Origin: a virus
Lineage: Duplodnaviria; Caudoviricetes
Length of the DNA stretch: 64,000 bases
Virus record (IMG/VR): IMGVR_UViG_3300033076_001012
Coordinates: 1 to 64,000 of that record
Reading direction: 5' to 3' (one strand)
Part shown: piece by piece, positions 1 through 64,000 of the stretch
Layout of the letters: every line of letters starts with the position of its first letter
How positions within the stretch are numbered: the stretch's first letter is position 1
Notes under the pieces: generated by a model
Seen by the model: only the letters and a program-made list of their open reading frames with translations
What the model was told of the DNA's origin: nothing
Databases searched by the model: none
Made by a program: the position numbers and the translations under genes

Positions 1-382
1 TATCATCTTCTAAAATATCATGGGCAACTATTAGATCAAGTATTAATTGATTAGCATTATTAAAGTCAAACTCCGCTTTTGTTTTTCTAACAAAGTGAAA
101 ACCTAGTATTACAGGTTTTTTAATTTTCTTAATGTCAACTATAATAGGATTAATAGCGGATATAAAAAGATTAGGTTTTGTTCTCCTATCAACATATCCT
201 TTTATTATCTTTTTAGAAGATGAGTACCCCTGAATATTTAAACTTCTAAGGTACTTCATGCAAGTTTTAGACATGAAAATACCCTTAGAAGTTTTTATGT
301 TATTATTTTTAAGAGACGGTACGTGTCCTGGAATAAATATTTCAGGACTATCGTACGTCTCACTTTCTTTAGTTATGTTCAT
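1..382 (-). CDS. rusA: RusA-like Holliday junction resolvase (3' end runs off the window)
   Basis: Not in the ORF track. Manual translation from ATG at 382: MNITKESETYDSPEIFIPGHVPSLKN...GFHFVRKTKAEFDFNNANQLILDLIVAHDILEDD. This resembles the RusA pattern PS.N ... R..D.DN..K...D.L...DD. Confidence 0.6.
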   Translation of the reverse strand, partial: MNITKESETYDSPEIFIPGHVPSLKNNNIKTSKGIFMSKTCMKYLRSLNIQGYSSSKKIIKGYVDRRTKPNLFISAINPIIVDIKKIKKPVILGFHFVRKTKAEFDFNNANQLILDLIVAHDILEDD

Positions 383-574
383 TTAAATTGTTAAATCTAA
401 AGTAAACTTTTTATTATTTAATAAATCTCTTATAGCAAAAGCTATAGATTTATCTTGTTGAAAATTTTTATTTACATAACATATAATATTCTCATGTCCA
501 TAATATTCAACAGTTACCATCCAGTTAAAGGATGGATTATTACTTGGTTCTACACTATACTTAGCATTTCTCAT
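383..574 (-). CDS. hypothetical protein
   Basis: Overlaps the upstream stop and abuts the downstream start, in an operon-like arrangement. Confidence 0.55.
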   Translation of the reverse strand: MRNAKYSVEPSNNPSFNWMVTVEYYGHENIICYVNKNFQQDKSIAFAIRDLLNNKKFTLDLTI

Positions 575-1647
575 ATTTTTCCTTTTAGTGCTGTATACTC
601 CTTAACACCTTCAACAAAATCATCTAATGCCATTTGTAAATCTTCAACTAATGTACTCAATGTAAGAAGGTTTTCATCCAATTCATCTTCTTGTACATTT
701 TGTGTTTCAACATAAGGAGATGTGGAATAACCATAATCATCAATCAAAGATAGTTGTTTACCAAAACTTTTATCTGTCTTATTCCAGCCGACTTTTTCAT
801 ACATTTCATCAAAAGATTTACTATTTATTTTAGTAAATGATTGTATACTATTGTATTTGTTTTCAGGTTTAATATATGTATGTAACCAACGTTTATTAGA
901 ACATTTAGTTATTATATCATACATTAAATTATAACATGATTCAACATCTGAAATAACTACTATTTCATTATCTGTATGTGGTGAATAATAACCACATTCT
1001 ATATTGTTACAACAAATATCCAAACCTTTAAGTTTTAAAGCTCTTACATCTGTTACAGAACCGTTTATTGCTTTATATTGATGAATATCTAAAATATCAC
1101 CTATATGTTCTAAATATTCATTAGAACATAGTTCAATACCAGCAGCATTAGTAACCAAACCTGTATTACCACGTCTATCAGCTTGTAAAACTAAAGTACA
1201 ATCGTTAAAGAATGACATATTAGCATTATTACTACCAACACAACCAACTTCTTCTTTAGTAAAGAACACTGCTTTAACATTGGATAAATCTTTAAGTAAT
1301 TGTAAACAAATATATACTCCTACCAAATCATCACCACCGATACCTACTTGACTCATATTAGATGAACTATAAGCAAATAGTTGATCATCACATTCAAATA
1401 TTTGATAATCTCTATGTATCTGATGAACCTGATCCATATGAGATACTACACAAGGATATAATTTACTACTACCTTTTGTTACATAGATATTATCATTTTC
1501 TTCTGTTAGAATAACATCTAATTTTTCTTTTTTTATAAATTCTTTTATAAAGTTTTTGATTTGACTTTCATCCTTATCATTCCCTTGAAGGGTTAAGACC
1601 TTAGTTAAAAGGTTTTTATCTATTTTATACAATGATTCTTTTTCCAT
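571..1647 (-). CDS. M20/M25/M28/M42-family zinc metallopeptidase
   Basis: Metal-ligand motifs SHMD, GGDD..G, EEVG.VGS, DRRG, GYY.PH. Confidence 0.85.
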   Translation of the reverse strand: MEKESLYKIDKNLLTKVLTLQGNDKDESQIKNFIKEFIKKEKLDVILTEENDNIYVTKGSSKLYPCVVSHMDQVHQIHRDYQIFECDDQLFAYSSSNMSQVGIGGDDLVGVYICLQLLKDLSNVKAVFFTKEEVGCVGSNNANMSFFNDCTLVLQADRRGNTGLVTNAAGIELCSNEYLEHIGDILDIHQYKAINGSVTDVRALKLKGLDICCNNIECGYYSPHTDNEIVVISDVESCYNLMYDIITKCSNKRWLHTYIKPENKYNSIQSFTKINSKSFDEMYEKVGWNKTDKSFGKQLSLIDDYGYSTSPYVETQNVQEDELDENLLTLSTLVEDLQMALDDFVEGVKEYTALKGKI

Positions 1648-1656
1648 TTATTTTAA

Positions 1657-3579
1657 TTAATTAGGAACAACATATATACCTGAAGATGTTTGAATTTTTA
1701 TATCATTATAAACCTCACACAATTTTAATATGTCATCTTTTTTGTAATTTACAATTAAATCATGTTTAGTAATATTAATAGGATTGTTTGTAGAATAACC
1801 ATAATCAAAATTTACAATAAAACCATCATCAATCATTTTAAAAAAGGTGTCTAAATAACCAACTTCTTCAAATTTTTGAATAATTTGTTCATAATTCATA
1901 TGTTCTTTTGAATTTATAATATAATATAAACCGTCTCTCTCAAGAGAACTTTTGGTCATATCTAACCAAGCATATCCATTAGAACTGTGAGCCGTTTTAA
2001 CAAATTTACATTTATATTCAGGTAAAAATTGTTTAAATATATAATTATTTGAATCAGATGTATAAGAATATACTTCTCCTTTAGGACATAAATTAATAAC
2101 TCTTTTTATAAATCTTGAATCTGTCACACATGGAAAACCTGATGTTGAACGATTTGATATATTTTCCTTACCATATTTAACAAAAGGAATATCAATATCT
2201 TCTATTGTTATTTTATCATCTTCTTTTATAGATCTACCTATATAATTACCATCTAAAGATAAATGTGTAAAAGTATCAAGATATGGTGTACCTATTAAAT
2301 TATTAGTTGAATATTTTAAATCTATTAAACCTTCTTTTATTAAGGAATCTTGAATTTCTATCCAATTACATTTAGCAATTATATACTTTCTATCAAACTT
2401 TATATCTGGAAAAACTTCATTTCTTGATTTATAATAATTATCATATTGTACAGTATACCCATTCTCATAACCCCATTTCATTAACATATTTTTCTGAGAA
2501 TCTTTTGTATAATATATTCTGTCCATATATTTTTCACCAGTATCTAAATTCCACAACAAAGCTCTTGCATGAAGTAAACCTTCTTTAACTACAGTTACCA
2601 TTTTAACAGGTAAATATTTATAAAGAAGAAGTTGAGATTTACAATTTGGATGTCTCATACAACTATTCTGTAAAGTACCTCTTCCTTCAGTATAATTTTT
2701 AACATTGTACCATTTTACCAATTCATCTCCTTCTACAACATTAATATTAAAACTATTAAAACTTATAAATTCAGCATTGAAAGCATGAACAAATAGTTCC
2801 AAATATCTATCAGGATATAAATTTAATAGACACTTTTTAACAAGTCTTCCTATTTTAGTATGTTCTATACAATTATTAAAAAGTATATTAGTAGTAATAG
2901 TAAATATTTCACTTGAAACTTCAACAGTTGGATCATATGATCTTTTTTTTACAATAACATCTTGATATAACTTATTATGCTCAAGCATAGCCTTTTTAAA
3001 CTTATCAAAGTTTAAACTTGTTATAGATAATTCCTGAGATTTCTCATCTAAATAATATCCAACAGCTCCTATTTTATCAGTTTGTGCAAAATCTGCAAAT
3101 ATTGTTTTATTATTTATTAAAGATTTTGCTATTAAACCTTCAGGAGAAGTTCTACCATATTTTTTAACAACTTTTTCCAAAACATTTTTTATACCTGATA
3201 CAAAAGATATTTTAGAAAAAGGTTTTTCTTGAAATATATTACAACCAAAGTTTATAACTCTATTTGAGTAGATACATTTAATATCACAAAGTTTATCATT
3301 ATCTTGTAAAGATTGTTTATATTCAACTGCCCGTTTAGGAGTATTCCATACAGATCTTAAATATAAACTATCCGGTATATCATTTTTATAAAAACTCTTA
3401 AAATCCAATACATCCACCATAGATGCACCTCTTCCTTTAGGACATACATATGTACCAAATGCCCAACATCCTTCATTGGATTCTTTCCATGCTATAAGAT
3501 CTCCTCTTTTACAAGAGTCTTTGCTTATAGAAAGATCTTCTAATATATTATAAGTACTTTTAAAATTTTCTAAGTCCAT
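1657..3579 (-). CDS. large hypothetical protein with an SCM...RALLW...MDRIY domain
   Basis: Central motif QNSCMRH...HARALLWN...YMDRIYY, recalled from phage proteins next to M28 peptidases. Function unknown. Confidence 0.6.
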   Translation of the reverse strand: MDLENFKSTYNILEDLSISKDSCKRGDLIAWKESNEGCWAFGTYVCPKGRGASMVDVLDFKSFYKNDIPDSLYLRSVWNTPKRAVEYKQSLQDNDKLCDIKCIYSNRVINFGCNIFQEKPFSKISFVSGIKNVLEKVVKKYGRTSPEGLIAKSLINNKTIFADFAQTDKIGAVGYYLDEKSQELSITSLNFDKFKKAMLEHNKLYQDVIVKKRSYDPTVEVSSEIFTITTNILFNNCIEHTKIGRLVKKCLLNLYPDRYLELFVHAFNAEFISFNSFNINVVEGDELVKWYNVKNYTEGRGTLQNSCMRHPNCKSQLLLYKYLPVKMVTVVKEGLLHARALLWNLDTGEKYMDRIYYTKDSQKNMLMKWGYENGYTVQYDNYYKSRNEVFPDIKFDRKYIIAKCNWIEIQDSLIKEGLIDLKYSTNNLIGTPYLDTFTHLSLDGNYIGRSIKEDDKITIEDIDIPFVKYGKENISNRSTSGFPCVTDSRFIKRVINLCPKGEVYSYTSDSNNYIFKQFLPEYKCKFVKTAHSSNGYAWLDMTKSSLERDGLYYIINSKEHMNYEQIIQKFEEVGYLDTFFKMIDDGFIVNFDYGYSTNNPINITKHDLIVNYKKDDILKLCEVYNDIKIQTSSGIYVVPN

Positions 3580-3601
3580 AATTTGTTGTGTTGTTATAAA
3601 A

Positions 3602-3639
3602 AATAATAAGTCCTGATGTATTTATCAGGACTTATTATT
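3602..3639. terminator. intrinsic terminator-like hairpin
   Basis: 16-bp perfect inverted repeat aataataagtcctgat/atcaggacttattatt between genes. Confidence 0.7.
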
Positions 3640-3653
3640 AAAACTTATGTTTT

Positions 3654-4259
3654 TTAATTATCGTCTGCTATATCTTTAAGATTTGATATATCATTAGATG
3701 ATAATATCATATTGTTATCTTCAACTTGAATAGTTTTAAGATTATTATCTTCTACAAACTCTAATAAATTTATAATTTTATTAACGTCAAATAAAAAGTT
3801 ACCGTTTTCATCTAAAAATTCTCTTGTATCTAAATTAAAGATAATAAGATCACCATTATCTGTTACATATTTTGGATCTTCTACAGTCTCTTTTTCAAAG
3901 TCATCGTCTTCATCTATTGAAACATCTTCATTAGAGGTGGTATTTTCAATAGGTGCTTGTGATAAAGAATAGGAGACAAGTCTATCCATAATAAGTGCCC
4001 AATCAAATGTTAGATCGTATACAGGAACTATACCTCTATCCGCATAATAATCAATTCTTCTTGCCCAATTAATATGAAATTTATCACTTGTTCCTACACT
4101 AATAACATGGCCTAATTGTATATGTTCAATACCTGTTTGAGTTTCACCATCATTACTAATAGTTAATCCCATATCAGAACATTTTTTTAAAAAAGCATCT
4201 TTCAGATAATTATCTGAATTACGAATAATCATCCAATACTTTTCATTAACTTTACTCAT
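3654..4259 (-). CDS. hypothetical protein
   Basis: 201 aa ORF overlapping the primase stop. Confidence 0.7.
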   Translation of the reverse strand: MSKVNEKYWMIIRNSDNYLKDAFLKKCSDMGLTISNDGETQTGIEHIQLGHVISVGTSDKFHINWARRIDYYADRGIVPVYDLTFDWALIMDRLVSYSLSQAPIENTTSNEDVSIDEDDDFEKETVEDPKYVTDNGDLIIFNLDTREFLDENGNFLFDVNKIINLLEFVEDNNLKTIQVEDNNMILSSNDISNLKDIADDN

Positions 4260-5301
4260 ATTTATGTTTATTTTTTAATTTTTGTTCAACTTCACCAATC
4301 AACATTCTAGCTTTTTCTAATCCATTATTTTTAATATAATCTGATAAATCTTTACTTCCATATTTATCTGTAAAATAGAGTATATCATATTTATCATTTA
4401 ATTTTCTATATTTGTTACCTAAAGAAACACCTGTTAAATCATAGTCAAAGTTTAATATTATTCTACTAAATCTTTTCCAAAGATCTTTTAAAATATTATC
4501 AGACAATAACACAGTTTCATTTTGAGGAGCTATAGAATGATAACCTAATACATCAAAAGACATAATATCTTTTAATGATTTAGTTATTATTAAATAATCA
4601 GCTCTTTCAGGAAGTTGTTCATATCCTTGTATTATATTAAATCCTACATTACTTATCCATCTATATTGTTTTGAAAGAGGTGTATAAATTTTCCACTTAT
4701 TTTCTCCAAAAAAATACCCATAGCTTGGACTACTATTTTTACAATAAATAATAGAATTATTTATCCAATAACATCTCAAAGGATAAACTCTGTATTTTTG
4801 GAGTATTTTACAAGTTATACCATATTGTTGCCAATATGTTTTATCCACTCCATTATTCCAATCCCTTATTGATACTTTTATATCAGTATTTTTCTTAAAT
4901 GCCTGAAGCATTAAATTATCAACAGTTTTGATGGGTGAAGAAGCGTTAAAAACTTCACCCATCACTTTACTGTTGATAGATTTCCTTATTCCTAAGGAAA
5001 AATCATTATCTATAATAATTAAAGACTCAGATAAAGAAACATTATATTTCTTCATAATGAAATCAAATATTGATCCTGTTTCACCAGTAGCAAAATCTTT
5101 AAATCTTATCTTACAGTTTGAAGAACCATTTGAAAAATAAAAAGACAGTGATGGATTATTATCTGTTCTTAAAGGATTATTATATACTTTACCAGGCTCT
5201 ACATTCCTACCCATATAATAAGAAAATAAAGATAATTCATCCACAAGAGAAAGGATAGTTTGTATATTTAATTCTTTTATATTAGCTGTTGTATAGAGCA
5301 C
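4252..5301 (-). CDS. dnaG: DNA primase (crAss-type, degenerate CHC2 domain plus TOPRIM)
   Basis: NPLRTDNNPS zinc-finger-like region; TOPRIM motifs IITKSLKDIM, FDYDLTG, KDLSDY. Confidence 0.85.
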   Translation of the reverse strand: MLYTTANIKELNIQTILSLVDELSLFSYYMGRNVEPGKVYNNPLRTDNNPSLSFYFSNGSSNCKIRFKDFATGETGSIFDFIMKKYNVSLSESLIIIDNDFSLGIRKSINSKVMGEVFNASSPIKTVDNLMLQAFKKNTDIKVSIRDWNNGVDKTYWQQYGITCKILQKYRVYPLRCYWINNSIIYCKNSSPSYGYFFGENKWKIYTPLSKQYRWISNVGFNIIQGYEQLPERADYLIITKSLKDIMSFDVLGYHSIAPQNETVLLSDNILKDLWKRFSRIILNFDYDLTGVSLGNKYRKLNDKYDILYFTDKYGSKDLSDYIKNNGLEKARMLIGEVEQKLKNKHKYE

Positions 5302-5318
5302 TATTTATTGTTTTTTTA

Positions 5319-5855
5319 TTAAAAAGGTAAATCTGAAGTAACTGTCGAAGAAGAAACGTTTGTTACAGCAGGAAGAGGTTTCATATCATACTGATTATTT
5401 GGATCAAACTTCAACTTAGTTGGATTAACTGTTAAAGATTCAGCAAATGTTGGTAAACCAATAGTTGCTTTAATCCAATTACCTTTACCTTCTTTACCAG
5501 CAACTGTTTCACCACTAAATTTAATACGTAAAGATTTACCAACTAATAAGTTAGAAAGTTTAGTACTATAGTCAGTTATAGATGTTGCTTGAACATTGTC
5601 AATATCACTTTCTGATACAACCTTTGTAGCAATGTGTTTAATTTTTTCTAAAGAACGTTTACTTGCAGCATCTGATAAATAAAATTTGATAGATGCTGTC
5701 TGATTATTGTTCTTCATTGATACAAAGTTAAACTCTACATAAGGAGTTCCACTTTCATTAGAAGTAATACCAGCAATGGTAACTTCATTAATTCCTGGTG
5801 TAATATATTTACTTTCAAACACCTTTTCTTCAATTCCTTTTGTTGTAAAATTCAT
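5319..5855 (-). CDS. ssb: single-stranded DNA-binding protein (DUF669-like)
   Basis: Beta-rich sequence ending in the acidic-aromatic tip DLPF; lies between the primase and the Sak4-like ATPase. Confidence 0.65.
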   Translation of the reverse strand: MNFTTKGIEEKVFESKYITPGINEVTIAGITSNESGTPYVEFNFVSMKNNNQTASIKFYLSDAASKRSLEKIKHIATKVVSESDIDNVQATSITDYSTKLSNLLVGKSLRIKFSGETVAGKEGKGNWIKATIGLPTFAESLTVNPTKLKFDPNNQYDMKPLPAVTNVSSSTVTSDLPF

Positions 5856-5890
5856 AAATCTAAATTTTTAATTGTTAAATTATTCTATTA

Positions 5891-6154
5891 TTATACTACA
5901 ATATTTGAGTTCTCATCATTTATTAACTCAAATTTAGGTTTAGCTTTTGGCCTTGTAAGTTTAATTCCAGCTGTTTTTAGAGCAAGTTTCATTTGTGCGA
6001 GAGAGAGTCCGTACTTAGAAGCCATTTCATCAACTGTCATTGTTAACTTATCAATTTTTAAACCTTTTACACTAAGTTTTATAGGTTCATTAGTTTTTTT
6101 AATTTGTTTAGTTTCTTCTACTCTTATTTCAGAAGTTCCACTTGTTAAATTCAT
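5891..6154 (-). CDS. small HTH-like DNA-binding protein
   Basis: MTVDEMASKYGLSLAQMKLALKTAG resembles a helix-turn-helix. Confidence 0.5.
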   Translation of the reverse strand: MNLTSGTSEIRVEETKQIKKTNEPIKLSVKGLKIDKLTMTVDEMASKYGLSLAQMKLALKTAGIKLTRPKAKPKFELINDENSNIVV

Positions 6155-6168
6155 AATTATTTGTTTTT

Positions 6169-6930
6169 TTATTTATAAATATTTTCCCAATAAGTTTTTA
6201 TTTCACCATTATCCAATTGTTCAGCTAAAACAATTTCTCTATTACGTAAATGTTCAGGTCTTGCTCCACAAGTAATAGTATCTGAAGTTTTAAAACTAAC
6301 AATAGTTTTATTATTTTCTCTATATAAAAACCCAATAGCATCTGCTTTAGCACAAACTATAGATTTTATTTTACCTGTAAGATCCACTTCAGCAGCATTT
6401 ACTTCTTTACCCTTTACTTCAATAGATTTATCTTTAAGATGACCTAGTAAAATTATATTTTCAGCTAAAGTATCTATATAATCTAATATTTTAAAGAAAG
6501 CTTCTCTTAGATATGAATATCCTGCTCCATTAGGTAACGTTAATACATTAGAGTTCGGATTATAGGTTCCATCAGATTGTAGTCCAAAATTCTTACCTAT
6601 AGGGGTATCTCTATACAACTTTAAAGCTAATGGTGATACCATCTCTTCCAAAGCTGTTACAGTATCTATAGCTACATATTTATAGGGATTGTTAGCCTTT
6701 TTAATGGTTTCACCTATTTTTTTTAAATCTTGTAAATCTTTAACTTTTATCTTTAAAGCACTTACATAATCACTACCGTTTTCTAAATCTAATATTAAAC
6801 AATTATCCAAACCAGCTAAAGCTGTCGTTTTACCTGCTTTGGGTTTACTATAAATAATAAGTCTTTTAGGATTTACTCTTTCAGCACTTATTTTCTTAGT
6901 GGGTAATAAAATTTCTTCAAGTTCACTCAT
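6169..6930 (-). CDS. AAA_24 / Sak4-like ATPase (ssDNA-annealing recombinase)
   Basis: Walker A YSKPKAGKTT, LILDLENG, VAIDTVT, LLGH, ADAIG; adjacent to SSB. Confidence 0.8.
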   Translation of the reverse strand: MSELEEILLPTKKISAERVNPKRLIIYSKPKAGKTTALAGLDNCLILDLENGSDYVSALKIKVKDLQDLKKIGETIKKANNPYKYVAIDTVTALEEMVSPLALKLYRDTPIGKNFGLQSDGTYNPNSNVLTLPNGAGYSYLREAFFKILDYIDTLAENIILLGHLKDKSIEVKGKEVNAAEVDLTGKIKSIVCAKADAIGFLYRENNKTIVSFKTSDTITCGARPEHLRNREIVLAEQLDNGEIKTYWENIYK

Positions 6931-6945
6931 CTTCTTATTTTTTTT

Positions 6946-7128
6946 TTAAAATTTATTATTTCTATAAACATCTCTTACTGCCCTACCCAAATCTGCATCG
7001 TTTGGATAAATGTCTATTAAACTACTTGTTAGATTAAACAAATAATAGTATTTTTCATATTCTTTTACTGGAATTTCTACAACTTGTATATTATTCATAA
7101 CATTTCTTTGAAAATCTCCATCACTCAT
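6946..7128 (-). CDS. hypothetical protein
   Basis: YPNDADLGRAVR motif typical of small phage proteins; overlaps the upstream stop. Confidence 0.55.
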   Translation of the reverse strand: MSDGDFQRNVMNNIQVVEIPVKEYEKYYYLFNLTSSLIDIYPNDADLGRAVRDVYRNNKF

Positions 7129-7483
7129 GGTTTGTTATTTTATAATTTTTGTTTCTATTATCTGTTCCCCTATTAAGTTTAACATTTTCACTTAACATCA
7201 TTAAGGATGCTATAGCATGATCTAAATGAGGATATCCGCTTTCATCTATATCTTCACCTATCATCCAACTATATAGATGTCTTTGGCAAGCATCATAATA
7301 TCTTAAATGATCTGTTCCACCCGAATAGTTGAATTTGCTATATTTATTAGCTCCATAATTAAAAACTTTAGCTACTCCCTCCAAAGCCTTTTGAGGAATG
7401 TCGGAATAACAAACCTTTCCTTTATCATATTTTAAAGTTTCACAAAATTTTTGATCAGTTTTCATCTCTACTGTTGTCACCAT
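7121..7483 (-). CDS. dATP/dGTP diphosphohydrolase-like protein (DUF5664)
   Basis: KYDKGK...YGANKY..NY..G...RYYDACQRHL..W..GED.D.ESG..HL.HA pattern. Confidence 0.8.
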   Translation of the reverse strand: MVTTVEMKTDQKFCETLKYDKGKVCYSDIPQKALEGVAKVFNYGANKYSKFNYSGGTDHLRYYDACQRHLYSWMIGEDIDESGYPHLDHAIASLMMLSENVKLNRGTDNRNKNYKITNHE

Positions 7484-7733
7484 ATACTATCTCATTTTCA
7501 AGATATGTTTCTTCATATCCATTTTCAGGAATACCTTTATTAATATTTTTAATTTTAAACTCTAAAGCTAATATTTTTTGATTTAAAAAATTAACTTTTC
7601 TCATAGTTTCATCATATTTTTCTATATCAAAAGCTGATATATTCTGTTTAAATAACAATTTTTTAACCTCATCTTTATAGTCTTTTATACGTTTTTTATG
7701 ATATTCACTCATATAATACTTAATTTTGTACAT
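7455..7733 (-). CDS. hypothetical coiled-coil protein
   Basis: ORF overlapping both neighbours. Confidence 0.55.
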   Translation of the reverse strand: MYKIKYYMSEYHKKRIKDYKDEVKKLLFKQNISAFDIEKYDETMRKVNFLNQKILALEFKIKNINKGIPENGYEETYLENEIVYGDNSRDEN

Positions 7734-8757
7734 AGTTTTGATAGTTTATTTCATTTACAGAAGGTAATTCTACATAAGAACCTGCTTTATAATTAGCATA
7801 TAGACCTATAGCTACATTATCTTTAGATAATCTATTTTTAATTATTTTAAACATTATAAAATTTTCTTTAAGTTTAGTTATATCATAACCTAAAGATTTA
7901 TCCATATCCATCTTATATGGACACATTAAACCAATAGCTACATCACAATCTGCAAATGGAACTCTTGTATCTTTAAAATCTGTCATTTGAGGTGATAAAT
8001 CTACTCCTTTGTATTTTGCTCTCTCTACTGTAGATAAACCATCATTAAACTGACTAATATTAATAAATGTATAACCACATAAATTCCTAAGTATAACACA
8101 AAATTCAGAATATTTATCTATAACTTGTTTATTATCCATACCTCTTTCTTTATTTAAAAGAGCCATGTGATCCAATACTACAATATTATAAGCTTCTGGA
8201 TTATTGGGTTTATAACCTGAAATTACTTTTTGTTCATTACCATTATCATCTATATAACTTCTGTAAGAAAATTCACCTTTGGAACTAGCATAATCCATTA
8301 GTTTTCTATAAACACCTGTTGGATTTATTTGTCTAAATGTAAAATTTATTTTAGAAAATACTTTCTCAACAATATGAATTTCTTTATCAACAAGAGACAT
8401 CTCATAATCTGTTAATCTATTATTACCAAAACCTTTGATTTTTTCAGGAGATACAATAACTCCATGTTTACTATAAATAATATTAGATAACCAATTACAT
8501 TTTTTAGTAAGCTCATCTATTTCAAAACTAAAATAGTGTACATTACATTCAATACTGTTTAATTCAGAATCCTTAATAGCATTTAATAACATGAAGTCAC
8601 CTAATGTAGTTTTTCCTGTTCCAGACATACCTCCAAGTAAAGTAATCGTTCCTCTTTGAATACCAAAGATATAATCATTTACACGATTAAGACCGTTGCG
8701 TAAACCTTGAAATTTACCTTCTCTTCCAGCATCTATTCTTTCTTTTAAATTCATCAT
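7720..8757 (-). CDS. dnaB: DnaB-like (SF4) replicative helicase
   Basis: Walker A GGMSGTGKTT, FSFE, VVLDH, ISQFN, IIKNR. Confidence 0.85.
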   Translation of the reverse strand: MMNLKERIDAGREGKFQGLRNGLNRVNDYIFGIQRGTITLLGGMSGTGKTTLGDFMLLNAIKDSELNSIECNVHYFSFEIDELTKKCNWLSNIIYSKHGVIVSPEKIKGFGNNRLTDYEMSLVDKEIHIVEKVFSKINFTFRQINPTGVYRKLMDYASSKGEFSYRSYIDDNGNEQKVISGYKPNNPEAYNIVVLDHMALLNKERGMDNKQVIDKYSEFCVILRNLCGYTFINISQFNDGLSTVERAKYKGVDLSPQMTDFKDTRVPFADCDVAIGLMCPYKMDMDKSLGYDITKLKENFIMFKIIKNRLSKDNVAIGLYANYKAGSYVELPSVNEINYQNYVQN

Positions 8758-9296
8758 ATAGCTGTTACACGTTCTTCACTACTGTTATCTTCGTCTAATA
8801 AATATTCATATTTTTCCCAAACTCTTTGATTTAACCAAGTATCTATATTATTCATATATTGTAAACTATTGGTTTTTTTTAACATATCTATTTGAGCATT
8901 TAAAACTTTTAATATATGTTCATGCAAGTCAGGATTTTTATTTATAATATTTATATACTTCTTTCTTGTATCTTTAACAGACATTGCCTCAGAACTTTTT
9001 GGTCTTAAAGGTCTGGAACCTGCGCCATTACCAACTTTCATTGGAAAACTGTTAAAAAATTCTAAAAAAGATTTCTCTAAATCTCTTAAAGTAAAAAGAT
9101 CTAAAGCTGATTGACGTAATATTATAGTATCATCAGGCATTTGTTTAATAAAACCTAATCTTTCAAGATTGTTAATAGTTGTTATATTATATGAATTACA
9201 ACTGTTAATACCTGTAAATAAATTATACAATAACAAATATTCATTTGCATCTATTCCTAATTCACACAATTTGTCTGTATTTATTATTAATTCCAT
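8754..9296 (-). CDS. putative replication initiator / helicase loader
   Basis: N-terminal wHTH-like region and C-terminal FLEFFNSFP...TWLNQRVWE motif; overlaps dnaB. Confidence 0.55.
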   Translation of the reverse strand: MELIINTDKLCELGIDANEYLLLYNLFTGINSCNSYNITTINNLERLGFIKQMPDDTIILRQSALDLFTLRDLEKSFLEFFNSFPMKVGNGAGSRPLRPKSSEAMSVKDTRKKYINIINKNPDLHEHILKVLNAQIDMLKKTNSLQYMNNIDTWLNQRVWEKYEYLLDEDNSSEERVTAI

Positions 9297-9308
9297 TATG
9301 TTAATATA

Positions 9309-9500
9309 TTAATAATATTCTTCAATTTCTATTTTACCTGAACCATTACATTTTTCACAATCAATTAGTTCACAATCTTCTTCTGTTCTACCATTTATCA
9401 TTCCTATTCCATCACATTCATCACATTCTACATTTGTTATAATAATAGTAGGAGAGTAACCAATGTCTCCCCCACTATTATAAATCATGCTATTATCCAT
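9309..9500 (-). CDS. small zinc-finger protein (DnaJ-type CxxCxGxG x2)
   Basis: CDECDGIG and CEKCNGSG. Confidence 0.7.
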   Translation of the reverse strand: MDNSMIYNSGGDIGYSPTIIITNVECDECDGIGMINGRTEEDCELIDCEKCNGSGKIEIEEYY

Positions 9501-9507
9501 AATTTTT

Positions 9508-9711
9508 TTAAATTAAACCTAAATTTTTGAATTGTATTTCTAAATCTTCTTTTTCTTGTTCTTCTATACACAAATATAGATCATTTAATGTATAATTACA
9601 ATCAAACTCTATATTAATATATTCTAACAATTGTTCAGAAGACATGTCTGAACCATATAATTCTTTAACCAAATCTATTTGAAAAGGATATAAAATTTGA
9701 GAATTTTGCAT
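9508..9711 (-). CDS. hypothetical protein
   Basis: Co-oriented ORF within the operon. Confidence 0.55.
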   Translation of the reverse strand: MQNSQILYPFQIDLVKELYGSDMSSEQLLEYINIEFDCNYTLNDLYLCIEEQEKEDLEIQFKNLGLI

Positions 9712-9731
9712 AATTTAAGAATTTATTTTTT

Positions 9732-11051
9732 TTAAATTTTTAGATCATTTATAGATTCAATCCAATGTACATTATCTTTAACATCTTTATCTCTTGATTT
9801 TACCCATTTTTCCTCTTGTGTATTCTTAACATATATATTAATATATAATGCTATCTTACCTTCAACAAGTCTTAAAGAACGTCCTCTACGTTGTATAGAA
9901 GGTCTTAGTTTACCTGTTCCACTATGACATATACCTAAACTACATTCCGGTACATCCATACCTTCATTTAAAGCTTTAACAGCACTTATTATACGTTTAG
10001 AACCTGAAGAAAACTCAGATAAAGAGGTTTTGCGATCATTTTGAGACATTTTAGAATGAAAAACAATACATTCATTACCAACAGCTTGAGCTATTTCATT
10101 AGCTGTTTTTACACTTTCACTAAATACTATACTTCTCCTCTCAGGAAACTTATCTAATATTTGCTTAACTAATGATATTTTATTAAAAGCATTGTAGCAC
10201 AGGTTTTTACGTTCACGCATACATCTCCAAAACTTAGAGGAATATTCAATTTTATCTCTAAATTGGGAAAGTTCCAAATCAGTTAAAGATCTAGTATATT
10301 CAGAACTAATATTTATACCGTTAATTTCACTTCTATAAATAACTCTATTTTCTGGAGTAAAAACACATATATTTTCACCACTTTTTCCTATATTCTTGAA
10401 TCTCAAATATTTAGAAGCATTTGTAAAAGCAACATATTGTCCACCTAACTGTCTTTCATAAAAAGAATAATTACTATTTATTTGATTATAGGACTTTTGT
10501 TCCTCCGATGTAAATTCTACAGGAATATTATAGATTATAAAAGGACTTATTAAACCAAGTTCTAAAGCTCTTTGTGTATTTGTTGTATGAATTATAGGAG
10601 CAACACTTTGCATAAATTGTAAAATAATTTTATCATCTGGAGGAGTAGCTGTTAAACATAATATTCTATCATAAGTATTATTTTTCAAAAAATCACTATA
10701 TTTTGCTCCCTGTATTGACCAATGTGATTCATCAATTACAACAGTATTAAAATGTTTACCAACCCATTTATAAACAGTTTGTATACATTCTATTTGTACT
10801 TTTTCTAATTCTCTAACATATCCCCAAGTAACAAATTGATTTTTCCACTCATTATCTCTAAGATTTTCTGTAGGAACTATTACCAACGAAGTTTCATTAT
10901 TATTTCTTCTGATAAATTCTCCAGCAGCAATAACACCAACTCTTGTTTTACCACAAGAAGTAGCTGCTATCCATGAACCTTTATAATTATTTTCTTTCCA
11001 TTTACTAAGAACAAGATTCTGTTCCTTAGTCTTGTTCTCATGTATTTTCAT
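9732..11051 (-). CDS. superfamily 2 DNA helicase (DExH)
   Basis: ATSCGKT, IDESH, LTAT, EGMDVP, QRRGRSLR. Confidence 0.9.
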   Translation of the reverse strand: MKIHENKTKEQNLVLSKWKENNYKGSWIAATSCGKTRVGVIAAGEFIRRNNNETSLVIVPTENLRDNEWKNQFVTWGYVRELEKVQIECIQTVYKWVGKHFNTVVIDESHWSIQGAKYSDFLKNNTYDRILCLTATPPDDKIILQFMQSVAPIIHTTNTQRALELGLISPFIIYNIPVEFTSEEQKSYNQINSNYSFYERQLGGQYVAFTNASKYLRFKNIGKSGENICVFTPENRVIYRSEINGINISSEYTRSLTDLELSQFRDKIEYSSKFWRCMRERKNLCYNAFNKISLVKQILDKFPERRSIVFSESVKTANEIAQAVGNECIVFHSKMSQNDRKTSLSEFSSGSKRIISAVKALNEGMDVPECSLGICHSGTGKLRPSIQRRGRSLRLVEGKIALYINIYVKNTQEEKWVKSRDKDVKDNVHWIESINDLKI

Positions 11052-11065
11052 AAAAATTAAGTTTA

Positions 11066-11141
11066 AATTAACGATCTACAAATAACCTTAGTAAAACTAC
11101 TTAAATATACACTGTTTTATTAAGGTTATTTGTTGTTAGCA
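11066..11141 (-). repeat. attC-like site A3 (76 bp)
   Basis: Minus strand: TGCTAAC aacaa ATAACCTTAATAAAAC ... GTTTTACTAAGGTTAT ttgtagatc GTTAATT. Confidence 0.75.
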
Positions 11142-11147
11142 ACTGTT

Positions 11148-11645
11148 TTATAATCCTGAATTTTTACTCATTATTCTTGAGTAAAAATCTGCATACATTT
11201 TAAAAAATTTATTTAATTCTGCTTTATTTTCCGTATAAAAATCTATTCTCCAGTCGTCTTCTGTAATTCCTTTTTCATTTACCACGGGTCGTGGTAAATA
11301 GGTTGAACTTGTTTTAATTTTATCAAGCTGATTTACAAGTTTTTGCCATTTATTTCTTGTAAATATGCCAGAAAAACCCGAACTTATTGTTAATAAATCA
11401 ACCTCATCAATAAGTACTTGAAACTTATCAATATTCCACTCTTCTGTCAAAAGATTAGAATTTTTTGTTATTAGCTCTTTGGGAGATACAGTAATAAATT
11501 CTCGAAGTACGGATTTGTTATGTTTGGCAATTGCCCATATCCATTCCAACATTGTCTTTGGTATTGTTAATAGTGCCACTACAATAGATAACACTAATGC
11601 AAAATTATTTGCAAATGTTGTCCATGTAATGCAGATTATTTTCAT
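11148..11645 (-). CDS. cassette membrane protein, paralogue of 14686-15153
   Basis: N-terminal hydrophobic helix; IAKHNKSVLREFITVSPKELITK aligns with INEHNKRLFTDYIKIHPADLLTK. Confidence 0.75.
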   Translation of the reverse strand: MKIICITWTTFANNFALVLSIVVALLTIPKTMLEWIWAIAKHNKSVLREFITVSPKELITKNSNLLTEEWNIDKFQVLIDEVDLLTISSGFSGIFTRNKWQKLVNQLDKIKTSSTYLPRPVVNEKGITEDDWRIDFYTENKAELNKFFKMYADFYSRIMSKNSGL

Positions 11646-11947
11646 AAAACGATTTCTAAAAGAATAAGAATGTATGCAAGATACCTCCTTATTTTTTACG
11701 TTCCTCCTATTAGTTACTCATACATAAATTACTAGTAATTATTCGATTTTCTAAAAATTTCTCTACATTTATTTTAACTATTGTTTTTAGATAATAGCCG
11801 ATTAAAAAGTAGTTAACTTAAATTTTTTAGAGAAATGATTTGGATAATCATGTTTGGATTAATCACTCTTGTTAGAGAACTGACAAATTTGGTTAAAGCT
11901 ATTAAAGAGTAGCTGTGTAGTAGATAAATTTGAGTTTATTTACTTTG

Positions 11948-11976
11948 TCCCCTGTCCACAAGTCAGGGGATTTTTT
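11948..11976 (+). terminator. terminator-like hairpin
   Basis: tcccctg/cagggga stem followed by a T run. Confidence 0.5.
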
Positions 11977-11979
11977 ATT

Positions 11980-11987
11980 TATATTTG
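11980..11987 (+). promoter_or_regulatory. Bacteroidota sigma-A -7 element (TAnnTTTG)
   Basis: TATATTTG upstream of the structured leader and the plus-strand gene at 12216. Confidence 0.6.
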
Positions 11988-12030
11988 TTATAGTATTCAT
12001 ATAGCGTTAGCTATTCTCTTGTGGTTGAAA

Positions 12031-12200
12031 GCTTGGAAATTTTCAAACAGTAAACAAGAAATAGTCCTAATGCTCACGTCAAAGCGTGGGTTTAGGCTTT
12101 TCTATTTACTGTGGGTCTTCCAAGCACCTCAATCTATAGATTAGCATTAAGGCCCACGCTGATTTTTTATAAACTATCTACATAGGGTCTTGGTAGATAC
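12031..12200 (+). ncRNA. candidate structured RNA / 5' leader with possible pseudoknot
   Basis: Nested stems gcttggaa/ttccaagc and acagtaaa/tttactgt, plus crossing pairs taatgct/agcatta and agcgtggg/cccacgct. Confidence 0.4.
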
Positions 12201-12215
12201 AAAAAACCAAACTCT

Positions 12216-12812
12216 ATGAAAAATATTTTCTTTTTATCCTTATTTCTTTATGTTTCATTTATTATTAAATCTCAAGATTTAATAACATTAAAAACAGGTG
12301 AAGAAATTGTTTGTAAAGTAACAGAAATGGGAGTAGATGAAATAAAATATAAAAAACCAGAAAGAGATATAGTATATATAATTAATAAATCAAATGTATT
12401 TATGATTAAATATGAAAACGGAACTAAAGATGTTTTCTCAGATAAAAAAACAGAAACAGTTATTTCATCTACTAACTCAATAGATATGTTTGCTAAAGGT
12501 GAAGCAGATGCTGAAAGATATTACCTTGCGAAAAATACTGGAGCTGTTGGAACATTTATAACTACTATAGCTATGGGTGGATTACCATTTGGTCTTATTC
12601 CTGCAATAGCTTGTTCATCAACCACACCTAAAATGCAGAATTTATATATACCCGATAATACATTATTAAATAATAATCTCTATATGACCGGATATAAAAG
12701 CACCGCACATTCAATAAAAAAACGTAAAATATGGGGTGCTTTTGCTGCTGGAATAGCAGTAAATTTTGCAACTGGTATTATAGCATACAGTATTATAAAA
12801 AATAAAAGATAA
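12216..12812 (+). CDS. Bacteroidota-type exported/membrane protein (moron-like)
   Basis: Signal peptide; SQDLITLKTGEEIVCKV...IKYENG..DVF domain; C-terminal hydrophobic helices; opposite strand to all neighbours. Confidence 0.75.
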   Translation: MKNIFFLSLFLYVSFIIKSQDLITLKTGEEIVCKVTEMGVDEIKYKKPERDIVYIINKSNVFMIKYENGTKDVFSDKKTETVISSTNSIDMFAKGEADAERYYLAKNTGAVGTFITTIAMGGLPFGLIPAIACSSTTPKMQNLYIPDNTLLNNNLYMTGYKSTAHSIKKRKIWGAFAAGIAVNFATGIIAYSIIKNKR

Positions 12813-13072
12813 CTGAATTACTCTATAATCTCTGTTCTATCTACCTTTAATAAATGTTTAATATTTTAATAAAGAAGGGAGATTTTCTTTTAAAATTAGA
12901 TGTGAAGAATTTTTGGATTGAACTTGCAAAAGAAATCCTAAAATTTAGCCACACAAAATCTCAAGTGAAGTTGAAGTAGTAGTCTACTTATTAAACAAAG
13001 TACAAGTATCCTGTGTTATTAAATTAGCACAAGTTTTTTTATTTAATCTCCATATTTTCTACAAGAAGTCAG

Positions 13073-13090
13073 CATAAAATAGTTGCTAAT
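13073..13090 (-). repeat. bare cassette core plus leader (ATTAGCAACTATTTTATG), attC lost
   Basis: 17/18 identical to the leaders at 13578-13595 and 13991-14008. Confidence 0.65.
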
Positions 13091-13094
13091 GATC

Positions 13095-13580
13095 TTATTT
13101 TCTCAACCATATAGACTTGTCCATACTCCAGTGAATAAAATAATACATTATTTTAAATATTTTACTTGTTAATTTTATTCTTTTCTCATTATCATAATAA
13201 AAATCCATAAAAGGATCGTCCATTGGTATTATAATAACATTACCATCACATTGTCTTAATGTTTTATTTAAGTCTAATGAATGAATCCCTTTTAAATTTT
13301 TTATTAAATAATATATTACTATTTGCATAGGTAAACTAACAAGTCCAATAAAAAACCTGTTATTAACTGTCATTTTATATGTCTTTATTAATGCTTGTAT
13401 TAATAGTTGTTTGTCAACATCTAATTCAGAATAAATTTCAGGTCTATAGATACCTATGCAATCTCTATATTTGATTGCATTTATATACATAAGTCTTAAA
13501 AATAATGTTGAGAATAAACCAATAGTCCATTCCCAATGTTTTATAAATAAAAAGTCTATTAATGAAGTTGAACTATTCAT
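13095..13580 (-). CDS. cassette membrane protein, paralogue of 14099-14581
   Basis: Two hydrophobic segments; IKYRDCIGIYRPEIY, FIGLVSLPMQI and YYFIHWS align with 14099-14581. Confidence 0.75.
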   Translation of the reverse strand: MNSSTSLIDFLFIKHWEWTIGLFSTLFLRLMYINAIKYRDCIGIYRPEIYSELDVDKQLLIQALIKTYKMTVNNRFFIGLVSLPMQIVIYYLIKNLKGIHSLDLNKTLRQCDGNVIIIPMDDPFMDFYYDNEKRIKLTSKIFKIMYYFIHWSMDKSIWLRK

Positions 13581-13595
13581 AAAATAGTTGCTAAC
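13578..13595 (-). repeat. bare cassette core plus leader (GTTAGCAACTATTTTATG), attC lost
   Basis: Identical to the 18-nt leader at 13991-14008, with no palindrome upstream. Confidence 0.7.
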
Positions 13596-13630
13596 TAGTT
13601 ATTAATGAATAAAAGCATAAATACATTTAT

Positions 13631-13993
13631 TCAAAATATCTTACTTTTATTTTTTATAAAATTATCAAGTTTAATTTTAACATCTTTAATTTTTAAAATT
13701 TCATCATTAGAATATCTTTCAGGATTTGACCATGCTTGTGCTTTATTTAAAAGCAAATACCCTAATTCATTATCTGGATAATAACTGTATATAATAGATC
13801 CAGCATCTGCCCATAATTTAGCAATGTTTATATTTGAAGTAATTACTTCTCCATTATTAGCCAATACTCTTTCAGTCTCAATAATAGCTTTAAATATGGA
13901 ATCACAAATAACTCTTCTTTTTTCAGAATTCATCATTTTATCTTTAATTAATAATATTATAAGATTAAGTATAGTCTCTCTAAACTCTTTCAT
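13631..13993 (-). CDS. cassette hypothetical protein (start reassigned to MKEFRET)
   Basis: The ORF-track extension to 14071 runs through the attC site; ATG at 13993 follows the cassette leader. Confidence 0.7.
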   Translation of the reverse strand: MKEFRETILNLIILLIKDKMMNSEKRRVICDSIFKAIIETERVLANNGEVITSNINIAKLWADAGSIIYSYYPDNELGYLLLNKAQAWSNPERYSNDEILKIKDVKIKLDNFIKNKSKIF

Positions 13994-14001
13994 AAAATAG
14001 T

Positions 14002-14093
14002 TGCTAACGGTTTGCAGATAAAATAAGTTGCCACACAAGTTAACAATAATGAGTATTGTCCAATGTGGCAATTTATTTTATGTGCTGTTATAG
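14002..14093 (-). repeat. attC-like site A2 (92 bp)
   Basis: Minus strand: CTATAAC agcac ATAAAATAAATTGCCACA ... TGTGGCAACTTATTTTAT ctgcaaacc GTTAGCA. Confidence 0.85.
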
Positions 14094-14098
14094 CCAGT

Positions 14099-14581
14099 TT
14101 ATGTCCTCCGCTTATCAAATATATGATATATAGATCCTTTACTTGTCCAATGTATTAACCTATAAAATAAAGGGAAAAAGAAATTGAATATTTTAAATTC
14201 TTTTTCATATTTATAATAATAGTCCTCACTTGACATTTGAGAGTCTATCAAAGTTTCCCCTATGCTTTTTCTGTAATAAAGTTTGCTTAAACTAAACCAC
14301 ATTATTATACTTATGGGTAAAGTAAATATACCAATAGGAAAAGCTAAGTGTCTACCCATATCAATAAAACCATTTATTACTTTAATATAATTTTCTCTGT
14401 CCCAATTTATTTGTCTACTGTCTGTAAGAGTGTCTATATGGTAAATGTCCTCATACCAAACACCTATGTATTTTTTATACTTTAAGTAATTCCAAAACAT
14501 ATTTGTTGTTAAAATTGTAAATAATGTAGTTATAACCCAAATAGGATATTTGTCATAAAAGTCTATGATAAAGTCTTTCAT
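14099..14581 (-). CDS. cassette membrane protein
   Basis: Bounded by GTTATAGCCA and TGGCTATAAC; two transmembrane-like segments. Confidence 0.8.
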   Translation of the reverse strand: MKDFIIDFYDKYPIWVITTLFTILTTNMFWNYLKYKKYIGVWYEDIYHIDTLTDSRQINWDRENYIKVINGFIDMGRHLAFPIGIFTLPISIIMWFSLSKLYYRKSIGETLIDSQMSSEDYYYKYEKEFKIFNFFFPLFYRLIHWTSKGSIYHIFDKRRT

Positions 14582-14588
14582 AAATTGG

Positions 14589-14680
14589 CTATAACGGTTT
14601 GCCGACTTGCCCAGTGCCGCATAACATAGTGTTAAAATTTATCTGTCAATATGCGGCATTGGGTAAGACCGCTGTTAGCA
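14589..14680 (-). repeat. attC-like site A1 (92 bp)
   Basis: Minus strand: TGCTAAC agcgg TCTTACCCAATGCCGCATA ... TATGCGGCACTGGGCAAGT cggcaaacc GTTATAG. Confidence 0.85.
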
Positions 14681-14685
14681 GTTGT

Positions 14686-15153
14686 TTATGTCCACCACCA
14701 AAATACACCATCTTTCCACTTAACAAAGTCCCACAAAGCATTACTTAATCTGTCTATTTGCTTAATGTCCCCTGTTTCATCTTTAAAACTAGTCTTTGGA
14801 TCTGTTGTCCACCAATTTGAATCTAAATTATCTCTTATTTCCTTGACTTCTTGCCCAATTTTTAGTAATTTACTATAATAGTAATTAGCAAAGTAAATTC
14901 CTCTTGCTTTAATTTCTTGTTGTCTACAATACTCAAGATTGTCAAGAAGCTCAACTACTTTTTCAAAATTATATTTGTCGTCAGAGAAATTTATAAAAAG
15001 TCCACGCTTTGTTAAGAGGTCTGCTGGATGTATTTTTATATAGTCCGTAAAAAGTCTTTTGTTATGTTCATTTATTGTCATTAAAATTTTAATTATAGGA
15101 ACAGTCCCAATAAGTCCTGATATTATTACCCAATGTTTTATGATAAATTGCAT
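14686..15153 (-). CDS. cassette membrane protein
   Basis: Bounded by GTTAGCAGTT and AACTGCTAAC; N-terminal transmembrane helix. Confidence 0.8.
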   Translation of the reverse strand: MQFIIKHWVIISGLIGTVPIIKILMTINEHNKRLFTDYIKIHPADLLTKRGLFINFSDDKYNFEKVVELLDNLEYCRQQEIKARGIYFANYYYSKLLKIGQEVKEIRDNLDSNWWTTDPKTSFKDETGDIKQIDRLSNALWDFVKWKDGVFWWWT

Positions 15154-15171
15154 GATAAATAACTGCTAACT

Positions 15172-15208
15172 AATATATAAGTAAAGTTTTTAATTTTACT
15201 TATATATT
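15172..15208. terminator. 14-bp perfect AT hairpin between the polB stop and the first cassette core
   Basis: aatatataagtaaa/tttacttatatatt with a 9-nt loop. Confidence 0.5.
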
Positions 15209-15209
15209 G

Positions 15210-16004
15210 TTAAAATAAAGACATTTGTCCTACTTTCTCTATATCATTTATCCACTTTCTTGCCTCAGATATATAATAAGAGTAATCTATATCATATTCA
15301 TTAAAATCATTAACATAAAAATACTTATTGAAGTAAGTAACTTTCCAATCTTTTCTATTTTTTTCAGGGGCTTCAACATGGGAAATTGTTCCATCCTCGT
15401 ATATTTTATATAGCCAATATCCTTTATTAGATATGTAATATCTAACTGTCTTAGATAATTTTTCTTTAAACAATTGTCCATTTTTAATAGAATGTAATTC
15501 ATATCTTGATGCACCCTTTACTCCTGACTTTTTAGCTCTAACACCTGCACAAAAATCATAAATATTTTGATGATTTTTAATAGTATCTTCTATATTTTTG
15601 TTGTTAACAAAATATTCATATACTGCCAATGGTATTATAGCATGAGATTTATTTTTATGTAAAGGTATATCCTTAAATTCAAATTTACCTTTAGTTTTTG
15701 TTTTACCATTTGTATATATTGCAATATAGTTATTGCAATCTGCTATTATCATTTTCTGATAATCTACAAACTCCATTTCTATTTTATACAATTTTTCATA
15801 TTTCTTACATATAGAATAATATAATTCTTCATACTTTTTAGGTATAAGAACTTCACCACCATCAGTATTTAACATTATAAGTTTACTATCAGGTATGGAT
15901 TCTAATATATCTTCAAAAACCATTGATAATAATAGCTGACCATTTATACATATAGCAAGTGTAACTTTTCTATCTTTTAAAAAACTATATTTATCATTAC
16001 TTAA
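15210..16004 (-). CDS. polB: family B DNA polymerase, exon 2
   Basis: Resumes LSNDKYSFLKDRKVTLAICINGQLLLSMVFE after the intron; contains motif C LNTDGG and DCNNY; 795 nt in frame. Confidence 0.9.
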   Translation of the reverse strand, partial: LSNDKYSFLKDRKVTLAICINGQLLLSMVFEDILESIPDSKLIMLNTDGGEVLIPKKYEELYYSICKKYEKLYKIEMEFVDYQKMIIADCNNYIAIYTNGKTKTKGKFEFKDIPLHKNKSHAIIPLAVYEYFVNNKNIEDTIKNHQNIYDFCAGVRAKKSGVKGASRYELHSIKNGQLFKEKLSKTVRYYISNKGYWLYKIYEDGTISHVEAPEKNRKDWKVTYFNKYFYVNDFNEYDIDYSYYISEARKWINDIEKVGQMSLF

Positions 16005-17141
16005 CGTTTTGTTATCTATAAGGCTTTTTATCCCTATATTCTTTAAATTTTATTCTCTAAAGTCCAGCATATATTTTCATCCATAAACGGATGGTGGATA
16101 CTCGTGATTGGATTATATTTATTCACCAACTATGCGTTACACTACTTTTAAACCTTTCGCAATTTTAAAAGTTAGCACGGTATTAGCATTTCAGCCTTCA
16201 CCGTTTTTACCCACTAATAATCTTAAACATTACTATTTAAGACGGCTCAAAATATTTAAAAACTAAACCTTTATACGGTTTACTATTTCTACAAGATTGA
16301 AAAATATTAGGAAGTTTTAATTCTTTTCCAGATTTACTTCTAAATAAAGAAGTATTGTTCCATATTTCAGAGTTTTCTGTTTTTGATAATCTAACTATTT
16401 CTTGTGCATCTGAATACACTCCCAAAAGTATGTTGTTATGATATACAGAAATTTTTTTCCTAAGTTCTTTAAAGCGAGATCTTCTTTTCAAAAGACCTGT
16501 TTCTGACATAATTCTATCAGCATTTTTTAATTTTTCAATATGTTCATTACTCAATTTCTTACCTTTATTCCAAGGAACAGATTTCATATAATGATTTACT
16601 ATATTTATATACTTTTTTGGTATATCTTGATATAATATATCATTATTTTTTAATCTATAATAATAAGAAATTGCAGTGTTTATAGTTTCTTTAAATGTTT
16701 TAGATCTTCTGCTAAAAACTTCTTTATTTGTAATAATTGGAGGTCTAAAGGAATATATATTTATATTATAACCTCTTTTGTTAAAAGGTTTATAAATATC
16801 AAAAGCTCTTTGTTCCCATTTTAAAACATTATCACATACTAACATTATTCTAAAATAAAATTTATCTGCTCCATATTTATTATACGCATTTTGTAAATAT
16901 TTATTTTCGTGAGAATTCTTTTTTAAACCATTAATGTGAAACATTAATCTATTTTTAAAAGATTTGTTAGTAGATCCTATATAAACTTTTTTAGTAATGG
17001 TATTTACTATTGCATAAACACCTTTTTTGTTTAGTTTTTCTAAATCTCTAATGTAAATTGTCATATTAAATATATTAAGATTGTACTCAATACATCTAAG
17101 ATAAGTATTTTTGCTTAGAAATCCAAATATTTTTTTAGTTA
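16005..17141 (-). ncRNA. group I self-splicing intron in polB
   Basis: The 5' exon ends in U (TATGGT) and the intron ends in G (aacaaaacG). Core elements AAACGGTGAAGGC...GCTAATACCGTG and P7-like GCATA/TATGC lie downstream of the endonuclease ORF. Removal restores KILLNSSYG-LSND. Confidence 0.85.
16237..17064 (-). CDS. GIY-YIG homing endonuclease (intron-encoded)
   Basis: GVYAIVNTITKKVYIGST, R...H, and a NUMOD-like PWNKGKKLS..HIEKL segment. Confidence 0.9.
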   Translation of the reverse strand: MTIYIRDLEKLNKKGVYAIVNTITKKVYIGSTNKSFKNRLMFHINGLKKNSHENKYLQNAYNKYGADKFYFRIMLVCDNVLKWEQRAFDIYKPFNKRGYNINIYSFRPPIITNKEVFSRRSKTFKETINTAISYYYRLKNNDILYQDIPKKYINIVNHYMKSVPWNKGKKLSNEHIEKLKNADRIMSETGLLKRRSRFKELRKKISVYHNNILLGVYSDAQEIVRLSKTENSEIWNNTSLFRSKSGKELKLPNIFQSCRNSKPYKGLVFKYFEPS

Positions 17142-18239
17142 ACCATAACTACTATTAAGCAAAATTTTTAAAATATAATTTCTTGGATCAGATTTTGGTA
17201 TAGACTTTCTTTCATTAAAGAATCCTTCATATAAATTTAAAAAAACATCCTTTGGTAAATGTTCTGCACAAATATTATTTCTTATAGCAAGATTTGGATA
17301 CCATGATACAAAATCTAAAGATTTTATAATATATTTTTCATCACTTTCAATAATTGCATTATTTGGTGAAGCATGTACACCGCCCAAACCATAAACTATA
17401 TCTATACCTGAATGTTTTATTATAAATTCAGGTTTACTTGTTTCAGTTATTATCAAATCTTCATAAGATTTTTTGAGAAGTTGAAATTTTTGAGTTTTAA
17501 AATTAACATATGGAAATATTATATCTTTTACACTAACAATATCTCTTTTAGTACCCATACTTCTTAGATCAGATTCACTTATACCCATAGCTCTACTAAG
17601 ATATTTACTAAATAATCTTTTCGCTAAATCAGGTTCTGTACAATTCAATAAGTTTATACCTTCTCTATCTGTTAATTTCTTTCTAAGATCTATTTCATGG
17701 TAATACTTTTGATAAAGACTTTTTGTAGCTAAAACATCATTTAAATTGTAAGATAAAACCATTTCTTCCCAATTATCACCTTCTCCCTGAGATGGTATAT
17801 CCTCAATATTTGGAAAATCCGTTTGAAATTCACACCATTTTAATCCAACTCTTTTAGCCTTAGTACTTAAACTCAAAGCTCTAAATAAGTCTAAATGTGG
17901 TATTTTAAGTTTCCATTCAGGAACATCTGATTTTCTATCCTCTGAAGTTATAATTTGAGCGTAATTTCTTATTTCTTCAACCGTACATTTAGGATAACGA
18001 AACATATATTCTAATATTTGAGAATCAAAGTGTAAACAATTATAACCTATTAGTCCAGAAACTTCATTTTCTAAAAATGTAAACATTTCTAATCTTTCAT
18101 CTTTTAATGAACTAATCACAAATATCTTTTTATCATCACTATCTCTATCTACAAAAGTAGCTGTAAAAATATTCAATGTTTCTAAATCATATATCCAAAC
18201 CTTTTTATACATTTTTTTTAATTTAGTTATATTTTTCAT
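17142..18239 (-). CDS. polB: family B DNA polymerase, exon 1 (3'-5' exonuclease plus palm motifs A and B)
   Basis: YDLE, GYNCLHFD, YNLNDV, YGLGGVH, DFVSWYPN, KILLNSSYG. Confidence 0.9.
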
Positions 18240-18286
18240 TAAGTAAACATACGCTTATCACCTGTTATGTACAATAAAATGCGCCA

Positions 18287-18544
18287 TCAGGTTGAGTGCT
18301 TCTTAAATGTAATTTTTCCATTTTGGCAATTCAAATCTGCATTACAATCGGGGCATTTTGCATCAAAATTTGGTGCTATAACAAGTTGAAGCGTTACTGC
18401 TGTAAATGATATTACCATTCCAATTAGCAATAATGCGAAATGCGTGTTGTTGTGCCAAGTATCTGTAATGTTAAACCAAATCAATATTTGTCCTAAAATT
18501 GCCAAAATGTAAAATCGGTATCCCCAAAGTTTTTTCATATTCAT
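18287..18544 (-). CDS. cassette membrane protein with C-terminal CxxC...C
   Basis: Two transmembrane-like segments plus CPDC; flanked by a long inverted repeat GTTATGTA..AAAATGCGCCA. Confidence 0.65.
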   Translation of the reverse strand: MNMKKLWGYRFYILAILGQILIWFNITDTWHNNTHFALLLIGMVISFTAVTLQLVIAPNFDAKCPDCNADLNCQNGKITFKKHST

Positions 18545-18573
18545 TAAGTTTTAGTTTGGCGCATTTTACTGAT

Positions 18574-18659
18574 ACATAACAGCACCCTTGCGCAATTAGG
18601 TTGCTGTTAATATTTTTATGGATGCAACCTAACTATCGCAAGGCCGCAACCCGTTATGC
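18574..18659 (+). repeat. attC-like site B1 (86 bp)
   Basis: ACATAAC agcac CCTTGCG..TTAGGTTGC ... GCAACCTAA..CGCAAGG ccgcaaccc GTTATGC. Confidence 0.85.
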
Positions 18660-18674
18660 GGCATTAAAACGACC

Positions 18675-19000
18675 GCATAACAGCAAATAGGATCAATAAA
18701 TTAATTTTATTCGTAGTTCATTTTGTAATTCAATCAAAGTATCTACTGTAAAATTATGTCCTCCACTTAACCACTTAGTAATAACAGAGGGTTGTTGTTT
18801 CATTTTTAATGCTAATTCTTTTTTACCTATCTTATTTTTTGCCATTCCTTCACTAATCTTCTTAGCAATAGTCATTTTTGCTAAAGTTTTTTCATAAGCA
18901 ACTTTATCTTTTATTTTAAAAAAATCGTCTAATATTTTGCTCTCGTGTTTTTTCATTTGTATAAAATTAATTTACTAAGCCTATTTGCAAACCGTTAGCG
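18675..19000 (+). repeat. attC-like site B2 (326 bp) with a gene in its loop
   Basis: GCATAAC agcaa ATAGG..TAAATTAATTTTA ... TAAAATTAATTTA..CCTAT ttgcaaacc GTTAGCG. Confidence 0.8.
18693..18956 (-). CDS. XRE/HigA-like HTH protein (orphan antitoxin-like) inside the B2 loop
   Basis: KKELALKMKQQPSVITKWLSGGHNFTVDTLIEL is an XRE-type HTH pattern. Confidence 0.8.
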   Translation of the reverse strand: MKKHESKILDDFFKIKDKVAYEKTLAKMTIAKKISEGMAKNKIGKKELALKMKQQPSVITKWLSGGHNFTVDTLIELQNELRIKLIY

Positions 19001-19125
19001 GTCATTGCCTAAAATTTCTGAATATTGTATGTTATTGCCATTATTATCGGATGAAGCCAAATACTGCTTACCTGCTAATTTAAAAGGTTGTCCTAAATAA
19101 ATTTCAGGCAACGCCACTTCGTTAC

Positions 19126-19189
19126 CGCTAACAGCACCTAAAACGCAACTCCGCTACGCTCCGCAGCGTTTAGCTGCAAAACGTTAAAT
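19126..19189 (+). repeat. attC-like site B3 (64 bp)
   Basis: CGCTAAC agcac CTAAAACGC ... GCGTTTAG ctgcaaaac GTTAAAT, with one extra A in the left arm. Confidence 0.85.
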
Positions 19190-19197
19190 GTAATGCC

Positions 19198-19515
19198 TTA
19201 GCCCTCGCACGCTTTTATCATATTTTCAACTTCGTCAAACATTTCATAAGGCAAATGAGTTGGTCTATCGTCTTCTTCTGATATTTTATAGAGTGCGTGT
19301 TGATGAACTTTTTTTAATAACACTAAAAGTTCATTTTTTATTTTACACTCAAATTGGTATTTTTCAAAATAATCAGCTTGAGCTTGTTTCTCATTATAAA
19401 TAACGGTAAATGTTGAGCCATCTTTATCAACAATACATCCTATTTGGTTAATTTCGTGTATCGAATTATTTGTAATCCAGTTTAAAAAATCACGAGTATT
19501 AAATTGTTTTGTCAT
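19198..19515 (-). CDS. cassette hypothetical protein (likely start MTKQF)
   Basis: The ORF-track extension to 19587 runs through the attC B4 arm. Confidence 0.65.
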   Translation of the reverse strand: MTKQFNTRDFLNWITNNSIHEINQIGCIVDKDGSTFTVIYNEKQAQADYFEKYQFECKIKNELLVLLKKVHQHALYKISEEDDRPTHLPYEMFDEVENMIKACEG

Positions 19516-19556
19516 ATTAGTTTTTTTTAGTTTTAAAATGCCACCAAAGGCACTAC

Positions 19557-19634
19557 ATTTAACACGTAATTGGCGCAAGCCTTTCACGTTGGCTACCTGC
19601 TAACGGCCTGCCGCCAATCACGAGGCCGTTATGC
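19557..19634 (+). repeat. attC-like site B4 (78 bp)
   Basis: ATTTAAC acgta ATTGGCG ... CGCCAAT cacgaggcc GTTATGC. Confidence 0.85.
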
Positions 19635-20045
19635 TCCATTGCCTCGCTTAAAATACATTACTAAATCAGTTTGTATTACTTCGAGGTACTTTGCATCCTG
19701 TTCACTATTCCCTTCACTTGTATATGTCATTATGCAATTAAGAATATCTTTCAATTCGCTCGGCAACGAGAGCATAACAGGGGCTTTAATAAATAAACTA
19801 AAATTATCCCATGCCATAAATTGATAGTCATATTCAGTATAATTTATTCCTATTGAACTAATGTATGATAGTATATCAGTTTCAGTTGCATTGGCGAAAA
19901 TATATCTATGCGTTACTTTGCCTCCATCAATATTAAATTTAATGTGCGTAGATGCTTCGTGTTCTGTTGGTTCGCCATGCAACTGACAATGTGTTGTATA
20001 TGCCTTACATTGCTTGTATGCTATTGTTAATCTTCCTTTTTTCAT
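19629..20045 (-). CDS. hypothetical protein starting in the B5 loop and ending in the cassette body
   Basis: Reads through the attC arm as FSLFIKAPVMLSLP and stops at the TAA inside the distal GTTA core. Confidence 0.65.
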   Translation of the reverse strand: MKKGRLTIAYKQCKAYTTHCQLHGEPTEHEASTHIKFNIDGGKVTHRYIFANATETDILSYISSIGINYTEYDYQFMAWDNFSLFIKAPVMLSLPSELKDILNCIMTYTSEGNSEQDAKYLEVIQTDLVMYFKRGNGA

Positions 20046-20090
20046 AATGAATAATTTTAGTTTACTTCTTAAAGCCCCATCCCGTTATAA
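19772..20090 (+). repeat. attC-like site B5 (319 bp) with a gene in its loop
   Basis: GCATAAC aGGGCTTTAA..TAAACTAAAATTAT ... ATAATTTTAGTTTA..TTAAAGCCC catccc GTTATAA. Confidence 0.8.
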
Positions 20091-20118
20091 GTAACCCTAT
20101 CGGGTCGCTATCGCTTAC

Positions 20119-20391
20119 TTATAACAGCAAATAGGCTCAAGTTTTTAAACTATTAAGCCGTTTCTGCTCCTCAATTCTAAACATTTCGTAAAGCTCCTCA
20201 ATAGTCTTATACTCACAAGTAATATTTGACCAATATTTGCCTACGTGTTTCGGGTGCGTTTTAAGTCGCTTTACCCATTCGTTTTTTTGTAGCCACTCCG
20301 CAAAGTTTACCGCTACCATTTTAACTGCTTCTAATATCATTTCCATTTCGTTAAAGTTTAAAAACCTAAGCCTATTTGCGTAACGTTAGCG
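20119..20391 (+). repeat. attC-like site B6 (273 bp) with a gene in its loop
   Basis: TTATAAC agcaa ATAGGCT..GTTTTTAAACT ... AGTTTAAAAAC..AGCCTAT ttgcgtaac GTTAGCG. Confidence 0.8.
20137..20346 (-). CDS. small hypothetical phage protein inside the B6 loop
   Basis: VNFAEWLQKNEW...YKTIEELYEMF motif; lies wholly between the attC arms. Confidence 0.7.
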   Translation of the reverse strand: MEMILEAVKMVAVNFAEWLQKNEWVKRLKTHPKHVGKYWSNITCEYKTIEELYEMFRIEEQKRLNSLKT

Positions 20392-20397
20392 GCAACC

Positions 20398-20643
20398 CTA
20401 AAAAGACTGCCACACAGTTTCAGCATCTGACCAAAAGCCAAAATCAAAATCGGTAATGTCTTGGTCTTTTTGAAAGACAAACATTTTAAACGTTCCATTT
20501 TTTGACTTAATGATTTGCTTTTGAAAGCTGTAAAACTCAACAGTAAGGCACTCTTGAAATGGTGCTGAACTTGCGTCTACAAAAACTCTGTCGCCATTAG
20601 TGCTTACTCTTAATCTCTGTTCGCTTGGAATGTGTATGTTCAT
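20398..20643 (-). CDS. cassette hypothetical protein
   Basis: Bounded by GTTAGCGGC and GCCGCTAAC. Confidence 0.65.
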   Translation of the reverse strand: MNIHIPSEQRLRVSTNGDRVFVDASSAPFQECLTVEFYSFQKQIIKSKNGTFKMFVFQKDQDITDFDFGFWSDAETVWQSF

Positions 20644-20671
20644 TTTATTTTGATTTGTGAAGAAGGGCAGC

Positions 20672-20803
20672 CGCTAACAAGGTATTAGCTATATGGCGGC
20701 TAACGTGCTTCGGTTAAACATTTGTTCTTTTATCAACTGCGGTTCTTCGTATCGGCTGTGTTGCTGTAATTCCGCCACATCGCTAATACCCGAACCGTTA
20801 TAG
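20672..20803 (+). repeat. attC-like site B7 (132 bp)
   Basis: CGCTAAC aaggt ATTAGC.ATATGGCGG ... CCGCCACAT.GCTAAT acccgaacc GTTATAG. Confidence 0.85.
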
Positions 20804-20810
20804 CCAATAG

Positions 20811-21206
20811 CTACCATTCTCGGTCAACACCGACTTGTATGAAGTCAACACTTTCCGAATAACAACCATTTGATTCACCAAACCAACGAATATCTACATA
20901 GCCTTTTATCGTTGCTATTTTATAAAATGTCCACGTACAAGAACCCCAATCATTTGCTTCTTTTGTTCGCTTAATGTCTTCTTCCGAAGTTGGTTCATAG
21001 TTTGAAACTTCTTCTGCTTTTAAGATTGGTGTTCCAATCAAGTCGTTTAAGTCACCGTTAATATCTTCAATCGAAACACTTTCACAGCAATTTTGTCCGT
21101 GATACATTTTGTATTGTGTTCCATCATCAACGATAAAAATTAATTCATCGCCATTGTTTTTGATTTCGGTAAGTGTTTTACCTACTAAGTCTTTAAATTC
21201 TGCCAT
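20811..21206 (-). CDS. conserved phage protein (DUF7448-like) in a cassette
   Basis: MYH.Q.CCESV.IEDI.GDL..LIG.PIL.AEE...[25 protein letters not shown]; family name from recollection. Confidence 0.7.
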
Positions 21207-21253
21207 TGTATTTGTTTTTAAAATTAAGTTTCTACTAATTAATCCGCTACTGG

Positions 21254-21355
21254 CTATAACAGCACCTTAGCGTCAGTTTTTGGCTATTTAGTTTATAGGT
21301 AACTTGAACATTTCGGTAAGCCAAAAACCAAACGCCAAGCTGCAAAACGTTAGCA
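21254..21355 (+). repeat. attC-like site B8 (102 bp)
   Basis: CTATAAC agcac CTTAGCG..GTTTTTGGCT ... AGCCAAAAAC..CGCCAAG ctgcaaaac GTTAGCA. Confidence 0.85.
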
Positions 21356-21359
21356 CCAA

Positions 21360-21653
21360 TTAACCAACGCTCGGTTTAGGCGCTATTTTTAGCTTGTTCT
21401 TTTTCATAACGTGCTGTCTTATTTTGGTAAACAATTTTTGAACGGCTTTTTCTCTTGCCTTATCATTTATCAAGCCAGCAAATTGTAAGTAAGTAATGCT
21501 TTCTCTTAATTTTTCAAAATGCTTTACTTCTTCTGCATCAAATTTAAAACCCTGTTCTTTTAATTGTTTCGCAATCGGTGGCACTAATGCTCCAAAGCCG
21601 ATTCTAAATTGTTTGTTTTCTTCCATTTTTTTATATTTAGTTATTAATTCCAA
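21360..21653 (-). CDS. cassette hypothetical protein
   Basis: Bounded by GTTAGCACCA and TGGTGCTAAC; the true start may be MEENKQF. Confidence 0.7.
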   Translation of the reverse strand: MELITKYKKMEENKQFRIGFGALVPPIAKQLKEQGFKFDAEEVKHFEKLRESITYLQFAGLINDKAREKAVQKLFTKIRQHVMKKNKLKIAPKPSVG

Positions 21654-21667
21654 CGCACTTTAACTGG

Positions 21668-21740
21668 TGCTAACAGCACATACACGCTATTTTTCCACCC
21701 ACTTCCAACGCTCACAGCGTGTATCTACGATACTTTTGAA
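21668..21740 (+). repeat. terminal attC-like site B9 (distal core degenerate)
   Basis: TGCTAAC agcac ATACACGCT ... AGCGTGTAT ctacgatac followed by TTTTGAA instead of GTT. Confidence 0.7.
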
Positions 21741-21827
21741 AAATCTAACCATTGGTTTAATAATTTATCTATCTGCATATTTTAAAGTTTTTTTCAAATT
21801 CCAAAACAGATGATTTGTCATCTTTTT

Positions 21828-22046
21828 TCATTTATTGTCTAAAGTTAAATAATAATTAATACTTGCATTAACGGCAATATTAAACAAATGTACCCTTATA
21901 TCATTATCTGGCTTATTTATACCAACAATATCTATTTCTCTCATATCATAAATATATCTAACTATCAAAGAACTTGCTTGCTCAAATGTCAAAGTTTGTT
22001 TTTGAGATAATTTAGATATATCAATAGCATCTTCTCTAGTTATCAT
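21828..22046 (-). CDS. hypothetical protein
   Basis: Co-oriented small early gene. Confidence 0.6.
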   Translation of the reverse strand: MITREDAIDISKLSQKQTLTFEQASSLIVRYIYDMREIDIVGINKPDNDIRVHLFNIAVNASINYYLTLDNK

Positions 22047-22059
22047 TTTAAGATTCTTT

Positions 22060-22359
22060 TTATTTATTCTGAGATTTAGATAATTTGATAAAGTTATTCA
22101 TTTCACCAAATATTTTTTTTACATAAGATCCTATTTTAATCTTTTTATCTGTATATTTAATATTACCATTTTCATCTTTCATAACTTGACCATTAACAAT
22201 CTCAGGTAATTGTACAAGTTCTTTAGGAGAATAAACCAAATCTCCTTTTTTCTTTATTTTTAATAATTTACCAATTATCTTTCTTCTTTCTTTATATTCA
22301 TCAAATGACTCATTTTCAAGTCTATGAGATGAAAAATCTACTACTTTTGTTATACTCAT
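22060..22359 (-). CDS. hypothetical protein
   Basis: RLENESFDEYKERRK motif; co-oriented. Confidence 0.65.
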   Translation of the reverse strand: MSITKVVDFSSHRLENESFDEYKERRKIIGKLLKIKKKGDLVYSPKELVQLPEIVNGQVMKDENGNIKYTDKKIKIGSYVKKIFGEMNNFIKLSKSQNK

Positions 22360-22367
22360 AATTTTAT

Positions 22368-22613
22368 TTATTTTTTTAGATCTTTTAAAAATAATTCATA
22401 TAATTCTTCTGCTGTTACTCTTTTCTTTACTTCTTTAGAATACTCTTTTCTTTCAATTATAGACCATTCTCTTCCTATATTAGGAGCTAAGGGTTGTGCG
22501 TTATTAGCTATCCATAGAGCAAATAATTTAGCTCTCCTATGTCCTAATATAATAGTTAACCTATAAACTAAGAACCATAATATAGTAGATATTATTAATA
22601 CAAAGATTGTCAT
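22368..22613 (-). CDS. hypothetical protein with N-terminal TM helix
   Basis: Hydrophobic N-terminus; VTAEELYELFL C-terminus. Confidence 0.6.
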   Translation of the reverse strand: MTIFVLIISTILWFLVYRLTIILGHRRAKLFALWIANNAQPLAPNIGREWSIIERKEYSKEVKKRVTAEELYELFLKDLKK

Positions 22614-22630
22614 GTTGTTTTAGTTTTAAG

Positions 22631-22873
22631 TTAATATCCTAATATCATTTCAGCTATCTCACATAGCCATTTTTCTAATTGCTTATATTCTACAGAAGAT
22701 TCATTATAATTACACTGCAATCCTCCAAAATATTTATACTGATCTTTAAATTCCTCTTTAACTAAACTGTTAGCAACAGTATAACTAAAGTCAAAATCTT
22801 TACTTTTAATAAATACAGTAACATCATCTAGCTTAGTTATTGTATATCCTTTGAGTATTTCTGCTTTTCTCAT
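22631..22873 (-). CDS. hypothetical protein
   Basis: Co-oriented small early gene. Confidence 0.6.
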   Translation of the reverse strand: MRKAEILKGYTITKLDDVTVFIKSKDFDFSYTVANSLVKEEFKDQYKYFGGLQCNYNESSVEYKQLEKWLCEIAEMILGY

Positions 22874-23348
22874 TTAGTTTTAAGTTTAATTTCTTCTTGA
22901 GCATATTTATAACCAGCTATAAAAGCATCTATAACGCTTGATGTAACTTTATTATCCAACTTATCTAATTCATATTGTAAAGCAGCTTTAATATGCTTTG
23001 GTATTCTTTTAGCTCTTTCTTTTATTGAGTTCTTTTTTATTTTTTTCATTTTATCAAAGTTTTTAACAGTTAGTAGTGCCTTATTTATGCTCGGACTTAT
23101 TTTGGCTCACTCATTAAAGAAGCAGAGTACCTACTAACTGCCTATCAAAACACTCGTAATGACCATCAACGGTTTCCCTCCAGTCCACTAAGTTCAATAG
23201 GCTTAGTGTTTACAAGTTTCCTGCTTTTAGACAGGTTGATAAGGTTTTTAATGATATGGTATTACATTATTTATAATACACCAAGTGTAATACTCAATTA
23301 ATTGTTCTTTTGATTTTTCCATAGTTTTTAGTTTTAGAATTATTAGTA

Positions 23349-23750
23349 TTAAATCAGTTTAGTTAATGTGTATTCAATTGCTGCTTCATAGGCTTCTGTT
23401 GGAGAACCATATTTAGGTTTGTTATTACCATCATAATTTCTTTCATCGGCTAAATCTTTTATAAATGTTACACTAAAATGGAATTTAGAAATACCATTAG
23501 CAATTGTGTTACAAGTTACACTAATCCAAATCCCATGTTTCTCATACAACCACATTACTACTTCCGCAATGGTTGGTGCAGGATAATGTGAAGTATTTTG
23601 AAAACCACTTTCTTCATCCATTTCCCACATTCTATGATGTGTTAATTTGAATGTATCTTTAAATACTTGAACATAATATTTATTACTCTGTTTACCAAAT
23701 CCTTTTTCTTTTAGCGACTTTGCTACTTCAAATTTTACTGGCGTATTCAT
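23349..23750 (-). CDS. conserved hypothetical Bacteroidota-phage protein
   Basis: FEVAKSLKEKGF...APTIAEVVMWL.EKHGIWI...PTEAYEAAI pattern. Confidence 0.7.
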   Translation of the reverse strand: MNTPVKFEVAKSLKEKGFGKQSNKYYVQVFKDTFKLTHHRMWEMDEESGFQNTSHYPAPTIAEVVMWLYEKHGIWISVTCNTIANGISKFHFSVTFIKDLADERNYDGNNKPKYGSPTEAYEAAIEYTLTKLI

Positions 23751-23751
23751 A

Positions 23752-24006
23752 TTATTTAATATTAGTTAATGGATAACAATTTTTCAACGCGTCAACTACA
23801 TCTTCATAAGATACAGTATCAGTAGAAGAACCAGAAGGCGCAGATTCTATACATTCTTTAATTGCTGCTTTAACATGAAGTTTAGCAAATTCAATCATAT
23901 CTTTAATTACATTATCGGTAAGCAAACCATCATATAATTGTCCATCATCAGACATATTGTAATCCTTATTCTTTAAAAATTCTTCTGCTGTTGGTATTTT
24001 ATTCAT
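23752..24006 (-). CDS. hypothetical protein
   Basis: IPTAEEFL...MIEFAKLHV pattern. Confidence 0.65.
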   Translation of the reverse strand: MNKIPTAEEFLKNKDYNMSDDGQLYDGLLTDNVIKDMIEFAKLHVKAAIKECIESAPSGSSTDTVSYEDVVDALKNCYPLTNIK

Positions 24007-24041
24007 GTTATTAGTTTTAGAATTAGTTAATAATTAATTTG

Positions 24042-24133
24042 TGGTCAGGGTAGGACTTGAACCTACAATGCTGGTTTATACACCATTTCTGGTACAGCCT
24101 CACGTTTCAGCGTCTACATTCCGCCACCTGACC
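24042..24133 (-). tRNA. tRNA-like element, anticodon undeterminable
   Basis: Acceptor stem GGTCAGG/CCTGACC, D arm GCG-GAATGTAGA-CGC and T arm GTAGG-TTCAAGT-CCTAC are present; no canonical anticodon stem-loop. Confidence 0.6.
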
Positions 24134-24136
24134 TTG

Positions 24137-25240
24137 TGGTTTAGTAAGGTTACAACCCTTAGCCTATTATTAAATTCTAATTAAGCTTACAATTAGAGTT
24201 AATACTAGATTTTTTACACCTGTAAATTGGACTAAACCAAATAATATAAACAACTGTTGTCCTCTAAGTGGAGTATTCTTCACATTCCTTCCGTATACGT
24301 ACTCATGTCCTTCAAATACCTCAACCTAAATCAAACACATCTTAGACTGTGTTGTAACAGGACAGCTTTGCACTGCTTCCTACAAACCTTGTTACTATTT
24401 AGTGTTAAGCAACAGTTGTTTAATAAGTTATGGTAATTATTATACATTCTAGCTTGTGTGGTTGATTAACACCTAAGCCTTATTATTACAGAAATTAGAG
24501 CTTTGAACTGCTATATGTAAATCATAAGGATGTTACCTCATTTAATGTTAAGTTGTGTTTCAAACTTATTTATTAAATTACTTCATCTTCTGTAGGATTT
24601 GGGCTACACTTATTCAACCAAGTGTATCTATTAAGAATAGCAACTCTGTATAATAATTACCAATAAGTATAACCAAGCGTGTTCAACCTTAATAACTTTG
24701 TTAATAGAAGCTATGAGTGGTTTCATGTGATAGCCAGAACTCACCTAACTATCCCTCGTTAATATTTCTATCAAATACTGGTTTACATGGATCAGAACCT
24801 TTTACGCTTTTAACAACATAAGTCCCTTCTTTAATACATTAGCAACTTGGTTAATAAAATATTGGTAGCTTATACTTTTTATTGTCTTCAGACATAGCAC
24901 TAGTAGGCTCGTTATTTTCTAATCCAACTCTATTGTTGGACTTAATCTACATTAGCAACAGCAGTAATTTATCAATATTGTCTAGTAAGATTGCTCTCCT
25001 AATAACGCAGATATAACTTGTATAATACTTCTGTAATTTTACTACCAAATAGTATTGCCAGTTTTATTTACTCTTATAAGTATTCAGTTATAGAATATTA
25101 TTCTTATCAAGAAGTAAAATATTAGGAAGTATGTTTAGGTGAACCCTTAGTCATCAAAGGTTGCTTACTCTCTCCAAGAAATTACGGAGGAGATTACGAG
25201 TTTAATCTCAGTCCTTTCATTATACCCATACACCAATAAT
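24137..25240 (-). ncRNA. candidate large multi-domain structured ncRNA
   Basis: About 1.1 kb with no tracked ORF; five consecutive domains, each closed by a 7-15 bp perfect stem. Confidence 0.55.
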
Positions 25241-25334
25241 TATTCAACTAGCAATGTTTTAAATGTTTTTTAAGTAAAGATTCTAATTCTTTAATAGATT
25301 TACTTTTTATGAAAAATCAAATTGAGTTTAAGTA

Positions 25335-25766
25335 TTAACCTAATATTTCATTATAATCATTTATAAATCTATTTGCAATTATTTCAGCTGAATTTTCTTT
25401 TTTAAAGCAAAAACCCACCGAACAGAAAGAACCGTAAGTCTGATCATCCACATAGCCGAAAGCCCAAACTGAGCCTTTTTTTTCAAACCAAGGATAATAT
25501 TTAAAACTATTAGTATTAAAATATGGAATCCATTCTTTATAATCGTTATCAATAAAATTTACAGCTTTTATGATAGTAATAATTTCTAATAGTTTATCAT
25601 TATAAAATCCTTTAGGATTTGGATTAACATTATAATCTTCTAATAATTTTTTAGCTGATTCATAGTTTATATTATTAACAGTTAATTTATTAGATGTTTG
25701 TCTTGAAATTTCATTCAATTGTTGTTGTGTTAGAGTTATCGAAACTCCATTAATGTCTATTTTCAT
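25335..25766 (-). CDS. conserved hypothetical Bacteroidota-phage protein
   Basis: W.P.FN....KYYPWF...GFCFK....A...A..F...Y pattern. Confidence 0.7.
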   Translation of the reverse strand: MKIDINGVSITLTQQQLNEISRQTSNKLTVNNINYESAKKLLEDYNVNPNPKGFYNDKLLEIITIIKAVNFIDNDYKEWIPYFNTNSFKYYPWFEKKGSVWAFGYVDDQTYGSFCSVGFCFKKENSAEIIANRFINDYNEILG

Positions 25767-25772
25767 AATTGC

Positions 25773-26021
25773 TTATTTTAATTTATTTTTATATTTTGTT
25801 TTATAATACTCTAAGGTTTCTTCTTTTCTCCTTTTAATATCTTCAAAATATTTCATTGTTTCATTCTTCTTTTTTTGAATCTCTTTATAATAATCTCTGG
25901 TTTTTTGTTTTTTAATTGTATCATTAAGAATTGATATTTTAGATATTAAATTATCAACAGTTTTTATTCTTCTATTAATAAATGTAGATTCTAAATTTTG
26001 ATATTTATTATATGTTTTCAT
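25773..26021 (-). CDS. basic coiled-coil hypothetical protein
   Basis: Lys-rich ORF, co-oriented. Confidence 0.5.
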   Translation of the reverse strand: MKTYNKYQNLESTFINRRIKTVDNLISKISILNDTIKKQKTRDYYKEIQKKKNETMKYFEDIKRRKEETLEYYKTKYKNKLK

Positions 26022-26136
26022 TATTACTTGTGGTTTTGAGATTTATTAAATTGTTATAAAAAATAGTAATAATATGTACTAAAAGATATACTATTTGTGA
26101 AGATGTTAGCTATATCTAATAATACACATTAATAAT

Positions 26137-26658
26137 TTATTGTTTTTGATATATATTTTTTATATTAAACTGTCCTCCAGCACCTGATATATAGTTTATT
26201 GTAAGTATATCGTTTACAAGTTTTCCGCTACATGTTATTTTAGTTGTTCCTCCATAATTAGGGTCTATCTGTTGAGTATATAGATCGTATCCTGATAGAG
26301 TGGTTTGTAAATTTATTATATTTGAACAATCTAAATAAACTAAAGTGGCTTGGTTGTTTATAATACTTATTTGTAATATAGAATTTAATGGACAAGAACT
26401 GTTAGTTTGTATCAGTTTATATTTACCAAGCAGTGGACTTGGAGGATTGGTGTTGCCATTACTGCTATATACTGTTGGTGCAGGAGGTTGTTCTTTAGTA
26501 CAACCTGTTAAACAAAATGTTAATAATATTAATGATAAAAGAGCAAACCATATAAGTTCTTTTAATCTTTCTTTAAAGTTTTTATCTTTCATAGTTTTGA
26601 TATATTTATAATTAATTACTTGAATATATTTTATGATTCCACGAATCAATTTTTTCAT
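26137..26658 (-). CDS. putative lipoprotein
   Basis: Hydrophobic stretch ending in the lipobox LTGC. Confidence 0.65.
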   Translation of the reverse strand: MKKLIRGIIKYIQVINYKYIKTMKDKNFKERLKELIWFALLSLILLTFCLTGCTKEQPPAPTVYSSNGNTNPPSPLLGKYKLIQTNSSCPLNSILQISIINNQATLVYLDCSNIINLQTTLSGYDLYTQQIDPNYGGTTKITCSGKLVNDILTINYISGAGGQFNIKNIYQKQ

Positions 26659-26905
26659 TTACTTGTATATCTGTATCTGATAAACATATATCTTTTCTAT
26701 ATAATTGGTATAATAAATCAGAATGTATCCATATACTACAATTAGTTTTATAGTAGAATGGTGTAAATACAAATATTACAGGTATTGAATTAATCGCATC
26801 ATAAGGTGTTCCTTTATTTGATTCTTCCGAATCTTTTTTAGCTCTAATAGATAAATATCTTTGAACTACTGGAGCAAATAACATATTGTGATTGTGGTTA
26901 TTCAT
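26612..26905 (-). CDS. hypothetical protein
   Basis: Co-oriented ORF. Confidence 0.5.
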   Translation of the reverse strand: MNNHNHNMLFAPVVQRYLSIRAKKDSEESNKGTPYDAINSIPVIFVFTPFYYKTNCSIWIHSDLLYQLYRKDICLSDTDIQVNEKIDSWNHKIYSSN

Positions 26906-26909
26906 AACA

Positions 26910-27107
26910 TTATTTGTTAGTTAGTATTTTAGGGCCATATAATAATCCATTATAACTTCTTATTTGTAGTAACCCTGTTTTGTAATTTGGTTGTTTCTGT
27001 AATTCATGTTTTTTCCATGCACATAATGAGGCTGAACCTCTTATGATTGTTTCTTGTATAATACCATTTTGTATATATACAAGACAGTATTCTTTAATTT
27101 TATCCAT
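26910..27107 (-). CDS. hypothetical protein
   Basis: Co-oriented ORF. Confidence 0.55.
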   Translation of the reverse strand: MDKIKEYCLVYIQNGIIQETIIRGSASLCAWKKHELQKQPNYKTGLLQIRSYNGLLYGPKILTNK

Positions 27108-27483
27108 AAGTCTTTAGTTTTAAAGATTAATGTTAGTATTAGTTGGATAAATATATCAAGTACACATGATAGTGTACCTGATATAGAATAGATTAATTTA
27201 TTCATTTTATTTTTTATTATATGTTGAATACTATTATTGCATATGTTAATATAAATAATGTTGCGTAGATTGTTGTTTTTGTGTTAATTTCTAAGTTTTT
27301 CATAGTTTTGTAGTTTTATTTTTTATTTAATGGTTATTTTATCCTTCTGTACTCATTTATAATAATTAATTGTAGGTTGTTTAATTATTATAAATGTCTC
27401 ACCTTAGGAATGAGTTTATGGTACATTAATAAATCCTCTAACTTATTAGGTTAGAGGATTATAGCCATATATTATTGTTGTTT

Positions 27484-27930
27484 TTATACTAAAAGAGCAC
27501 TTTCAGTTGATACAGATACTGTTGTTTGTGCATTAATTGGTGTTTTACCATTTGCACGAACAATAGCTTCTGCATTTTCACCTTCAAAGCATACAATTGT
27601 TACATTGTCTGCAAATACAAGTGAGCCATCTTTACGTTTTTGTTGTGTACCATCAGCAAGAAGTACAGGATATTTTTCAACTTTCATGTTGATGATAGAT
27701 CCTGGAATTTCTTTTCCGATAGCAGCACTAACTGTTGATGGATTAGCACCTTTCCATGTAGTACTTCCATCAGCGTTATGTGCCTGGAAGAATGTTCTTT
27801 TTACACTTGGTGCAAAAGGATTAGAAGGATTGCCAAATTCAGCAACATAGTATTGACGACTTTTTTTACCATCAGTTCTTTGTTTTTCAGTTTTTACGTC
27901 TGTTATAGACATTAATTTTACAGTTTTCAT
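27484..27930 (-). CDS. early hypothetical protein (OB-fold-like)
   Basis: Beta-rich 148 aa ORF with an AT-rich leader. Confidence 0.7.
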   Translation of the reverse strand: MKTVKLMSITDVKTEKQRTDGKKSRQYYVAEFGNPSNPFAPSVKRTFFQAHNADGSTTWKGANPSTVSAAIGKEIPGSIINMKVEKYPVLLADGTQQKRKDGSLVFADNVTIVCFEGENAEAIVRANGKTPINAQTTVSVSTESALLV

Positions 27931-28500
27931 AGTGATTTGTTTTTTAATTAATTGTTTAGTTGATTTTTAATTGTGTTTATATAATATATGGCTTATTTCA
28001 CTCTGCATATAACTCATAAAGTTATTAGAGGCTTGTGACTCTTGTAGTGTTAGTACAGCTGCATTAAAAACCCATCAGCTTTTAAACTAATGGGTTAACC
28101 ACAAAATAAATTCAGTATAAAGCCCTGAATTATCGGCTGTTTGTTTAATAATATATTGTGTATAATGTTCCGTTATTTGTGAATGTATAAGATTCCATAG
28201 TTTTGTAGTGTTAGATTGTTACTAATTTGGTTAAAAAGATAACAGCTTTAACCACTGTTGTGAGAACATAACATTCAAGTTAAGTACAGGTTTTTATATA
28301 TTGGTTTGCGGTTTTATTTGTTAAAACTGCTATATAAAAGGTGATGATTTGTAATATTTAATGTTAGGGAAAAGTGTGATTTGTTAGGTGTAGTGGTAAT
28401 ACCACACTCTAACATCTTCTTTATCAACAAGTTATATCATCATTTTTCAATCATTAGTTTATTCAAAAAGTATAAAAAATGGGGATTTCTCCCCACTTAA

Positions 28501-28734
28501 CTAAAATATCCAGCGCATTACAGGACTTCCGTCACTATGTATTAAAGGATTACCTTCTGCATCAACACATCCTTCTCTACCAATTGGTGAAAAGTCTTTT
28601 ACTTCATCACCAACTTTCAAGTTATCTGGATTAGCACACCATGCAAATGTATAACCAATTGCATATTTGTTAGATTTGTGTCCAACAAGAATTGTCTTTC
28701 CAGATTCAGATAATTTACATACTGTAGTTTTCAT
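28501..28734 (-). CDS. first early hypothetical protein
   Basis: First minus-strand ORF left of the strand switch, followed by a terminator-like hairpin near 28480-28500. Confidence 0.7.
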   Translation of the reverse strand: MKTTVCKLSESGKTILVGHKSNKYAIGYTFAWCANPDNLKVGDEVKDFSPIGREGCVDAEGNPLIHSDGSPVMRWIF

Positions 28735-28838
28735 AAGTTAAGTTTTTTGTGGTTAATACTTTAGCCTGGGTATCTTCCCCTGCCCAAAGCTATGTGGGGG
28801 TGATGATATGGGGTGGATCACCTCACCACTCATATACC

Positions 28839-28887
28839 ATTTTTTTTAAATTTTTAAAAAATTTTTTAAATTTTAAAATTTAATAAT
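28839..28887. other. 49-nt pure A/T tract at the early/late strand switch
   Basis: Alternating T and A runs next to a G-rich segment at 28794-28815. Confidence 0.6.
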
Positions 28888-29022
28888 GCTATTTTAAAGG
28901 GGTCTAAAAACTATACAATCTACCTAAAAATATCATATTCCCTAAACATTGCTCAATTCACCAACCAACACTCTCCACAAAAACTAAATAACATTTTTCT
29001 TGCTTTTTACATTTTATTTACT

Positions 29023-29030
29023 TATATTTG
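29023..29030 (+). promoter_or_regulatory. Bacteroidota sigma-A -7 element
   Basis: TATATTTG with ttg upstream, at the start of the plus-strand region. Confidence 0.65.
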
Positions 29031-29169
29031 TACTTATCATTATGCAGAATATACTTTATAGCATATCAGAGGTAAGACATCTAACTATAGATGAGTCCCC
29101 TTTTAGAAGTTGGGTTGTATGAGTAACCACTAAAGTAAAAATATAAATACAAATACTTTAATGTTGGCG

Positions 29170-29390
29170 AAAAGAGTTAAACCAGATAGCCCCAATAGTG
29201 ATAAAAACTGGTTAGATTGAAAGATTGTAGGGTGGATACAGGAATAAGTAACCCTCTTGAATTAACAAGGAGTAAGTATCCACGCAGGTGAAGTTCAGAC
29301 CCAGAAAAGCTAATGAACAGACGAACGGCTACAATCAATTAAACTAACTAAAACTGGCATAAGGGAATACCCCCCTAAGGGGTATAGTGT
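29170..29390 (+). ncRNA. candidate structured RNA
   Basis: Nested stems gattgtag/ctacaatc, gtggatac/gtatccac and gttca/tgaac, plus hairpin atacccc/ggggtat. Confidence 0.4.
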
Positions 29391-29425
29391 ATCTAATAGT
29401 TAAAAATTACATAACATAACAAAAC

Positions 29426-29704
29426 ATGAAAGAATTTTTAAAATTTCTTCTTAAAAAAGAACAAAGAGGTGAACTAAGATTTGGAATACTTAGTCATATA
29501 GTACAGATATTGTGTATTATAGCATCTTTTGGATCTACTCCTGACATTATTGATGCAATAAAAGAATGTTCAGTATTTGAAGCTATATTTGTTCTTTTGG
29601 GTATATCATGTTGTATAGCAGCTCCTTTTATGTTTTGGATATCAAGATTCCTAAACTTTAGGAGACTACAGAATCTGTCTGCAACTAACCCTAATCTCAA
29701 CTAA
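29426..29704 (+). CDS. small membrane protein
   Basis: Two transmembrane-like segments. Confidence 0.55.
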   Translation: MKEFLKFLLKKEQRGELRFGILSHIVQILCIIASFGSTPDIIDAIKECSVFEAIFVLLGISCCIAAPFMFWISRFLNFRRLQNLSATNPNLN

Positions 29705-29705
29705 C

Positions 29706-30155
29706 ATGATAGTTGATATTATATACAACTTATTACCCCTACTACTTGTAGTAGTTGCAGCTGCATGTAACGCAGTTATGGACACTCTAACACATCATTA
29801 CGATAGCTCTGTATTTAAACTAAAAGATAGACAGTTTTGGGACCCCTCTATATCTTGGGAAAATAAATACAATATACTTACAGACTACAATACTGGTAAA
29901 AAAACATATATACATAAAAAAATAGGTGATACTAACATAAATACTATAGATGCACTTTCAGATGCCTGGCACATATTTAAATCCCTATCAATAATATCCA
30001 TACTATTAGCTCTATCCTTAACATCCATTATCCCATTAACCATACCCACAATCCATCCATTAATCCTACTACCATCCCTTCTAATACTTTATGGATTAGT
30101 GTGGAATAAAACATTTAATCTGTTCTATAACAAACTCTTACTTATCAAAAAATAA
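29706..30155 (+). CDS. conserved membrane protein
   Basis: AACNAVMDTL...FWDPSISW.NKY...DAWH.FK with hydrophobic helices. Confidence 0.75.
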   Translation: MIVDIIYNLLPLLLVVVAAACNAVMDTLTHHYDSSVFKLKDRQFWDPSISWENKYNILTDYNTGKKTYIHKKIGDTNINTIDALSDAWHIFKSLSIISILLALSLTSIIPLTIPTIHPLILLPSLLILYGLVWNKTFNLFYNKLLLIKK

Positions 30156-30209
30156 TAAATAAAAGTAATAAAAAGTAACATTTTACTTGACTTTTAAGAA
30201 TCAAACTAC

Positions 30210-30217
30210 TATATTTG
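30210..30217 (+). promoter_or_regulatory. Bacteroidota sigma-A -7 element
   Basis: TATATTTG with cttgac about 20 nt upstream. Confidence 0.65.
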
Positions 30218-30229
30218 TAATAGTTCTTT

Positions 30230-30490
30230 GATATAACCAGTTTAGGTTACTCGAACAAGTAGCTGACACTATAAGTTTGCTCTCTGAGCTTTAAAGTCAG
30301 TAATCCAACTATTATCATCTAATGTTGGTGGTTGATGTGGGGAAAACAACCTGTAAGATACTATCGAGTATAGATCTTACATAAACCCCAAACATTCATA
30401 TAAAATGTTATCCTACTTCCCCGTACATACAACCCCCTGAAGTATTGAGATAACATAAACATCCCCAACCCCCTAAAGTTGGGGTTTTGT
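30230..30490 (+). ncRNA. candidate structured RNA ending in a terminator
   Basis: Stems tgtaagat/atcttaca inside tgggg/cccca, ctgac/gtcag and ccaac/gttgg; terminator ccccaac/gttgggg followed by TTTT. Confidence 0.4.
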
Positions 30491-30573
30491 TTTTATAAAT
30501 ATTTCATAGTTTTTTATTCAAACCTAATAAATTATATTAGATAAAAATATAATAAAAATAGTTAATTAATAAT

Positions 30574-30978
30574 TTGGAAATAACATACATTGTTATTATC
30601 TTTGTCTTATACATAAATTCCATGACAATAGAACATAAAGGAGATATTAAAACACTTCTAAATTATAAACTAACTATTCTTACTCCATATCTTAAAACAA
30701 CTAATAAAGAGAATATGGTAATTATCTATCTTTTAGATAAGTATCTTCAAATAAAACATGAAGTAGAATTTCAAAAGAAATTAAATTCTCCTGAAACATT
30801 TGCTAACATGGCTAGGGATCTGGGTATATCAATAGATTATCTTAATAACATAAAACGTGCTTTAAGAGTTAAAAAACTATTAACAGAAAACAACTCATTA
30901 TCCAATATACTCTACACCCTCATTCCTTCAAAGGATGAATCTAAAAATACTATAAGCTTTAAGTTCTCATTACAATGA
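30574..30978 (+). CDS. hypothetical protein (likely start MTIEHKG)
   Basis: HTH-like segment FANMARDLGISIDYLNNIKRAL. Confidence 0.65.
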   Translation: MEITYIVIIFVLYINSMTIEHKGDIKTLLNYKLTILTPYLKTTNKENMVIIYLLDKYLQIKHEVEFQKKLNSPETFANMARDLGISIDYLNNIKRALRVKKLLTENNSLSNILYTLIPSKDESKNTISFKFSLQ

Positions 30979-31280
30979 ATATAATACCTATACCAAAACA
31001 GTTCCACATCTTTGGAGAACTTCATAAAGTTAAACAGTTAAAAATTGTAAAGGATGGAGAAGAGTTTGTATTAGGATTGTATAATCCTGATACAAACATT
31101 ATAAAAATACAAAAAGCATCTGAGACAAGAAATCAAGACCAAGTTGAACAAACATTTTTCCATGAACTTGTTCATGCATCACTTGGACATTTATCATATG
31201 ATAAACTTTACGAAGATGAAGTATTTGTAGATAACATGGCAAAAGCATTACATCAAGCATTTAAAACAGCTAAATATTAA
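30975..31280 (+). CDS. HExxH zinc metalloprotease-like protein
   Basis: LGLY...I.I...TFFHELVHA...EVFV. Confidence 0.75.
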   Translation: MNIIPIPKQFHIFGELHKVKQLKIVKDGEEFVLGLYNPDTNIIKIQKASETRNQDQVEQTFFHELVHASLGHLSYDKLYEDEVFVDNMAKALHQAFKTAKY

Positions 31281-31379
31281 AACATATGAACAATACACCT
31301 AATTTTGAAGTAGTATCAACTAATACATTTAAATATAGACTAATTAGATTATTAACAAACCCCTTTAAATATCTTTTCT

Positions 31380-31658
31380 TTGGAAAATATGAACTATAGT
31401 GTGAAATTTAATAACGGTTATAGATATTATAAATACGAGTACTCTAATTTAGAGGATGCTGTAAATGCGATACAACTTTTTTCAAAATATAAAAATCTTT
31501 TTACTAAAAATCATCCAACTGTTGATATACGTATAATAGTCTCTAACTTAATGAATACACCTATAGTTATAGAAATTGAAACATGGCACAAAGACTTAGG
31601 AAAAGACCCCTTGAACACGAATACATCAGAAAACTCATCAAATCAGTTGCTGATATAA
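31380..31658 (+). CDS. hypothetical protein
   Basis: Co-oriented ORF. Confidence 0.55.
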   Translation: MENMNYSVKFNNGYRYYKYEYSNLEDAVNAIQLFSKYKNLFTKNHPTVDIRIIVSNLMNTPIVIEIETWHKDLGKDPLNTNTSENSSNQLLI

Positions 31659-31933
31659 ACAATACAACAACTGAGAAAGTTGAACATATATTATGGACAC
31701 AATTTAAACTTGTAAAATCTGTAATAGAAGAAGGAGAAATGAGATCTATACTTTTACCAAACTTCGGTAAATTCTGGGCAAATATAAAACTAAAAAATTA
31801 CATAGATGAAAAATATATAAAAAAACACGGTTTTAAAAAAGAATTACTTAAAAAACCAATACCTGAATTAGCTAAAAGAAGAAGAGGAAGACCTGTTAAA
31901 AATACCAATACAGATGTTAAATCAAAAACTTAA
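31583..31933 (+). CDS. HU/IHF-like DNA-binding protein
   Basis: IKSVADINN...KVEHIL...I.LPNFGKF pattern. Confidence 0.65.
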   Translation: MAQRLRKRPLEHEYIRKLIKSVADINNTTTEKVEHILWTQFKLVKSVIEEGEMRSILLPNFGKFWANIKLKNYIDEKYIKKHGFKKELLKKPIPELAKRRRGRPVKNTNTDVKSKT

Positions 31934-32165
31934 AAATATATACGATGGTTGGAAAGGTTTAGTCTGGAAAGATGAGAGAATGAAAACCTTTGCAGAAACA
32001 AGAGCTACCATATGTGCTCCATGCGGATATAATGCTGCTAATATATGTAAAGCTTGTGGATGTTTTATTCCTGCTAAAATCAAAGCTAAAGGAGCATCTT
32101 GTCCAAAAAAATTATGGAATAATGTAACAGATGAAGAATTGAATAACATAAATATTACTAAATAA
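31914..32165 (+). CDS. Cys-rich zinc-binding protein
   Basis: RATICAPC...CKACGCFI.AK....SCP..LW. Confidence 0.7.
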   Translation: MLNQKLKNIYDGWKGLVWKDERMKTFAETRATICAPCGYNAANICKACGCFIPAKIKAKGASCPKKLWNNVTDEELNNINITK

Positions 32166-32443
32166 TGATAGTAGAGTTAAATATATTATCAGATCTTTAT
32201 TCGCCACCTGTTAAAAATAACAGACAAAAATTAATAAAAGAAGGTATTGTAACAAAGATGTTAGTTAATACTTCAGATATTAAATATATAGAAGAAACAT
32301 TCGATAAGAACGGTAAAATACAAAAGAATGTTTGCGCTATTAAAATTGATCAGGAAATAATGAGAGTAAAAAATAGTTATAATACTATTAAAAAACTTAT
32401 TCTTCCTGATAAAATACATACAGGATTTAAAGAACATAAATGA
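32165..32443 (+). CDS. hypothetical protein
   Basis: Overlapping stop and start. Confidence 0.65.
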   Translation: MIVELNILSDLYSPPVKNNRQKLIKEGIVTKMLVNTSDIKYIEETFDKNGKIQKNVCAIKIDQEIMRVKNSYNTIKKLILPDKIHTGFKEHK

Positions 32444-32745
32444 TTAATAAAGATATCTTTCCTGAAGATAAACATATATCAAACTATCTACCCTTAGATA
32501 AGGGGTTAAACTTTAATTTAAAAGAAGTTAAAAGAATTTCTATAGATATAGAAAAAAATATAAAAGAAGATGAAAACGAAAAAATATTGACTCTCCTCCT
32601 TAAGAGGAGAAATGAGAGAGTATGGATAACAATAAGAGACTATAATAAACTACATGATTTGAATATAAATATAGAAAATATTCTAAGTTTAGAATATGAA
32701 AACTCCAAAAGTAACAAATATAAAATGATAATTAATTATATATAA
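32440..32745 (+). CDS. hypothetical protein
   Basis: Overlapping stop and start. Confidence 0.55.
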   Translation: MINKDIFPEDKHISNYLPLDKGLNFNLKEVKRISIDIEKNIKEDENEKILTLLLKRRNERVWITIRDYNKLHDLNINIENILSLEYENSKSNKYKMIINYI

Positions 32746-32817
32746 GGTTTCTAAGCATATGTGGAGATGCTCCTGATTTGTACTCAGGATAACAGGGTTC
32801 GACTCCTTGAGAAACCT
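32746..32817 (+). tRNA. tRNA-Thr(UGU)
   Basis: GGTTTCT/AGAAACC acceptor stem, CCTGA-TTTGTAC-TCAGG anticodon arm, CAGGG-TTCGACT-CCTTG T arm; no encoded CCA. Confidence 0.9.
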
Positions 32818-32841
32818 CTAAACAAATAAAACAAATAAACA

Positions 32842-33156
32842 ATGACGGAAGAGAAAAATGTAGAGTATTCTTACTCAGCGATTGGTGATAACATTGTAGT
32901 TGATCCAAAGATTAAAGATGAAACAGATAGTGGTATTAAACTTTTAGATAAAACAGCAGAAGATAATAAAGAAATGTATCCTGAAGTAATTTCTGTTGGC
33001 GAAAAAGTTACAGGTATAAAACCAGGTGATAAAGTAGCTTTGCATCATATGGCACATCCTACTATGATACCTTTAGGTAAACGTAAACTATTTAACTTTA
33101 AACAGTATGATATTATAGGAGTAGTATCTGAAAAACCTAATCTAATGAAAATTTAA
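32842..33156 (+). CDS. groES: GroES-like co-chaperonin
   Basis: AIGDNIVV.P...TDSGI.L...VISVGEKV..IKPGDKV...DIIGV. Confidence 0.85.
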   Translation: MTEEKNVEYSYSAIGDNIVVDPKIKDETDSGIKLLDKTAEDNKEMYPEVISVGEKVTGIKPGDKVALHHMAHPTMIPLGKRKLFNFKQYDIIGVVSEKPNLMKI

Positions 33157-33320
33157 TATAATTAAATGGAAAATTTAGAAATAAGACTTTTAAAACTTGA
33201 AACAGAACTTAATGAATTACGTTCAAGGATGTTATTTCTTCAATCTGAAATTGTTAGTATTAGATTATCAATGAATGATTCATACAATAGTACAATTCCT
33301 AAAATAACTACTTCCTAAGT

Positions 33321-33836
33321 ATGGAACCTCTTGAACTAAAAGATAATCTTGTAGTTTTTAAACCTGAGTTTTTGACTATATCAGCTTTCAAAAAAGTATG
33401 GGAAACTGATAAGTCAAAGACTAAGGATAAAGCCTTTAAAGATTTAATGTATGTATATCACATGGCTTCAAAGAAGTCGATATATAGTGATTGGCCGGAA
33501 GATAAAAAAGAAGAAGCTATACTTCAAGATGTTCTTTTAGATAAAAACTATAAACCTTCAAAAGAAGTAAAAGAAGCAATTCTTAAATTCGAAGAATTTA
33601 GTACACCAAAGCAAAGATTATTAGAAGCAGCTAAAGCTAAAATAGATGATATTGCAGTATTTTTAAAAAATACACCTCTTACAGTAGAAACATCTGATTC
33701 AATTCTTGCTATGTTTAAATCTATATCTACAACAGTTAAAAACTTTGATGATATAGAAGCAGCTGTTAAAAAAGAAACAGATACACATAATGTTAAAAGA
33801 CGTGGTGATAAAGCCACAGGATTATTTGAAGAATGA
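33321..33836 (+). CDS. conserved crAss-type protein upstream of TerL (possible small terminase)
   Basis: Position overlapping terL; DKSKTKDKAFKDLMYVY motif. Confidence 0.6.
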   Translation: MEPLELKDNLVVFKPEFLTISAFKKVWETDKSKTKDKAFKDLMYVYHMASKKSIYSDWPEDKKEEAILQDVLLDKNYKPSKEVKEAILKFEEFSTPKQRLLEAAKAKIDDIAVFLKNTPLTVETSDSILAMFKSISTTVKNFDDIEAAVKKETDTHNVKRRGDKATGLFEE

Positions 33837-35809
33837 AACTTGTAGGTACAGATAAATTCAGAGAAGAAGCATTAAAGTTTCAGAAAGATGGTATATACTG
33901 TAAATATACCACAGGTACTCATGCACATCGTGAGTATTGGATGGAGCAACATAAAAGATGTTTGGAAGGTTACCATAATGGAGAATTTTGGATACCTGGA
34001 ACATATTATTTTTATTTAAACTTCTCACCAATTCTTGCAAAGAATGAAAAAACTGGACGTAAGCAACAAGAGTTTGCAAGATTTACTGATGTAGATTTAG
34101 AATACTTTAATATAGTTGAAAGAGCACGTAAAGAAAAAAAAGGTATAATTCTTCTTAAACCAAGACGTACAGGTTTTTCATTTAAAAATTCAAGACTTGC
34201 TGTACATGAATATAATTTTTACAGAGATGCTAAATGTATAATAGCAGCATCTAACTCCGAACTATCTAAATATACCATGAACATGGCTTTAGACGGTTTA
34301 AACTTTTTAGATAAACATACTGAATGGCGTAAACAAAGAGATCCTGATACAAAAGATTTTGTAAAAGCAAGATATAAAGAAACAAAAGATGGAGTAACTA
34401 CATGGAAAGGTAACCATTCAGAAATTTTCACACTCACTTTTAAAGACAACCCATTTGCTGCAATTGGTAAATCAGCTAATTTATTCTTTTGGGAAGAAGC
34501 TGGAAAGTTTTCAAATCTTATAAGTTCTTATAATATATCTGAACCTTGTTGGAAAGATGGTGATGATATGATAGGTATTCCACTTGTTTACGGAACAGGA
34601 GGAGATATGTCTGTAGGTACAAAAGATTTTGCTGAAATGTTTTATCATCCTGAAAAATATAATCTTCTAGCTTTTGATAATATATGGGAAGAAGAAAAGG
34701 TAGGAACTAAATGCGGATGGTTTATACCGGCAACCAGAATGAGATTTGGTGAATATAAAGGTGAATCAATGGTTGATAAGGACGGAAACTCTAATCAAGA
34801 GTTAGCCTTAAAATCCATTCTTGATTTTAGAGAATTAAAGAAAAGAGGAGGTTCTAAACAAGATTATCAAGATGCACTAACTCAATATCCAATCCATCCT
34901 GGAGAAGCCTTTCTTCAAAAGACAGGAAACATGTTTCCAACTGCTGATCTATCAGCAAGGTTGGCCAAATTACAAACAGACACCTCAATAACAGGTGCTG
35001 ATTATATAGGAGATTTAGTTCTTACAGAAGATGGTAAAGTAGAATGGAAACTGAACACTAAACTAAAACCTATAAACAACTATCCAACTGATAAAGAAGA
35101 TAGTTCAGAAGGATGTGTAGTAATCTTTGAACATCCTTATATTGATGAAGTTGGACAAACACCTTATGGTAGATATTTAGTTGGAGTTGACCCGTATGCT
35201 CAAGATAAATCTGAAAACTCTTCTTCTCTAGGTTCAACTTTAGTTTATGACAAAGTAACTAATAGACTTGTAGCTGAATATACAGCTAGACCAGCTACAA
35301 TGAATGATTATTATGAAAATGTAAGAAGACTTATAAAATATTATAACGGTATATGCTTATATGAAAATCAGATACCTGGATTATTTCAATATCTTCATAA
35401 TAAAAACGAATCTTATCTTTTAATGGACCAACCTGAATATATAAAAGATATTATACAAGATTCTAAAGTTAATAGACAAAAGGGTATACACATGACAGCA
35501 GGTATTAAAGCTCACGGAGAAGATTTGATAAATGCTTGGTTACGTTCACCTTATGAATCAGATAATGACATATTAACACTTCATAAAATACGTTCTATAC
35601 CTCTTCTTCAAGAACTAATATCCTATCATCCTGATGGAAACTTCGATAGAATAATTGCTCTAATAATGTTAATGTATGCTATACAACAACTTAAAAAACA
35701 TAGAATAGAAGAAGCTTCTGAAAAGAATGATGATATTTTTTCACAAAAATTTTTCCAAAAACCTATAATAAGAAAACATAATAATGCTATAAGATCAAAT
35801 CCATTTTAA
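33833..35809 (+). CDS. terL: terminase large subunit
   Basis: LLKPRRTGFSF, Walker B FFWEEAG, GTGG, nuclease GVDPY, NFDRI. Confidence 0.92.
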   Translation: MKLVGTDKFREEALKFQKDGIYCKYTTGTHAHREYWMEQHKRCLEGYHNGEFWIPGTYYFYLNFSPILAKNEKTGRKQQEFARFTDVDLEYFNIVERARKEKKGIILLKPRRTGFSFKNSRLAVHEYNFYRDAKCIIAASNSELSKYTMNMALDGLNFLDKHTEWRKQRDPDTKDFVKARYKETKDGVTTWKGNHSEIFTLTFKDNPFAAIGKSANLFFWEEAGKFSNLISSYNISEPCWKDGDDMIGIPLVYGTGGDMSVGTKDFAEMFYHPEKYNLLAFDNIWEEEKVGTKCGWFIPATRMRFGEYKGESMVDKDGNSNQELALKSILDFRELKKRGGSKQDYQDALTQYPIHPGEAFLQKTGNMFPTADLSARLAKLQTDTSITGADYIGDLVLTEDGKVEWKLNTKLKPINNYPTDKEDSSEGCVVIFEHPYIDEVGQTPYGRYLVGVDPYAQDKSENSSSLGSTLVYDKVTNRLVAEYTARPATMNDYYENVRRLIKYYNGICLYENQIPGLFQYLHNKNESYLLMDQPEYIKDIIQDSKVNRQKGIHMTAGIKAHGEDLINAWLRSPYESDNDILTLHKIRSIPLLQELISYHPDGNFDRIIALIMLMYAIQQLKKHRIEEASEKNDDIFSQKFFQKPIIRKHNNAIRSNPF

Positions 35810-35897
35810 TACAAAAGAATATAATCTACCTTTTCTTTTAAGAAAAAAATTAGTATACTTGTAAATTGGTCTTTTTCTATCCAAAAACTTCTATCCA

Positions 35898-38414
35898 ATG
35901 AGTGATTCAACATATTCATCCACTTTCACAGCTGCTCAATTACCTCGTCAAAAACTACCAATATCTAAAAAAACAGATAGTTGGAGAAGACAGTGTATAG
36001 ATGCTGCTTTGCACATTGTAGGTATCTATGATAGTAATAGACGTTCTACAAGAGCAAGAAAACAAAAAAATTATGATTTGTTGAATGGAAAGTTCAATAG
36101 ACAAGATTTGGAATATGCTGCTAATCCTTTAGGAATTGAAGTAAACAATCTTAATTGGCCTGCAACTATGCAACCATATGATTGTTGGAATCCTATTTTT
36201 CAAACACTTTTTGGAGAAGAAGCCAAACGTCAAATGAGTTTTATAGTACGTGCAATTAATGATGATGCTATATCTGAAAAAGAAGAAGAGCAAAAAGAAC
36301 AAATATTACAAATATTACAACAAACTTTACAAAAATATATAGAAAATCCTGAAGAAAATCCTGAAGTTGATGAACAATTACAAAAATATTCATCAATGAA
36401 TTATCAGGATATGAGAGAGTCTATAGCTACAAAAATACTAACATATCTCAAGAAATCTTTAAATCTTGATATGATGTTTCAAAAAGGTTGGGAAGATGCT
36501 CTTGTAGCAGGAGAAGAAATATATGCTGTTGAAACATATGGTGGAGAACCAAGTGTACGTAGAGTTAATCCCTTAGAATTATATTTTCAACTGCCTCATA
36601 ATTCAGATATGATAGATGATGCAGAGGTTATAGTTGAACATACATATATGAGCATATCTCAAATCATAGATGTATTTTATGATAAACTAACACCTTCTGA
36701 GGTAGAGCAGTTGGAAGGAATGTTATCACAAGGAGATAATAATTTTCTACAAACAGCAGATGTTATTATCTTAAAAGAAGATATATCTATGGATAGTTAT
36801 GCTCACCGTTCAATAATGAGTGATCATAAAGGTAATCTTAGAGTATTTAAAGTTACATGGAAATCTAAAAAGAAAGTTGGTAAATTATCATATATAGATC
36901 CGACTACAGGCGAACAATTGGAAACAATTGTATCAGAGGATTTTAAAGTAGATAAAGAAAATCCAAATGAACACGTAGAATGGATGTGGATAAATGAATA
37001 TTGGGAAGGTTATAAAATAGGTAACGATATGTACCTTGAAATAAAACCTAAGCGTTTACAGTATCGTAGAATAGATAATATATCAGCTTGTAAAAGTGGA
37101 TATGCCGGTACAGTTTATAACTGTAACAACTCACAATCAGTATCCTTAATGGATAGACTTACTCCATTCATATACCTATATATAATTATGTGGTATAGAC
37201 TTGAGTTAGCAATTTCTAAAAATAAAGGAAAGATAGCTCTTATTGATGTGGCTCTTATTCCTGATGGTTGGGAAATGGATAAATGGTTATACTATGCTGA
37301 AACAATGGGTATAACATTTACCAACTCCTTTAACGAAGGTAAAAAAGGACAAGCTACTGGTAAACTTGCCGGAAACATGTCCCACTCAGGAAACCAATCT
37401 TTAGATTTAGAAACAGGTAATTTCATACAACATATAGTAACAACTCTTCAATTCATTGAACAAAAACTTCAAAAACTTTCAGGAGTATCTGATCAAAGAA
37501 TGGGAGATATTACACCTTCAGAACTTGTAGGTAATACAGAAAGAGCTGTTATACAATCATCCAATATTACAGAACGCTGGTTTCAAATACACAACTATAC
37601 TAAACAAAGAACTTTAGAACTACTTATAGAAGCTGCTAAACATGTCTGGTCACAAAAATCCAAAAAAATACAGTATGTCACAGATGACATGGCTACAGTA
37701 TTCTTTTCAGTTGATGGACCCCAGTTTAACAATGCAGAGTATGGTGTATTTGTATCTAACTCTATTAAAGATCAAGAGGCTCTTAATATTATTAAACAAC
37801 TTATGCAAGTTGCAATACAGAATGATAAAGTTGAACTTTCATCAGTAATAGATGTTTTATCAAGTGAATCGACAGCTGATATTAAAAATAAACTTCTTAA
37901 TGCTGAAGCTAAAAGAGCTGAGCAAATACAAGCTTCTCAACAACAACAATTAGAGCATGAGCAAATGCTTAAACAAATGGAGTTAGAAGAAAAACAAAAA
38001 GATAGAGATTTAGATCAGTATATAGCTGATGAGAATAACCGTACAAAAATAGAGGTTCAAGAAATAGCTAATTACTTTAAAGCTGCTGATACAGATTCTA
38101 ACAATAACGGTATTCCTGATCCAATTGAATTGGCAAATCATGCTCTTGAAAGACAACGTCTTGAATCAGATATGTTAACAGAAAGAATGAAAAATGACAG
38201 AGAAGCTCAAAAACATATTTCAGATCTTCAAGTTAAGCAAAGAGAACTTCTCCTCAAAGAAAAAGAACTTTTGGCAAAACAAAAAGATACTGAAAAGAAA
38301 GCTAAAACTGAAAAAGATAAAATTGAAGCTCAAAAAAAGATAGAGAAGTTAAAAGCTGATACTGCAATTAAGGTAGCAAAAATGAAACCTAAACCTGCAA
38401 ATAAAAAGAAATAA
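35898..38414 (+). CDS. portal protein
   Basis: LPRQKLPISKKT..W start typical of crAss portals; follows TerL; long C-terminal coiled coil. Confidence 0.9.
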   Translation: MSDSTYSSTFTAAQLPRQKLPISKKTDSWRRQCIDAALHIVGIYDSNRRSTRARKQKNYDLLNGKFNRQDLEYAANPLGIEVNNLNWPATMQPYDCWNPIFQTLFGEEAKRQMSFIVRAINDDAISEKEEEQKEQILQILQQTLQKYIENPEENPEVDEQLQKYSSMNYQDMRESIATKILTYLKKSLNLDMMFQKGWEDALVAGEEIYAVETYGGEPSVRRVNPLELYFQLPHNSDMIDDAEVIVEHTYMSISQIIDVFYDKLTPSEVEQLEGMLSQGDNNFLQTADVIILKEDISMDSYAHRSIMSDHKGNLRVFKVTWKSKKKVGKLSYIDPTTGEQLETIVSEDFKVDKENPNEHVEWMWINEYWEGYKIGNDMYLEIKPKRLQYRRIDNISACKSGYAGTVYNCNNSQSVSLMDRLTPFIYLYIIMWYRLELAISKNKGKIALIDVALIPDGWEMDKWLYYAETMGITFTNSFNEGKKGQATGKLAGNMSHSGNQSLDLETGNFIQHIVTTLQFIEQKLQKLSGVSDQRMGDITPSELVGNTERAVIQSSNITERWFQIHNYTKQRTLELLIEAAKHVWSQKSKKIQYVTDDMATVFFSVDGPQFNNAEYGVFVSNSIKDQEALNIIKQLMQVAIQNDKVELSSVIDVLSSESTADIKNKLLNAEAKRAEQIQASQQQQLEHEQMLKQMELEEKQKDRDLDQYIADENNRTKIEVQEIANYFKAADTDSNNNGIPDPIELANHALERQRLESDMLTERMKNDREAQKHISDLQVKQRELLLKEKELLAKQKDTEKKAKTEKDKIEAQKKIEKLKADTAIKVAKMKPKPANKKK

Positions 38415-38419
38415 GGAGA

Positions 38420-39175
38420 ATGTTTAGATCGTTGCCTGCAAAAGATAGAGTTGAATTAATGATGGCTTATAAGAAAACTAATCCATCATTATCATACTAT
38501 GATATGATAAAACAATTTAACTCAGAAGTAGAGGAGTATACTAAAGGTGGTAAGGTTAAACCTGCTCCCATAGATCCAAACCTCACTATTCTGCAACAAG
38601 AAATTGCTCCTCCCATACAAGATAATACTTTTGTACAACCTCCTATCATACAACAACCTCTTACTAAACAATCCTTAATAACTAAACAACAACCTCACAA
38701 ATTTAACAGACAAGAGTATACAGATAAGTTAAAAATATATACCAATAGAGAAAGTTTTAGTAAAAGTCCTTTAAAAGGAAGAGAACATCTTATAACAAAA
38801 GCTGTAGAAGATTCTTATAATCTAACAGGTGTAGAGATACCTCCTGAATTTATGTTAACTCAGGGACAACAAGAAACACAACTTGGTACTAAACTTAAAT
38901 CCAGAAATAATATATGGAATGTTGGTAACTATGATGATGGTAGAGTAAAACATTATAAAAATGTATATGATGCTGCTTTAGATTATTCTAATTTAATTGC
39001 TAAAGACTATCTTAGAAATGGTAAAAAGACAATAGACGATTTATTATCTCCAGGAGGATATGTAAATTTTGACAATAAAAGATATGCTTCAGATCCAAAT
39101 TATGAAAATAAAATATCTAAAATGATGGACTATACTAAAAGATATATAAAAAATAGATATAAAAAATCTCAATAA
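38420..39175 (+). CDS. lysozyme-like (GH73/FlgJ-type) peptidoglycan hydrolase
   Basis: QGQQETQLG, NNIWNVG, YASDPNY. Confidence 0.7.
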   Translation: MFRSLPAKDRVELMMAYKKTNPSLSYYDMIKQFNSEVEEYTKGGKVKPAPIDPNLTILQQEIAPPIQDNTFVQPPIIQQPLTKQSLITKQQPHKFNRQEYTDKLKIYTNRESFSKSPLKGREHLITKAVEDSYNLTGVEIPPEFMLTQGQQETQLGTKLKSRNNIWNVGNYDDGRVKHYKNVYDAALDYSNLIAKDYLRNGKKTIDDLLSPGGYVNFDNKRYASDPNYENKISKMMDYTKRYIKNRYKKSQ

Positions 39176-39234
39176 TGCTATAAAAACAATCTGTTATATA
39201 TTAACAGCATATTGTAATCTGATTATCAATCAAT

Positions 39235-39242
39235 TATATTTG
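39235..39242 (+). promoter_or_regulatory. Bacteroidota sigma-A -7 element
   Basis: TATATTTG 22 nt upstream of the scaffold gene. Confidence 0.65.
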
Positions 39243-39263
39243 TAATTTAAACATAAATTAACT

Positions 39264-40589
39264 ATGCCAACAAATGATGGAGGAGGTTTTAACCTCAGTG
39301 TGCTGGAGAACGCGGCAAAATTCAATGAATCTTTAGACTTTAATCCAAATATTGAAAGTATTGAAGAACTTGGTAATATGGATAGCTCAACTAATAAAAC
39401 AGTTGACACCACAGAGTCTAAAACCCAAAATAAAGAAAAGGGTAAAGAAACCAAGAACCAAACTGGAGATGATGATACTTTTAGCGAGTATCAGGAACAA
39501 GAGATTGATAGTATAGAGGATCTTGATAAGATTGATAGTGAAAATAAAAAAACTGTTAAGGAAGTAGAAGAAGATAAAGATAATGCTAAATCTACTACTA
39601 AAACAGATAATAAAGAAATAAAAGCTGATAAAGATTCTGCTAAAGAATCATCAACACCTAAAACTTTAAATGCTTTAAAGGTGTTTGGTGAAAACTTGGC
39701 AGAAAGTGGAGTTATAGACTTTAGTTCTGAAGAATTTGAAAAATCATCTGATAAAGATGAATACTTTACTACTAAAGTAGCTGAACGTATAGCCAAAGGA
39801 GCTGAAGAGTTATTTAATGAACGCATAGGAGAACTTCCTGCTGAAATTGAAGAACTTGTAAAATTACATAAAGAAGGTGTTCCTCTTCATTCAATACTTG
39901 AAGCTGATAAACGTATAGATGCTTATGAGAAAATATCCTCAGAAACTTTAAAAGAGGATGAAATTCTACAAAAGCAGCTTGTACAAGATTTATTAGAAGC
40001 TCAAGGTATTCCTAAGGAAAAAATACCAGCAAAACTTAAACGTTTTGAAGATTTAGGTATCTTAGAAGATGAAGCAAATGATGCTTTAGAAACCTTGAAA
40101 ACTTATGAAAAGGAATCTAAAGAAGAAATGATTAGACAGGAGAAAACAAAAGCCAAACAACAAAAGGATGCTTTTGAAGCAAGAATTAAAAGTATTGAAG
40201 ATACTATAAATTCCAAGTCTGAAATATTAGGAATACAATTAAATAAAGATACTAAAAAGAAATTAATAGATGGTATCTTAAAACCAGTGGGTAAAACAGC
40301 TGATGGAAAAGCATATAATGCTATTCAGAAAGCAAGAATGGATGACCCAGAGTATGATTTAAAAGTAGCAGCTTTTACTATTTTATTAGGAACAAATCTT
40401 GATAAGATTGAAAAGAAAGCTGAGACAAAAGCAGTTCGTAAACTATCATCTGTAATTGATGAAGAACCTAAAATATCTAAATCTGGTTATTCAACAAGAG
40501 GTGAAGTTGATGATGAAAATAGAGTTGATGTAAACACTATAAAAGGTGCTCTCGACTTCTTAAAAAGAAAAAACAGTATTTATAAATAA
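39264..40589 (+). CDS. putative capsid scaffolding protein
   Basis: Highly acidic, coiled-coil; directly upstream of the major capsid gene. Confidence 0.7.
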   Translation: MPTNDGGGFNLSVLENAAKFNESLDFNPNIESIEELGNMDSSTNKTVDTTESKTQNKEKGKETKNQTGDDDTFSEYQEQEIDSIEDLDKIDSENKKTVKEVEEDKDNAKSTTKTDNKEIKADKDSAKESSTPKTLNALKVFGENLAESGVIDFSSEEFEKSSDKDEYFTTKVAERIAKGAEELFNERIGELPAEIEELVKLHKEGVPLHSILEADKRIDAYEKISSETLKEDEILQKQLVQDLLEAQGIPKEKIPAKLKRFEDLGILEDEANDALETLKTYEKESKEEMIRQEKTKAKQQKDAFEARIKSIEDTINSKSEILGIQLNKDTKKKLIDGILKPVGKTADGKAYNAIQKARMDDPEYDLKVAAFTILLGTNLDKIEKKAETKAVRKLSSVIDEEPKISKSGYSTRGEVDDENRVDVNTIKGALDFLKRKNSIYK

Positions 40590-40623
40590 TTAACAATAAA
40601 CAATTAACCAAAACAATTAACTA

Positions 40624-42072
40624 ATGGCACAAACAATCAGTCCACTACAGGTCTATTTTCCAAAATCTTGGAGCGGCCTTACAACTGATAATCATTTGGC
40701 TGCAATTTTTGCAAGTCAGCCACAACTTGTATCTGATGTAATTTCAAGAGTATTTGGAATGAACCAATACAAAGGGCTTGATTATCTGCTTACTAACATC
40801 GGTACTAAAGAATTAGATACTGATGCAGATTATGAATGGATGCTTAAAGGAGATGACAGGAAAGCAGTAAACATTGTTTCCTATACAGCTCTTGACACCA
40901 CTCGTGCTGGTATCAACCAGTCTCTTTTCACTATTGAATTAGATGAAAAATATTTCCAATTATCAGATACTCTTATCTTTGATGATCGTGAATATCAAGT
41001 ACGTGTAATGACTGAACCGGAAGCTAATGGTGTAAACTGGTTATATACCGTACAGTTAGTAACTAACGATAACACTAAATTTGTTCCTGCTGCTCAATTA
41101 GCTGCTGGTAAACGTGTATCTAAACTTTACTCTATTCAGGAGCGTACACTTAACCGTACTTACGGATCAACTAGTTTCAGTTCTCCTTTCAAAATGCGTA
41201 ACATCTTCTCCACTCTTGGAAAAGAATTTACTGTTCCTGGAAACATGCATGATCGTCCAATGGTATTCTCTATGTTAGATCCTAAATCTAACAAGCGTAC
41301 TAATATGTGGACTAAATATGCTGAATGGGAAATGCTTTGTCAGTGGGTACGTGAGAAAGAAAACAACTTGATTTACTCCCGTTTTAATCAAAATTCTAAC
41401 GGAAGTTTCTCAATGAAAGGTTCAAGCGGATTCCCAATCATGTCTGGTGCAGGTCTTCGTGAACAAATCTCTCCATCTTATAAATTCTACTACTCTACTT
41501 TCACTATTGATTATTTGACAGAAGTTCTTTTGAACCTTTCTATCAATATTCTTCCAGAAGACAAACGTGAGTTTGTACTTTTAACTGGTGAGCGTGGAAT
41601 GGTACAATTCCATAAAGCAATGGAGAATAAAGTTGCTTTATTCCAACCTCTAGGTAACCCAAGCCGTTTATTTGGTTCAGGTCAAAACTTAGGATTTGGT
41701 GGTCAATATGTATCTTATAAAGGTCCTCAAGGTATTGTAGTATCTGTAGTATCTATTCCTCAATACAATGATACTATTGATAATCGTACATCACATCCTG
41801 ATGGAGGCTTCACTGAAAACTATCGTTATACCATCTTAAACTTTGGTACAACTGAAGGTGAACCTAACATTACTAAAGTATACCCTAAAGGACGTAAAGA
41901 CCTTATGTGGCATATTGCTGGTTCAACTACTCCTTTTGGTCCTAACACTAGCTTCAACACTGGTGCTGCATCAAAAGTTGATGGTTATGAATTAATGATG
42001 TTTACTACTCAGGGTATTATGATTAAAAACCCAATGAGTTGTGCTGAATTAATTTACAATAGCTCAAACTAA
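40624..42072 (+). CDS. major capsid protein (crAss-type)
   Basis: WSGLTTDNHL, YEWML, SGAGLREQI, VDGYE...GIMIKNP; followed by a strong terminator. Confidence 0.92.
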   Translation: MAQTISPLQVYFPKSWSGLTTDNHLAAIFASQPQLVSDVISRVFGMNQYKGLDYLLTNIGTKELDTDADYEWMLKGDDRKAVNIVSYTALDTTRAGINQSLFTIELDEKYFQLSDTLIFDDREYQVRVMTEPEANGVNWLYTVQLVTNDNTKFVPAAQLAAGKRVSKLYSIQERTLNRTYGSTSFSSPFKMRNIFSTLGKEFTVPGNMHDRPMVFSMLDPKSNKRTNMWTKYAEWEMLCQWVREKENNLIYSRFNQNSNGSFSMKGSSGFPIMSGAGLREQISPSYKFYYSTFTIDYLTEVLLNLSINILPEDKREFVLLTGERGMVQFHKAMENKVALFQPLGNPSRLFGSGQNLGFGGQYVSYKGPQGIVVSVVSIPQYNDTIDNRTSHPDGGFTENYRYTILNFGTTEGEPNITKVYPKGRKDLMWHIAGSTTPFGPNTSFNTGAASKVDGYELMMFTTQGIMIKNPMSCAELIYNSSN

Positions 42073-42081
42073 TAAATAACT

Positions 42082-42115
42082 AATAACTACAGGGTAAACA
42101 ATCCCTGTAGTTATT
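42082..42115 (+). terminator. intrinsic terminator after the capsid gene
   Basis: aataactacaggg/ccctgtagttatt followed by a T run. Confidence 0.8.
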
Positions 42116-42163
42116 TTTATAATTTTAAATTAAAAAGATTAAACAAATTAAATAAATAAAGTT

Positions 42164-43009
42164 ATGTCAAGTGAAGTAAAGGAAAGTGTAGTTGGAATAA
42201 AGACAGTAACTGTTAAACCTATTAAACGTAGAGGTTGGTTACCGGAAGGTCACGATGGTGAGTATAGATTCACAGGAACAAGAATATTTTTTCAACCTGA
42301 AACAGATTCTAAAACTCGCCAATTAAAAACAGGTCTTACAGAAGAAGATGAACGTAGACTTGAAAAATTGATGCATATGACCCCAGGAACATTAAATAAA
42401 TATAATAAAGACTTTTGGGGTAATAATTTAATGAGTATTCCAAAAGAAGGTAAAACTTATTATTTAGATAATCCAAAAGATGAACTTGAATATAAAGTTT
42501 TAATTAATTGGTCAAAAGTAGCTCCTTCACAAGCAGCTGTGATTGATTGTCCTGAAGCAATATTCTTCTTATCAAATGTAGAAGAGGATGCTAAAAAGGA
42601 AGTTGTAAAGGCTAATATTGAAATGAAAGCAATGAAGACATTTGGAAAATTATCAACAGATGATATGAAAAATGTTCTTAAAATATATACCCAATTAGAA
42701 GGTAAATCTACTGGTAAAATAACAAAAGACATGTCAGTAGACTTCATATCTTCAACCTTATATAAAAAGGTTAAAGAAAATCCTGAAGAGTTCCTTCGCA
42801 TTGTAGAAGATCCATCATTTGAAACTCGTGTTTTAATTGATGATTTAGTGTCTAATAGAATACTTACTAAGTCAGGAAGTAAATATATTATAACTGGTGG
42901 AGACGTATTAGCACCAACACTTGAAGCAACTGTGGACTATTTAAAAGATCCACATAATCAAGATGTTTTGTTAACATTGATTCAAAAGTTAAAATCTATT
43001 AACCAATAG
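42164..43009 (+). CDS. conserved crAss-type protein downstream of the capsid gene
   Basis: KTGLTEEDERRLEK...FWG...LDNPKDEL.YK pattern and conserved position. Confidence 0.7.
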   Translation: MSSEVKESVVGIKTVTVKPIKRRGWLPEGHDGEYRFTGTRIFFQPETDSKTRQLKTGLTEEDERRLEKLMHMTPGTLNKYNKDFWGNNLMSIPKEGKTYYLDNPKDELEYKVLINWSKVAPSQAAVIDCPEAIFFLSNVEEDAKKEVVKANIEMKAMKTFGKLSTDDMKNVLKIYTQLEGKSTGKITKDMSVDFISSTLYKKVKENPEEFLRIVEDPSFETRVLIDDLVSNRILTKSGSKYIITGGDVLAPTLEATVDYLKDPHNQDVLLTLIQKLKSINQ

Positions 43010-43016
43010 ATAGACA

Positions 43017-43721
43017 ATGACCGTATCAGAAATGCATACAAACTTTAAGATTATCTATGATAAAACAGATAGTCTTAACTACCCAAACTTCCTACCGGAA
43101 GAAGTAGATGTGTTTCTGAACAATGCTCAGGATAAATTTATTGAACAAAGAGCATATGGTAACAATGCAAGGAGAGAAGGACTGGAAGAAACCCAAAAGA
43201 GAGCTGATGATATCAGGGAGGTTATAAAAAACTATACCACCAGTCCTTCTACCTCCTCATCTGCTAATAAACCTAATGGAAGATTTGTAACACTTCCAAC
43301 AGATTATAGACATGCAATTCAGGAAGAAGTTCTGATAAGTTATACAGACTGTAATGATGTTACACAAAGTAAAACTGTAGAAGTAATACCTCTTACACAT
43401 GATAGATATAATAGAGCCATTAATGATCCTTTTAACAAACCTAATACAGATAAAGTATTAAGACTTGTATATGAAGGTGGACAATTTGAATTATTATTTG
43501 CTCAAGGAACATCTATAACAACTTATAGATTGAGATATATAAAAACACCTCAACGTATAAGATATGGAACAGTGTATAGTACACCAACAACTAATCAAGA
43601 TTGTGAATTGGCAGATCATACACATATTGAAATTGTAAACTTAGCTGCTCAGATGGCATTAGAAAATATTAATGCTCCAAGAACACAAAGTTTTACAGGA
43701 CTTGTAAATACTCAAGAATAA
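43017..43721 (+). CDS. tail ring / head-tail adaptor protein
   Basis: MH..F....DK.DS...P.F.PEE.D.FLN.AQ...Y.RYIK.P...CEL..HTH.EIV..A. Confidence 0.75.
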   Translation: MTVSEMHTNFKIIYDKTDSLNYPNFLPEEVDVFLNNAQDKFIEQRAYGNNARREGLEETQKRADDIREVIKNYTTSPSTSSSANKPNGRFVTLPTDYRHAIQEEVLISYTDCNDVTQSKTVEVIPLTHDRYNRAINDPFNKPNTDKVLRLVYEGGQFELLFAQGTSITTYRLRYIKTPQRIRYGTVYSTPTTNQDCELADHTHIEIVNLAAQMALENINAPRTQSFTGLVNTQE

Positions 43722-43749
43722 ACTAACAATAACCAAATATTTTAAAAAA

Positions 43750-44256
43750 ATGGCAAATGTACCAACAATAGCAAGCACAAACAGGGCGACTGTTCCTGGA
43801 ATTGGAGCTTTAGCTAATCAACCTGTAAAAGCAGGTGACTTTAATCCACTTGTAGATCGTGTAAATTCTATTGCTTCAGATGCTAATACAATTTCAGCAA
43901 CTACAGGTACAATAACAACTCTTGCTACAACTACACCAACAGTAACTAAAGGAACTGTAACACAAGCTACAAGTATTACCACCGGTGTAACTGTTAATGC
44001 AAGCGCTGGTGTAATTACAACAGTGGCTCTAACTACAGCTGCTGGTGCTCAAGAATCACCTTTTGTAGTAACTAACTCAGCTGTAGCTACCACTTCTGTA
44101 GTTATTTTAACTACAGAATATGCTAATGGTAAAACAGGAACTCCTATAGCTATAGCAGAAGCTGTATCAGCAGGTTCTTTTAGTGTACGTATTCTTAACG
44201 GTAAAGCATCTGGAGCACTTAACGATGTAGTTAAAGTACACTTTTTAATAGTTTAA
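43750..44256 (+). CDS. virion structural protein (fibre/decoration)
   Basis: T/A/V-rich; shares the VTQATSITTGVT.N...GVITT domain with 47034-48668. Confidence 0.6.
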   Translation: MANVPTIASTNRATVPGIGALANQPVKAGDFNPLVDRVNSIASDANTISATTGTITTLATTTPTVTKGTVTQATSITTGVTVNASAGVITTVALTTAAGAQESPFVVTNSAVATTSVVILTTEYANGKTGTPIAIAEAVSAGSFSVRILNGKASGALNDVVKVHFLIV

Positions 44257-44280
44257 TTTGGATATAATAAACATTTGTTG

Positions 44281-44288
44281 TATATTTG
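44281..44288 (+). promoter_or_regulatory. Bacteroidota sigma-A -7 element
   Basis: TATATTTG with tttg upstream. Confidence 0.6.
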
Positions 44289-44353
44289 CAACACTTTATA
44301 AATAAAAATAACTAACCCTTAGTGGTAATTAAAAACAAAAAAAACAAAACAAA

Positions 44354-45595
44354 ATGTTATCTAACGGATTATTTAACACATTAATCGGTAAGTCAATTAG
44401 CCGTACAGCAAGTGTACAAGCTTATGACCCAACAGCATCAGGCTTTTTGGCTGATGGAGAAGTAGTTGTTCTTGATAAAACAGGAGCTGCTCTAACACCT
44501 GGAAACACTGTATCAGACAGTGATTTTATTACTATTGTACAACGCTCTGGAGCAACTGCTTCTACAAGTACTGTAAAACGTTCTGTACGTATTCAAGGAG
44601 CCAATGTAACTTCTTTTAAAGGAAAATCTTACACTGCTGCTGCTGAACAAGTATCTTATGTGGGCTATAATGGAACTTCAGGTTCTATTGAAGCTTTAAA
44701 TAGCAATACTTACCAACTACGCATTAACTTTAAACATGATAAAGAAATGTGGAGTGAGCAAAACAATATTAACTATAACGAATATACATCTGATTCTTCA
44801 GCTACACAAGCTGAGATTGCGGCTGCCTTTGCTAAAAAATTCACTGCTCCATATCCTTCATCTAATGCTGATATTAAAGTAGAGCGTGTATGTGATGGAA
44901 CTGCTACAGCTTTAGGTTCTTCTCGTACACTTACTGTTACTAATGGTTCTACCACTGTAACAGCATCAGGTTCTGGACATAACTTAGTTGCTGGTGATGT
45001 AGTAAAAATTGGTGGTAACGCTACTACAGATCCTGCATATCTTGTAGCATCTGTATCAGGTAGTACAACTATTGTACTTGATAGCGCTTTCCAAGGATCG
45101 AGTGCAAGTGGTGTTTCAGCTTATGAAATGTCTTCTATCACTTCTTGGGGATTGAAAATTACAGGTAAAGCTCTTACCTTCTCTATCCCAATGTTCAGCA
45201 CTTACATGAAAGTTGCATTTGATGTTACTCTTGGTAACTTTGGTACAACTACTGTAACTGATTCAACTGCTCCTTCTAAAGGAAATGGTACATATGAACA
45301 TGCTGCTGTGAGTGAATATTTCTCATTGGGATATGATGGATTCTTATCTACACGTAATGCGGTTCCTGCACAACCTGTACCTTTCTCAGATGCAACAAGT
45401 GGAACAAACTACGATGTTATCTCAATTGAAGGATACCTTGTAGAAGATGTTAGTGTTATTTCTGGAGCAAAACCTGCAAAATTTCAAGTACACATCTTTA
45501 TGGTAGATGGAGCTTCTCAAACAACTAATTTGTTGGCTCAATTAAATCCTTGGATGGCTTCTTGCCCTAAAACTTTTGCTAATATTACAGTTTAA
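44354..45595 (+). CDS. putative auxiliary capsid protein
   Basis: Ser/Thr-rich beta protein with GEVVV and EQVSYVG motifs; own promoter and terminator. Confidence 0.55.
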   Translation: MLSNGLFNTLIGKSISRTASVQAYDPTASGFLADGEVVVLDKTGAALTPGNTVSDSDFITIVQRSGATASTSTVKRSVRIQGANVTSFKGKSYTAAAEQVSYVGYNGTSGSIEALNSNTYQLRINFKHDKEMWSEQNNINYNEYTSDSSATQAEIAAAFAKKFTAPYPSSNADIKVERVCDGTATALGSSRTLTVTNGSTTVTASGSGHNLVAGDVVKIGGNATTDPAYLVASVSGSTTIVLDSAFQGSSASGVSAYEMSSITSWGLKITGKALTFSIPMFSTYMKVAFDVTLGNFGTTTVTDSTAPSKGNGTYEHAAVSEYFSLGYDGFLSTRNAVPAQPVPFSDATSGTNYDVISIEGYLVEDVSVISGAKPAKFQVHIFMVDGASQTTNLLAQLNPWMASCPKTFANITV

Positions 45596-45605
45596 TAGTT
45601 AAATT

Positions 45606-45638
45606 ATAACCTCACTACTTAATGAGTAGTGAGGTTAT
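45606..45638 (+). terminator. intrinsic terminator
   Basis: ataacctcactact/agtagtgaggttat followed by a T run. Confidence 0.8.
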
Positions 45639-45701
45639 TTTAACATTTTAGACATGATCAACTAAACAATTTACTAATCTTATTTAAAATATAAATAAAA
45701 A

Positions 45702-46115
45702 ATGGCTAACGAAAAAACAAGAAAAAGAGTAGCGAAAGCAACTTATGATTTTTCTGTAGATGGTGGAGCAGTATCAACAATAACTCCAGCTATTACTGAA
45801 ATTATTCCAACAGGTGCAATTGTTACCGATGTAATTATTGATATGACTACAGCACTAACCTCTGGTGGATCTGCTACAGTAGCAGTTACAGCAGGAGGTG
45901 TTACAATTCAAGGAGCAGTTGACTATAACCAATTACCGTATAGTGGTACAGGTTTAGGACACGTATTACGTGCAGGAGCTTCAGGAGCTACTGGTGTAAC
46001 TACTGCACTATATCTTCCAATTAAAACTACTTCTGATGCAGCAATTAAAGTTGCAATTGCAACAGCTGCTTTAACAGCTGGAAAATTTAATGTATTCGTA
46101 GAATACACTCTTTAA
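45702..46115 (+). CDS. virion structural/decoration protein
   Basis: YDFSVDGGA...IPTGAIVTDV...GKFNVFVEY. Confidence 0.6.
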   Translation: MANEKTRKRVAKATYDFSVDGGAVSTITPAITEIIPTGAIVTDVIIDMTTALTSGGSATVAVTAGGVTIQGAVDYNQLPYSGTGLGHVLRAGASGATGVTTALYLPIKTTSDAAIKVAIATAALTAGKFNVFVEYTL

Positions 46116-46136
46116 TTATTCTAATTGTATAGTATA

Positions 46137-46162
46137 ATAAGGAGAGAACATACTCTCCTTAT
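46137..46162 (+). terminator. intrinsic terminator
   Basis: ataaggagag/ctctccttat. Confidence 0.65.
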
Positions 46163-46209
46163 TTACTTTATACTCTAACTAAAACATTAACGTATTAATA
46201 ATCAATCTA

Positions 46210-47004
46210 ATGGCTACAATTGCAAGAATATCAGTAACAAGTGCAAATAATGGTAAGTCATTCGATGTAACAGATGCTACTGGAGCATATAATGCTACTA
46301 CTAACACAGGTGGATATGGATCTCCTAATTTTACCACAGGAGATGTTACGGCTGCTACAGTACAAGTAACAGCTTTTGGTAGCACATCTACATATTCTGT
46401 AAACGTATATTCAACTCTTCCATCTTCTGCTTCTGCATCATTTACAATAAATAATGATGATATAGGTTTTGAAGATGATGAGGTAATAGCTGATGGTATT
46501 TATCTTATAAGATATAATCTTACAGGTAAATTCAACATAACTGCCGTATCAACAGGAGCTGGAGGAAGTTTTACGGTTTCAGGTAATAAATCAAGTGTAT
46601 TCTCAACAGGAGATACATTTACAATTACAGGCTCAACAAACAATAACGCTACTTGGACAATATCTGCTATAACTTATAACAGTGGTCCAAATACAACAAC
46701 TTTTACGGTTACTGGTACAGTTGGTGCAACAGCTGATGGTCAAATAAACTTTTCAACATATACTTCAGTATATCAAATGTTTTATACAGAAGTGCAATCG
46801 TGTCTTCTTGAAAAATTAAGTGAGCTTGAAGTAAACGATTGTGCTGAATGTATGGAAGATAAACTTAAACGTATTTCTAAAATAGATGCTTTTTTATCAG
46901 CAGCAAGATATGCTGCTTTATGTGGTAAAGTAAATAAAGCAGATGCTTTACTTACCTATGTCACATCTCTTTGTGATTTGGAAGATTGTGATACTTGCAA
47001 TTAA
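46210..47004 (+). CDS. crAss-type tail structural protein
   Basis: TDATGAYNATTNTGGYG motif; Cys-rich helical C-terminus. Confidence 0.6.
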   Translation: MATIARISVTSANNGKSFDVTDATGAYNATTNTGGYGSPNFTTGDVTAATVQVTAFGSTSTYSVNVYSTLPSSASASFTINNDDIGFEDDEVIADGIYLIRYNLTGKFNITAVSTGAGGSFTVSGNKSSVFSTGDTFTITGSTNNNATWTISAITYNSGPNTTTFTVTGTVGATADGQINFSTYTSVYQMFYTEVQSCLLEKLSELEVNDCAECMEDKLKRISKIDAFLSAARYAALCGKVNKADALLTYVTSLCDLEDCDTCN

Positions 47005-47033
47005 TAATATATTAACAATATAAACACACTAAA

Positions 47034-48668
47034 ATGGCTTGTGTAGATTGTCAAAATTCTTTAACATTACCTGTAGGTGCAATTGGCCCAACAGGAGCAA
47101 CAGGAGCAACAGGCGCTACTGGAGCCACTGGTGCTACAGGAGCAACAGGAACAGATGCTCCTCCTGTAGCAGTATCATCTGTTACCTCCAATGCTATAAC
47201 AGTAGCTCAAAAAACATTCACTACTAATGTAACTCCAGCCTTTGCTCCAGGACAAACACTTAGAGCAATAGCTGCATCTGCTCCTTCTAATTATTTAGAA
47301 GGAACTCTGAATTCTGCATCATCAGGTACAACAGTCATTATTGATACAACAAGAATTGTTGGTTCAGGAACATATTCTGATTGGGATATAGTAGTATCAG
47401 GAGATGTTGGTGCTACAGGTGCTACAGGTGCGGCTGGAGCCGCAGGAGCCAACGGTGCTGGATATTATGCAACATCTTCTTCAAGTGTTGCTATAGGTAC
47501 AGGTGCTAAATCCTTTACTACACAGTCAGGTTTAGCATACTCCACTAATGCTAGAGTTAGAATGGCGAACTCCTCTACAAATTATATGGAAGGTGTTGTT
47601 TCAAGTTATTCAGGAACAACTCTTGATGTTACAGTAGATAGAATTGTTGGAAGCGGTACATATAGTTCATGGACTATAAATATAGCAGGTGATGTAACAA
47701 CACTTACTGACACAGGATGGACAAACCTTAGTGGATTTGATCATTTACCATCTGCATCAAGACCTCAGTATAGAATTTTAAATAAAATGGTAGCCTTTAG
47801 AGGAACAGCTGTTATTCCTTTATCAACAGATACAGGAGGTACAACAACTGGTTTAACTCTTGTAGCATACACAACAGAAAATGATTATGCTGCATCTACA
47901 GGTAAAGTAGTACCTTATCAAGGTTCAGGAGGAGTGGATTTAAATAGTGCAGGAGATTTAAAATTTAATAAATCTGCTAACGCTATAGGTGGTTATACAC
48001 CTGATAACACTTATTTTAAAGAAGTGATTGGTATGCGTAGAGTAGATTCCTCCTCAGGAAGTGAAGAAGTACTTTACACCGGACATTTTAGAGCATATAT
48101 AACATCAGCAGGATTATTAGGTGTGCAAACACTTAAAGACCATGAATTGTTTAATGGAACTTTAACAGGACATTCTCAATTAAGAAATTTAACAGCTAAT
48201 GTTACAAGTGGAGATTATGTTACATTAAAAAATACAAGCGATAGTGTTGGTGCAGTTTCCCAAGCTACAAGTATTACTACTGGTGTTACTCTTAATAGAC
48301 GTAAAGGTGTAATAACAACACAAAGTGCATCAGCTGCTGCTGGAGCATCGCATACATTTACTGTAACTAATAGTACAGGTGATTCTAATGCAACACTTTT
48401 AGTATCTATAATAAACTACTCAGGAACATTCTCTACAAACGGTATACCTATTATAAATGTAGATAATAGAGGTTCAGGAACTTTTGATATAGTTATATCT
48501 AATGGACACTCAGCAAACGCTTTGAGCGGTACTCTTGTACTATCTTATGAATTAGTTAATACTCAAAACTCTATAACTCATCAGGTTACACTTGATGCTG
48601 CTGAACCTTTCCAAATAGGTGGATTTAACATTAACTTAGATGGATTAACTGCATACTTAGCTCCGTAA
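47034..48668 (+). CDS. tail fibre with collagen-like repeats
   Basis: (GAT)n Gly-X-Y repeats, twice; N-terminal CxxC. Confidence 0.75.
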   Translation: MACVDCQNSLTLPVGAIGPTGATGATGATGATGATGATGTDAPPVAVSSVTSNAITVAQKTFTTNVTPAFAPGQTLRAIAASAPSNYLEGTLNSASSGTTVIIDTTRIVGSGTYSDWDIVVSGDVGATGATGAAGAAGANGAGYYATSSSSVAIGTGAKSFTTQSGLAYSTNARVRMANSSTNYMEGVVSSYSGTTLDVTVDRIVGSGTYSSWTINIAGDVTTLTDTGWTNLSGFDHLPSASRPQYRILNKMVAFRGTAVIPLSTDTGGTTTGLTLVAYTTENDYAASTGKVVPYQGSGGVDLNSAGDLKFNKSANAIGGYTPDNTYFKEVIGMRRVDSSSGSEEVLYTGHFRAYITSAGLLGVQTLKDHELFNGTLTGHSQLRNLTANVTSGDYVTLKNTSDSVGAVSQATSITTGVTLNRRKGVITTQSASAAAGASHTFTVTNSTGDSNATLLVSIINYSGTFSTNGIPIINVDNRGSGTFDIVISNGHSANALSGTLVLSYELVNTQNSITHQVTLDAAEPFQIGGFNINLDGLTAYLAP

Positions 48669-48710
48669 ACATGACTTACTCTTTATCAATGCTGTATAGC
48701 TGATAAGGCA

Positions 48711-48992
48711 GTGAAATATATTCATAAAGAAACATCTGGTCAATACAACCTTGATTGTGAGCTAAATAAAATAATTGCTGCTGTAAGATTACTTGAAGGA
48801 TTAAAATGTCCAGATACTATTATAGAACTTGAACAATTAACTCAGACAGAACTTGAAGCTACTCTTGAACAATTAACTGACTATTGTAACTGTATACAAT
48901 GTATGGATGATGAAGATATTATAGATGATACATTACCTACAGGTTTAAATGAGTTACTTCACGATGATGATGACTCTATATTACTTTCTTAA
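48711..48992 (+). CDS. hypothetical structural protein
   Basis: Acidic, Cys-containing; co-oriented. Confidence 0.55.
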   Translation: MKYIHKETSGQYNLDCELNKIIAAVRLLEGLKCPDTIIELEQLTQTELEATLEQLTDYCNCIQCMDDEDIIDDTLPTGLNELLHDDDDSILLS

Positions 48993-49009
48993 TACCAAAC
49001 AACACAACA

Positions 49010-50773
49010 ATGGCTGGTAAAAAAATACATCAATTAGCAGAAACTACTTCATTGGATAGCAATGACAGAATACCTCTTGATAGATTTGGTACTGATAGTG
49101 AGTGGGGAAACTATTATATAAAAGCTTCTAATTTAGTTGGTACAATCAGTGGAAGTGGTACAGCTAATAAGCTAGTTAAATGGAACACTTCTTCAACACT
49201 TACAAATAGTGGTTTTTTAGCTGAAAGCGTTAATGGTATATCATTAACAACAGGTTACTTAGCTGTTGGAGATACAGTATCTGCAACTAACAGTTTATTG
49301 ATAAAAGCTGTTGTAGCAAATACAAACATTGCTGACTTTAAAAAAACAGATGGTACATCTATAACAACAATATCTAACTCTGGATTTGTTGGTATAAATA
49401 AATCAACTCCATCTGCAACATTACATATTAAATCTACAGGTACAACAATTCTACAAGTAGAAGAAAGTACTTCATCTATTTTAATGATGAAAATACATAA
49501 TACAGGAGCTATTTCTTTAGGTAGAGGAGGAGCAGCTACAGGAGATGAAAGTATAGCTTTAGGCTATGGTACAACTGCTACTAATAGTAGTACTGTACTA
49601 GGATCATCTTCTTCAGGAACAGGAACGTATGCAGTAGTTATAGGAGCAGGTTGTAATACAGCTGTTAGAGCAACAGTTGTAGGTAGTTCTTCATCTGCAT
49701 CAGGAGGATACGCTGTTGCTTTAGGTCAGGAAAATACAGCGAGTGGCGTAGGAGCATATGCTATGGGTTATTTAGCTACATCAAGTGCTGACTATGCATA
49801 TGCTTTAGGTACTCAAACAACTTCTTCTCATGCACATTCCTATGCTATTGGAAGAGGAGCTACGACAGGAGCAACTAATCAAATAATATTAGGAAGCAGT
49901 GCTTCTTATGTTTATAAAGTAGGCATAAATACAAATACTACAGATGCAAATCTACATATAAAAACTACAGATAATAGTTCATCTTCAAAAGCTATATTGA
50001 TTAAGAATTTAGCAGGTAATACATTATTTGTACAAAACAATGATGGAAGTTTTGCCATAGGTAAGTCAGCTTCTAATTACAATAGTAGATCTGTAACAAT
50101 AGGTGAAAGTGCGACAACTACACATCAGGAAAGCGTTGCGCTCGGTGCGCTATCTTCAGCAGGTTTATATACAGTTGCTTTAGGTGATCAAGCAGTTGGA
50201 CTATCAAACTGTGTAGTTATTGGTAAAAACGCAACTACATCATCAAATGATGCAATTTCTATTGGAGGAGGTAGTACAGTAAATGGTTTAAGTTCTTATG
50301 TATTTGGAGTTAATAATACAATTAACGGTTCATACATAACTTGTTTAGGTTATAGCAATACATATACAGGAGGAGGCTCTGGAGAACCAACGTTTCTTTA
50401 TGGTGAAAGTAGTAGATTTTTTATTGAAAATGTAAGAAATGGAATAGATAGAGAATTTAAATTACGATCTGTTACTTCAGATGGTACAACAACTTTAAAA
50501 AATTCTGCTATATTATTACTTTCTTCATATTATAGTGGAAGTGCGAATGACTATGAATGTAATATAAAACATGAATTATTAACAACTTCACCAACAAGTA
50601 TGTTAAATATATCATTTGGTGGAACATCAAGATTTAAGTTTTATAGTAGTGGAAAAGCAAACTTCTCTAACTTACAAATTGGCAATGCAGGATTATCAAC
50701 AGGTGACTTATATCAAGATACGGCAGCTAATATTTTAGCAGCTGGAGATAAAATAGTTGCGATTAAAGTTTAA
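49010..50773 (+). CDS. tail fibre / adhesin with YadA-head (Hep/Hag)-like repeats
   Basis: Repeats such as SIALGYGTTA, AVALGQENTASG, AYAIGRGA. Confidence 0.75.
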   Translation: MAGKKIHQLAETTSLDSNDRIPLDRFGTDSEWGNYYIKASNLVGTISGSGTANKLVKWNTSSTLTNSGFLAESVNGISLTTGYLAVGDTVSATNSLLIKAVVANTNIADFKKTDGTSITTISNSGFVGINKSTPSATLHIKSTGTTILQVEESTSSILMMKIHNTGAISLGRGGAATGDESIALGYGTTATNSSTVLGSSSSGTGTYAVVIGAGCNTAVRATVVGSSSSASGGYAVALGQENTASGVGAYAMGYLATSSADYAYALGTQTTSSHAHSYAIGRGATTGATNQIILGSSASYVYKVGINTNTTDANLHIKTTDNSSSSKAILIKNLAGNTLFVQNNDGSFAIGKSASNYNSRSVTIGESATTTHQESVALGALSSAGLYTVALGDQAVGLSNCVVIGKNATTSSNDAISIGGGSTVNGLSSYVFGVNNTINGSYITCLGYSNTYTGGGSGEPTFLYGESSRFFIENVRNGIDREFKLRSVTSDGTTTLKNSAILLLSSYYSGSANDYECNIKHELLTTSPTSMLNISFGGTSRFKFYSSGKANFSNLQIGNAGLSTGDLYQDTAANILAAGDKIVAIKV

Positions 50774-50799
50774 TATATATTAATATATAATACAGACAT

Positions 50800-51156
50800 A
50801 TGGGAAATTTACTTTCACAATCACAGTTTTTACAACAAATATCTACAAGTTTAGGAAACTATCCTCAAGCTTTAGGTTATGAATCAATTACTGTTGATAA
50901 TACAGTTAAAAAATTTACAATACCTTCAAATGCTAATAGAGCACTTGTTGTAGTTGCAAGTTCAGTAGCTGCACCTGCTTTCTCTATAAGATATAGAGAA
51001 GATGGTGGAGCACCTACTGCAAGCGCAGGAGGAGGTATGCCAAAAGGTAACACTGATGCTTTTGAAATAACAGGAGCTGAAAACTTAGCACGTTTTGCTG
51101 TAATACAGGAAACTGCTGGTACACATTATCTTAACATTACTTACTACAGTAGATAA
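50800..51156 (+). CDS. virion structural protein
   Basis: ALGYESIT...IRYREDGGAPTAS.GM pattern. Confidence 0.6.
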   Translation: MGNLLSQSQFLQQISTSLGNYPQALGYESITVDNTVKKFTIPSNANRALVVVASSVAAPAFSIRYREDGGAPTASAGGGMPKGNTDAFEITGAENLARFAVIQETAGTHYLNITYYSR

Positions 51157-51191
51157 GTAATATAAGTTAGCACAATTTAACTTTTAGCTAC

Positions 51192-52736
51192 ATGGCAAGC
51201 ACAGTAGTAAGAAAAATATTTACAACAGCATCAGGTGGTAGCGGTTCCTCTATAACATTAGTTGCAGGAACTAACATTACTATTGATAATACTGATCCTA
51301 CACAACCAATTATATCAACTACTGCTGATGATATTACTATAGTTGCTAACTATTCTGCTCTACCTGCTGCAAACACTGTATCAGGAAAATTTTATTGGTG
51401 TTCAGCATCACAAGGTACAAGTTGGTTACCTGGTTCTCTTGGAGGCACTTATTATTCAGCAGGTTTATACTATTCTAATGGTACAACTTGGGAATTTATA
51501 GATGTACCTTATCAAGCAACTCAAGCAACCGTTGATACAGGAACAAATACTAACCAGTTTGTAACACCGAGTACATTTACTAATGCAAGTAAGTGGGCTA
51601 ACTATGGATTATTAGCTAATCCATTATCTCAATTTGCAGCTACAACATCTGCTCAGTTAGCAAGTGTTATTAGTGATGAAACAGGAAGTGGAGCATTAGT
51701 ATTTGGTACAACTCCTACTTTTACAACAAATATAACAACTCCTAAGATAATTGGAGGAACAGGTATAGGAAGCAGTTTAGATATACAATCTACAAGTGGA
51801 GTAGGTTCGTCAGACTATATAAGGTTTTTGGTAGGTAATAATGGAGCAACAGAAGCTGCTAGATTTTTAACAGGTGGTGCGCTTCTTATAAATAGAACAA
51901 CTGCTACATCAGCTGCCGGTAAAGTAGAATTGTCAACAGGTAACAATGCGTATGGATATACCCACACTAACGGTACAATAATACTCACAACATATGTGGA
52001 TGTAAGTACAGCATCATATTTAGGAACTGCTACAAATCATGCTTTAGATTTATTTGTTAATAATGGTGCAACAAGATTAAGAGTACAAGCTGGAGGAAAT
52101 ATCGGTATAGGTAGTAAGTTATATATAAGTAATGTAGCAAGTACTCCAACTGCTCTACTTCATTTAGGCGCAGGTTCTTCATCTGCTAACAGTGCTCCTG
52201 TAAAATTAACTACAGGTACACCGAATACTACTGCCGAAGCAGGGGCTTTAGAATATAATACACCACAACTTCTTTTTACAAATGGTGGTGGACAAAGACA
52301 AGAAATACCATTAATACAACAAACGAGAGTAAGTACTCAATTAGATGTCACATCTTCAACATCTGTTGTCCAAGTAACTGGACTTACATCAACTCTTGTG
52401 GCTGGAAAAATATATAAATTTGAAGTAAAATTATTCGTTGATGCATCAGGTGGAGGTACAAGAGTTTCTTTTGGTGGTACAGCAACAGCTACAACATTTA
52501 TCAATCAGTATAATATATTAGATAATGCAACAAGTGGTGTTTTACCATCACGAACAACAGCATTAACTACAGAAGTAACTAACAATCCGCTAACGAGCGG
52601 ATTTATAACAATGGAAGGAACAATTGTTGTTAATGGAGCAGGCACTTTTTATCCCACATTTGCACAGAAAACATCTAACGGTACGGCATCAAGCGTACTT
52701 GTTGGTTCATCTTTTATAGTAATGGAAACAGCATAA
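51192..52736 (+). CDS. tail fibre protein
   Basis: G/T/S-rich; GNIGIG and PTALLHL fibre motifs. Confidence 0.7.
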   Translation: MASTVVRKIFTTASGGSGSSITLVAGTNITIDNTDPTQPIISTTADDITIVANYSALPAANTVSGKFYWCSASQGTSWLPGSLGGTYYSAGLYYSNGTTWEFIDVPYQATQATVDTGTNTNQFVTPSTFTNASKWANYGLLANPLSQFAATTSAQLASVISDETGSGALVFGTTPTFTTNITTPKIIGGTGIGSSLDIQSTSGVGSSDYIRFLVGNNGATEAARFLTGGALLINRTTATSAAGKVELSTGNNAYGYTHTNGTIILTTYVDVSTASYLGTATNHALDLFVNNGATRLRVQAGGNIGIGSKLYISNVASTPTALLHLGAGSSSANSAPVKLTTGTPNTTAEAGALEYNTPQLLFTNGGGQRQEIPLIQQTRVSTQLDVTSSTSVVQVTGLTSTLVAGKIYKFEVKLFVDASGGGTRVSFGGTATATTFINQYNILDNATSGVLPSRTTALTTEVTNNPLTSGFITMEGTIVVNGAGTFYPTFAQKTSNGTASSVLVGSSFIVMETA

Positions 52737-52762
52737 TAATATAAACATAAATAAATAATAAT

Positions 52763-53131
52763 ATGGGAGCATTAGTAAAAAAAGTAATAGGTCAAGATGT
52801 AAAAACAGGTTTAAATATTGAGTGCCAAATTTGGCAAATAGTTATTGATAGTAAAGCAGAAATGATAAATGTAGTTTATGATTTAGTTTTACTTGCTCCA
52901 AACGGAGAGATAGCTACTGTATTAAAAACAGATCATTTTGTAAGATTAAATCAACCTGCTATTTTAGATAAAGATGGTAATACTATTAAATTAGCAAATT
53001 TGAGATTTAATGATTTGAGAGTTTCTCCAATAGGACAAGCTATTATTGGAATGTTAACAACAGATATAAACTTAGTACAAACTGTAACATCTATTGTTAC
53101 AGATTTAGAACAAAAACAACAAACTCCTTAA
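52763..53131 (+). CDS. hypothetical (fibre assembly-like) protein
   Basis: Follows the fibre genes. Confidence 0.55.
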   Translation: MGALVKKVIGQDVKTGLNIECQIWQIVIDSKAEMINVVYDLVLLAPNGEIATVLKTDHFVRLNQPAILDKDGNTIKLANLRFNDLRVSPIGQAIIGMLTTDINLVQTVTSIVTDLEQKQQTP

Positions 53132-53493
53132 TGTCATATCTTAAAAGTTTTATATTATTTATAATAGCTGTAAGCTTATTTATACCAATTGGTATAGTAG
53201 GGTTCATTATTCAAATAATTTGGAATCTTGCAGAATTTGATGTATATTTAGCAAATGTTGCTATCCAGTTTGATAGAACTGGAAATGTAGTTTGTCCTGA
53301 ACTACTTGATTTACTGTTTATTAAGAAGGCTACTGGTCATAGATTTGGTAATAATGAAACAGTAAGTTGTGTTATAGGGTTAAACAAAGCAACAAATACA
53401 TTAACGTGGCTTGGTATACTGCTTTACAAGACACTTAATAAAATAGACGAAAATCATTGTGAAAAAGCAGTAAAAAAAGAATATAAAAAATAA
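53131..53493 (+). CDS. membrane protein
   Basis: N-terminal TM; FG...ETVS.VIG.N...TLT..G..L...L..ID.NHC pattern. Confidence 0.65.
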   Translation: MSYLKSFILFIIAVSLFIPIGIVGFIIQIIWNLAEFDVYLANVAIQFDRTGNVVCPELLDLLFIKKATGHRFGNNETVSCVIGLNKATNTLTWLGILLYKTLNKIDENHCEKAVKKEYKK

Positions 53494-53686
53494 AAGTATG
53501 AAAGAGAAGTTGGAAAAAAGACTTGATGAATTAAACAAAGCAAAAGAACAGTTTATTGCTAATGCTAATGCTTGTGAAGGAGGTATTTTAGAAATTACAC
53601 AATTGCTAAAAGAATTGAAAGAATCCACACCTGTTCTTAAAAAGGAAGAATCTAATAAAAAATAATTTAGTAATTTTTTATCTATT

Positions 53687-53944
53687 ATGGCTCCAAGTAA
53701 TCGTGATCCACTACAAGAAATGATTTACAACACTCTTGTTGGAATAAAAGAAGATATTGGTAAATTAACCGCTAATAGTGAATATCAAAGTAAAGCCATT
53801 GAAATAGTTAGTGATTCTCACTATAAATTAAAAAATGATTTTACTGTACATAAGACTAAAGTAGTTACTATAAGTGGAGTAATAGGTACTTTTTTTGGAG
53901 GATTATTTGGAGCTATAGTTGCATGGTTTACTAAACATATTTAA
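53687..53944 (+). CDS. XhlA/holin-like membrane protein
   Basis: Coiled coil plus C-terminal TM, directly upstream of the endolysin. Confidence 0.55.
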   Translation: MAPSNRDPLQEMIYNTLVGIKEDIGKLTANSEYQSKAIEIVSDSHYKLKNDFTVHKTKVVTISGVIGTFFGGLFGAIVAWFTKHI

Positions 53945-53952
53945 TATCTAGA

Positions 53953-54435
53953 ATGGATAATATTTCTATAAAAAGAATTGCTACCTTACATCCTAAATTA
54001 AGGTCTGAAGCTGGAAACATTTTATTAGAATGTGAAAAGGCCAACGTTAGTATTAGAATAACATCTGCATTTAGAACTCCTGAAGAACAAGATTCTTTAT
54101 TTGAACAAGGAAGAACTAAACCTGGAGTGATTGTAACAAACGCTAAAAGATGGCAGTCATACCATAACTACGGTTTAGCAGTTGATATATGTTTATATAG
54201 AAAAGATGGTAGCATAAGTTACTCTGCAAAAGAAGATTTGGATAATGATGGAATAGCTGATTGGTTTGAAGTAGTAGCCATATTTAAAAAATATGGTTGG
54301 GAATGGGCAGGTGATTGGAAAACATTTAAAGAGTTTCCACATTTACAAAAAACATTTGGATATAAAGAAATTACACTTCAAGATATTGTTTTAAACAAAA
54401 AACAACTTATAGATAACAAATATCCAATTATATGA
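53953..54435 (+). CDS. endolysin, M15C L-alanyl-D-glutamate peptidase
   Basis: RTPEEQ..LF.QGRT, SYHNYGLAVD, W.GDW..F.E.PH.Q. Confidence 0.9.
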   Translation: MDNISIKRIATLHPKLRSEAGNILLECEKANVSIRITSAFRTPEEQDSLFEQGRTKPGVIVTNAKRWQSYHNYGLAVDICLYRKDGSISYSAKEDLDNDGIADWFEVVAIFKKYGWEWAGDWKTFKEFPHLQKTFGYKEITLQDIVLNKKQLIDNKYPII

Positions 54436-54677
54436 TAAAACTTAAAAAATATTCTAGTGAAGGTAGAAAGACTAAACTATGGTCTGATTTACTAATGACA
54501 TTTTCTGTAGCTGCTATGACAATTACTGTAGGTTTACCATTATCAGACCATGATATTAAATGGGTAAATTTTGGAATAGGTGTAGTTGGATTAATGGGTA
54601 AATTATTAACCAATGTTGCAGAATTTAAAATAAAAGAAGAAGAAACTGTAGAAGAAGAACCTAATGAAACTAAATAA
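54432..54677 (+). CDS. putative holin
   Basis: Two TM segments and a charged C-terminus; overlaps the endolysin stop. Confidence 0.6.
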   Translation: MIKLKKYSSEGRKTKLWSDLLMTFSVAAMTITVGLPLSDHDIKWVNFGIGVVGLMGKLLTNVAEFKIKEEETVEEEPNETK

Positions 54678-55242
54678 ATCACATTTATTATTTGCTGGTG
54701 CACTTGTTATACTTACAATTCTATTATTAAAGTTTAATAAATGTAATAATTCTCCAACAACAAATGTAACAACAACAGATACCATTGTTGCTGTACAAAT
54801 TATACATGATACTATTATTAAAACAAATACTGTAAATATCTATAAACCCGTAACAAAATTTGTATATTTAGTAGATTCTTCAAATAGAAAAAACTGTGAC
54901 TCAACAAGAGTTTATACATCGTCTTTAAAAGACTCAATAATAAACATATCTGTTATAGATAGTGTTAACGGTAAATTATTAGGTGCTAAAATTAGCTATG
55001 TAGCTAAAGTACCAAAAGACTGTGTAATTGTTACAAAAATTATAACAAAATATGAACAGATATCTGTACCATATAAGTATCAACTTCTTAGTGGTATAGA
55101 AGTTGGTGGCAATCTCACATCTTTTAATAATATATCTCCTACTCTACTGTTTCAGTATAATAACAAAATATACAGTTACAAATATAATATACTTTTAAAT
55201 ACTCACAATATAGGAATATGTATTAAACTTTTTGGAAAATGA
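54664..55242 (+). CDS. membrane-anchored protein (spanin-like)
   Basis: N-terminal TM anchor; lies in the lysis cluster. Confidence 0.5.
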   Translation: MKLNKSHLLFAGALVILTILLLKFNKCNNSPTTNVTTTDTIVAVQIIHDTIIKTNTVNIYKPVTKFVYLVDSSNRKNCDSTRVYTSSLKDSIINISVIDSVNGKLLGAKISYVAKVPKDCVIVTKIITKYEQISVPYKYQLLSGIEVGGNLTSFNNISPTLLFQYNNKIYSYKYNILLNTHNIGICIKLFGK

Positions 55243-55649
55243 AAAATGATTTAATGAATAAGGCTGTTGAGATAAGCAAAACATCCTCTACACAAACAGG
55301 TTCTATAGGAGAATTTTTTGGAAAACTCTTTCAATTAAGAGATGTTGCTCATTTAAATCATCTTAAAAGTCAATCTTACGCACAACATGTTGCTTTAGGA
55401 GACTTCTATGATGGATTGTTAACATTAACAGATGATTTGATTGAATGTTATCAAGGCATTAAAGGTATAGTAGACATATCTATACCTGCTTCAAAAGCAT
55501 CTGATCCTACATTATCTTTGCAGGAATTTTATACTTACTTTCAAAATAACCGTAGTAAATTCTTTACTGAATCACAACTTTTAAATATATCTGATGAGAT
55601 ATTATCTCTCATTAATAAAACAATTTATAAGTTAAAAAACCTTAAATAA
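55239..55649 (+). CDS. ferritin/Dps-like protein (DUF5856-like)
   Basis: AHLNHL...YAQHVALGDFYD.L..L.D.LIE.YQG. Confidence 0.75.
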   Translation: MKNDLMNKAVEISKTSSTQTGSIGEFFGKLFQLRDVAHLNHLKSQSYAQHVALGDFYDGLLTLTDDLIECYQGIKGIVDISIPASKASDPTLSLQEFYTYFQNNRSKFFTESQLLNISDEILSLINKTIYKLKNLK

Positions 55650-56362
55650 TGGAATTGACTAAGAAACATCTTATATATGAACTCTTAAATATAATAAGAG
55701 CAGGTAAAGGTGGAGATTCAGATGATGAGACTATAAGTCACGAATTATTAAGTTATTGGATAGACTCTGCAAGAAATGTTCTTATAAGACAAGATCTTGA
55801 AAAAAACAGAACTATATCCAACAATATACGTCAATCTTTAGGTTGTGTACCTGTTTCATTAGTAGATGCTTCAGTATGTTGTAATTTAGTTACAGAATGT
55901 AAAGTATACAGAACTTCTGTAAAGATACCTAAAACCATAGAATTATATCAAAGAGACTTAATAACGAGAGTTGGACCAGCTTCTATAACTCAACCTGCAT
56001 TTCAACTAATACCTTATGAAAGAGCTGCTTGGGTAAAATATGGTCCTCTTCCTGGAATAAACAGAATACCTAAAGCTTTTTTATTTGATAGTTATATTTA
56101 CATATTAGTTCCTAATTTAGATATAGTTCTCACATCAATTAATATACAAGGAGTATTTGCTTCACCTCAAGAAGTATCTACTTTCAATACATGTGAGGGA
56201 ACAATTTGTTACTCAGATGATAGTCCTTATCCAATATCTGAACACATGTTAGATCCTCTTAAAAAGATAGTATTAGAATATTTAAGAATATCGGCCAATC
56301 AACCCACTGACAACATAGGAGATGGTAGATTTAAAGTAGAATCAAATGTAGAAAAAACATAA
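55649..56362 (+). CDS. tail ring protein
   Basis: C-terminal GVF..P......C......YPI pattern of crAss ring proteins. Confidence 0.7.
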   Translation: MELTKKHLIYELLNIIRAGKGGDSDDETISHELLSYWIDSARNVLIRQDLEKNRTISNNIRQSLGCVPVSLVDASVCCNLVTECKVYRTSVKIPKTIELYQRDLITRVGPASITQPAFQLIPYERAAWVKYGPLPGINRIPKAFLFDSYIYILVPNLDIVLTSINIQGVFASPQEVSTFNTCEGTICYSDDSPYPISEHMLDPLKKIVLEYLRISANQPTDNIGDGRFKVESNVEKT

Positions 56363-56375
56363 ATATATATAAATT

Positions 56376-56834
56376 ATGAAGTTGGGAAAGAGGGGAAAGG
56401 GAAAGATATTACCTGATTATAAAGCTAAACATATATATCTCTATTATAAGAGAACAACTGATGAAAAACTCCAACATACCAACGGAGAGTTTTATAAAAT
56501 TTTAACAGATTTAAACAATGGTTTAAAAGATCACATTTTATCAGGAGATGCTTTTTTCGTACCCTGTGGATTAGGTTTTATAAGAATAAAAAAAGCTAAA
56601 AGAAGACTTGAAAAAGAACATTTAGCTATAGATTGGGGAACTTCAAGAAAAGTTAATAAAATAGTATATTTTCTAGGGGGACTTGGAAATAAGAGATCTA
56701 TTTACAAAATAAAGTGGTTCAAACCTAAAAAGGTAAGAAATATTTCTCCATATGTTCTAACTATGGAAAGAAGATTTAAAAGAAGATTGGCTGCACACTT
56801 AAAAAATAATCCTGATATAGATTATATGAATTAA
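56376..56834 (+). CDS. HU/IHF-like protein
   Basis: F.VPCGLG.I.I.K...IDWG.S pattern. Confidence 0.65.
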   Translation: MKLGKRGKGKILPDYKAKHIYLYYKRTTDEKLQHTNGEFYKILTDLNNGLKDHILSGDAFFVPCGLGFIRIKKAKRRLEKEHLAIDWGTSRKVNKIVYFLGGLGNKRSIYKIKWFKPKKVRNISPYVLTMERRFKRRLAAHLKNNPDIDYMN

Positions 56835-56850
56835 CATATAAATTACCAAC

Positions 56851-57663
56851 ATGATAGTTAACAAATTTATTAGTTCTAAAGACATTATAAATCAGGTATA
56901 TAGAGATACCGGAAGTTCTGAGGATTTACCGATAGCAGATATGCTATCATGGATATATGAAGGATTGGAGATAATGAATCAACCTATTCAATATATTAAA
57001 AAAGTTACAGGACATGAAGCTAATCCTAACTTAAATATAACAAATTATAAAGCTCCTCTTCCATGTGATTTTCACAAACTTGTACAGATTGCTGTAAATG
57101 GTATGCCAGCAAGATACTCCAATAGTACATTTCATCATTTATTAGATGGAACATGTTGTGGATTACAAAACAGTGTGGATACAGCTGATACATTTATTGA
57201 TAATTTTGGTAACTCTTTTTCACCACAAGCTTCTACATTATTTTCTACATCAAATATTTATGATGTAGTAACCTTTGATATAAATAATGATTATTTAACC
57301 CTCTCCATAAGAGAGGGAGAAGTTTGTATTGCTTATTTAGCTTATCCTACAGATGATGAAGGATGGCCGATGTTACCCGATGATATGAGTTATAGAGTAG
57401 CTATAACTAAATATTTAATGATGAAACTTGCTTATATTAATTGGATAAAAGATGCTACCAATAATGGTAAGAGAGCCATCTTTGAACACTCTGAAAGAGA
57501 ATGGGCTTGGTATGTTGCGCAATCTACAAGTAAATCTAAGATACCATCTTTAGAAGAAATGGAATCTTTAAAAAACCAACATTTAAGATTAATTGATAAA
57601 ATTAATCAGCACGATACCTTCTTTAAAACTTTAGGGGGTAAAGAGAATAGGAAAAAGCACTAA
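56851..57663 (+). CDS. tail ring protein
   Basis: L.C....LV...G.V..AY.A.PTD.EG.P..PD pattern. Confidence 0.7.
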   Translation: MIVNKFISSKDIINQVYRDTGSSEDLPIADMLSWIYEGLEIMNQPIQYIKKVTGHEANPNLNITNYKAPLPCDFHKLVQIAVNGMPARYSNSTFHHLLDGTCCGLQNSVDTADTFIDNFGNSFSPQASTLFSTSNIYDVVTFDINNDYLTLSIREGEVCIAYLAYPTDDEGWPMLPDDMSYRVAITKYLMMKLAYINWIKDATNNGKRAIFEHSEREWAWYVAQSTSKSKIPSLEEMESLKNQHLRLIDKINQHDTFFKTLGGKENRKKH

Positions 57664-57672
57664 TAGATATTC

Positions 57673-60600
57673 ATGGAACAAGCTATCAATACTTTTGAAG
57701 GAGGTATCAATAAAGATTTTCATAAACTTACAATACCTGCAACACAAGCTACTCACATTGAGAATATGCGTATTACTACAGATACTGGTAGTACTACCAA
57801 ATCTCTTATTAATGTAGAAGGTACATCCCATATGATAGATTTTCCAGATTTATCAGATGTATATAAAGTTACATCAACGAGTCAATCTATTATTACTGTT
57901 CAATATTCGTTTAATATAAACGGTACATTAATAATATTCAACTCTACTTCAGATACTGAAGATTTAGCATTAGATTTTAATGCAGCAGCAACATCCAATC
58001 CTACACTAAACAGTTTAGGTATTACAGGAATCTCTGATAAAGATGGTAACTCAATGTTAATCTATTCAAATAATGGTCAAACATTTACTTGCATAATGGT
58101 TACTTCTCCAGCTTTATCAACCATTAACATCTCTCAAATATTATTATATAGAACCAAAGCTAATATAACTATTATAGGAAGTTTTCCTATAAGAGATTAT
58201 ATATATCTTATAACAACTACAGATAGTTCCTCAACTGGAGGGTCTGGCCAAATATGGAGATATTCTTATGATACTACTGGCCCAACTACCACATCTACTT
58301 TAACACTTCTTTATGATAATAACATAAATTTAACAACTCAACATCCTATATTTCCTCCTGCAATAACAGGAGTATATGAGAATGTTGAAACTATTAGATT
58401 ATACTGGACAGATAATTTTAACAAACTTCGTTCATTTAATGTAGCAGATTCTACAAATGGATTTGCTTTAGATCCTTCTTTACTTGATATAGAACCTCCT
58501 GTTGATAATGATCAAGCTGTGCTTCAAAAAATAACATCTGATGGTAACAATGCTTTATATGTTGGTACATATGAAGCAACTTATCGTTTAAAAAACTCTT
58601 CAGGTGTTACTAAGTTTGGACCATTATCAAATATAGTATCTATAGTTCCATTAGATGAAGCTTCTTTTACAGGTTCAAATTATACAAGTTATGTTGGTGG
58701 AGGAGTAGGTACTAAAACTAATAAAAATATTCATTGGAAAATATCAGGTTTAGATACAGATTTTGAAAGAATTGAAATACTTATAATATATAGAAGTGCT
58801 TTAAATGGAACACCTATTATATATAAAACCCATGATGAAGAACTTCCTGCAAACGGTGTATATGAATTTACATATAGTGGACAAGAATTTATAGAAGAAC
58901 TTACCATTAATGATTTTTTAGAAGATAGATTTGCATTTACTCACTGTAAAACAATAGCCGCTAAAGATATGCATTTGGTTGTTGGAAATGTGAGAAATGA
59001 AAAAACAGATTTTACATATGATGCAAGAGCCTATATACATATGAAAGTAGGCCCCGTATGGGATTTTATAATAAGAGATTCTCAAGGAAATTCTACATCA
59101 TGGTTAGCAAATTATGGTGCGGATTATAACAATATATCTGAAGACCATGATGCAATAGCTCCTTTTAATGATTCATTAACAAACGGTATATCATCTTCTA
59201 CGGGTTATTATGCTTATAATCCTGATACAGGATTTTTGGGAGGTAAAGGAGCAAATATAACATATGAGTTTGGAACAGAATATGTTAGAGCAGATATAAC
59301 TAACAACATAGGTTCTCAACAAACAGCTCCTTTCAGACACACTAATCCGAACTTTTATACATATACTTATAATAACGGTGCAGGTAAAGAATACAACTTT
59401 AACATGGCTCCTGATGGAGTAAAATCAGCTTATCATTCATCCGTACTTAAAGGTTATCAAAGAAATGAAATATATAGATTTGCTATTGTCTTCTATGATA
59501 AACAGGGTAGATCGTTGTTTGCTAAATGGATAGGTGATATTAAAATGCCCGATTACTGTGATGTATTAGACCCTAATAACAAAGGTATTTGTGATGATGG
59601 TTCTAATCCACCAAACGACTTTAGATTATCTTTTTCTTCAGGAGACTATGGTGGATATTCTGATGGATCATATCTTTCTATATTATATATAAAGTTTAAT
59701 ATATCCATACCTCAAAATATATTACAATATATTTCAGGTTTTCAAATAGTTAGATGTGAAAGAACAGATGCTGATAAAACAATTATTGGAAGCGGATTAA
59801 TGATTGCTACTGCTGCCGATAGTGGAACATACTATACACATGATACATCCACTTGGATAACAGGAGCTTTAAATAACAATACTCCAGAAAAAATACAAAC
59901 CATACAATCTCCTGAATTTCAATTTGGACTATTTCCAGGATTTGCAAGTGGAGATAAGATTTTAACTAAACAAAGAATTACTCATAGTAATACACAATTA
60001 TATACAGATTTGGCTGGAACAGCCACAGATTATTATTATATGTGGAAGTTTTCCAAATCCGAACCTTTAACGAATGTAGGAGGAACGGCTCAGGAACAAT
60101 TAATTGTAACTGAAGCAGGTGTTGTAGGATTTGGTGGAGCACACACGTTTAACCAATCACCTAATACAGGTATAAATTTCAGAAATCACTCTGAACCAAA
60201 TGGTAGTAGTGAATATGAAGGAATAGGTGCTTCAACATTATTAATCGGATTAAATGCTACATTTGATTATACCTTTAACGGTGTTACACAAGCAAACAAT
60301 AGAAAATATTATGTTAACTATTATAGACAAAGAGCCTCCCAATATGGAGGAAATAGTTACTCGCAAAGATCCAATTCAGTTTATATAGCTTGTGGGGACT
60401 TTCAACCTGTATTGTCAAATATAACAACAACTACTTCTTATACTCATAAAGTATTTGGTGGAGATATATTTACAGTATATTATGACAATGAAAAGATTGT
60501 AAAGAATTGGGGAACACAAGTTCCAGGATTACCAGCCGCTCCATCAGGAAGTCAGTCTGCTACATTCTATTTTCCGTGTGAAACAACCTTTAATACAGAG

Positions 60601-61974
60601 CTTAGACAACAATCTCATACTAATAGAGATTTAACAACTGAAGGTACAGGTGCTTCTGCAAGAGAAGATTATGAATATAATAAAGTGTATTCAAATGAAA
60701 GAAATGTAGTTAAGTTTTTTCCAAAACCTGTAGACTTTAGATCAGTAGATGAATATGATTCAAGATTTTGGATTTCTCAGAAAAAAATAGCAGGAGAAAG
60801 TAAAGATAGTTGGGCTATATTTCTAACAAATGATTGGCAAGATGGTCAATCTGAATATGGACCGGTTAATTCATTATTAATGTTTAACAATGAATTATGG
60901 TTTTGGCAAGATAAAGCTTATGGTATTCTTCCTATAAATAGGAAAACAATATTAGACGATAATTCAACTACAGGTAGTGCCCCTGTACTATTAGGTACAG
61001 GACAATTAATTGATATACCAAGATATCTATCTACAAGAGTTGGTTGTAAACAACAAGGTGCTATAGTAGCATCACCAAATTCCATAGCCTTTTTTGATAT
61101 TTTAAGCAGAACAATGTATAAAGTTGGTTCTAATGGAGAACAACCTATATCTGATATTAAAGGTTTACAATCATATTTTCCAGTGAACTTAACAGGTAAA
61201 ATACAAATTAAAGATAATCCTATATATTTTGATTCTACATTAAACAATTCAAGATGTGGTATAACTTGTGTGTATGATTATAGATATAATGAATTTATAT
61301 TCACATTTATAGATGCTAAGTATAATTCAACTACAACACAATATGCTGAAAATAAGTTTACTGTAGCATTTAATGAACAAACAGATCAGTTTGGAAGCTT
61401 TTATACTTATTATCCTTCTTTATATATATCTGATACAAAAAACTTTTTTGCTGCTGATCCAAATGTAAGTTATAAATTATATATTCATAATTCAAGAAGT
61501 AATTTCTGTAAATGGTATGGTGCAACAATAGCAGATCCCTCTAAACTATCAATAGTTATAAATAAAAATCCTGACTATGCTAAAATATTTGAGAATTTAG
61601 AATGGTTTATGGAAACCAGAGATATTACTTTAAACCTTTACTCCATAAATGAAACATGGTCATCAATAAGATGTTATACAGATGTTCAGAATAGTAATTT
61701 TATTACTTTATCTTTATCTTCTAATTTACGAAGGAAAGAAAGAAAATGGCAAATAGCTGTACCAAGAAATGCTGTTAACTCTCAAGCTCTTGTAACTACA
61801 GGATTAGATATATTTGACGCAACCAATTTAACAACTGGTGCAACACGTCTATTTAGAGATAAGATGAGAAATAATTATATGACAGTAGATTTTGTGTACA
61901 ATAACACTTTTCCAACAAGAAATCAAATATCTATACCGTATATTAAAACATATTATCAAATATCTCCAAGATAA
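57673..61974 (+). CDS. tail muzzle / tail stabilization protein (P22 gp10-like)
   Basis: 1433 aa; NTF.GG.NKD start, YWTD..N.LR, GYQRNE.YRF.IV...KWIGDI.MP, FGGDIF, GCKQ. Confidence 0.8.
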   Translation: MEQAINTFEGGINKDFHKLTIPATQATHIENMRITTDTGSTTKSLINVEGTSHMIDFPDLSDVYKVTSTSQSIITVQYSFNINGTLIIFNSTSDTEDLALDFNAAATSNPTLNSLGITGISDKDGNSMLIYSNNGQTFTCIMVTSPALSTINISQILLYRTKANITIIGSFPIRDYIYLITTTDSSSTGGSGQIWRYSYDTTGPTTTSTLTLLYDNNINLTTQHPIFPPAITGVYENVETIRLYWTDNFNKLRSFNVADSTNGFALDPSLLDIEPPVDNDQAVLQKITSDGNNALYVGTYEATYRLKNSSGVTKFGPLSNIVSIVPLDEASFTGSNYTSYVGGGVGTKTNKNIHWKISGLDTDFERIEILIIYRSALNGTPIIYKTHDEELPANGVYEFTYSGQEFIEELTINDFLEDRFAFTHCKTIAAKDMHLVVGNVRNEKTDFTYDARAYIHMKVGPVWDFIIRDSQGNSTSWLANYGADYNNISEDHDAIAPFNDSLTNGISSSTGYYAYNPDTGFLGGKGANITYEFGTEYVRADITNNIGSQQTAPFRHTNPNFYTYTYNNGAGKEYNFNMAPDGVKSAYHSSVLKGYQRNEIYRFAIVFYDKQGRSLFAKWIGDIKMPDYCDVLDPNNKGICDDGSNPPNDFRLSFSSGDYGGYSDGSYLSILYIKFNISIPQNILQYISGFQIVRCERTDADKTIIGSGLMIATAADSGTYYTHDTSTWITGALNNNTPEKIQTIQSPEFQFGLFPGFASGDKILTKQRITHSNTQLYTDLAGTATDYYYMWKFSKSEPLTNVGGTAQEQLIVTEAGVVGFGGAHTFNQSPNTGINFRNHSEPNGSSEYEGIGASTLLIGLNATFDYTFNGVTQANNRKYYVNYYRQRASQYGGNSYSQRSNSVYIACGDFQPVLSNITTTTSYTHKVFGGDIFTVYYDNEKIVKNWGTQVPGLPAAPSGSQSATFYFPCETTFNTELRQQSHTNRDLTTEGTGASAREDYEYNKVYSNERNVVKFFPKPVDFRSVDEYDSRFWISQKKIAGESKDSWAIFLTNDWQDGQSEYGPVNSLLMFNNELWFWQDKAYGILPINRKTILDDNSTTGSAPVLLGTGQLIDIPRYLSTRVGCKQQGAIVASPNSIAFFDILSRTMYKVGSNGEQPISDIKGLQSYFPVNLTGKIQIKDNPIYFDSTLNNSRCGITCVYDYRYNEFIFTFIDAKYNSTTTQYAENKFTVAFNEQTDQFGSFYTYYPSLYISDTKNFFAADPNVSYKLYIHNSRSNFCKWYGATIADPSKLSIVINKNPDYAKIFENLEWFMETRDITLNLYSINETWSSIRCYTDVQNSNFITLSLSSNLRRKERKWQIAVPRNAVNSQALVTTGLDIFDATNLTTGATRLFRDKMRNNYMTVDFVYNNTFPTRNQISIPYIKTYYQISPR

Positions 61975-62012
61975 AACCTAACAATCAATGTTAGATGTAA
62001 AATATATATAAC

Positions 62013-62038
62013 AAAAAGCTTGCTTTTGCAAGCTTTTT
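62013..62038 (+). terminator. intrinsic terminator
   Basis: aaaaagcttgc/gcaagcttttt. Confidence 0.75.
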
Positions 62039-62104
62039 TTATTATATTTATCTGTTTTACACAACACTAACTTTACAAATAACTAACAACAAAACTTATT
62101 ATAC

Positions 62105-63643
62105 ATGTCAAAACATTCAAAAATTATTAGAAAACCTAAATTAAAGGGTAAGTCTTCAAAAGAAGTCCCTGAATATGGTTGGGGTGGAGGAATACAAGGA
62201 GGAGTTTCAGGAGCTGCTCAAGGAGCACAGTTAGGTTTTTCAGTAGGAGGACCTTGGGGTGCTGCTATAGGAGCAGGAGCAGGTTTGATATATGGTGCTT
62301 ATCAAGGTTCAAAAGCAGAAGATGAACAAAAGAAAATTGAAAATAATAGCGCATATTCAGCTTATTTAAAAGGTTTGGAAGCAAGTGGAGCAACTAGATT
62401 TAAACAAGGTGGTCAAATTAATAAACAATTAATTGAAGTTGAAGGTGATGAATTAGAAGTAGATACTAAAGGACATATTATAAAAGATTATAAAGGTAAA
62501 AACTCTCATATAGATGGAGGATTTAAAACTCTTTCTAAATCTGGAAATATTATTATTCCTCATAAGTTTAGACAGAAATTTTTAGATGGTGATGATGTGT
62601 CTAAACAAACTATCATACAACAACTTAAAAGAGATCAGGTAAAAAGAGATAATCTTGAATTAGATACTTTTAGATCTATGGAAGATGTAGAATATGGTAA
62701 AGGTGGACAGATACATATTAAACCTGAAAATAAAGGTAAATTTACAGAAGCTGCAAAAAGAGCAGGAATGGGTGTACAAGAATACGCTAAACATGTATTA
62801 GCTCATAAAGATCAACATTCTTCTACATTAATTAAACGTGCTAATTTTGCTAGAAATGCTTCTAAGTTTAAACATGAAGAAGGTGGAACTATTAAAAAAT
62901 ATGGTGGAGATTTAGATAATAATGAGTTTTCGTTAATAACATCACCTGATGAAACAAATGATGTTATGGAAAACATTATACAACCTGCTTTCGATAAAGA
63001 ATTTAAAAGACTTCCTTCTGAAAGAAACAGACAAATGAGTGCTGGAGTTAATAATGCATTAACCTATGCACCTATTGCTTATGATATGATAAAAGGTTTA
63101 GAAAAACCTACATATCTTAATCAAGAAGATTATCAGAACCCTTATGAAACACAAGCTCTTTCTTTAATGCGTAATAGGAAAGTGGATATGACACCTATTA
63201 GACAAAGAATGTTAGCTAATAGACAGTCTGCTCTTAGAAACGCTAAAGAATCTCAATCTTTGAGTGGTGGTGCTTATTTATCCAATGCTAATCAGATAGA
63301 AGCAAATACACAAAATGCTATGGCTAATGCTCAAATGCAAGAGCAGGATATAAATAATAGATATAGAGGTGAAGAAGCATCTACATTAGCAAATCTTGGT
63401 GCAGATAGAGCAAGAACTAAACTTGGTATTAAAGATATTAATCTAAGAAATATTGCTGCTACTAATGCACATACTGCTAAAGCTACAGAAGGTGTATCTA
63501 AAGCTGCTTTAATGAAACAAAGATATAGTAATGCAGGAAGTAGAGATGCTGCTTTAGCATCTGTTTTACAAGAAATGTTTCCTGATAGTTACAATAGTCC
63601 AGAATTCTTAGAATATTTTGAAAAATTAAAAAACTTTAGATAA
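62105..63643 (+). CDS. virion cargo (ejected) protein
   Basis: Glycine-zipper N-terminus, EVEGDE...SH..GG and IHIKPENKGKFT modules, Q/A-rich helical C-terminus; follows the muzzle gene. Confidence 0.65.
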   Translation: MSKHSKIIRKPKLKGKSSKEVPEYGWGGGIQGGVSGAAQGAQLGFSVGGPWGAAIGAGAGLIYGAYQGSKAEDEQKKIENNSAYSAYLKGLEASGATRFKQGGQINKQLIEVEGDELEVDTKGHIIKDYKGKNSHIDGGFKTLSKSGNIIIPHKFRQKFLDGDDVSKQTIIQQLKRDQVKRDNLELDTFRSMEDVEYGKGGQIHIKPENKGKFTEAAKRAGMGVQEYAKHVLAHKDQHSSTLIKRANFARNASKFKHEEGGTIKKYGGDLDNNEFSLITSPDETNDVMENIIQPAFDKEFKRLPSERNRQMSAGVNNALTYAPIAYDMIKGLEKPTYLNQEDYQNPYETQALSLMRNRKVDMTPIRQRMLANRQSALRNAKESQSLSGGAYLSNANQIEANTQNAMANAQMQEQDINNRYRGEEASTLANLGADRARTKLGIKDINLRNIAATNAHTAKATEGVSKAALMKQRYSNAGSRDAALASVLQEMFPDSYNSPEFLEYFEKLKNFR

Positions 63644-63644
63644 A

Positions 63645-64000
63645 GTGGCAAACCTCTACGAAATTCCTGCGGAATATGTACCGATAGATACATATGCTCC
63701 ACTACCTTTTGATGATTTGCTTAGAGCAGGTCAATTAAGAAAGAAAAATGAGGATGATCTAATATCCGGTATTAAAGTTTTAGATAGAGATATAAAATAT
63801 GCTCCTTGGAGAGAACAGAGAGCAATAAATCTTCAAACTGACATACATAATAAAGTTGATGATTTAGCTAATCAAACCTTTCAAAAAAAGAATTTTTCTG
63901 ATGCAAGAAAACAAGCTCAAACTCTAGGGAGAAAATTGCATGAAGATTTCCAATTTGGAGAACCTGCTAAATTGCAAACAGAACATGATAGATGGGTTAA
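63645..64000 (+). CDS. virion cargo protein (partial, runs off the window)
   Basis: Manual translation from GTG: MANLYEIPAEYVPIDTYAPLPFDDLLRAG..., open to the window end. Confidence 0.6.
   Translation, partial: MANLYEIPAEYVPIDTYAPLPFDDLLRAGQLRKKNEDDLISGIKVLDRDIKYAPWREQRAINLQTDIHNKVDDLANQTFQKKNFSDARKQAQTLGRKLHEDFQFGEPAKLQTEHDRWV

Follow-up and report, generated by a model that had tools for sequence, protein, structure and literature searches.

A probable integrase-less cluster of integron-like cassettes between the polB and helicase genes of a crAss-like phage

INTRODUCTION

Integron cassettes are a classic bacterial route for exchanging ready-made genes, and many of the cassettes in chromosomal integrons are anti-phage defences. 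The promoter-early stem-loop (PeSL) cassettes of T4-type phages, the subject of work by Arbiol et al. in 2010, are said to involve homologous recombination between promoter-bearing repeats. Clusters of attC sites are already known in virulent phages and are recombined by IntI1 (Qi et al. 2023, PMC9892861); in the Tetrasphaera phage TJE1, a terminator hairpin with inverted GTT cores on either side immediately precedes the cluster (PMC9892861). Genomic insertion of the attG type, with the consensus 5'-GWT-3', yields SALIN and small CALIN; the work demonstrating it used IntI1-3 in E. coli and makes no mention of insertion into phage genomes (Loot et al., bioRxiv 10.1101/2022.09.11.507474).

Here, we describe a 4.1-kb block, array 1, between the polB and helicase genes of an IMG/VR phage, of which a 64-kb stretch (the window) was analysed. 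We conclude that the block is probably an integrase-less cluster of integron-like cassettes (CALIN type), with a site family native to Bacteroidota and Chlorobi. It resembles the CALIN of virulent phages (Polaribacter phage P12002L and TJE1; PMC9892861) in that co-oriented attC-like sites bound small ORFs, the phage is lytic, and no phage integrase is present, and, as in TJE1, the array directly follows a hairpin. Unlike the phages of Qi et al. (2023), the present one is crAss-like, and its polB is flanked by two arrays that run in opposite polarity. The genes carried also differ, encoding membrane proteins of no assigned function instead of the methyltransferases of those clusters, and several junctions are without a site.

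RESULTS

The polB-helicase interval

The 89-kb phage record is 94% complete and crAss-like, with terminase, portal, and major head protein genes in keeping with a tailed phage. No match to the tyrosine recombinase family PF00589 was found across this record, and the cassette cluster is therefore classed as integrase-less, or CALIN-like. Array 1 consists of small ORFs bounded by three hairpin sites and is framed by the following features:

15210..15923, minus strand: C-terminal part of polB, DNA polymerase (phrog_1252, E 1e-43)
15208-15195 / 15185-15172, minus strand: perfect 14-bp A+T hairpin after the polB stop, followed by one A and then GTTAGCAGTT
15161..15170, minus strand: left junction and start of cassette 1, GTTAGCAGTT; complementarity with site A's inverse core 15/16
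9732..11051, minus strand: SF2 helicase (Helicase_C/ResIII and phrog_16), ATG at 11051

The polB stop codon TAA occupies 15212-15210 and, with the next C, reads TAAC at the foot of the hairpin. The helicase gene was considered as an additional cassette and rejected, since neither a partner core nor a site lies behind it.

Three attC-like sites

A loose palindrome scan was too permissive (33 found versus 14 in shuffles), and a covariance model, R1, was used instead. The sole training material of R1 was 43 bacterial sites, and the window was scanned with filters off; covariation is seen at every one of the 12 stem pairs, and pairing holds in 91% of cells, falling to ~27% when the partner is slid. 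Structure is conserved in this family and sequence is not. In array 1, R1 identified three sites:

14587-14683, minus strand: site A, attC-like, TAAC-A-23 bp stem-loop-stem-AAACC-GTTA (inverted repeat I16; 41.2 bits, E 4.4e-7)
14000-14096, minus strand: site B, attC-like, the closest fit to the bacterial family (inverted repeat I11; 59.6 bits, E 3.7e-11)
11064-11144, minus strand: site C, attC-like (inverted repeat I13; 35.9 bits, E 6.8e-6)

The array-2 sites were recovered as well, and the best match outside the arrays had an E value of 0.26. On the opposite strand, the positions of A, B, and C score merely 10-14 bits, which defines the polarity of the sites. The first-pass annotation, which had reported three complete minus-strand sites with polarity opposite to that of array 2, is thus borne out on both points by R1. 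Its "5/9" geometry is the layout shared by all three sites (TAAC, 1 nt, a 20-23 bp stem, loop, stem, 5 nt, GTTA), with the first GCA/TGC pairs and the next mismatch left uncounted as stem. The stems are 83-95% complementary and the loops are 16-28 nt long.

Like sites of canonical integron arrays (attC R''-L''-L'-R', IntI), A, B, and C have an inverse core ending in AAC, a core opening with GTT, an imperfect inner palindrome, and a variable loop, and in both cases structure is conserved over sequence. All three lie on the minus strand as judged by R1, and a CALIN comprises at least two co-oriented attC sites within a few kilobases. Unlike canonical attC, with its layout of spacers and extrahelical bases, these sites and the bacterial family have asymmetric spacers of 1 nt and 5 nt; in the VCR repeat, the unpaired spacers are roughly equal. 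Here, the two strands differ instead through fixed mismatches. The R helix, again unlike that of canonical attC, extends to 10 + 5 bp, and its position 11 carries such a mismatch. Throughout the family, this position is mismatched as A.C on the top strand but paired as G.T on the bottom one; of 462 sites, 89-94% have A on the R' side, and 55-71% have G on the R'' side once this is reverse-complemented, and all three cassettes of array 1 fit. The cores GTTAGCAGT, GTTATAGCCAAT, and GTTAGCAAC in array 1 are typical of the family. Rfam contained no family matching the sites, and BLAST of A to C against ~270 loci found no close copy, whereas array-2 sites 2c, 2g, and 2h have some.

Alternatively, the three hairpins could have arisen by chance as palindromes in A+T-rich DNA, or could serve as normal intrinsic terminators. 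Further A+T hairpins occur between genes elsewhere in this phage, and the yield of the loose scan would also be in keeping with this explanation. We nevertheless consider it very improbable, given that a model trained on bacterial sites returned E values of 4e-11 to 7e-6 where noise lies at 0.26 or above, that the stems are not followed by a T-run and a terminator scan misses all three, and that their cores and spacers are common to hundreds of sites elsewhere.

Junctions and offset complementarity

With the hairpins read as integron-like sites, the ends of the block are exact. The left junction GTT is at 15170-15168 and the right at 11072-11070, so that both junctions lie at 5'-GWT-3' in non-att DNA, as in attG-type insertion. 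The first core had been placed after an AT hairpin by the polB stop, which agrees with a hairpin at 15208-15172 and a core from 15170. The last site had been said to end in GTTAATT about 15 nt from the helicase ATG; this end of site C (11072-11066) lies 14 nt ahead of it. The earlier claim of GTT junctions holds at both ends, and the flank past site C, AATTTAAAC..., does not suit the extended core of the family.

For each cassette start, the inverse core of the site downstream in the same cassette was reverse-complemented and compared. The two agree at 15/16 positions in all three cassettes, versus 8-11/16 for other sites; at site C, the partner is the GTTAGCAACT leader. Canonical integron arrays likewise show this pairing between a cassette's start and its own inverse core. 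We interpret this offset complementarity as the signature left by circular cassettes being cut and joined at G|TT.

The hairpin after polB is one of 13 perfect hairpins of at least 11 bp in the 89 kb, most of them intergenic, and is probably a native intergenic hairpin of the phage. As a member of the site family it was rejected (R1 11.9 bits, E 1.4); its use as a pseudo-site target is possible. Array 1 resembles the products of attG-type insertion in that its cassettes lie outside any attI, are joined at GTT, and have no integrase nearby. Unlike the duplex GWT target of that reaction, however, the target here may have been a hairpin (pseudo-attC): the native hairpin acting as a pseudo-site may equally account for the insertion as a plain, attG-like GTT.

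Cassette content

The ORFs and remaining elements of array 1 are as follows:

14686..15153, minus strand: cassette 1 ORF (c1), 155 aa, N-terminal membrane helix; no relative found
14099..14581, minus strand: cassette 2 ORF (c2), 160 aa, two membrane helices; paralog of c4
13631..13993, minus strand: third ORF (c3), 120 aa; core-leader upstream, short A+T hairpin but no site downstream
13095..13595, minus strand: fourth ORF (c4), 161 aa, with the second 18-nt core-leader copy (13595-13578); no hairpin site upstream
13040..13090, minus strand: third core-leader copy, degenerate, ATTAGCAACTATTTTATG, with a 10-codon stump (from sequence and direct repeats)
11700..13040, plus strand: module within the body of the third cassette (small ORF, hairpin, folded stretch, two ORFs)
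12854-12979, plus strand: ORF of the module
12216-12812, plus strand: ORF of the module, 198 aa, signal peptide
11990-12215, plus strand: strongly folding stretch (fold z-score -5.2)
~11945-11985, plus strand: terminator-like hairpin of the module
11148..11645, minus strand: last ORF (c5), 165 aa, membrane helix, AGGAGG-like motifs ahead

Membrane helices are predicted in four of the five minus-strand ORFs. Two pairs are related: c2 and c4 (25% over 149 aa, E 3e-11) and, as distant paralogs, c1 and c5 (24% over 70 aa, E 1e-5). For c1, there was no Pfam match, and the sole match among 5.8 billion proteins was c1 itself. For c2, just three remote relative clusters were found among 1.84 billion representatives; the relative with a readable contig lies on a Bacteroidota chromosome, and flanking sites are absent there. 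Across the cassette cargo, Pfam gave no match and PHROG only weak matches of unknown function. No match was obtained by tblastn of all cassette proteins against ~270 loci, by DNA searches, both near and distant, that set the span against 50,697 phage records, or for the plus-strand module in Pfam, PHROG, or Rfam, the last of which was also searched with the structured stretch. The first-pass annotation had placed all cassette-borne genes on the minus strand, a statement contradicted by ORFs 12216-12812 and 12854-12979 and the hairpin of this module. The G+C content of array 1 is 23-30%, a phage-like composition, versus 35-38% in array 2.

Sites are kept at just three of about six junctions in array 1. 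The 18-nt core-leader GTTAGCAACTATTTTATG stands ahead of c3 at 14008-13991 and extends right to the ATG; altogether, three copies are found without a hairpin site (direct repeat families D1/D2). We read the c4 junction, which has no site, as a fused cassette, and the degenerate leader and its stump are what remains of a cassette start.

Related phages and the possibility of mosaicism

In the nearest relatives, the next gene begins right at the polB stop, and the content of the polB-helicase interval varies (0, 0.7, 1.9, or 2.5 kb). Their polB is 55-68% identical and the DnaB-like gene 60%, versus merely ~25% for the helicase, a difference that points to module exchange at this locus. Neither a closer relative nor an empty site was found in polB and helicase searches of IMG/VR or a helicase search of metagenome contigs. 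The related crAss-like contig L019 has a three-site array that also shows offset complementarity; it differs from L018 by a hypervariable stretch, with no clean insertion. Array 2 and the L019 array terminate in truncated sites, not at G|TT.

These observations bear on whether a block of genuine cassettes arrived whole by homologous or illegitimate recombination, instead of being inserted at GTT in this phage. The divergent helicase, the variable interval, the truncated ends of the other two arrays, and the hypervariable stretch would all suit such mosaicism, and the three leader copies could promote homologous exchange. Random breakpoints, however, would not be expected to leave GTT exactly at both ends of array 1, a complete 3' site, and a flank foreign to the family, and we regard arrival of the whole block as rather unlikely, if a serious alternative to insertion at GTT.

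Orientation of ORFs relative to sites

ORFs are sense to the sites in array 1 and antisense in array 2, as had been noted earlier. Inversion between the arrays was rejected as the source of this difference, since it turns sites and ORFs together. Array 1 shows the minority orientation for viral arrays, which are strongly antisense (111 antisense, 16 sense); in recombinase-linked chromosomal arrays, ORFs are mostly sense to the sites. Cassette ORFs are co-directional with the flanking genes in 25 of the 33 IMG/VR arrays with decidable direction. This is compatible with the earlier proposal that arrays may be retained only when co-directional, a rule that leaves the 111:16 antisense bias unexplained.

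The site family in Bacteroidota and in other viruses

At least 120 genome contigs contain the site pattern; almost all of them are from Bacteroidota, and Chlorobium is represented too. Among IMG/VR contigs, at least 118 contain it, and many of these have 3-11 sites. P12002L gave weak R1 matches beside its methyltransferase genes. As in canonical integrons, the bacterial arrays of this family adjoin a tyrosine recombinase: in seven of the eight genomes checked (G001, G003, G004, G006, G008, G009, and G010), the array lies 0.6-20 kb downstream of the best Xer/IntI-like recombinase gene and is co-oriented with it. This protein is XerA/Xer-like (NF040815, 231 bits); its TIGR02249 match, at positions 2-180 and 237-315, reaches 200.7 bits where the cut-off is 265. 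It lacks the IntI-specific domain or insertion expected of the IntI of a complete integron, and presumably falls outside integrase under the standard integron definition; "integron" is thus used by analogy for this family. No relatives of the array-1 cassettes were found in bacterial arrays.

The bacterial arrays also weigh on a further alternative, in which the hairpins and core-leader would serve the phage autonomously for shuffling or regulation (homologous recombination or RNA elements), with the bacterial arrays secondary. Array 1 is like PeSL in having small novel ORFs in a plastic phage region, each with a conserved motif and a stem-loop, but the motifs here are AAC/GTT cores common to recombinase-linked bacterial arrays. 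Sites are no rarer in IMG/VR contigs than in genomes, the viral strand rule would fit a role in transcripts, and the leader reaches the ATG. On the other hand, array 1 itself has the minority orientation, a tyrosine recombinase adjoins nearly all the bacterial arrays checked, structure is kept while sequence varies, and offset complementarity is the product of cutting and joining at G|TT. Nor was there a PeSL-type early promoter at each ORF in a scan for sigma-70-type sites (29 versus 31.8 expected), which does not cover Bacteroidota promoters. We therefore consider a phage-autonomous device improbable.

DISCUSSION

Our preferred reading is of integron-like cassettes inserted at GTT. Counting against it are the 1-nt and 5-nt spacers, the missing IntI-specific domain of the bacterial recombinase, the phage-like composition of the cassettes and their lack of relatives in bacterial arrays, the retention of sites at three of about six junctions, the failure of the searches to find an empty site, and the helicase, which looks exchanged. 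A sequence of events can be proposed for this reading. During infection of a host with a recombinase platform, the host recombinase would act on single-stranded folded sites, and one cassette circle or several would become joined to phage DNA at the GTT by the post-polB hairpin. Later loss of some inter-cassette sites would leave the three core-leader copies without a hairpin, the plus-strand module would be inserted, and the composition of array 1 would drift to that of the phage. The minus-strand cassette ORFs may be transcribed by read-through from the replication-gene transcripts of the phage.

More tentatively, we suggest a broader picture, which we hold as possible though short of likely: an integron-like system of Bacteroidota and Chlorobi, with a Xer/XerA-like recombinase, shares its cassettes widely with phages, and array 1 is a rare "chromosome-type" block in a crAss-like phage. 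A limited literature search found no prior description of such a system. What differs from Qi et al. (2023) includes the crAss-like phage and the two arrays.

These data indicate a large, little-studied site family linked to a nonstandard recombinase, and sites A, B, and C with the candidate recombinases form a set open to experiment. Array 1 and the bacterial arrays together make phage and host appear to draw on one mobile cassette pool. If lytic Bacteroidota phages, including crAss-like ones, use the sites of their hosts, they can both take from and supply that pool, and accessory genes beside the phage replication genes would have a site-specific mechanism of turnover.

The phage and its polB-helicase interval

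The virus record is 89 kb long and was judged 94% complete; the window, its first 64 kb, has a G+C content of ~26%. Since the phage has genes for the large terminase subunit, the portal, and the major head protein, and since the nearest cultured match of its polB is Cellulophaga phage phi14:2, which we take to be crAss-like, the DNA is that of a real tailed phage, and its host is probably a member of the Bacteroidota. A search for tyrosine recombinases (PF00589) across the whole 89-kb record gave no match. Array 1, the cassette block studied here, lies between polB and an SF2 helicase gene, and the flanking genes are all on the minus strand.

Features at array 1, including its three attC-like hairpin sites (A, B, and C)
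17139-18239, minus strand, N part of polB
16237-17064, minus strand, GIY-YIG homing endonuclease splitting polB
15210-15923, minus strand, C part of polB
14587-14683, minus strand, site A
14000-14096, minus strand, site B
11064-11144, minus strand, site C
9732-11051, minus strand, SF2 helicase

In most relatives, the polB halves are ~100 nt apart with no intervening endonuclease; in locus L020, an endonuclease interrupts polB at another position. The polB-helicase interval spans 4.1 kb and holds five minus-strand open reading frames (ORFs) of 120 to 165 aa each, c1 to c5 in minus-strand order. No Pfam family was found in c1 to c5. A hydrophobic helix opens four of the five proteins, and two pairs, c1/c5 and c2/c4, are distant paralogs. 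Elsewhere in the window, a 93-nt tRNA-like gene (24041-24133, minus strand) scored 35 bits with the Rfam tRNA model, and ARAGORN gave it a four-base anticodon (gagg) and assigned no identity.

Array 1 sites belong to a bacterial family

The first-pass annotation had placed a hairpin and a first core just after polB, and both are present: the polB stop codon TAA (15212-15210) forms TAAC with the next C and is followed by a perfect 14-bp A+T hairpin, one A, and GTTAGCAGTT at 15170 (minus strand). Its three complete minus-strand sites of "5/9" geometry were also recovered, our frame being the identical geometry counted from another starting base. Sites A, B, and C share TAAC, one A, a 20- to 23-bp stem, a 16- to 28-nt loop, the other arm, five bases (AAACC, AAACC, and AGATC in the three sites), and GTTA. 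Site C closes with GTTAATT (11072-11066), leaving 14 nt to the helicase start codon ATG, much as described (~15 nt). The three sites are long imperfect palindromes (inverted repeats I16, I11, and I13) and lie behind the first, second, and last ORFs.

A loose palindrome scan of this A+T-rich DNA yielded 33 matches versus 14 in shuffles, which is not convincing as proof of sites. We therefore built a covariance model, R1, without any phage sequence, from an alignment of 43 non-redundant bacterial sites. Compensatory changes occur in all 12 outer stem pairs, and 91% of cells are paired, versus ~27% when the partner is slid; the training sites were chosen for having a stem, so that pairing itself is built in and covariation is not. 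When the entire 64-kb window was searched with filters off, R1 detected site B at 59.6 bits (E = 3.7e-11), site A at 41.2 bits (E = 4.4e-7), and site C at 35.9 bits (E = 6.8e-6), as well as six sites of array 2, the second array, which has the opposite site polarity; the next match after the array sites had an E value of 0.26. The opposite strand at the same positions scored only 10 to 14 bits. From these E values and the weak opposite-strand scores, we conclude that A, B, and C are members of a large bacterial site family with minus-strand polarity. The hairpin after polB was rejected as a family member (11.9 bits, E = 1.4).

Offset complementarity marks the cassettes

Opening circular cassettes and joining them at G|TT leaves each cassette start complementary to the inverse core of its own site. 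We compared the first 16 nt of each cassette body with each site's reverse-complemented inverse core (the 16 nt ending in AAC): cassette starts agreed with their own downstream site at 15/16 positions and with other sites at 8 to 11/16. The sole mismatch was always at position 11, where cassette starts have A and the reverse-complemented inverse cores have G, so that the top strand has A.C and the bottom strand G.T. This asymmetry is a property of the family, because A occupies position 11 in 89 to 94% of core sides across 462 sites of bacterial and viral origin, whereas reverse-complemented inverse-core sides have G there in 55 to 71% and A in only 6 to 8%; by analogy, it may be the counterpart of the extrahelical bases in canonical attC. 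Fixed mismatches in the family are also frequent at stem positions 4, 8, and 11. The array 1 cores GTTAGCAGT, GTTATAGCCAAT, and GTTAGCAAC are also found in bacterial loci and in Polaribacter phage P12002L. The downstream flank of site C, GTTAATTTAAAC, does not fit a family core, and cassette-type sequence thus ends at the site C GTT.

Probable lost sites and a plus-strand module

Only three of about six junctions in array 1 keep a site. An 18-nt core-leader, GTTAGCAACTATTTTATG, is found at 14008 and again at 13595, with a degenerate copy (ATTAGC...) at 13090 that is followed by a 10-codon stump, and the inverse core of site C is the complement of this core-leader. We interpret c3, c4, and the stump as one-time cassettes that have since lost their sites; slippage loss of folded attC is discussed by Loot et al. 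(bioRxiv 10.1101/2022.09.11.507474). The claim that all cassette-borne genes lie on the minus strand proved wrong, because a plus-strand module sits between the stump and c5.

Plus-strand features inside array 1
~11.7-13.04 kb, plus strand, module between the stump and c5
11990-12215, plus strand, 226-nt stretch upstream of ORF 12216-12812, long imperfect hairpin

The module comprises a small ORF, a terminator-like hairpin, the 226-nt folding stretch, a gene for a 198-aa signal-peptide protein, and a 41-aa ORF. The 226-nt stretch (fold z = -5.2 versus shuffles) had no Rfam match; possible readings are an RNA element or a relic of what was once a long palindromic site.

The site family is linked to a recombinase in Bacteroidota

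A search pattern derived from two phage sites and run on species-representative genomes and IMG/VR matched at least 120 contigs of the former and at least 118 of the latter. Bacteroidota (Crocinitomicaceae, Fluviicola, Brumimicrobium, Flavobacterium, and Saprospiraceae) make up nearly all of the genome matches listed, alongside Chlorobium ferrooxidans. In Fluviicola sp. CP170456, 12 of 13 R1 matches fall in a single co-oriented array (1.3118-1.3251 Mb) with offset complementarity of cores and mostly sense ORFs. Upstream, on the same strand, lies a gene for a 280-aa tyrosine recombinase, at L272:4007-4849 and ~2.5 kb from a first, weaker site (1,309,394) and ~5 kb from the first R1 site (1,311,803). 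This protein passes NF040815 ("tyrosine recombinase/integron integrase," XerA type) with 231 bits (cut-off, 220) and falls below the TIGR02249 (integron integrase) cut-off (200.7 bits versus 265), matching only positions 2-180 and 239-314; the unmatched stretch is presumably the IntI-specific insertion. Its best solved relatives are, in order, XerA, IntI4, and XerD. Between recombinase and first site (L272:4007-7274, 1306006-1309273 of the genome) are genes for an EcoRI-type adenine methylase and a GmrSD/HNH-type restriction enzyme, which places defence genes at the head of this array.

In seven of eight genomes, the best IntI-like recombinase is followed by a co-oriented array 0.6 to 20 kb downstream, at most 5 kb in six; in the eighth, recombinase and array are on separate contigs. 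In this respect the family acts as an integron does, its integrase gene being co-oriented with the array, but the enzyme is not a canonical IntI.

Viral arrays and their orientation

Among the matches listed, about half of the fetched IMG/VR loci have at least three co-oriented sites. A relative of the present phage (L019; polB, 55%) carries a three-site array 2.5 kb upstream of polB, with offset complementarity and raised G+C. In the viral loci (L146-L263, among the matches listed), 111 inter-site ORFs are antisense and 16 sense to the sites, viral status being the IMG/VR assignment and some loci possibly being misfiled bacterial contigs; in the bacterial loci (L026-L145, among the matches listed), the counts are 31 and 31, and in recombinase-linked chromosomal arrays ORFs are mostly sense. 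The contrast noted earlier between sense genes in array 1 and antisense genes in array 2 holds: array 2 is of the common viral type, while array 1 is of a rare, chromosome-like type. With an antisense bias, the better-folding (bottom) site strand would be on the coding strand of phage genes.

Cassette ORFs are co-directional with flanking genes in 25 of the 33 decidable viral arrays among the matches listed; co-directionality with phage transcription, proposed as a rule of cassette retention, is only a correlate. Five IMG/VR loci with arrays (L155, L158, L187, L188, and L230) encode, beside the array, a homolog of the Fluviicola recombinase (33 to 41% identical); these loci may represent entire platforms carried by phages or prophages, or else bacterial contigs wrongly filed as viral. 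At L155 and L187, the recombinase gene is divergent from the site polarity.

Within array 2, the sites at 18668-19005 and 20112-20400 have arms (AGCAAATAGG ... CCTATTTGC) that enclose an entire ORF, and the "bodies" preceding them are just 29 to 42 nt. Cassette ORF 20811-21206 (131 aa) has DNA-level relatives, 66 to 77% identical and labelled hypothetical proteins, in phages of Bacillus, Salmonella, Pseudomonas, and Xanthomonas; it is a widely travelling phage gene, here inside a cassette. The last array 2 site (21665-21742) has both arms without GTT, and the last L019 site (L019:5950-6000) is cut after the first arm; with their last sites truncated, neither array ends at the recombination point.

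Arrival of array 1

In relatives, the next gene, the helicase or one extra ORF, begins at the polB stop or a few bases away. The helicase beside array 1 is 24 to 27% identical to the same-position helicase of relatives whose polB is 55 to 68% identical, and its best hit, at 34%, comes from unrelated contigs; in closer relatives, polB and a DnaB-like gene are ~60 to 68% identical. The gap between ~25% for the helicase and ~60 to 68% for polB and the DnaB-like gene suggests that the helicase was exchanged, as in module replacement. No closer relative was found in IMG/VR or metagenome contigs.

The junctions of array 1 agree with site-specific joining at GTT. The proposed attG-type entry is plausible. 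Perfect hairpins of at least 11 bp number only 13 in 89 kb and are mostly intergenic, so the hairpin after polB is probably native to the phage; given its TAAC/GTT feet, a past role as a pseudo-site for cassette entry is possible. Qi et al. (2023, PMC9892861) made the same remark for phage TJE1. Array 1 may instead have moved in as a block by ordinary phage mosaicism, which we consider less likely; array 2 and the L019 array, ending in truncated sites and not at G|TT, speak for such transfer.

Relation to known phage cassettes

Qi et al. (2023, PMC9892861) found attC clusters in virulent phages, 17 in 10,705 genomes, and IntI1 recombined five of the six phage attC sites tested; cassette insertion at genomic GWT sites was demonstrated by Loot et al. 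(bioRxiv 10.1101/2022.09.11.507474). Our limited literature search found no paper tying integrons to crAss-like phages and no description of the Bacteroidota site family or its recombinase, which does not prove novelty. Array 1 is real, and the cassette reading of it is right in kind. Beyond the phage report of Qi et al., the analysis extends such cassettes to a crAss-like genome with two intrinsically different arrays, ties them quantitatively to a Bacteroidota family of non-canonical sites that is linked to a recombinase, and adds a strong ORF orientation bias across viral contigs.

Follow-up and report, generated by a model that had tools for sequence, protein, structure and literature searches.

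Organisation of the locus

The question raised by this locus is whether the palindromes crowded among small genes beside a phage polB gene are the sites of an integron-like gene-cassette array and, if so, how the cassettes moved. The window, i.e., the whole stretch of DNA analysed, is 64,000 nucleotides long; the capsid protein of the phage is crAss-type, in agreement with the crAss-like genome named in the original prediction. It is likely that this crAss-like Bacteroidota phage carries two recombinase-less arrays of mobile cassettes, which are integron-like and yet distinct from integrons.

Array 1 is made of nine cassettes (18264-21744), with a GC content of 35-38% versus about 25-27% in the adjoining backbone. 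Its bodies tile the region with zero overlap, and the nine bodies originally proposed, with their GTT starts and AAC ends, were all recovered. Each body starts with GTTA plus 4-7 bases complementary to its own distal ...TAAC, and is followed by an imperfect palindrome. The features are listed below; the nt value after each pair of ends is the length of perfect complementarity between them, "match" refers to the covariance model built on the sites, and z to single-sequence folding.

18264-18271, plus strand: array start, lone R'-type core GTTATGTA with no palindrome 5' of it, 25 nt upstream of the polB start codon (18239, minus strand)
18264-18580, plus strand: cassette 1 body, ends GTTATGTA / TACATAAC, 8 nt; ORF 18287-18544, minus strand, 85 aa, no family
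18573-18656, plus strand: site 1 (R'' ..TAAC, stem-loop, aaccc, GTTA); match 18569-18664, 53.5 bits; z -3.55
18653-18681, plus strand: cassette 2 mini-body, 29-nt hairpin, ends GTTATGCGG / CCGCATAAC, 9 nt
18673-18997, plus strand: site 2, long-loop, arms TAAC-a-GCAAATAGG and CCTATTTGC-aaacc-GTTA; loop ORF 18693-18956, minus strand, 87 aa, weak HTH_3
18994-19132, plus strand: cassette 3 body, 139 nt, ends GTTAGCGGT / ACCGCTAAC, 9 nt; no ORF starts with ATG, the frames being one of 40 aa from GTG (minus strand) and short ones from TTG
19124-19186, plus strand: site 3; match 19121-19194, 51 bits; 96.6% identity with the L090 site; fold weak, z -0.4
19183-19563, plus strand: cassette 4 body, ends GTTAAATGTA / TACATTTAAC, 10 nt; ORF 19198-19515, minus strand, 105 aa, no family
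19554-19631, plus strand: site 4, divergent spacers; match 19552-19639, 38.3 bits; z -1.97
19628-19778, plus strand: cassette 5 body, ends GTTATGCTC / GAGCATAAC, 9 nt; codes for the C-terminal part only of ORF 19629-20045
19770-20087, plus strand: site 5, long-loop, 10-bp stem GGGGCTTTAA / TTAAAGCCCC; ORF 19629-20045 (minus strand, 138 aa) passes through the site's R''/stem, and its N-terminal part is enclosed by the stem
20084-20125, plus strand: cassette 6 mini-body, 42-nt hairpin, ends GTTATAAGTAA / TTACTTATAAC, 11 nt
20115-20388, plus strand: site 6, long-loop, GCAAATAGGC / GCCTATTTGC; loop ORF 20137-20346, minus strand, 69 aa
20385-20678, plus strand: cassette 7 body, ends GTTAGCGGC / GCCGCTAAC, 9 nt; ORF 20398-20643, minus strand, 81 aa, with a 32% homologue beside the L093 site
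20670-20800, plus strand: site 7, 131 nt; match 20667-20808, 42.6 bits; similar sites (70-79%) in L066/L067, L108 and L192
20797-21260, plus strand: cassette 8 body, ends GTTATAGCCA / TGGCTATAAC, 10 nt; ORF 20811-21206, minus strand, 131 aa, DUF7448, phrog_2650
21251-21352, plus strand: site 8; match 21249-21360, 64 bits
21349-21674, plus strand: cassette 9 body, ends GTTAGCACCA / TGGTGCTAAC, 10 nt; ORF 21360-21626, minus strand, 88 aa, phrog_25508
21665-21744, plus strand: site 9, terminal and decayed, 9-bp stem intact, 3' arm mutated, GTTA core absent; match 21663-21744, 24.4 bits (outside the model's training set); z -3.04

The prediction of nine palindromes thus stood in part: every body is followed by one, but three of them (sites 2, 5 and 6) are long-loop structures (274-325 nt) with coding sequence in the loop, to which the covariance model gave no match, and the ninth lacks GTTA. 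The bare core at the start of the array and the full site at its end set its polarity; from the array ends and the breakpoints described below, it follows that the genes of array 1 are antisense to the sites, each site lying upstream of its gene. In a canonical integron cassette the site lies downstream of the gene, whereas the antisense arrangement was found in 59 of 68 cassettes.

The element is bigger than first noted, comprising 12 sites in two arrays. The second array has three sites (11069-15216) and a polarity opposite to that of array 1, so that the polB gene is flanked by the two arrays.

15210-18239, minus strand: backbone block between the arrays, with the polB N-terminal part (17139-18239), a GIY-YIG endonuclease ORF (16237-17064) and the polB C-terminal part (15210-15923)
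15161-15216, minus strand: array 2 start, AT-rich hairpin directly after the polB stop (z -5.08), then lone core GTTAGCAGTT (15170-15161); relatives with polB directly next to the helicase lack this hairpin
14674-15170, minus strand: cassette 1', ends GTTAGCAGTT / AACTGCTAAC, 10 nt; ORF 14686-15153, minus strand, 155 aa, sense to the site strand
14593-14683, minus strand: site 1'; match 14584-14685, 53 bits; z -4.68
14087-14596, minus strand: cassette 2', ends GTTATAGCCA / TGGCTATAAC, 10 nt; ORF 14099-14581, minus strand, 160 aa
14005-14096, minus strand: site 2'; match 13997-14098, 66.8 bits; z -4.02
11135-14008, minus strand: composite cassette 3', 2.9 kb, ends GTTAGCAACT / AGTTGCTAAC, 10 nt; ORFs 13631-13993, 13095-13580 and 11148-11645 (minus strand) and 12216-12812 (plus strand); relic leaders within the body, GTTAGCAACTATTTTATG (13595) and ATTAGCAACTATTTTATG (13090)
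11069-11144, minus strand: site 3', ending 18 nt upstream of the SF2 helicase start codon (11051); match 11061-11146, 34 bits (outside the training set); z -4.49

ORF 13095-13580 of the composite cassette is a paralogue of the cassette 2' ORF (25% identity, E 5e-12).

The region is not invariant among relatives. Both arrays are absent from the relatives of this phage, in which some 100 nt separate the two polB parts, with the helicase next; the gap between the polB C-terminal part and the helicase is 8-21 nt in three of them (L258-L260) versus 4.1 kb here. Among 19 polB relatives, 17 had no covariance-model site and none had a homologue of the cassette ORFs. Since polB identity with these relatives is just 46-68%, the insertion junctions are not visible at the nucleotide level within the lineage. 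The phage appears to have acquired cassettes repeatedly, and part of array 1 may have been captured en bloc.

Offset complementarity of the cassette ends

The claim of the original prediction that each body is complementary to its own distal core over 8-11 nt held for all nine bodies of array 1 and for all three of array 2. The R'' and R' of one and the same site share just the 4-nt core, and the complementarity is therefore offset by one cassette. It is far above chance: 1000 shuffles that preserved the dinucleotides of 18200-21800 gave 1.04 +/- 1.14 (maximum 7) GTTA..TAAC pairs of at least 8 nt, against 10 observed, and 0.29 (maximum 3) of at least 9 nt, against 8. The same holds across the family, in which R'' of site n pairs with R' of site n-1 over at least 8 nt in 68 of 101 neighbouring site pairs, with a maximum of 10 nt; within single sites the two boxes mostly have 4-5 nt in common, and 8 nt is reached in just 4% of R''/R' pairings drawn at random.

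These data bear on the reading of the palindromes as regulatory hairpins (terminators or RNA-stability elements), with the genes shuffled by homologous recombination between repeats. Hairpins between co-directional small genes of an early or replication module would fit it, and several site subfamilies are at least 90% conserved between unrelated contigs, which could support homologous exchange. However, exchange inside a repeat would not make the two ends of one gene mutually complementary, and the R' and R'' boxes belonging to one cassette change in concert over body lengths of 29 nt to 2.9 kb; moreover, neighbouring sites of array 1 belong to different sequence subfamilies, the hairpins have no following T-run and, as detailed below, identity ends exactly at GTTA rather than at variable points within the repeat. 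We consider this explanation improbable and retain that of mobile cassettes.

Fold and covariation of the sites

The sites have a 9-10 bp R stem, in which ...NNNNNTAAC pairs with GTTANNNNN..., conserved TAAC/GTTA, an asymmetric 1-nt/5-nt spacer and a longer imperfect hairpin. When ten sites of the window were folded individually, six were clearly better than shuffles (z -3.0 to -5.1) and four were weak, on their own no better than shuffles. Family-wide covariation is the stronger structural evidence: paired positions make up 95.6% of the cells of the inner helix, double-sided changes number 425 versus 131 in shuffles, and pairing is 18-41% once the partner is slid, in an alignment that leans towards the structure of the search pattern because the covariance model was trained on pattern-chosen sites.

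Spread of the family and breakpoints

Exact matches to the site pattern were found in at least 118 IMG/VR contigs and at least 103 genome contigs, the latter nearly all of Bacteroidota, and the covariance model detected co-oriented arrays in many of the at least 118 IMG/VR contigs. A literature search found no description of this cassette family, a large and apparently undescribed one in Bacteroidota phages; attC clusters in virulent phages are already published (PMC9892861).

Cassettes of array 1 recur in other contexts, the homology breaking at the GTTA core. The site 2 region shares 89% nucleotide identity over 238 nt with locus L038, and the loop protein is 98% identical over 61 aa; the homology starts at the R' core at 18653, and the L038 homologue of cassette 2 has the ends GTTATAGCA / TGCTATAAC, a compensatory R'/R'' change. 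Such changes speak against a conserved motif at gene starts or gene ends, rather than pairing, as the source of the complementarity. Copies of site 8 in five loci (L011, L012, L013, L039, L080) are 93-97% identical, the identity stopping exactly at GTTA 21352; in copies at four loci besides this one, the sequence past that core is unrelated. The recombinase regions of two phages, G031 and G010, share 98.8% identity; the G010 genome is complete (76 kb), has terminal repeats and bears 12 sites that run up to the recombinase. Cassettes 100% identical between these two phages stand in a different order in each, and the block edges lie exactly at GTTA cores, the attI-like core included. Thus, at these other loci the breakpoints fall at GTTA, and the integron-like cassette array originally proposed is borne out by the offset complementarity, the breaks at the core and the absence of the arrays from relatives.

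The structured palindromes, with conserved ends and many copies in many genomes, could also recall hairpin-bounded transposable elements (MITE/REP-like or of the IS200/IS605 kind) inserted independently between genes. This is very improbable: next to the arrays no transposase, HUH/Y1 or other, was noted, the TAAC..GTTA flanks have an inverted orientation instead of forming direct target duplications, the mobile unit is gene plus site and not a lone palindrome, and the arrays are strictly co-oriented, ending at a recombinase-proximal bare core.

The linked recombinase

A Xer-like tyrosine recombinase of 277 aa lies beside the array in 6 of the 50 site-bearing viral records, most site-bearing contigs being fragments. 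The array begins about 0.1-1 kb from the recombinase, in all six the nearest site is 0.2-1 kb from the 5' end of its gene, on the opposite strand, and in the recombinase-bearing phages an attI-like bare core is found about 100 nt upstream of the gene, conserved up to ...catataataGTTAGCA and divergent beyond. The recombinase is also present, with an N-terminal extension, in Bacteroidota genomes. No tyrosine recombinase of any type was found in the 89-kb record of this phage (94% complete), and thus no activity is assignable in this phage.

The arrays might instead be a canonical integron fragment (CALIN) captured from a host chromosome and moved by a true IntI, which would account for the TAAC/GTTA cores, the imperfect palindromes, the offset complementarity and the foreign GC content of array 1. 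Positions 181-238 of the IntI model hold the IntI-specific insertion, and canonical attC sites have two similar unpaired spacers. The 277-aa recombinase, however, aligns with that model in two pieces, skipping 181-238, and stays under the cut-offs of TIGR02249 and NF011946; it matches archaeal XerA and XerC-like proteins best, and its closest solved relatives are XerA, a XerC-like protein and XerD. At the curated cut-off TIGR02249 had no match in the 50 viral records and 39 site-bearing Bacteroidota genomes. The 1-nt/5-nt spacers and the prevalence of antisense genes also speak against a CALIN origin, as does the reported rarity of integrons in Bacteroidetes (PMC9024848). On the other side, one study describes integrase-less attC clusters in virulent phages and recombination of phage attC sites by IntI1 (PMC9892861). 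On balance a CALIN origin is unlikely; with no IntI, non-canonical spacers and mostly antisense genes, the system works in an integron-like way while falling outside integrons.

Proposed mechanism

In the distinct cassette system favoured here, a circular cassette would carry one structured site, and a Xer-type tyrosine recombinase would cut and exchange strands at the GTTA core. After exchange at this point an integrated cassette would still have both halves of its own site, TAAC at one end and TTA... at the other, hence the offset complementarity. Entry would occur at a bare GTTA core: the attI-like site in recombinase-bearing phages, and presumably the two cores flanking polB in this one, whose cassettes may go back to a recombinase-bearing ancestor or be mobilised in trans from a co-infecting phage or the host. 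Decay of the terminal site, together with the collapsed state of sites in array 2, suggests partial fossilisation. From these patterns we infer the linked 277-aa recombinase as catalyst, folded single strands as substrate, and the timing of cassette entry into this genome.

Comparison with known systems

As in integrons and CALINs, small cassettes with cargo mostly of unknown function form co-oriented arrays, the palindromic sites are structured and variable in sequence with AAC/GTT cores, and crossover at the 3' core yields the offset R''/R' complementarity; family members have the bare-core entry site beside a divergently placed tyrosine recombinase gene, while the arrays of this phage, like CALINs, have no integrase. 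Unlike integrons, the family has a 277-aa Xer-like recombinase devoid of the IntI-specific insertion, an R stem of 9-10 bp with conserved TAAC/GTTA and spacers of 1 and 5 nt, and usually an antisense gene with the site upstream; it occurs in Bacteroidota and their phages, where integrons are reported to be rare (PMC9024848).

Qi et al. 2023 report integrase-less attC clusters in lytic phages, a Polaribacter phage included, and propose them as a route of cassette traffic through phages; the clusters are small (examples comprise 2-3 sites, or 3 sites together with 4 ORFs), were detected by canonical attC models and assayed with IntI1, and the study reports no phage-specific recombinase family for them, just IntI genes in a few temperate phages (PMC9892861). 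It makes no mention of crAss, Bacteroid-, Flavobacter- or Cellulophaga (PMC9892861). Those clusters and the present ones are alike as integrase-less groups of attC-type sites within phage genomes; here, in contrast, there are 12 sites in two arrays, with a distinct geometry and a different recombinase. We take the Polaribacter phage of that study to be a flavobacterial phage.

Xer recombinases act on folded single-stranded DNA, as when CTX-phi integrates at dif via XerCD, and archaea have XerA; such systems bring whole replicons into one chromosomal dif site and form no arrays of gene-sized cassettes. By analogy, the present family would share with CTX-phi a Xer-type recombinase acting on a hairpin of single-stranded phage DNA, and it differs in its arrays of gene-sized cassettes with one site each. 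In T4-type phages, PeSL shuffling has been proposed to proceed by homologous recombination between promoter-stem-loop repeats; there, too, small accessory genes of the early region are split by hairpin repeats and gene content varies between relatives, whereas in the present family a 4-nt core fixes the position of every breakpoint seen, the cassette ends covary and a site-specific recombinase is linked to the arrays.

The phage genome

The record that holds the arrays is 89,027 bp long and estimated to be 94% complete, and the window is its first 64 kb. The genes of the window include those for a large terminase, a portal and a major head protein, with PHROG family matches at E 1e-103 to 1e-151. 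Over 98-99% of its length, the capsid protein has 34% identity to the major head proteins of the crAss-like phages cr4_1, cr115_1 and others, and its matches also include records of Flavobacterium and Cellulophaga phages. Thus the original prediction of a crAss-like phage is borne out by a capsid of crAss type together with the terminase and portal matches, and the structural-gene and capsid matches, those to Flavobacterium and Cellulophaga phages included, justify the assignment to crAss-like phages of Bacteroidota. The backbone around the arrays has a GC content of about 25-27%, while the array 1 region reaches 35-38%. A nucleotide search of positions 16001-24000 against 50,697 phage records returned no close relative; short matches only were obtained, to a cassette gene of the DUF7448 family and to a mobile segment at 16007-16244.

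Array 1: cassettes and sites

Array 1 lies on the plus strand. The nine cassette bodies that had been predicted, each complementary to itself at its two ends, were recovered by an exhaustive GTT...AAC search with both strands read; they are consecutive and non-overlapping (18264-21674), and their perfect end complementarity extends, in order, over 8, 9, 9, 10, 9, 11, 9, 10 and 10 nt. Such ends, for which the prediction had named chance as a possible source, are far more frequent than in 1000 dinucleotide-preserving shuffles of the region: GTTA..TAAC pairs of at least 8 nt numbered 10, against 1.04 +/- 1.14 in the shuffles, and those of at least 9 nt numbered 8, against 0.29 (maximum 3).

Each site is bounded by two outer boxes, R'' (..TAAC) and R' (GTTA..). 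On the plus strand ...NNNNNTAAC is followed by one base (usually A) and by a stem that mostly begins with GCA(C); the loop is variable, and the second strand of the stem, with (T)GC at its end, leads through five bases (mostly AAAMC) to GTTANNNNN.... One such palindrome follows each body, as predicted, but the nine are not uniform: three have long coding loops, and the terminal one, site 9, has lost its GTTA. The arms of the three long-loop sites (18673-18997, 19770-20087, 20115-20388) stand 274-325 nt apart with coding sequence between them, and the bodies matched to them measure 29 and 42 nt (both hairpins) and 151 nt. These loops enclose whole or partial ORFs, the same layout being found in L038, a compared locus, while another one, L040, has a 190-nt loop; ORF 19629-20045 runs through the R'' box and stem of the site at 19770-20087. 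No Rfam family was matched by the sites between 10500 and 22500 at E 0.01.

A family could be assigned to only two cassette genes, DUF7448/phrog_2650 (20811-21206) and a weak HTH_3 (18693-18956), while ORF 21360-21626 matches phrog_25508, whose function is not known. The cargo shared with the compared loci consists only of the HTH gene, found in L038, and of a weak match for an 81-aa ORF in L093. Just past the array, small co-directional ORFs at 21745-23100 possibly represent earlier cassettes whose sites have decayed; a homologue (59%) of ORF 22631-22873 adjoins a site in locus L112.

Array 2 and the polB block

Array 2, which was found by the end-complementarity search and a covariance model, is located between the polB stop and the start of an SF2 helicase (11069-15216). 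The two arrays diverge, one on each side of the polB block.

Features of array 2 and of the polB block
14584-14685, minus strand: array 2 site 1', covariance model match
13997-14098, minus strand: array 2 site 2', covariance model match
11061-11146, minus strand: array 2 site 3', covariance model match, outside the training set
15210-18239: polB block, with polB in two parts and a GIY-YIG endonuclease ORF between them
16237-17064: GIY-YIG endonuclease ORF, between the two polB reading frames (15924-17138)

The three cassettes show end complementarity of 10 nt each (15170/14674, 14596/14087, 14008/11135), and their genes, some of which code for small membrane proteins, run sense to the site strand, with a phage-like low GC. 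The third (14008/11135) is a 2.9-kb composite with relic leader copies and a paralogue of the gene of the second; the paralogous ORFs, 14099-14581 and 13095-13580, share 25% identity (E 5e-12). Within 13073-13595 and 13990-14008 the leader GTTAGCAACTATTTTATG precedes three consecutive ORFs, at 14008, 13595 and 13090, the last with one base changed (G to A), and at 13600 TAAC and GTTA are only 2 nt apart, as if from a collapsed site. Genome-wide, the covariance model has nine matches, none of them beyond the arrays, and the three long-loop sites bring the number to twelve.

A recombinase gene lying between the arrays was considered and rejected, the content of 15210-18239 being polB and the GIY-YIG endonuclease. 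After the endonuclease ORF, a 313-nt non-coding stretch (about 16007-16244) is 67-75% identical to segments within genes of unrelated phages, coding for terminase, capsid, tail and endonuclease; this similarity suggests a mobile intron-like element. In polB, no group I intron was matched in Rfam (10500-22500, E 0.01).

Polarity and breakpoints

Both arrays open with a bare GTTA core (18264; 15170) and close with a full site, and a recombinase gene is found beside neither. Copies of site 8 of array 1 (21251-21352) on other contigs share 93-97% identity with it from a few bases before R'' as far as the GTTA at 21352, after which the sequences are unrelated. The HTH cassette and the L038 cassette share 89% identity from the R' core at 18653 onwards, while the preceding sites are unrelated; the R'/R'' boxes of the HTH cassette and those of the L038 copy carry compensatory changes, GTTATGCGG/CCGCATAAC versus GTTATAGCA/TGCTATAAC. 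From the array ends and the homology breakpoints, a cassette thus consists of TTA..., the body, ...TAAC, the hairpin and G, as in integrons. A crossover at the R' core would leave R'' matching the core at the start of its own cassette, and such a match is observed in all 12 window cassettes. With this polarity all array 1 genes are antisense to the site, and each site stands upstream of its gene. The reverse polarity, with array 1 genes sense to the site, was rejected, since it would give a truncated first site and a bare R'' at the end; moreover, the homology of the site copies reaches the R'' side and stops at GTTA.

Relatives of the phage

The polB gene identified relatives at 19 loci, with 28-68% identity (46-68% for 18 of them), among which no homologue of any cassette gene was found. 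The comparison of relatives that had been proposed for the prediction showed that the presence of sites varies, 17 of the 19 being site-free; the junctions are hidden, these relatives being too distant at the nucleotide level. Of the remaining two, one bears a single site and the other three, which stand upstream of polB in the relative polarity of array 1. In three relatives the distance from polB-C to the helicase is 8-21 nt, versus the 4.1-kb array 2 in this phage. Since the relatives are without cassette genes and mostly without sites, the arrays represent accessory DNA inserted at the borders between genes of the replication module.

A site family in phages and Bacteroidota

An exact pattern derived from two window sites was scanned over IMG/VR and genome contigs, and matched at least 118 IMG/VR contigs and 103 genome contigs, the latter almost all from Bacteroidota (Flavobacteriales, Saprospiraceae, Sphingobacteriaceae and Crocinitomicaceae, with isolates such as Flavobacterium covae and Algoriphagus limi). 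A simple TAAC..GTTA stem detector was dropped in favor of the covariance model, as it missed most sites because of a conserved C.C mismatch. The model, whose use had been suggested with the original prediction, revealed arrays in the pattern-matched loci, with as many as a dozen sites, all in one orientation within an array.

The R'' box of a site is complementary to the R' box of the preceding one over at least 8 nt in 68 of 101 neighbouring pairs (mode 9-10), while the boxes of a single site share 4-5 nt and only 4% of random pairings reach 8 nt. Perfect complementarity never exceeds 10 nt because of a conserved mismatch at position 11; family-wide, the R boxes extend to 12 positions, R'' being AC-W-G-N5-TAAC and R' GTTA-N5-(C/A)-A-T. 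In the inner helix 95.6% of cells are paired, with 425 double-sided changes versus 131 in shuffles, and pairing falls to 18-41% when the partner is slid, figures that lean towards the model because the alignment was fitted to it. The longest ORF of the cassette bodies (n=68) is antisense to the site in 59 and sense in 5.

Recombinase, entry core and mobility

No tyrosine recombinase of any kind was found in the 89,027-bp record. Of 50 site-bearing viral records, 6 encode a 277-aa tyrosine recombinase (ORFs 267-301 aa); in each of these the site closest to the gene is on the opposite strand, at 0.2-1 kb from the gene's 5' end. One of the six is G010, a complete phage of 76 kb that has terminal repeats; here 12 sites end about 200 nt before the recombinase gene, a DnaB-like helicase gene follows it, and the capsid match is weak (E 5e-6). 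Among the clearly crAss-like site-bearing records, G018, G025, G090 and G091 are fragmentary, and their available sequence encodes no tyrosine recombinase.

IntI, the integrase that serves as an integron criterion, is a tyrosine recombinase with an integron-specific insertion in its catalytic domain. The best matches of the phage recombinase are the XerA model (198 bits, below the cut-off of 220) and solved XerA, XerC-like and XerD structures. Array-adjacent recombinases align with the integron-integrase model TIGR02249 only at positions 5-180 and 243-314 (164-208 bits, cut-off 265), and score 86-125 bits with NF011946 (cut-off 435); the match to the VchIntIA structure (2a3v) stops at chain residue 175. 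Alignment of the integron-integrase model in two pieces only indicates that the recombinase is devoid of the IntI insertion.

Matches to the integron-integrase model at E 1e-20 or better occur in 37 of 39 site-bearing Bacteroidota genomes, and most of the strongest again align in two pieces, in open frames of about 350-400 aa. A closer look at one of them, on a Bacteroidota chromosome (L235:1195-2322), identified it as a homologue of the phage recombinase, 375 aa long because it is extended at the N-terminus by about 100 aa; the 375-aa homologue scores just above the NF040815 cut-off (L235; L245; L247). Since in several Bacteroidota genomes the sites are downstream of the recombinase gene and on the same strand, their layout differs from that of the phage platforms.

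Family members share a conserved sequence ahead of the recombinase ATG as far as ...ataataGTTAGCA, beyond which the first cassettes differ; the core of this conserved attI-like sequence (...catataataGTTAGCA) is placed about 100 nt upstream of the recombinase start. Comparison of the viral record G031 with G010 (L031 1-4155 versus L248 7111-13574) revealed recombinase regions that are 98.8% identical and 100%-identical cassettes in a different order, with block edges coinciding with GTTA cores, the attI-like core included. This reordering is direct evidence of cassette mobility.

Relation to integrons

Clusters of a few attC sites have been described in virulent phages, a Polaribacter phage included (Qi et al. 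2023, PMC9892861). As to the claim that this route is new for Crassvirales, attC clusters in virulent phages were already published, though that article makes no mention of crAss, nor of Bacteroid-, Flavobacter- or Cellulophaga. Integrons are reported to be rare in Bacteroidetes (IntegronFinder 2 paper, PMC9024848), and a full-text literature search found no account of this cassette family.

The arrays of this phage are a recombinase-less member of an apparently undescribed cassette system of Xer type. It is fairly probable that Bacteroidota phages, among them those of crAss-like type, have their own, as yet undescribed, cassette-exchange system in common. It would combine an attI-like entry core with a short recombinase of Xer type that lacks the IntI insertion, and with attC-like sites whose geometry is distinct and which stand upstream of, and antisense to, the genes; by means of it, virulent phages would trade small accessory genes with one another and perhaps with their hosts, and the arrays flanking polB would be its products. 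If confirmed, it would supply a concrete mechanism by which small-gene regions become hypervariable in crAss-like phages and others of Bacteroidota, regions where anti-defence and host-takeover genes are probably stored; it would also widen the known enzymology of structure-specific recombination and offer a testable intermediate for the origin of integrons. The cassette pool can be mined from metagenomes by means of the covariance model and the GTTA-core rule.

Integrons are the textbook case of gene capture one cassette at a time, thought to depend on the integrase insertion and to be essentially bacterial. They have an attI beside the integrase gene and cassettes running from G|TT, each of which is an ORF that has no promoter, lies sense to the site and precedes its attC. 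The attC, an imperfect palindrome (R''-L''...L'-R'), has the cores RYYYAAC/GTTRRRY, central spacers that stay unpaired, and extrahelical bases, and the attC covariance model recognises it; two or more attC sites in a cluster form a CALIN if IntI is absent from the vicinity.

Set against these criteria, taken sensu Cury 2016 (IntegronFinder), the integron-like interpretation is supported, since the element works like an integron in layout and crossover logic: offset complementarity and breakpoints at GTTA are found both in the window and in the family, and the family has an attI-like entry core beside the recombinase, while the window arrays start at a bare GTTA. Nine and three attC-like sites are clustered here and the recombinase is absent, an arrangement that would be a CALIN if the sites counted as attC. 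Unlike integrons, IntI is missing, this phage being without a tyrosine recombinase and the family recombinases without the IntI insertion, and the genes are antisense to the site in array 1 and in most of the family, array 2 being the sense exception. The arrays are therefore not integrons by integrase and gene orientation, and probably not by site geometry either. The sites have invariant TAAC/GTTA cores, a covarying stem and spacers of 1 nt and 5 nt, and fit RYYYAAC/GTTRRRY only partially. Integron logic, in which sites fold, one core takes the crossover, cassettes enter at a bare site and identical cassettes are reshuffled, is encountered in lytic-type Bacteroidota phages with a plain Xer-like enzyme and another site geometry, and this cassette system may bear on how integrons arose from Xer recombinases.

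Follow-up and report, generated by a model that had tools for sequence, protein, structure and literature searches.

The phage studied here is represented by the Caudoviricetes record IMGVR_UViG_3300033076_001012, a metagenome assembly of 89 kb, of which positions 1-64,000 were analysed and are referred to as the window; related loci are cited by L numbers. The window carries an integron-like gene-cassette array (array 2), and in three of its cassettes, those of sites B2, B5 and B6, cargo lies within the loop of the folded site itself. Cores, bodies and sites of this array are on the plus strand and the ORFs named below on the minus strand. The array starts with a lone R' core, GTTATGT (18264-18270), 24 nt upstream of the start codon of a DNA polymerase gene, and the reverse complement of that core, ACATAAC, is the R'' of the first site, B1, at 18574. 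B1 is a short attC-like site of 86 nt (18574-18659) that fits the 5/9 geometry described below with 0 mismatches and comes after a cassette with its gene in the body (ORF 18287-18544). The body of cassette 2 is 29 nt long (18653-18681) and consists of an R stem, GTTATGCGG/CCGCATAAC, under a conserved cap, CATTAAAACGA. Its site, B2, is long (326 nt, 18675-19000) and reads GCATAAC-AGCAA-arm ... arm-TTGCAAACC-GTTAGCG, with the arms at 18683-18710 and 18961-18988. The gene in the B2 loop (87 aa, 18693-18956) has a weak helix-turn-helix (Xre-like) match; HTH_3 is hit at E 2.8e-4, below the cut-off, and the PHROG matches are HTH and regulator families. Two short sites follow, B3 (19126-19189, CGCTAAC ... 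GTTAAAT), whose cassette body (18995-19125) holds no convincing gene, and B4 (78 nt, 19557-19634).

The second long site, B5 (319 nt, 19772-20090), reads GCATAAC-A-GGGGCTTTAA... / ...TTAAAGCCCC-ATCCC-GTTATAA and has its arms at 19780-19807 and 20051-20078. An ORF of 138 aa (19629-20045) occupies the B5 loop with its first two thirds and the cassette body with its last third, crossing the R core GCATAAC in frame. The body of cassette 6 is again short (42 nt, 20084-20125), with the R stem GTTATAAGTAA/TTACTTATAAC and a conserved 20-nt loop, CCCTATCGGGTCGCTATCGC; among the contexts listed, this hairpin stands ahead of the same scaffold in eight. The third long site, B6 (273 nt, 20119-20391; arms 20127-20151 and 20355-20379), is built on that scaffold, GCAAATAGGCTCAA ... 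CTAAGCCTATTTGC, and its loop holds a gene of 69 aa (20137-20346) of no known family, the last codons (NSLKT) and TGA stop of which come from the arm. The short sites B7 (132 nt, 20672-20803) and B8 (102 nt, 21254-21355) come next, B8 travelling with a DUF7448 gene (20811-21206) here and likewise in L017. The final site, B9 (21668-21740), has a complete L stem and TTTTGAA in place of the R' core, and its right end is the junction with the phage backbone. Array 1 (11066-15170) belongs to the same site family but lies on the opposite, minus strand, and its genes are sense to the sites.

The sites of this family share the geometry TAAC-A-N4-L''...L'-N8-C-GTTA. Across the window and related loci 54 sites have it, against 1.4 in shuffles, and B2, B5 and B6 match it with 0-1 mismatch. 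All nine sites of array 2 have attC cores (RYYYAAC / GTTRRRY), and their R'' is complementary to the cassette start; the cores read xxxTAAC and GTTAxxx, and RRRY is not always strictly fitted (e.g. GTTATGC). They are also chained, in that R'' matches, as reverse complement, the R' opening the same cassette and not its own R' (9/9 sites). A looser detector (AAC...GTT with any spacers) was dropped, its matches being no more frequent than in shuffles. We also rejected taking the coding strand as the top strand, with crossover at the other core, on five lines of evidence. In the 5/9 reading both arrays open with a lone R' and close with a complete site, the capped body always travels with the right-hand site, a C invariably precedes GTT, and the recombinase of related loci is located at the lone-R' end. 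In addition, the DUF7448 gene shares with L017 only its B8-side hairpin, while five different hairpins are found opposite. L018, seemingly contrary to the chosen top strand, retains a remnant, AAGGTTGCT, of the expected hairpin.

A first-pass annotation of this DNA had described paired arms in B2, B5 and B6, near-empty bodies before B2 and B6, and an inverted cassette in which the cargo rides in the hairpin loop. The arm pairs are 28 nt and 89% complementary in B2, 28 nt and 93% in B5, and 25 nt and 92% in B6. A scan for inverted repeats (24 nt, up to 3 mismatches, 150-700 nt spacer) gave four binned matches in 18000-22000, which were these three arm pairs, and comparable repeats numbered 0 in 200 shuffles and 0 in the remaining 53 kb of the window. 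In single-stranded DNA folds the arms of all three sites pair together in both the minimum-energy and the centroid structures. Compared with shuffles, the whole-site fold energy is only weakly better for B2 (z -0.94), and it is better for B6 (-2.46) and B5 (-4.17); as the arms are AT-rich, the repeat statistic rather than the fold energy is the relevant test. Chance or an assembly artefact might be suspected of AT-rich arms in a metagenome assembly, in which the overall fold of B2 does not stand out from its shuffles. Against this speak the repeat scan and the recurrence of the design in dozens of independent assemblies and many other phage sequences, which refutes such an origin; we consider it practically discounted.

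The enclosure of the genes by the arms also held up. The ORFs 18693-18956 and 20137-20346 both lie within the outer arm ends, and since their last 4-5 codons and stop belong to the left arm, they are enclosed by the stem rather than free of it; of the ORF 19629-20045 the 5' part is enclosed. The two short bodies are hairpins formed by both R cores (GTTATGCGG-CATTAAAACGA-CCGCATAAC in cassette 2 and GTTATAAGTAA-(20 nt)-TTACTTATAAC in cassette 6) and are not random filler. Circular folds of the excised bottom strands gave the predicted R stem and L stem for B2, B5, B6 and one normal cassette.

The placement of cargo in the hairpin loop generalises beyond the window. In a census of 62 distinct cassettes, 35 had short sites (median 97 nt) and long bodies (median 359 nt); an ORF was found in the body of 31 and in the site of none, a gene in the body being followed by a short site of 72-135 nt. 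Another 13 cassettes combined a body of at most 60 nt with a long site, and all 13 had an ORF in the loop. Their bodies are capped hairpins of 29-54 nt (median 41 nt), their sites are 190-480 nt long (median 260 nt), and their median L stem is 25 bp, compared with 13 bp where the gene is in the body. Site lengths are bimodal in a sample of 184 distinct sites that was enriched for long ones by the search: 107 are at most 140 nt, 72 are at least 185 nt, and 5 lie between. The two classes are nonetheless one family, sharing cores, spacers, caps and arrays. The cap CATTAAAACGA sits either on the L stem of a short site or on the R stem of an empty body, and the one on the cassette 2 body is found on other stems in 15 further places. 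The inverted-cassette reading of the first-pass annotation is thus supported. Its further suggestion of a possibly distinct cassette system stands for the site family as a whole, which departs from classical integrons in its 5/9 spacers, in genes mostly antisense to the site and, at related loci, in an Xer-type recombinase without the IntI insert; it does not stand for the long sites, which are not separate from the short ones.

The arms of the long sites recur as a reusable scaffold. The B6 scaffold (the GCAAATAGG scaffold) was found in 44 distinct modules with 24 unrelated protein families, and 37 of the 44 contain an ORF of 40 aa or more, always on the same strand. The outer 14 nt of the arms are conserved over many modules, and the inner arms covary, with 10.1 of 12 positions matching within a module and 4.8 of 12 matching the partners of other modules. 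Homologues of the loop genes carry matching arms elsewhere, the B6 gene in L016, L187 and L193 and the B5 ORF in L040 and L041, where the layout is identical; the start of a B2-like module with arms is present in L007, cut by the contig end. The B6-gene homologues of L191 and L192 lack arms and are ordinary phage genes, and the DNA homology ends where the arms begin. These relatives were located by a protein database and DNA motifs. With the whole array as blastn query, the DUF7448 gene was the only match in cultured phages, and an exact-peptide search of viral contigs with the B5, B2 and B6 proteins gave almost nothing. A scan of genome contigs with a 16-nt motif gave 120 matches, all chance ones except L097, a 2.7-kb contig in a Flavobacteriia bin, and therefore no host integron was found; that bin has Xer-like matches only, below the IntI cut-off.

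Inverted repeats of 25-28 nt around a single small gene resemble the terminal inverted repeats of a transposon, as does the conservation of their outer 14 nt over many modules, and a long site could then be a short attC into whose loop a one-gene MITE-like element was inserted. We regard this as very improbable. Outside the arms there is no second, outer L stem, the arms starting one base past the R'' core; target-site duplications are absent; and the modules have no transposase gene, the small loop genes being their only ORFs. An empty copy of the scaffold (GCAAATAGGCT...AGCCTATTTGC) was not present among exact matches, which were only unrelated palindromes between tRNA genes. Insertion would not predict that a short body and a long site are always coupled, and the unit that moves is not the segment from arm to arm but the whole cassette bounded by GTTA.

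That unit can be delimited from shared cassettes. The gene-in-loop cassette of L001 is 100% identical to that of L011 from GTTATAGCC... to ...CAATACGTTA, with unrelated flanks, and L008 and L014 show the same pattern, with the boundary at G|TT. Because identity ends exactly at the GTTA cores in unrelated contexts, the cassette moves as a unit. The same junction, G|TTATAAG, is abutted by eight different left flanks. Bodies alone are also exchanged between identical R cores: the hairpins of B6 and L016 differ, and in L042 another N-terminal part is joined at GTTAT to the same C-terminal module as in the B5 ORF. Such body-only exchange is not explained by one crossover point per site. It would suit repeats that serve as linkers for homologous recombination between phages rather than as sites of a site-specific recombinase, in the manner of the promoter-stem-loop cassettes of T4-type phages. 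The lack of a recombinase gene in this phage and five others, described below, and the RecT encoded by L041 would also suit linkers. However, such linkers would not account for identity that ends exactly at a GTTA core between unrelated flanks, for the pairing, in 9/9 sites, of four variable core bases with the opposite end of their cassette, for arrays on a fixed side and strand beside an Xer-type recombinase, or for stems that covary and are biased to one strand. We regard the linker reading as quite unlikely.

The strand bias bears on whether the long stems act in DNA or RNA. Among cassettes with antisense genes the bottom strand folds better in 52 of 57, and among those with sense genes in all three, the latter being short sites from the window, L208 and L232. 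Mismatches of the A.C type on the top strand, each of which becomes a G.T wobble on the bottom one, number 113 against 24 of the opposite kind. The strand that folds as DNA has the sequence of the mRNA in nearly all cassettes, leaving the few sense cassettes to separate selection at the DNA level from that at the RNA level; array 1 served as a control for this distinction, and all three of its sites fold better on the bottom strand. The long arms could instead be RNA structures, in which a 5' leader pairs with the 3' end of the gene for stability, processing or translation control while the short cores alone matter in DNA. Body ORFs of at least 40 aa lie on the better-folding strand in 30 of 31 cassettes, as do 37 of 37 scaffold loop ORFs, the asymmetry in wobbles is of the G.U type usual for RNA, and one arm immediately precedes the start codon while the other spans the stop codon, all of which an RNA stem would explain. 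With sense genes, though, it is the non-coding strand that folds better, both in the three census cassettes and in the three array 1 sites. Moreover, arms and cores are separated by the same fixed 5/9 spacing that sets off the L boxes of short non-coding sites, and the armless B6-gene homologues serve as ordinary phage genes. As one strand folds better regardless of gene direction, a DNA site is favoured over an RNA stem, and we think it unlikely that the long arms are RNA structures alone, the two functions being compatible with each other.

No tyrosine recombinase of any type was found in the 89-kb phage record or in five other scaffold-carrying viral records. Having two arrays, one of nine sites in 18264-21740 and the other at 11066-15170, but lacking a recombinase, the phage has the makeup of a CALIN, and activity in it would need an enzyme in trans, or else the array is a relic. 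In related viral contigs, 38 sites adjoin homologues of a 275-277 aa Xer-type recombinase, against 1.0 in shuffles; genes of this type include L174:5001-5825 and L041:2733-3563. These sites, among them long sites with capped bodies, all share one strand and lie to the same side of the gene, and relative to the top strand of the arrays the gene has the position and direction of intI. The enzyme can be aligned over its full length with XerA and XerC-like structures but in two pieces with VchIntIA. Compared with IntI4 (2a3v) it is about 43 residues shorter in the stretch that does not align, its own residues 172-202, which we take to be the region of the IntI-specific insert, and it scores under every curated cut-off. 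A complete integron, with an adjacent IntI bearing the extra domain, is thus found neither in the phage, which has none, nor at the related loci, where the Xer-type enzyme lacks the insert.

Taken together, B2, B5 and B6 probably function as recombination sites that fold from a single strand and belong to an integron-like family. An excised single-stranded circular cassette would fold into a rod with a loop at either end, the rod comprising the R stem (GTTAxxx/xxxTAAC, extended to 8-23 bp), a one-sided bulge of 4-5 nt that results from the 5/9 spacers, and the L stem. The cargo gene could then occupy either end loop. In most cassettes it would lie beyond the R stem, in the classical body, with a short loop closing the L stem. 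In B2 and B6 it would lie beyond the L stem, with the short conserved cap closing the R stem and leaving a near-empty body, and in B5 there would be coding sequence in both loops, with one ORF running through the R core. The L stem of gene-in-loop cassettes, about twice as long (23-31 bp), may compensate for the cost of closing a loop of 200-400 nt. As a reusable scaffold the upstream arm would form the 5' leader of the gene, and the downstream arm could give its last codons and TGA stop. By analogy with IntI, the Xer-type recombinase may cut the folded bottom strand at the R' core, and it presumably acts in trans here, as the phage is without it. The exact G|TT boundaries suggest that the cassettes are mobile, including those whose sites have loops of 200-400 nt.

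More tentatively, Bacteroidota phages (the host being a likely one) and their relatives could possess an undescribed integron-like system run by an Xer-type recombinase, in which the folded site is a second cargo slot and the scaffold of capped R stem and long L stem takes up unrelated genes, supplies them with leader and stop, and moves as a cassette; we consider this a serious possibility. If so, genes found both in the scaffold and armless would be snapshots of new-cassette formation, and the B6 gene, with the scaffold here and without it in L191 and L192, would offer a concrete case for studying how a gene is converted to a cassette. If the long sites work, the recombinase would require no more than the R stem, the bulge and the basal part of the L stem, and a stem of 25-30 bp would suffice to join ends 400 nt apart in single-stranded DNA. 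The cargo of the arrays consists of small accessory genes. In the related contig L041 the array includes a Tad2-like anti-defence gene and a DNA methylase, and the design may therefore be relevant to the exchange of counter-defence genes between phages.

Classical attC sites are about 55-141 nt long and non-coding, and the default upper limit for a site in IntegronFinder is 200 nt. Integron models and detection tools presume such a short non-coding site with the cargo alongside, and gene-bearing sites of 200-480 nt fall outside them; gene-in-loop cassettes would be read as empty cassettes or as gaps. B2 (326 nt), B5 (319 nt) and B6 (273 nt) each contain coding sequence. We found no description of a gene-in-loop, two-slot design in the integron literature searched. 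For virulent phages, attC sites including one from Polaribacter phage P12002L are reported to be recombined by IntI1 (Qi et al. 2023, PMC9892861). The intergenic hairpins of P12002L have, by eye, the same core-and-spacer layout and the same CATTAAAACGA cap as the sites described here; they fail our strict detector, and one of them would be the site recombined in that work. Common to the phage CALINs of that study and the present arrays are attC arrays in integrase-less lytic phage genomes. The study differs in using short-site detectors and, in the section considered here, in mentioning neither genes inside sites nor an Xer-type partner. That an attC structure can overlap coding sequence is seen in synthetic sites embedded in genes (Nivina et al. 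2020, PMC7439510) and in short ORFs within attC that aid translation (reviewed in PMC8876359). The former are engineered and the latter very short, and neither is a natural full gene in a hairpin loop.

A close likeness is also seen to V. cholerae-type attC sites with a large variable terminal structure (PMC2727003). Both have inverse AAC/GTT cores, an inner L''/L' pair with constant spacing to the cores, an interruption between R and L stems, a bottom strand that folds better, an R'' that is complementary to the sequence opening its own cassette, and a cassette that moves as a unit with a G|TT boundary, as between L001 and L011 and between L008 and L014. MITEs and TIR transposons, by comparison, are characterised by target-site duplication and arm-to-arm mobility, neither of which was found. 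In classical attC sites the extrahelical bases that direct strand choice are on the R''-L'' arm (Bouvier et al. 2009, PMC2727003). Here the surplus of 4 nt is on the L'-R' arm, with a bulge of 4-5 nt beside R', and strand choice as known for IntI is therefore not simply transferable. The present sites further differ from the V. cholerae type in their spacers of 5 and 9 nt, in an R stem that reaches 8-23 bp into the body, in genes mostly antisense to the site, and in a terminal structure of 200-400 nt that holds a complete gene.

The first-pass annotation had proposed that three long attC-like sites of array 2 (18264-21740), B2 (18675-19000), B5 (19772-20090) and B6 (20119-20391), hold genes inside their loops and that near-empty cassette bodies precede two of them; each part of that proposal held. 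The plus-strand inverted repeats lie at 18683-18710/18961-18988 in B2, 19780-19807/20051-20078 in B5 and 20127-20151/20355-20379 in B6. These arms are 25-28 nt long with 89-93% complementarity, their partners pair in both the minimum-energy and centroid single-strand folds, and repeats of this quality are absent both from 200 shuffles of the region and from the remaining 53 kb of the window. ORFs 18693-18956 and 20137-20346 sit between the arms of B2 and B6, respectively, with their last codons and stop within the left arm, while the first two thirds of ORF 19629-20045 (minus strand) lie within B5, its frame continuing through the core. The bodies before B2 and B6, of only 29 and 42 nt, are themselves hairpins built from two R cores. 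ORF 19629-20045, of 138 aa, crosses the R core in frame as CCT GTT ATG CTC, and the ATG of the core could be the start of a separate 47-aa ORF. In one related locus (L042), the C-terminal module of this ORF has another N-terminal part fused to it at GTTAT, and that part too sits in a long site; in a second (L041), the middle of the module is replaced and the ends are conserved.

The window, about 26% G+C, comes from an IMG/VR virus record of 89 kb with a completeness rating of 94%, of which it covers the first 64 kb. Array 2 falls in a 3.5-kb stretch at 35-38% G+C, filled by nine small minus-strand ORFs with repeats between them and bounded by a DNA polymerase gene (17139-18239, minus strand; PHROG match) and the gene 21828-22046. 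Array 1 (11066-15170, minus strand) has sites of the same family in opposite polarity, with genes sense to the sites; there the cassette start GTTAGCAACTATTTTATG appears twice, near 14007 and near 13593, and almost unchanged a third time at 13090. No sites separate these copies, and a single site (11141-11066) closes this stretch. A 275-aa GIY-YIG-like ORF (16237-17064, minus strand; KGVYAIVN...YIGST motif by eye) is flanked by DNA polymerase fragments (15210-15923 and 17139-18239) and resembles a homing endonuclease or an intron that interrupts the polymerase gene. tRNA genes (Rfam RF00005) lie at 24042-24133 (minus) and 32746-32817 (plus).

Read on the plus strand, the repeats of array 2 take the form xxxTAAC (R''), 5 nt (mostly AGCAM), inner arm L'', loop, inner arm L', 9 nt (mostly YYGCAAMCC) and GTTAxxx (R'). 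At every one of the nine sites, R'' is reverse-complementary in its four variable core bases to the R' at the start of its cassette rather than to the R' within the site, which is the signature of integron-type cassette exchange between the G and TT of the core. A detector was set to require TAAC-A, a 7-nt L'' at a distance of five bases, an L' complementary to it with one mismatch allowed, a nine-base spacer whose last base is C, and GTTA. It returned 54 sites from the window and 43 related loci, versus 1.4 in shuffles; these 5/9 sites, named for their spacers, are a real site family. Among 184 distinct sites of a wider sample, in which the mode of collection favoured long sites, 107 are at most 140 nt, 72 are at least 185 nt and 5 are intermediate.

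Placement of genes was measured in 62 distinct cassettes, with a threshold of at least 40 aa for body ORFs. Thirty-five have a median body of 359 nt and a median site of 97 nt, with such an ORF in the body of 31 and in the site of none. Another 13 have a median body of 41 nt and a median site of 260 nt, and an ORF lies in the site in 13/13 and in the body in 0/13, supporting the proposal that cargo rides in the loop. The median L stem is 25 bp in this group versus 13 bp in the gene-in-body group. The other 14 are intermediate, among them the B5 type, in which both compartments are coding.

B2 and B6 have in common the outer arms GCAAATAGGMTCAA and CTAAGCCTATTTGC, a scaffold present in 16 viral and 54 metagenome contigs. 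In its 44 distinct modules the sites span 183-484 nt, the arms have a median length of 23.5 nt, and the body is 29-71 nt in 33; 37 contain an ORF of at least 40 aa, every one on the same strand, and the proteins represent 24 unrelated families. Inner arms vary between modules but match at 10.1 of 12 positions when compared with the partner in the same module, versus 4.8 of 12 with partners from other modules, and our search found no empty scaffold without a gene. The short bodies bear one of a few conserved loops, or caps. The cap CATTAAAACGA closes the R stems of four sequences (GTTATGCGG, GTTATAGCA, GTTATGGCA and GTTAGCAAA) and, in other cassettes, the L stem where the site is short and minimal, as in sites of the cultured Polaribacter phage P12002L, so that one cap closes whichever end of the structure is without a gene. 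As a B6-type gene in the related contig L193 has another cap, TCGTTTTAATG, on its R stem, caps are exchangeable. Positions 1-400 of L193 hold two gene-in-loop cassettes of the same scaffold, back to back.

One gene-in-loop cassette is 100% identical between two contigs (L001 and L011) from GTTATAGCC to CAATACGTTA amid unrelated flanks, and L008 and L014 likewise have an identical cassette in unrelated surroundings. Sequence to the left of the capped body that begins GTTATAAGTAA differs among all eight contexts, placing the boundary between G and TTATAAG. Homologues of the B6 gene occur with the same arms in L016, L187 and L193 and, as ordinary phage genes without arms or cores, in L191 and L192 (69-81% identity). 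DNA homology between B6 and L192 stops at the start of the arms, and the natural C-terminal tail of the B6-gene product is replaced by arm-encoded NSLKT and a TGA stop. At the level of sequence, the interpretation as gene-in-loop cassettes is supported, and the comparisons suggest that they are mobile.

The strand on which the sites read 5/9 corresponds in behaviour to the classical top strand. In both arrays of the window a lone R' opens and a complete site closes, and a capped body moves together with the site on its right. The hairpin to the right of a DUF7448 gene is common to the window and the related locus L017, and on the other side five different hairpins are found in five loci. The base before GTT is always C, which fits a report that, in integron attC, the bottom strand has a conserved G following AAC (Bouvier et al. 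2009, PMC2727003). Among bodies with an ORF, the gene is antisense to the site in 30 of 31, and so are 37/37 scaffold loop ORFs, array 1 being a rare exception. Of 49 short and 25 long sites, 41 and 21, respectively, fold better as the bottom strand, and single mismatches are A.C on the top strand (G.T on the bottom) 113 times versus 24 for the reverse. Since the bottom strand is the mRNA strand in most cassettes, this bias by itself cannot separate DNA from RNA, and the stems might also act in the transcript. In sense-gene cassettes the bottom strand is non-coding and still folds better, in 3/3 sites of array 1 and in 3/3 sense cassettes of the census (window, L208 and L232). In this small sample, the bias together with the armless homologues favours a DNA-level site, to which an RNA role of the stems could conceivably be added.

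When the bottom strands of B2, B5, B6 and one normal cassette are folded as excised circles, the R and L stems fall into one line flanked by a loop on either side, and the cassette can thus be read as a rod whose two ends are loops. Cargo could sit in either of them; B2 and B6 would carry theirs in the L-side loop, and B5 would use both. Of this structure, a recombinase would be expected to need no more than the R stem, the bulge and the L-stem base.

No tyrosine recombinase is encoded in the 89-kb record or in five other viral records carrying the scaffold. In L041, which has a B5 homologue, a 276-aa tyrosine recombinase lies 50 nt from the lone core terminating the array. Its relatives occur in seventeen viral loci, and arrays of 5/9 sites adjoin the gene in 12; all 38 sites by recombinase genes, long sites after capped bodies among them, lie on one strand and one side of the gene (1.0 expected). 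The best-scoring model for these recombinases is XerA, with a score under its cut-off, and their alignments with XerA and XerC-like structures extend over the whole length. Alignment to VchIntIA (2a3v) is in two pieces, leaving 29 residues opposite 72 in what we take to be the site of the IntI-specific insert. These loci thus have the layout of an integron but an enzyme of the Xer type. Positions 159-3563 of L041, a small contig, form a complete integron-like unit of Xer-type recombinase and cassettes, including a DNA methylase, a Tad2-like (anti-Thoeris) gene and the B5 homologue, followed by RecT. Before the first core of array 1 (15171-15200), TTATATATTA abutting GTTAG resembles the pre-core sequences by the recombinase genes of L041/L171 (CATATAATA and CATATAGTA, each abutting GTTAT) and may be a remnant of an attI-like site.

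Very short ORFs within attC sites are known (PMC8876359), as are engineered attC sites placed inside genes (PMC7439510). A full-text literature search returned no description of natural full genes within attC loops or of an Xer-type recombinase partner of such phage arrays, which does not prove their absence. As published (PMC9892861), attC clusters occur in virulent phages and some of the sites are recombined by IntI1. In phage P12002L (KR136259), intergenic hairpins lie between methyltransferase genes at 29974-30964 and 38016-38949; by eye these follow the same core-and-spacer layout, and they carry the CATTAAAACGA cap, so the attC cluster published for this phage appears to be part of the 5/9 site family.
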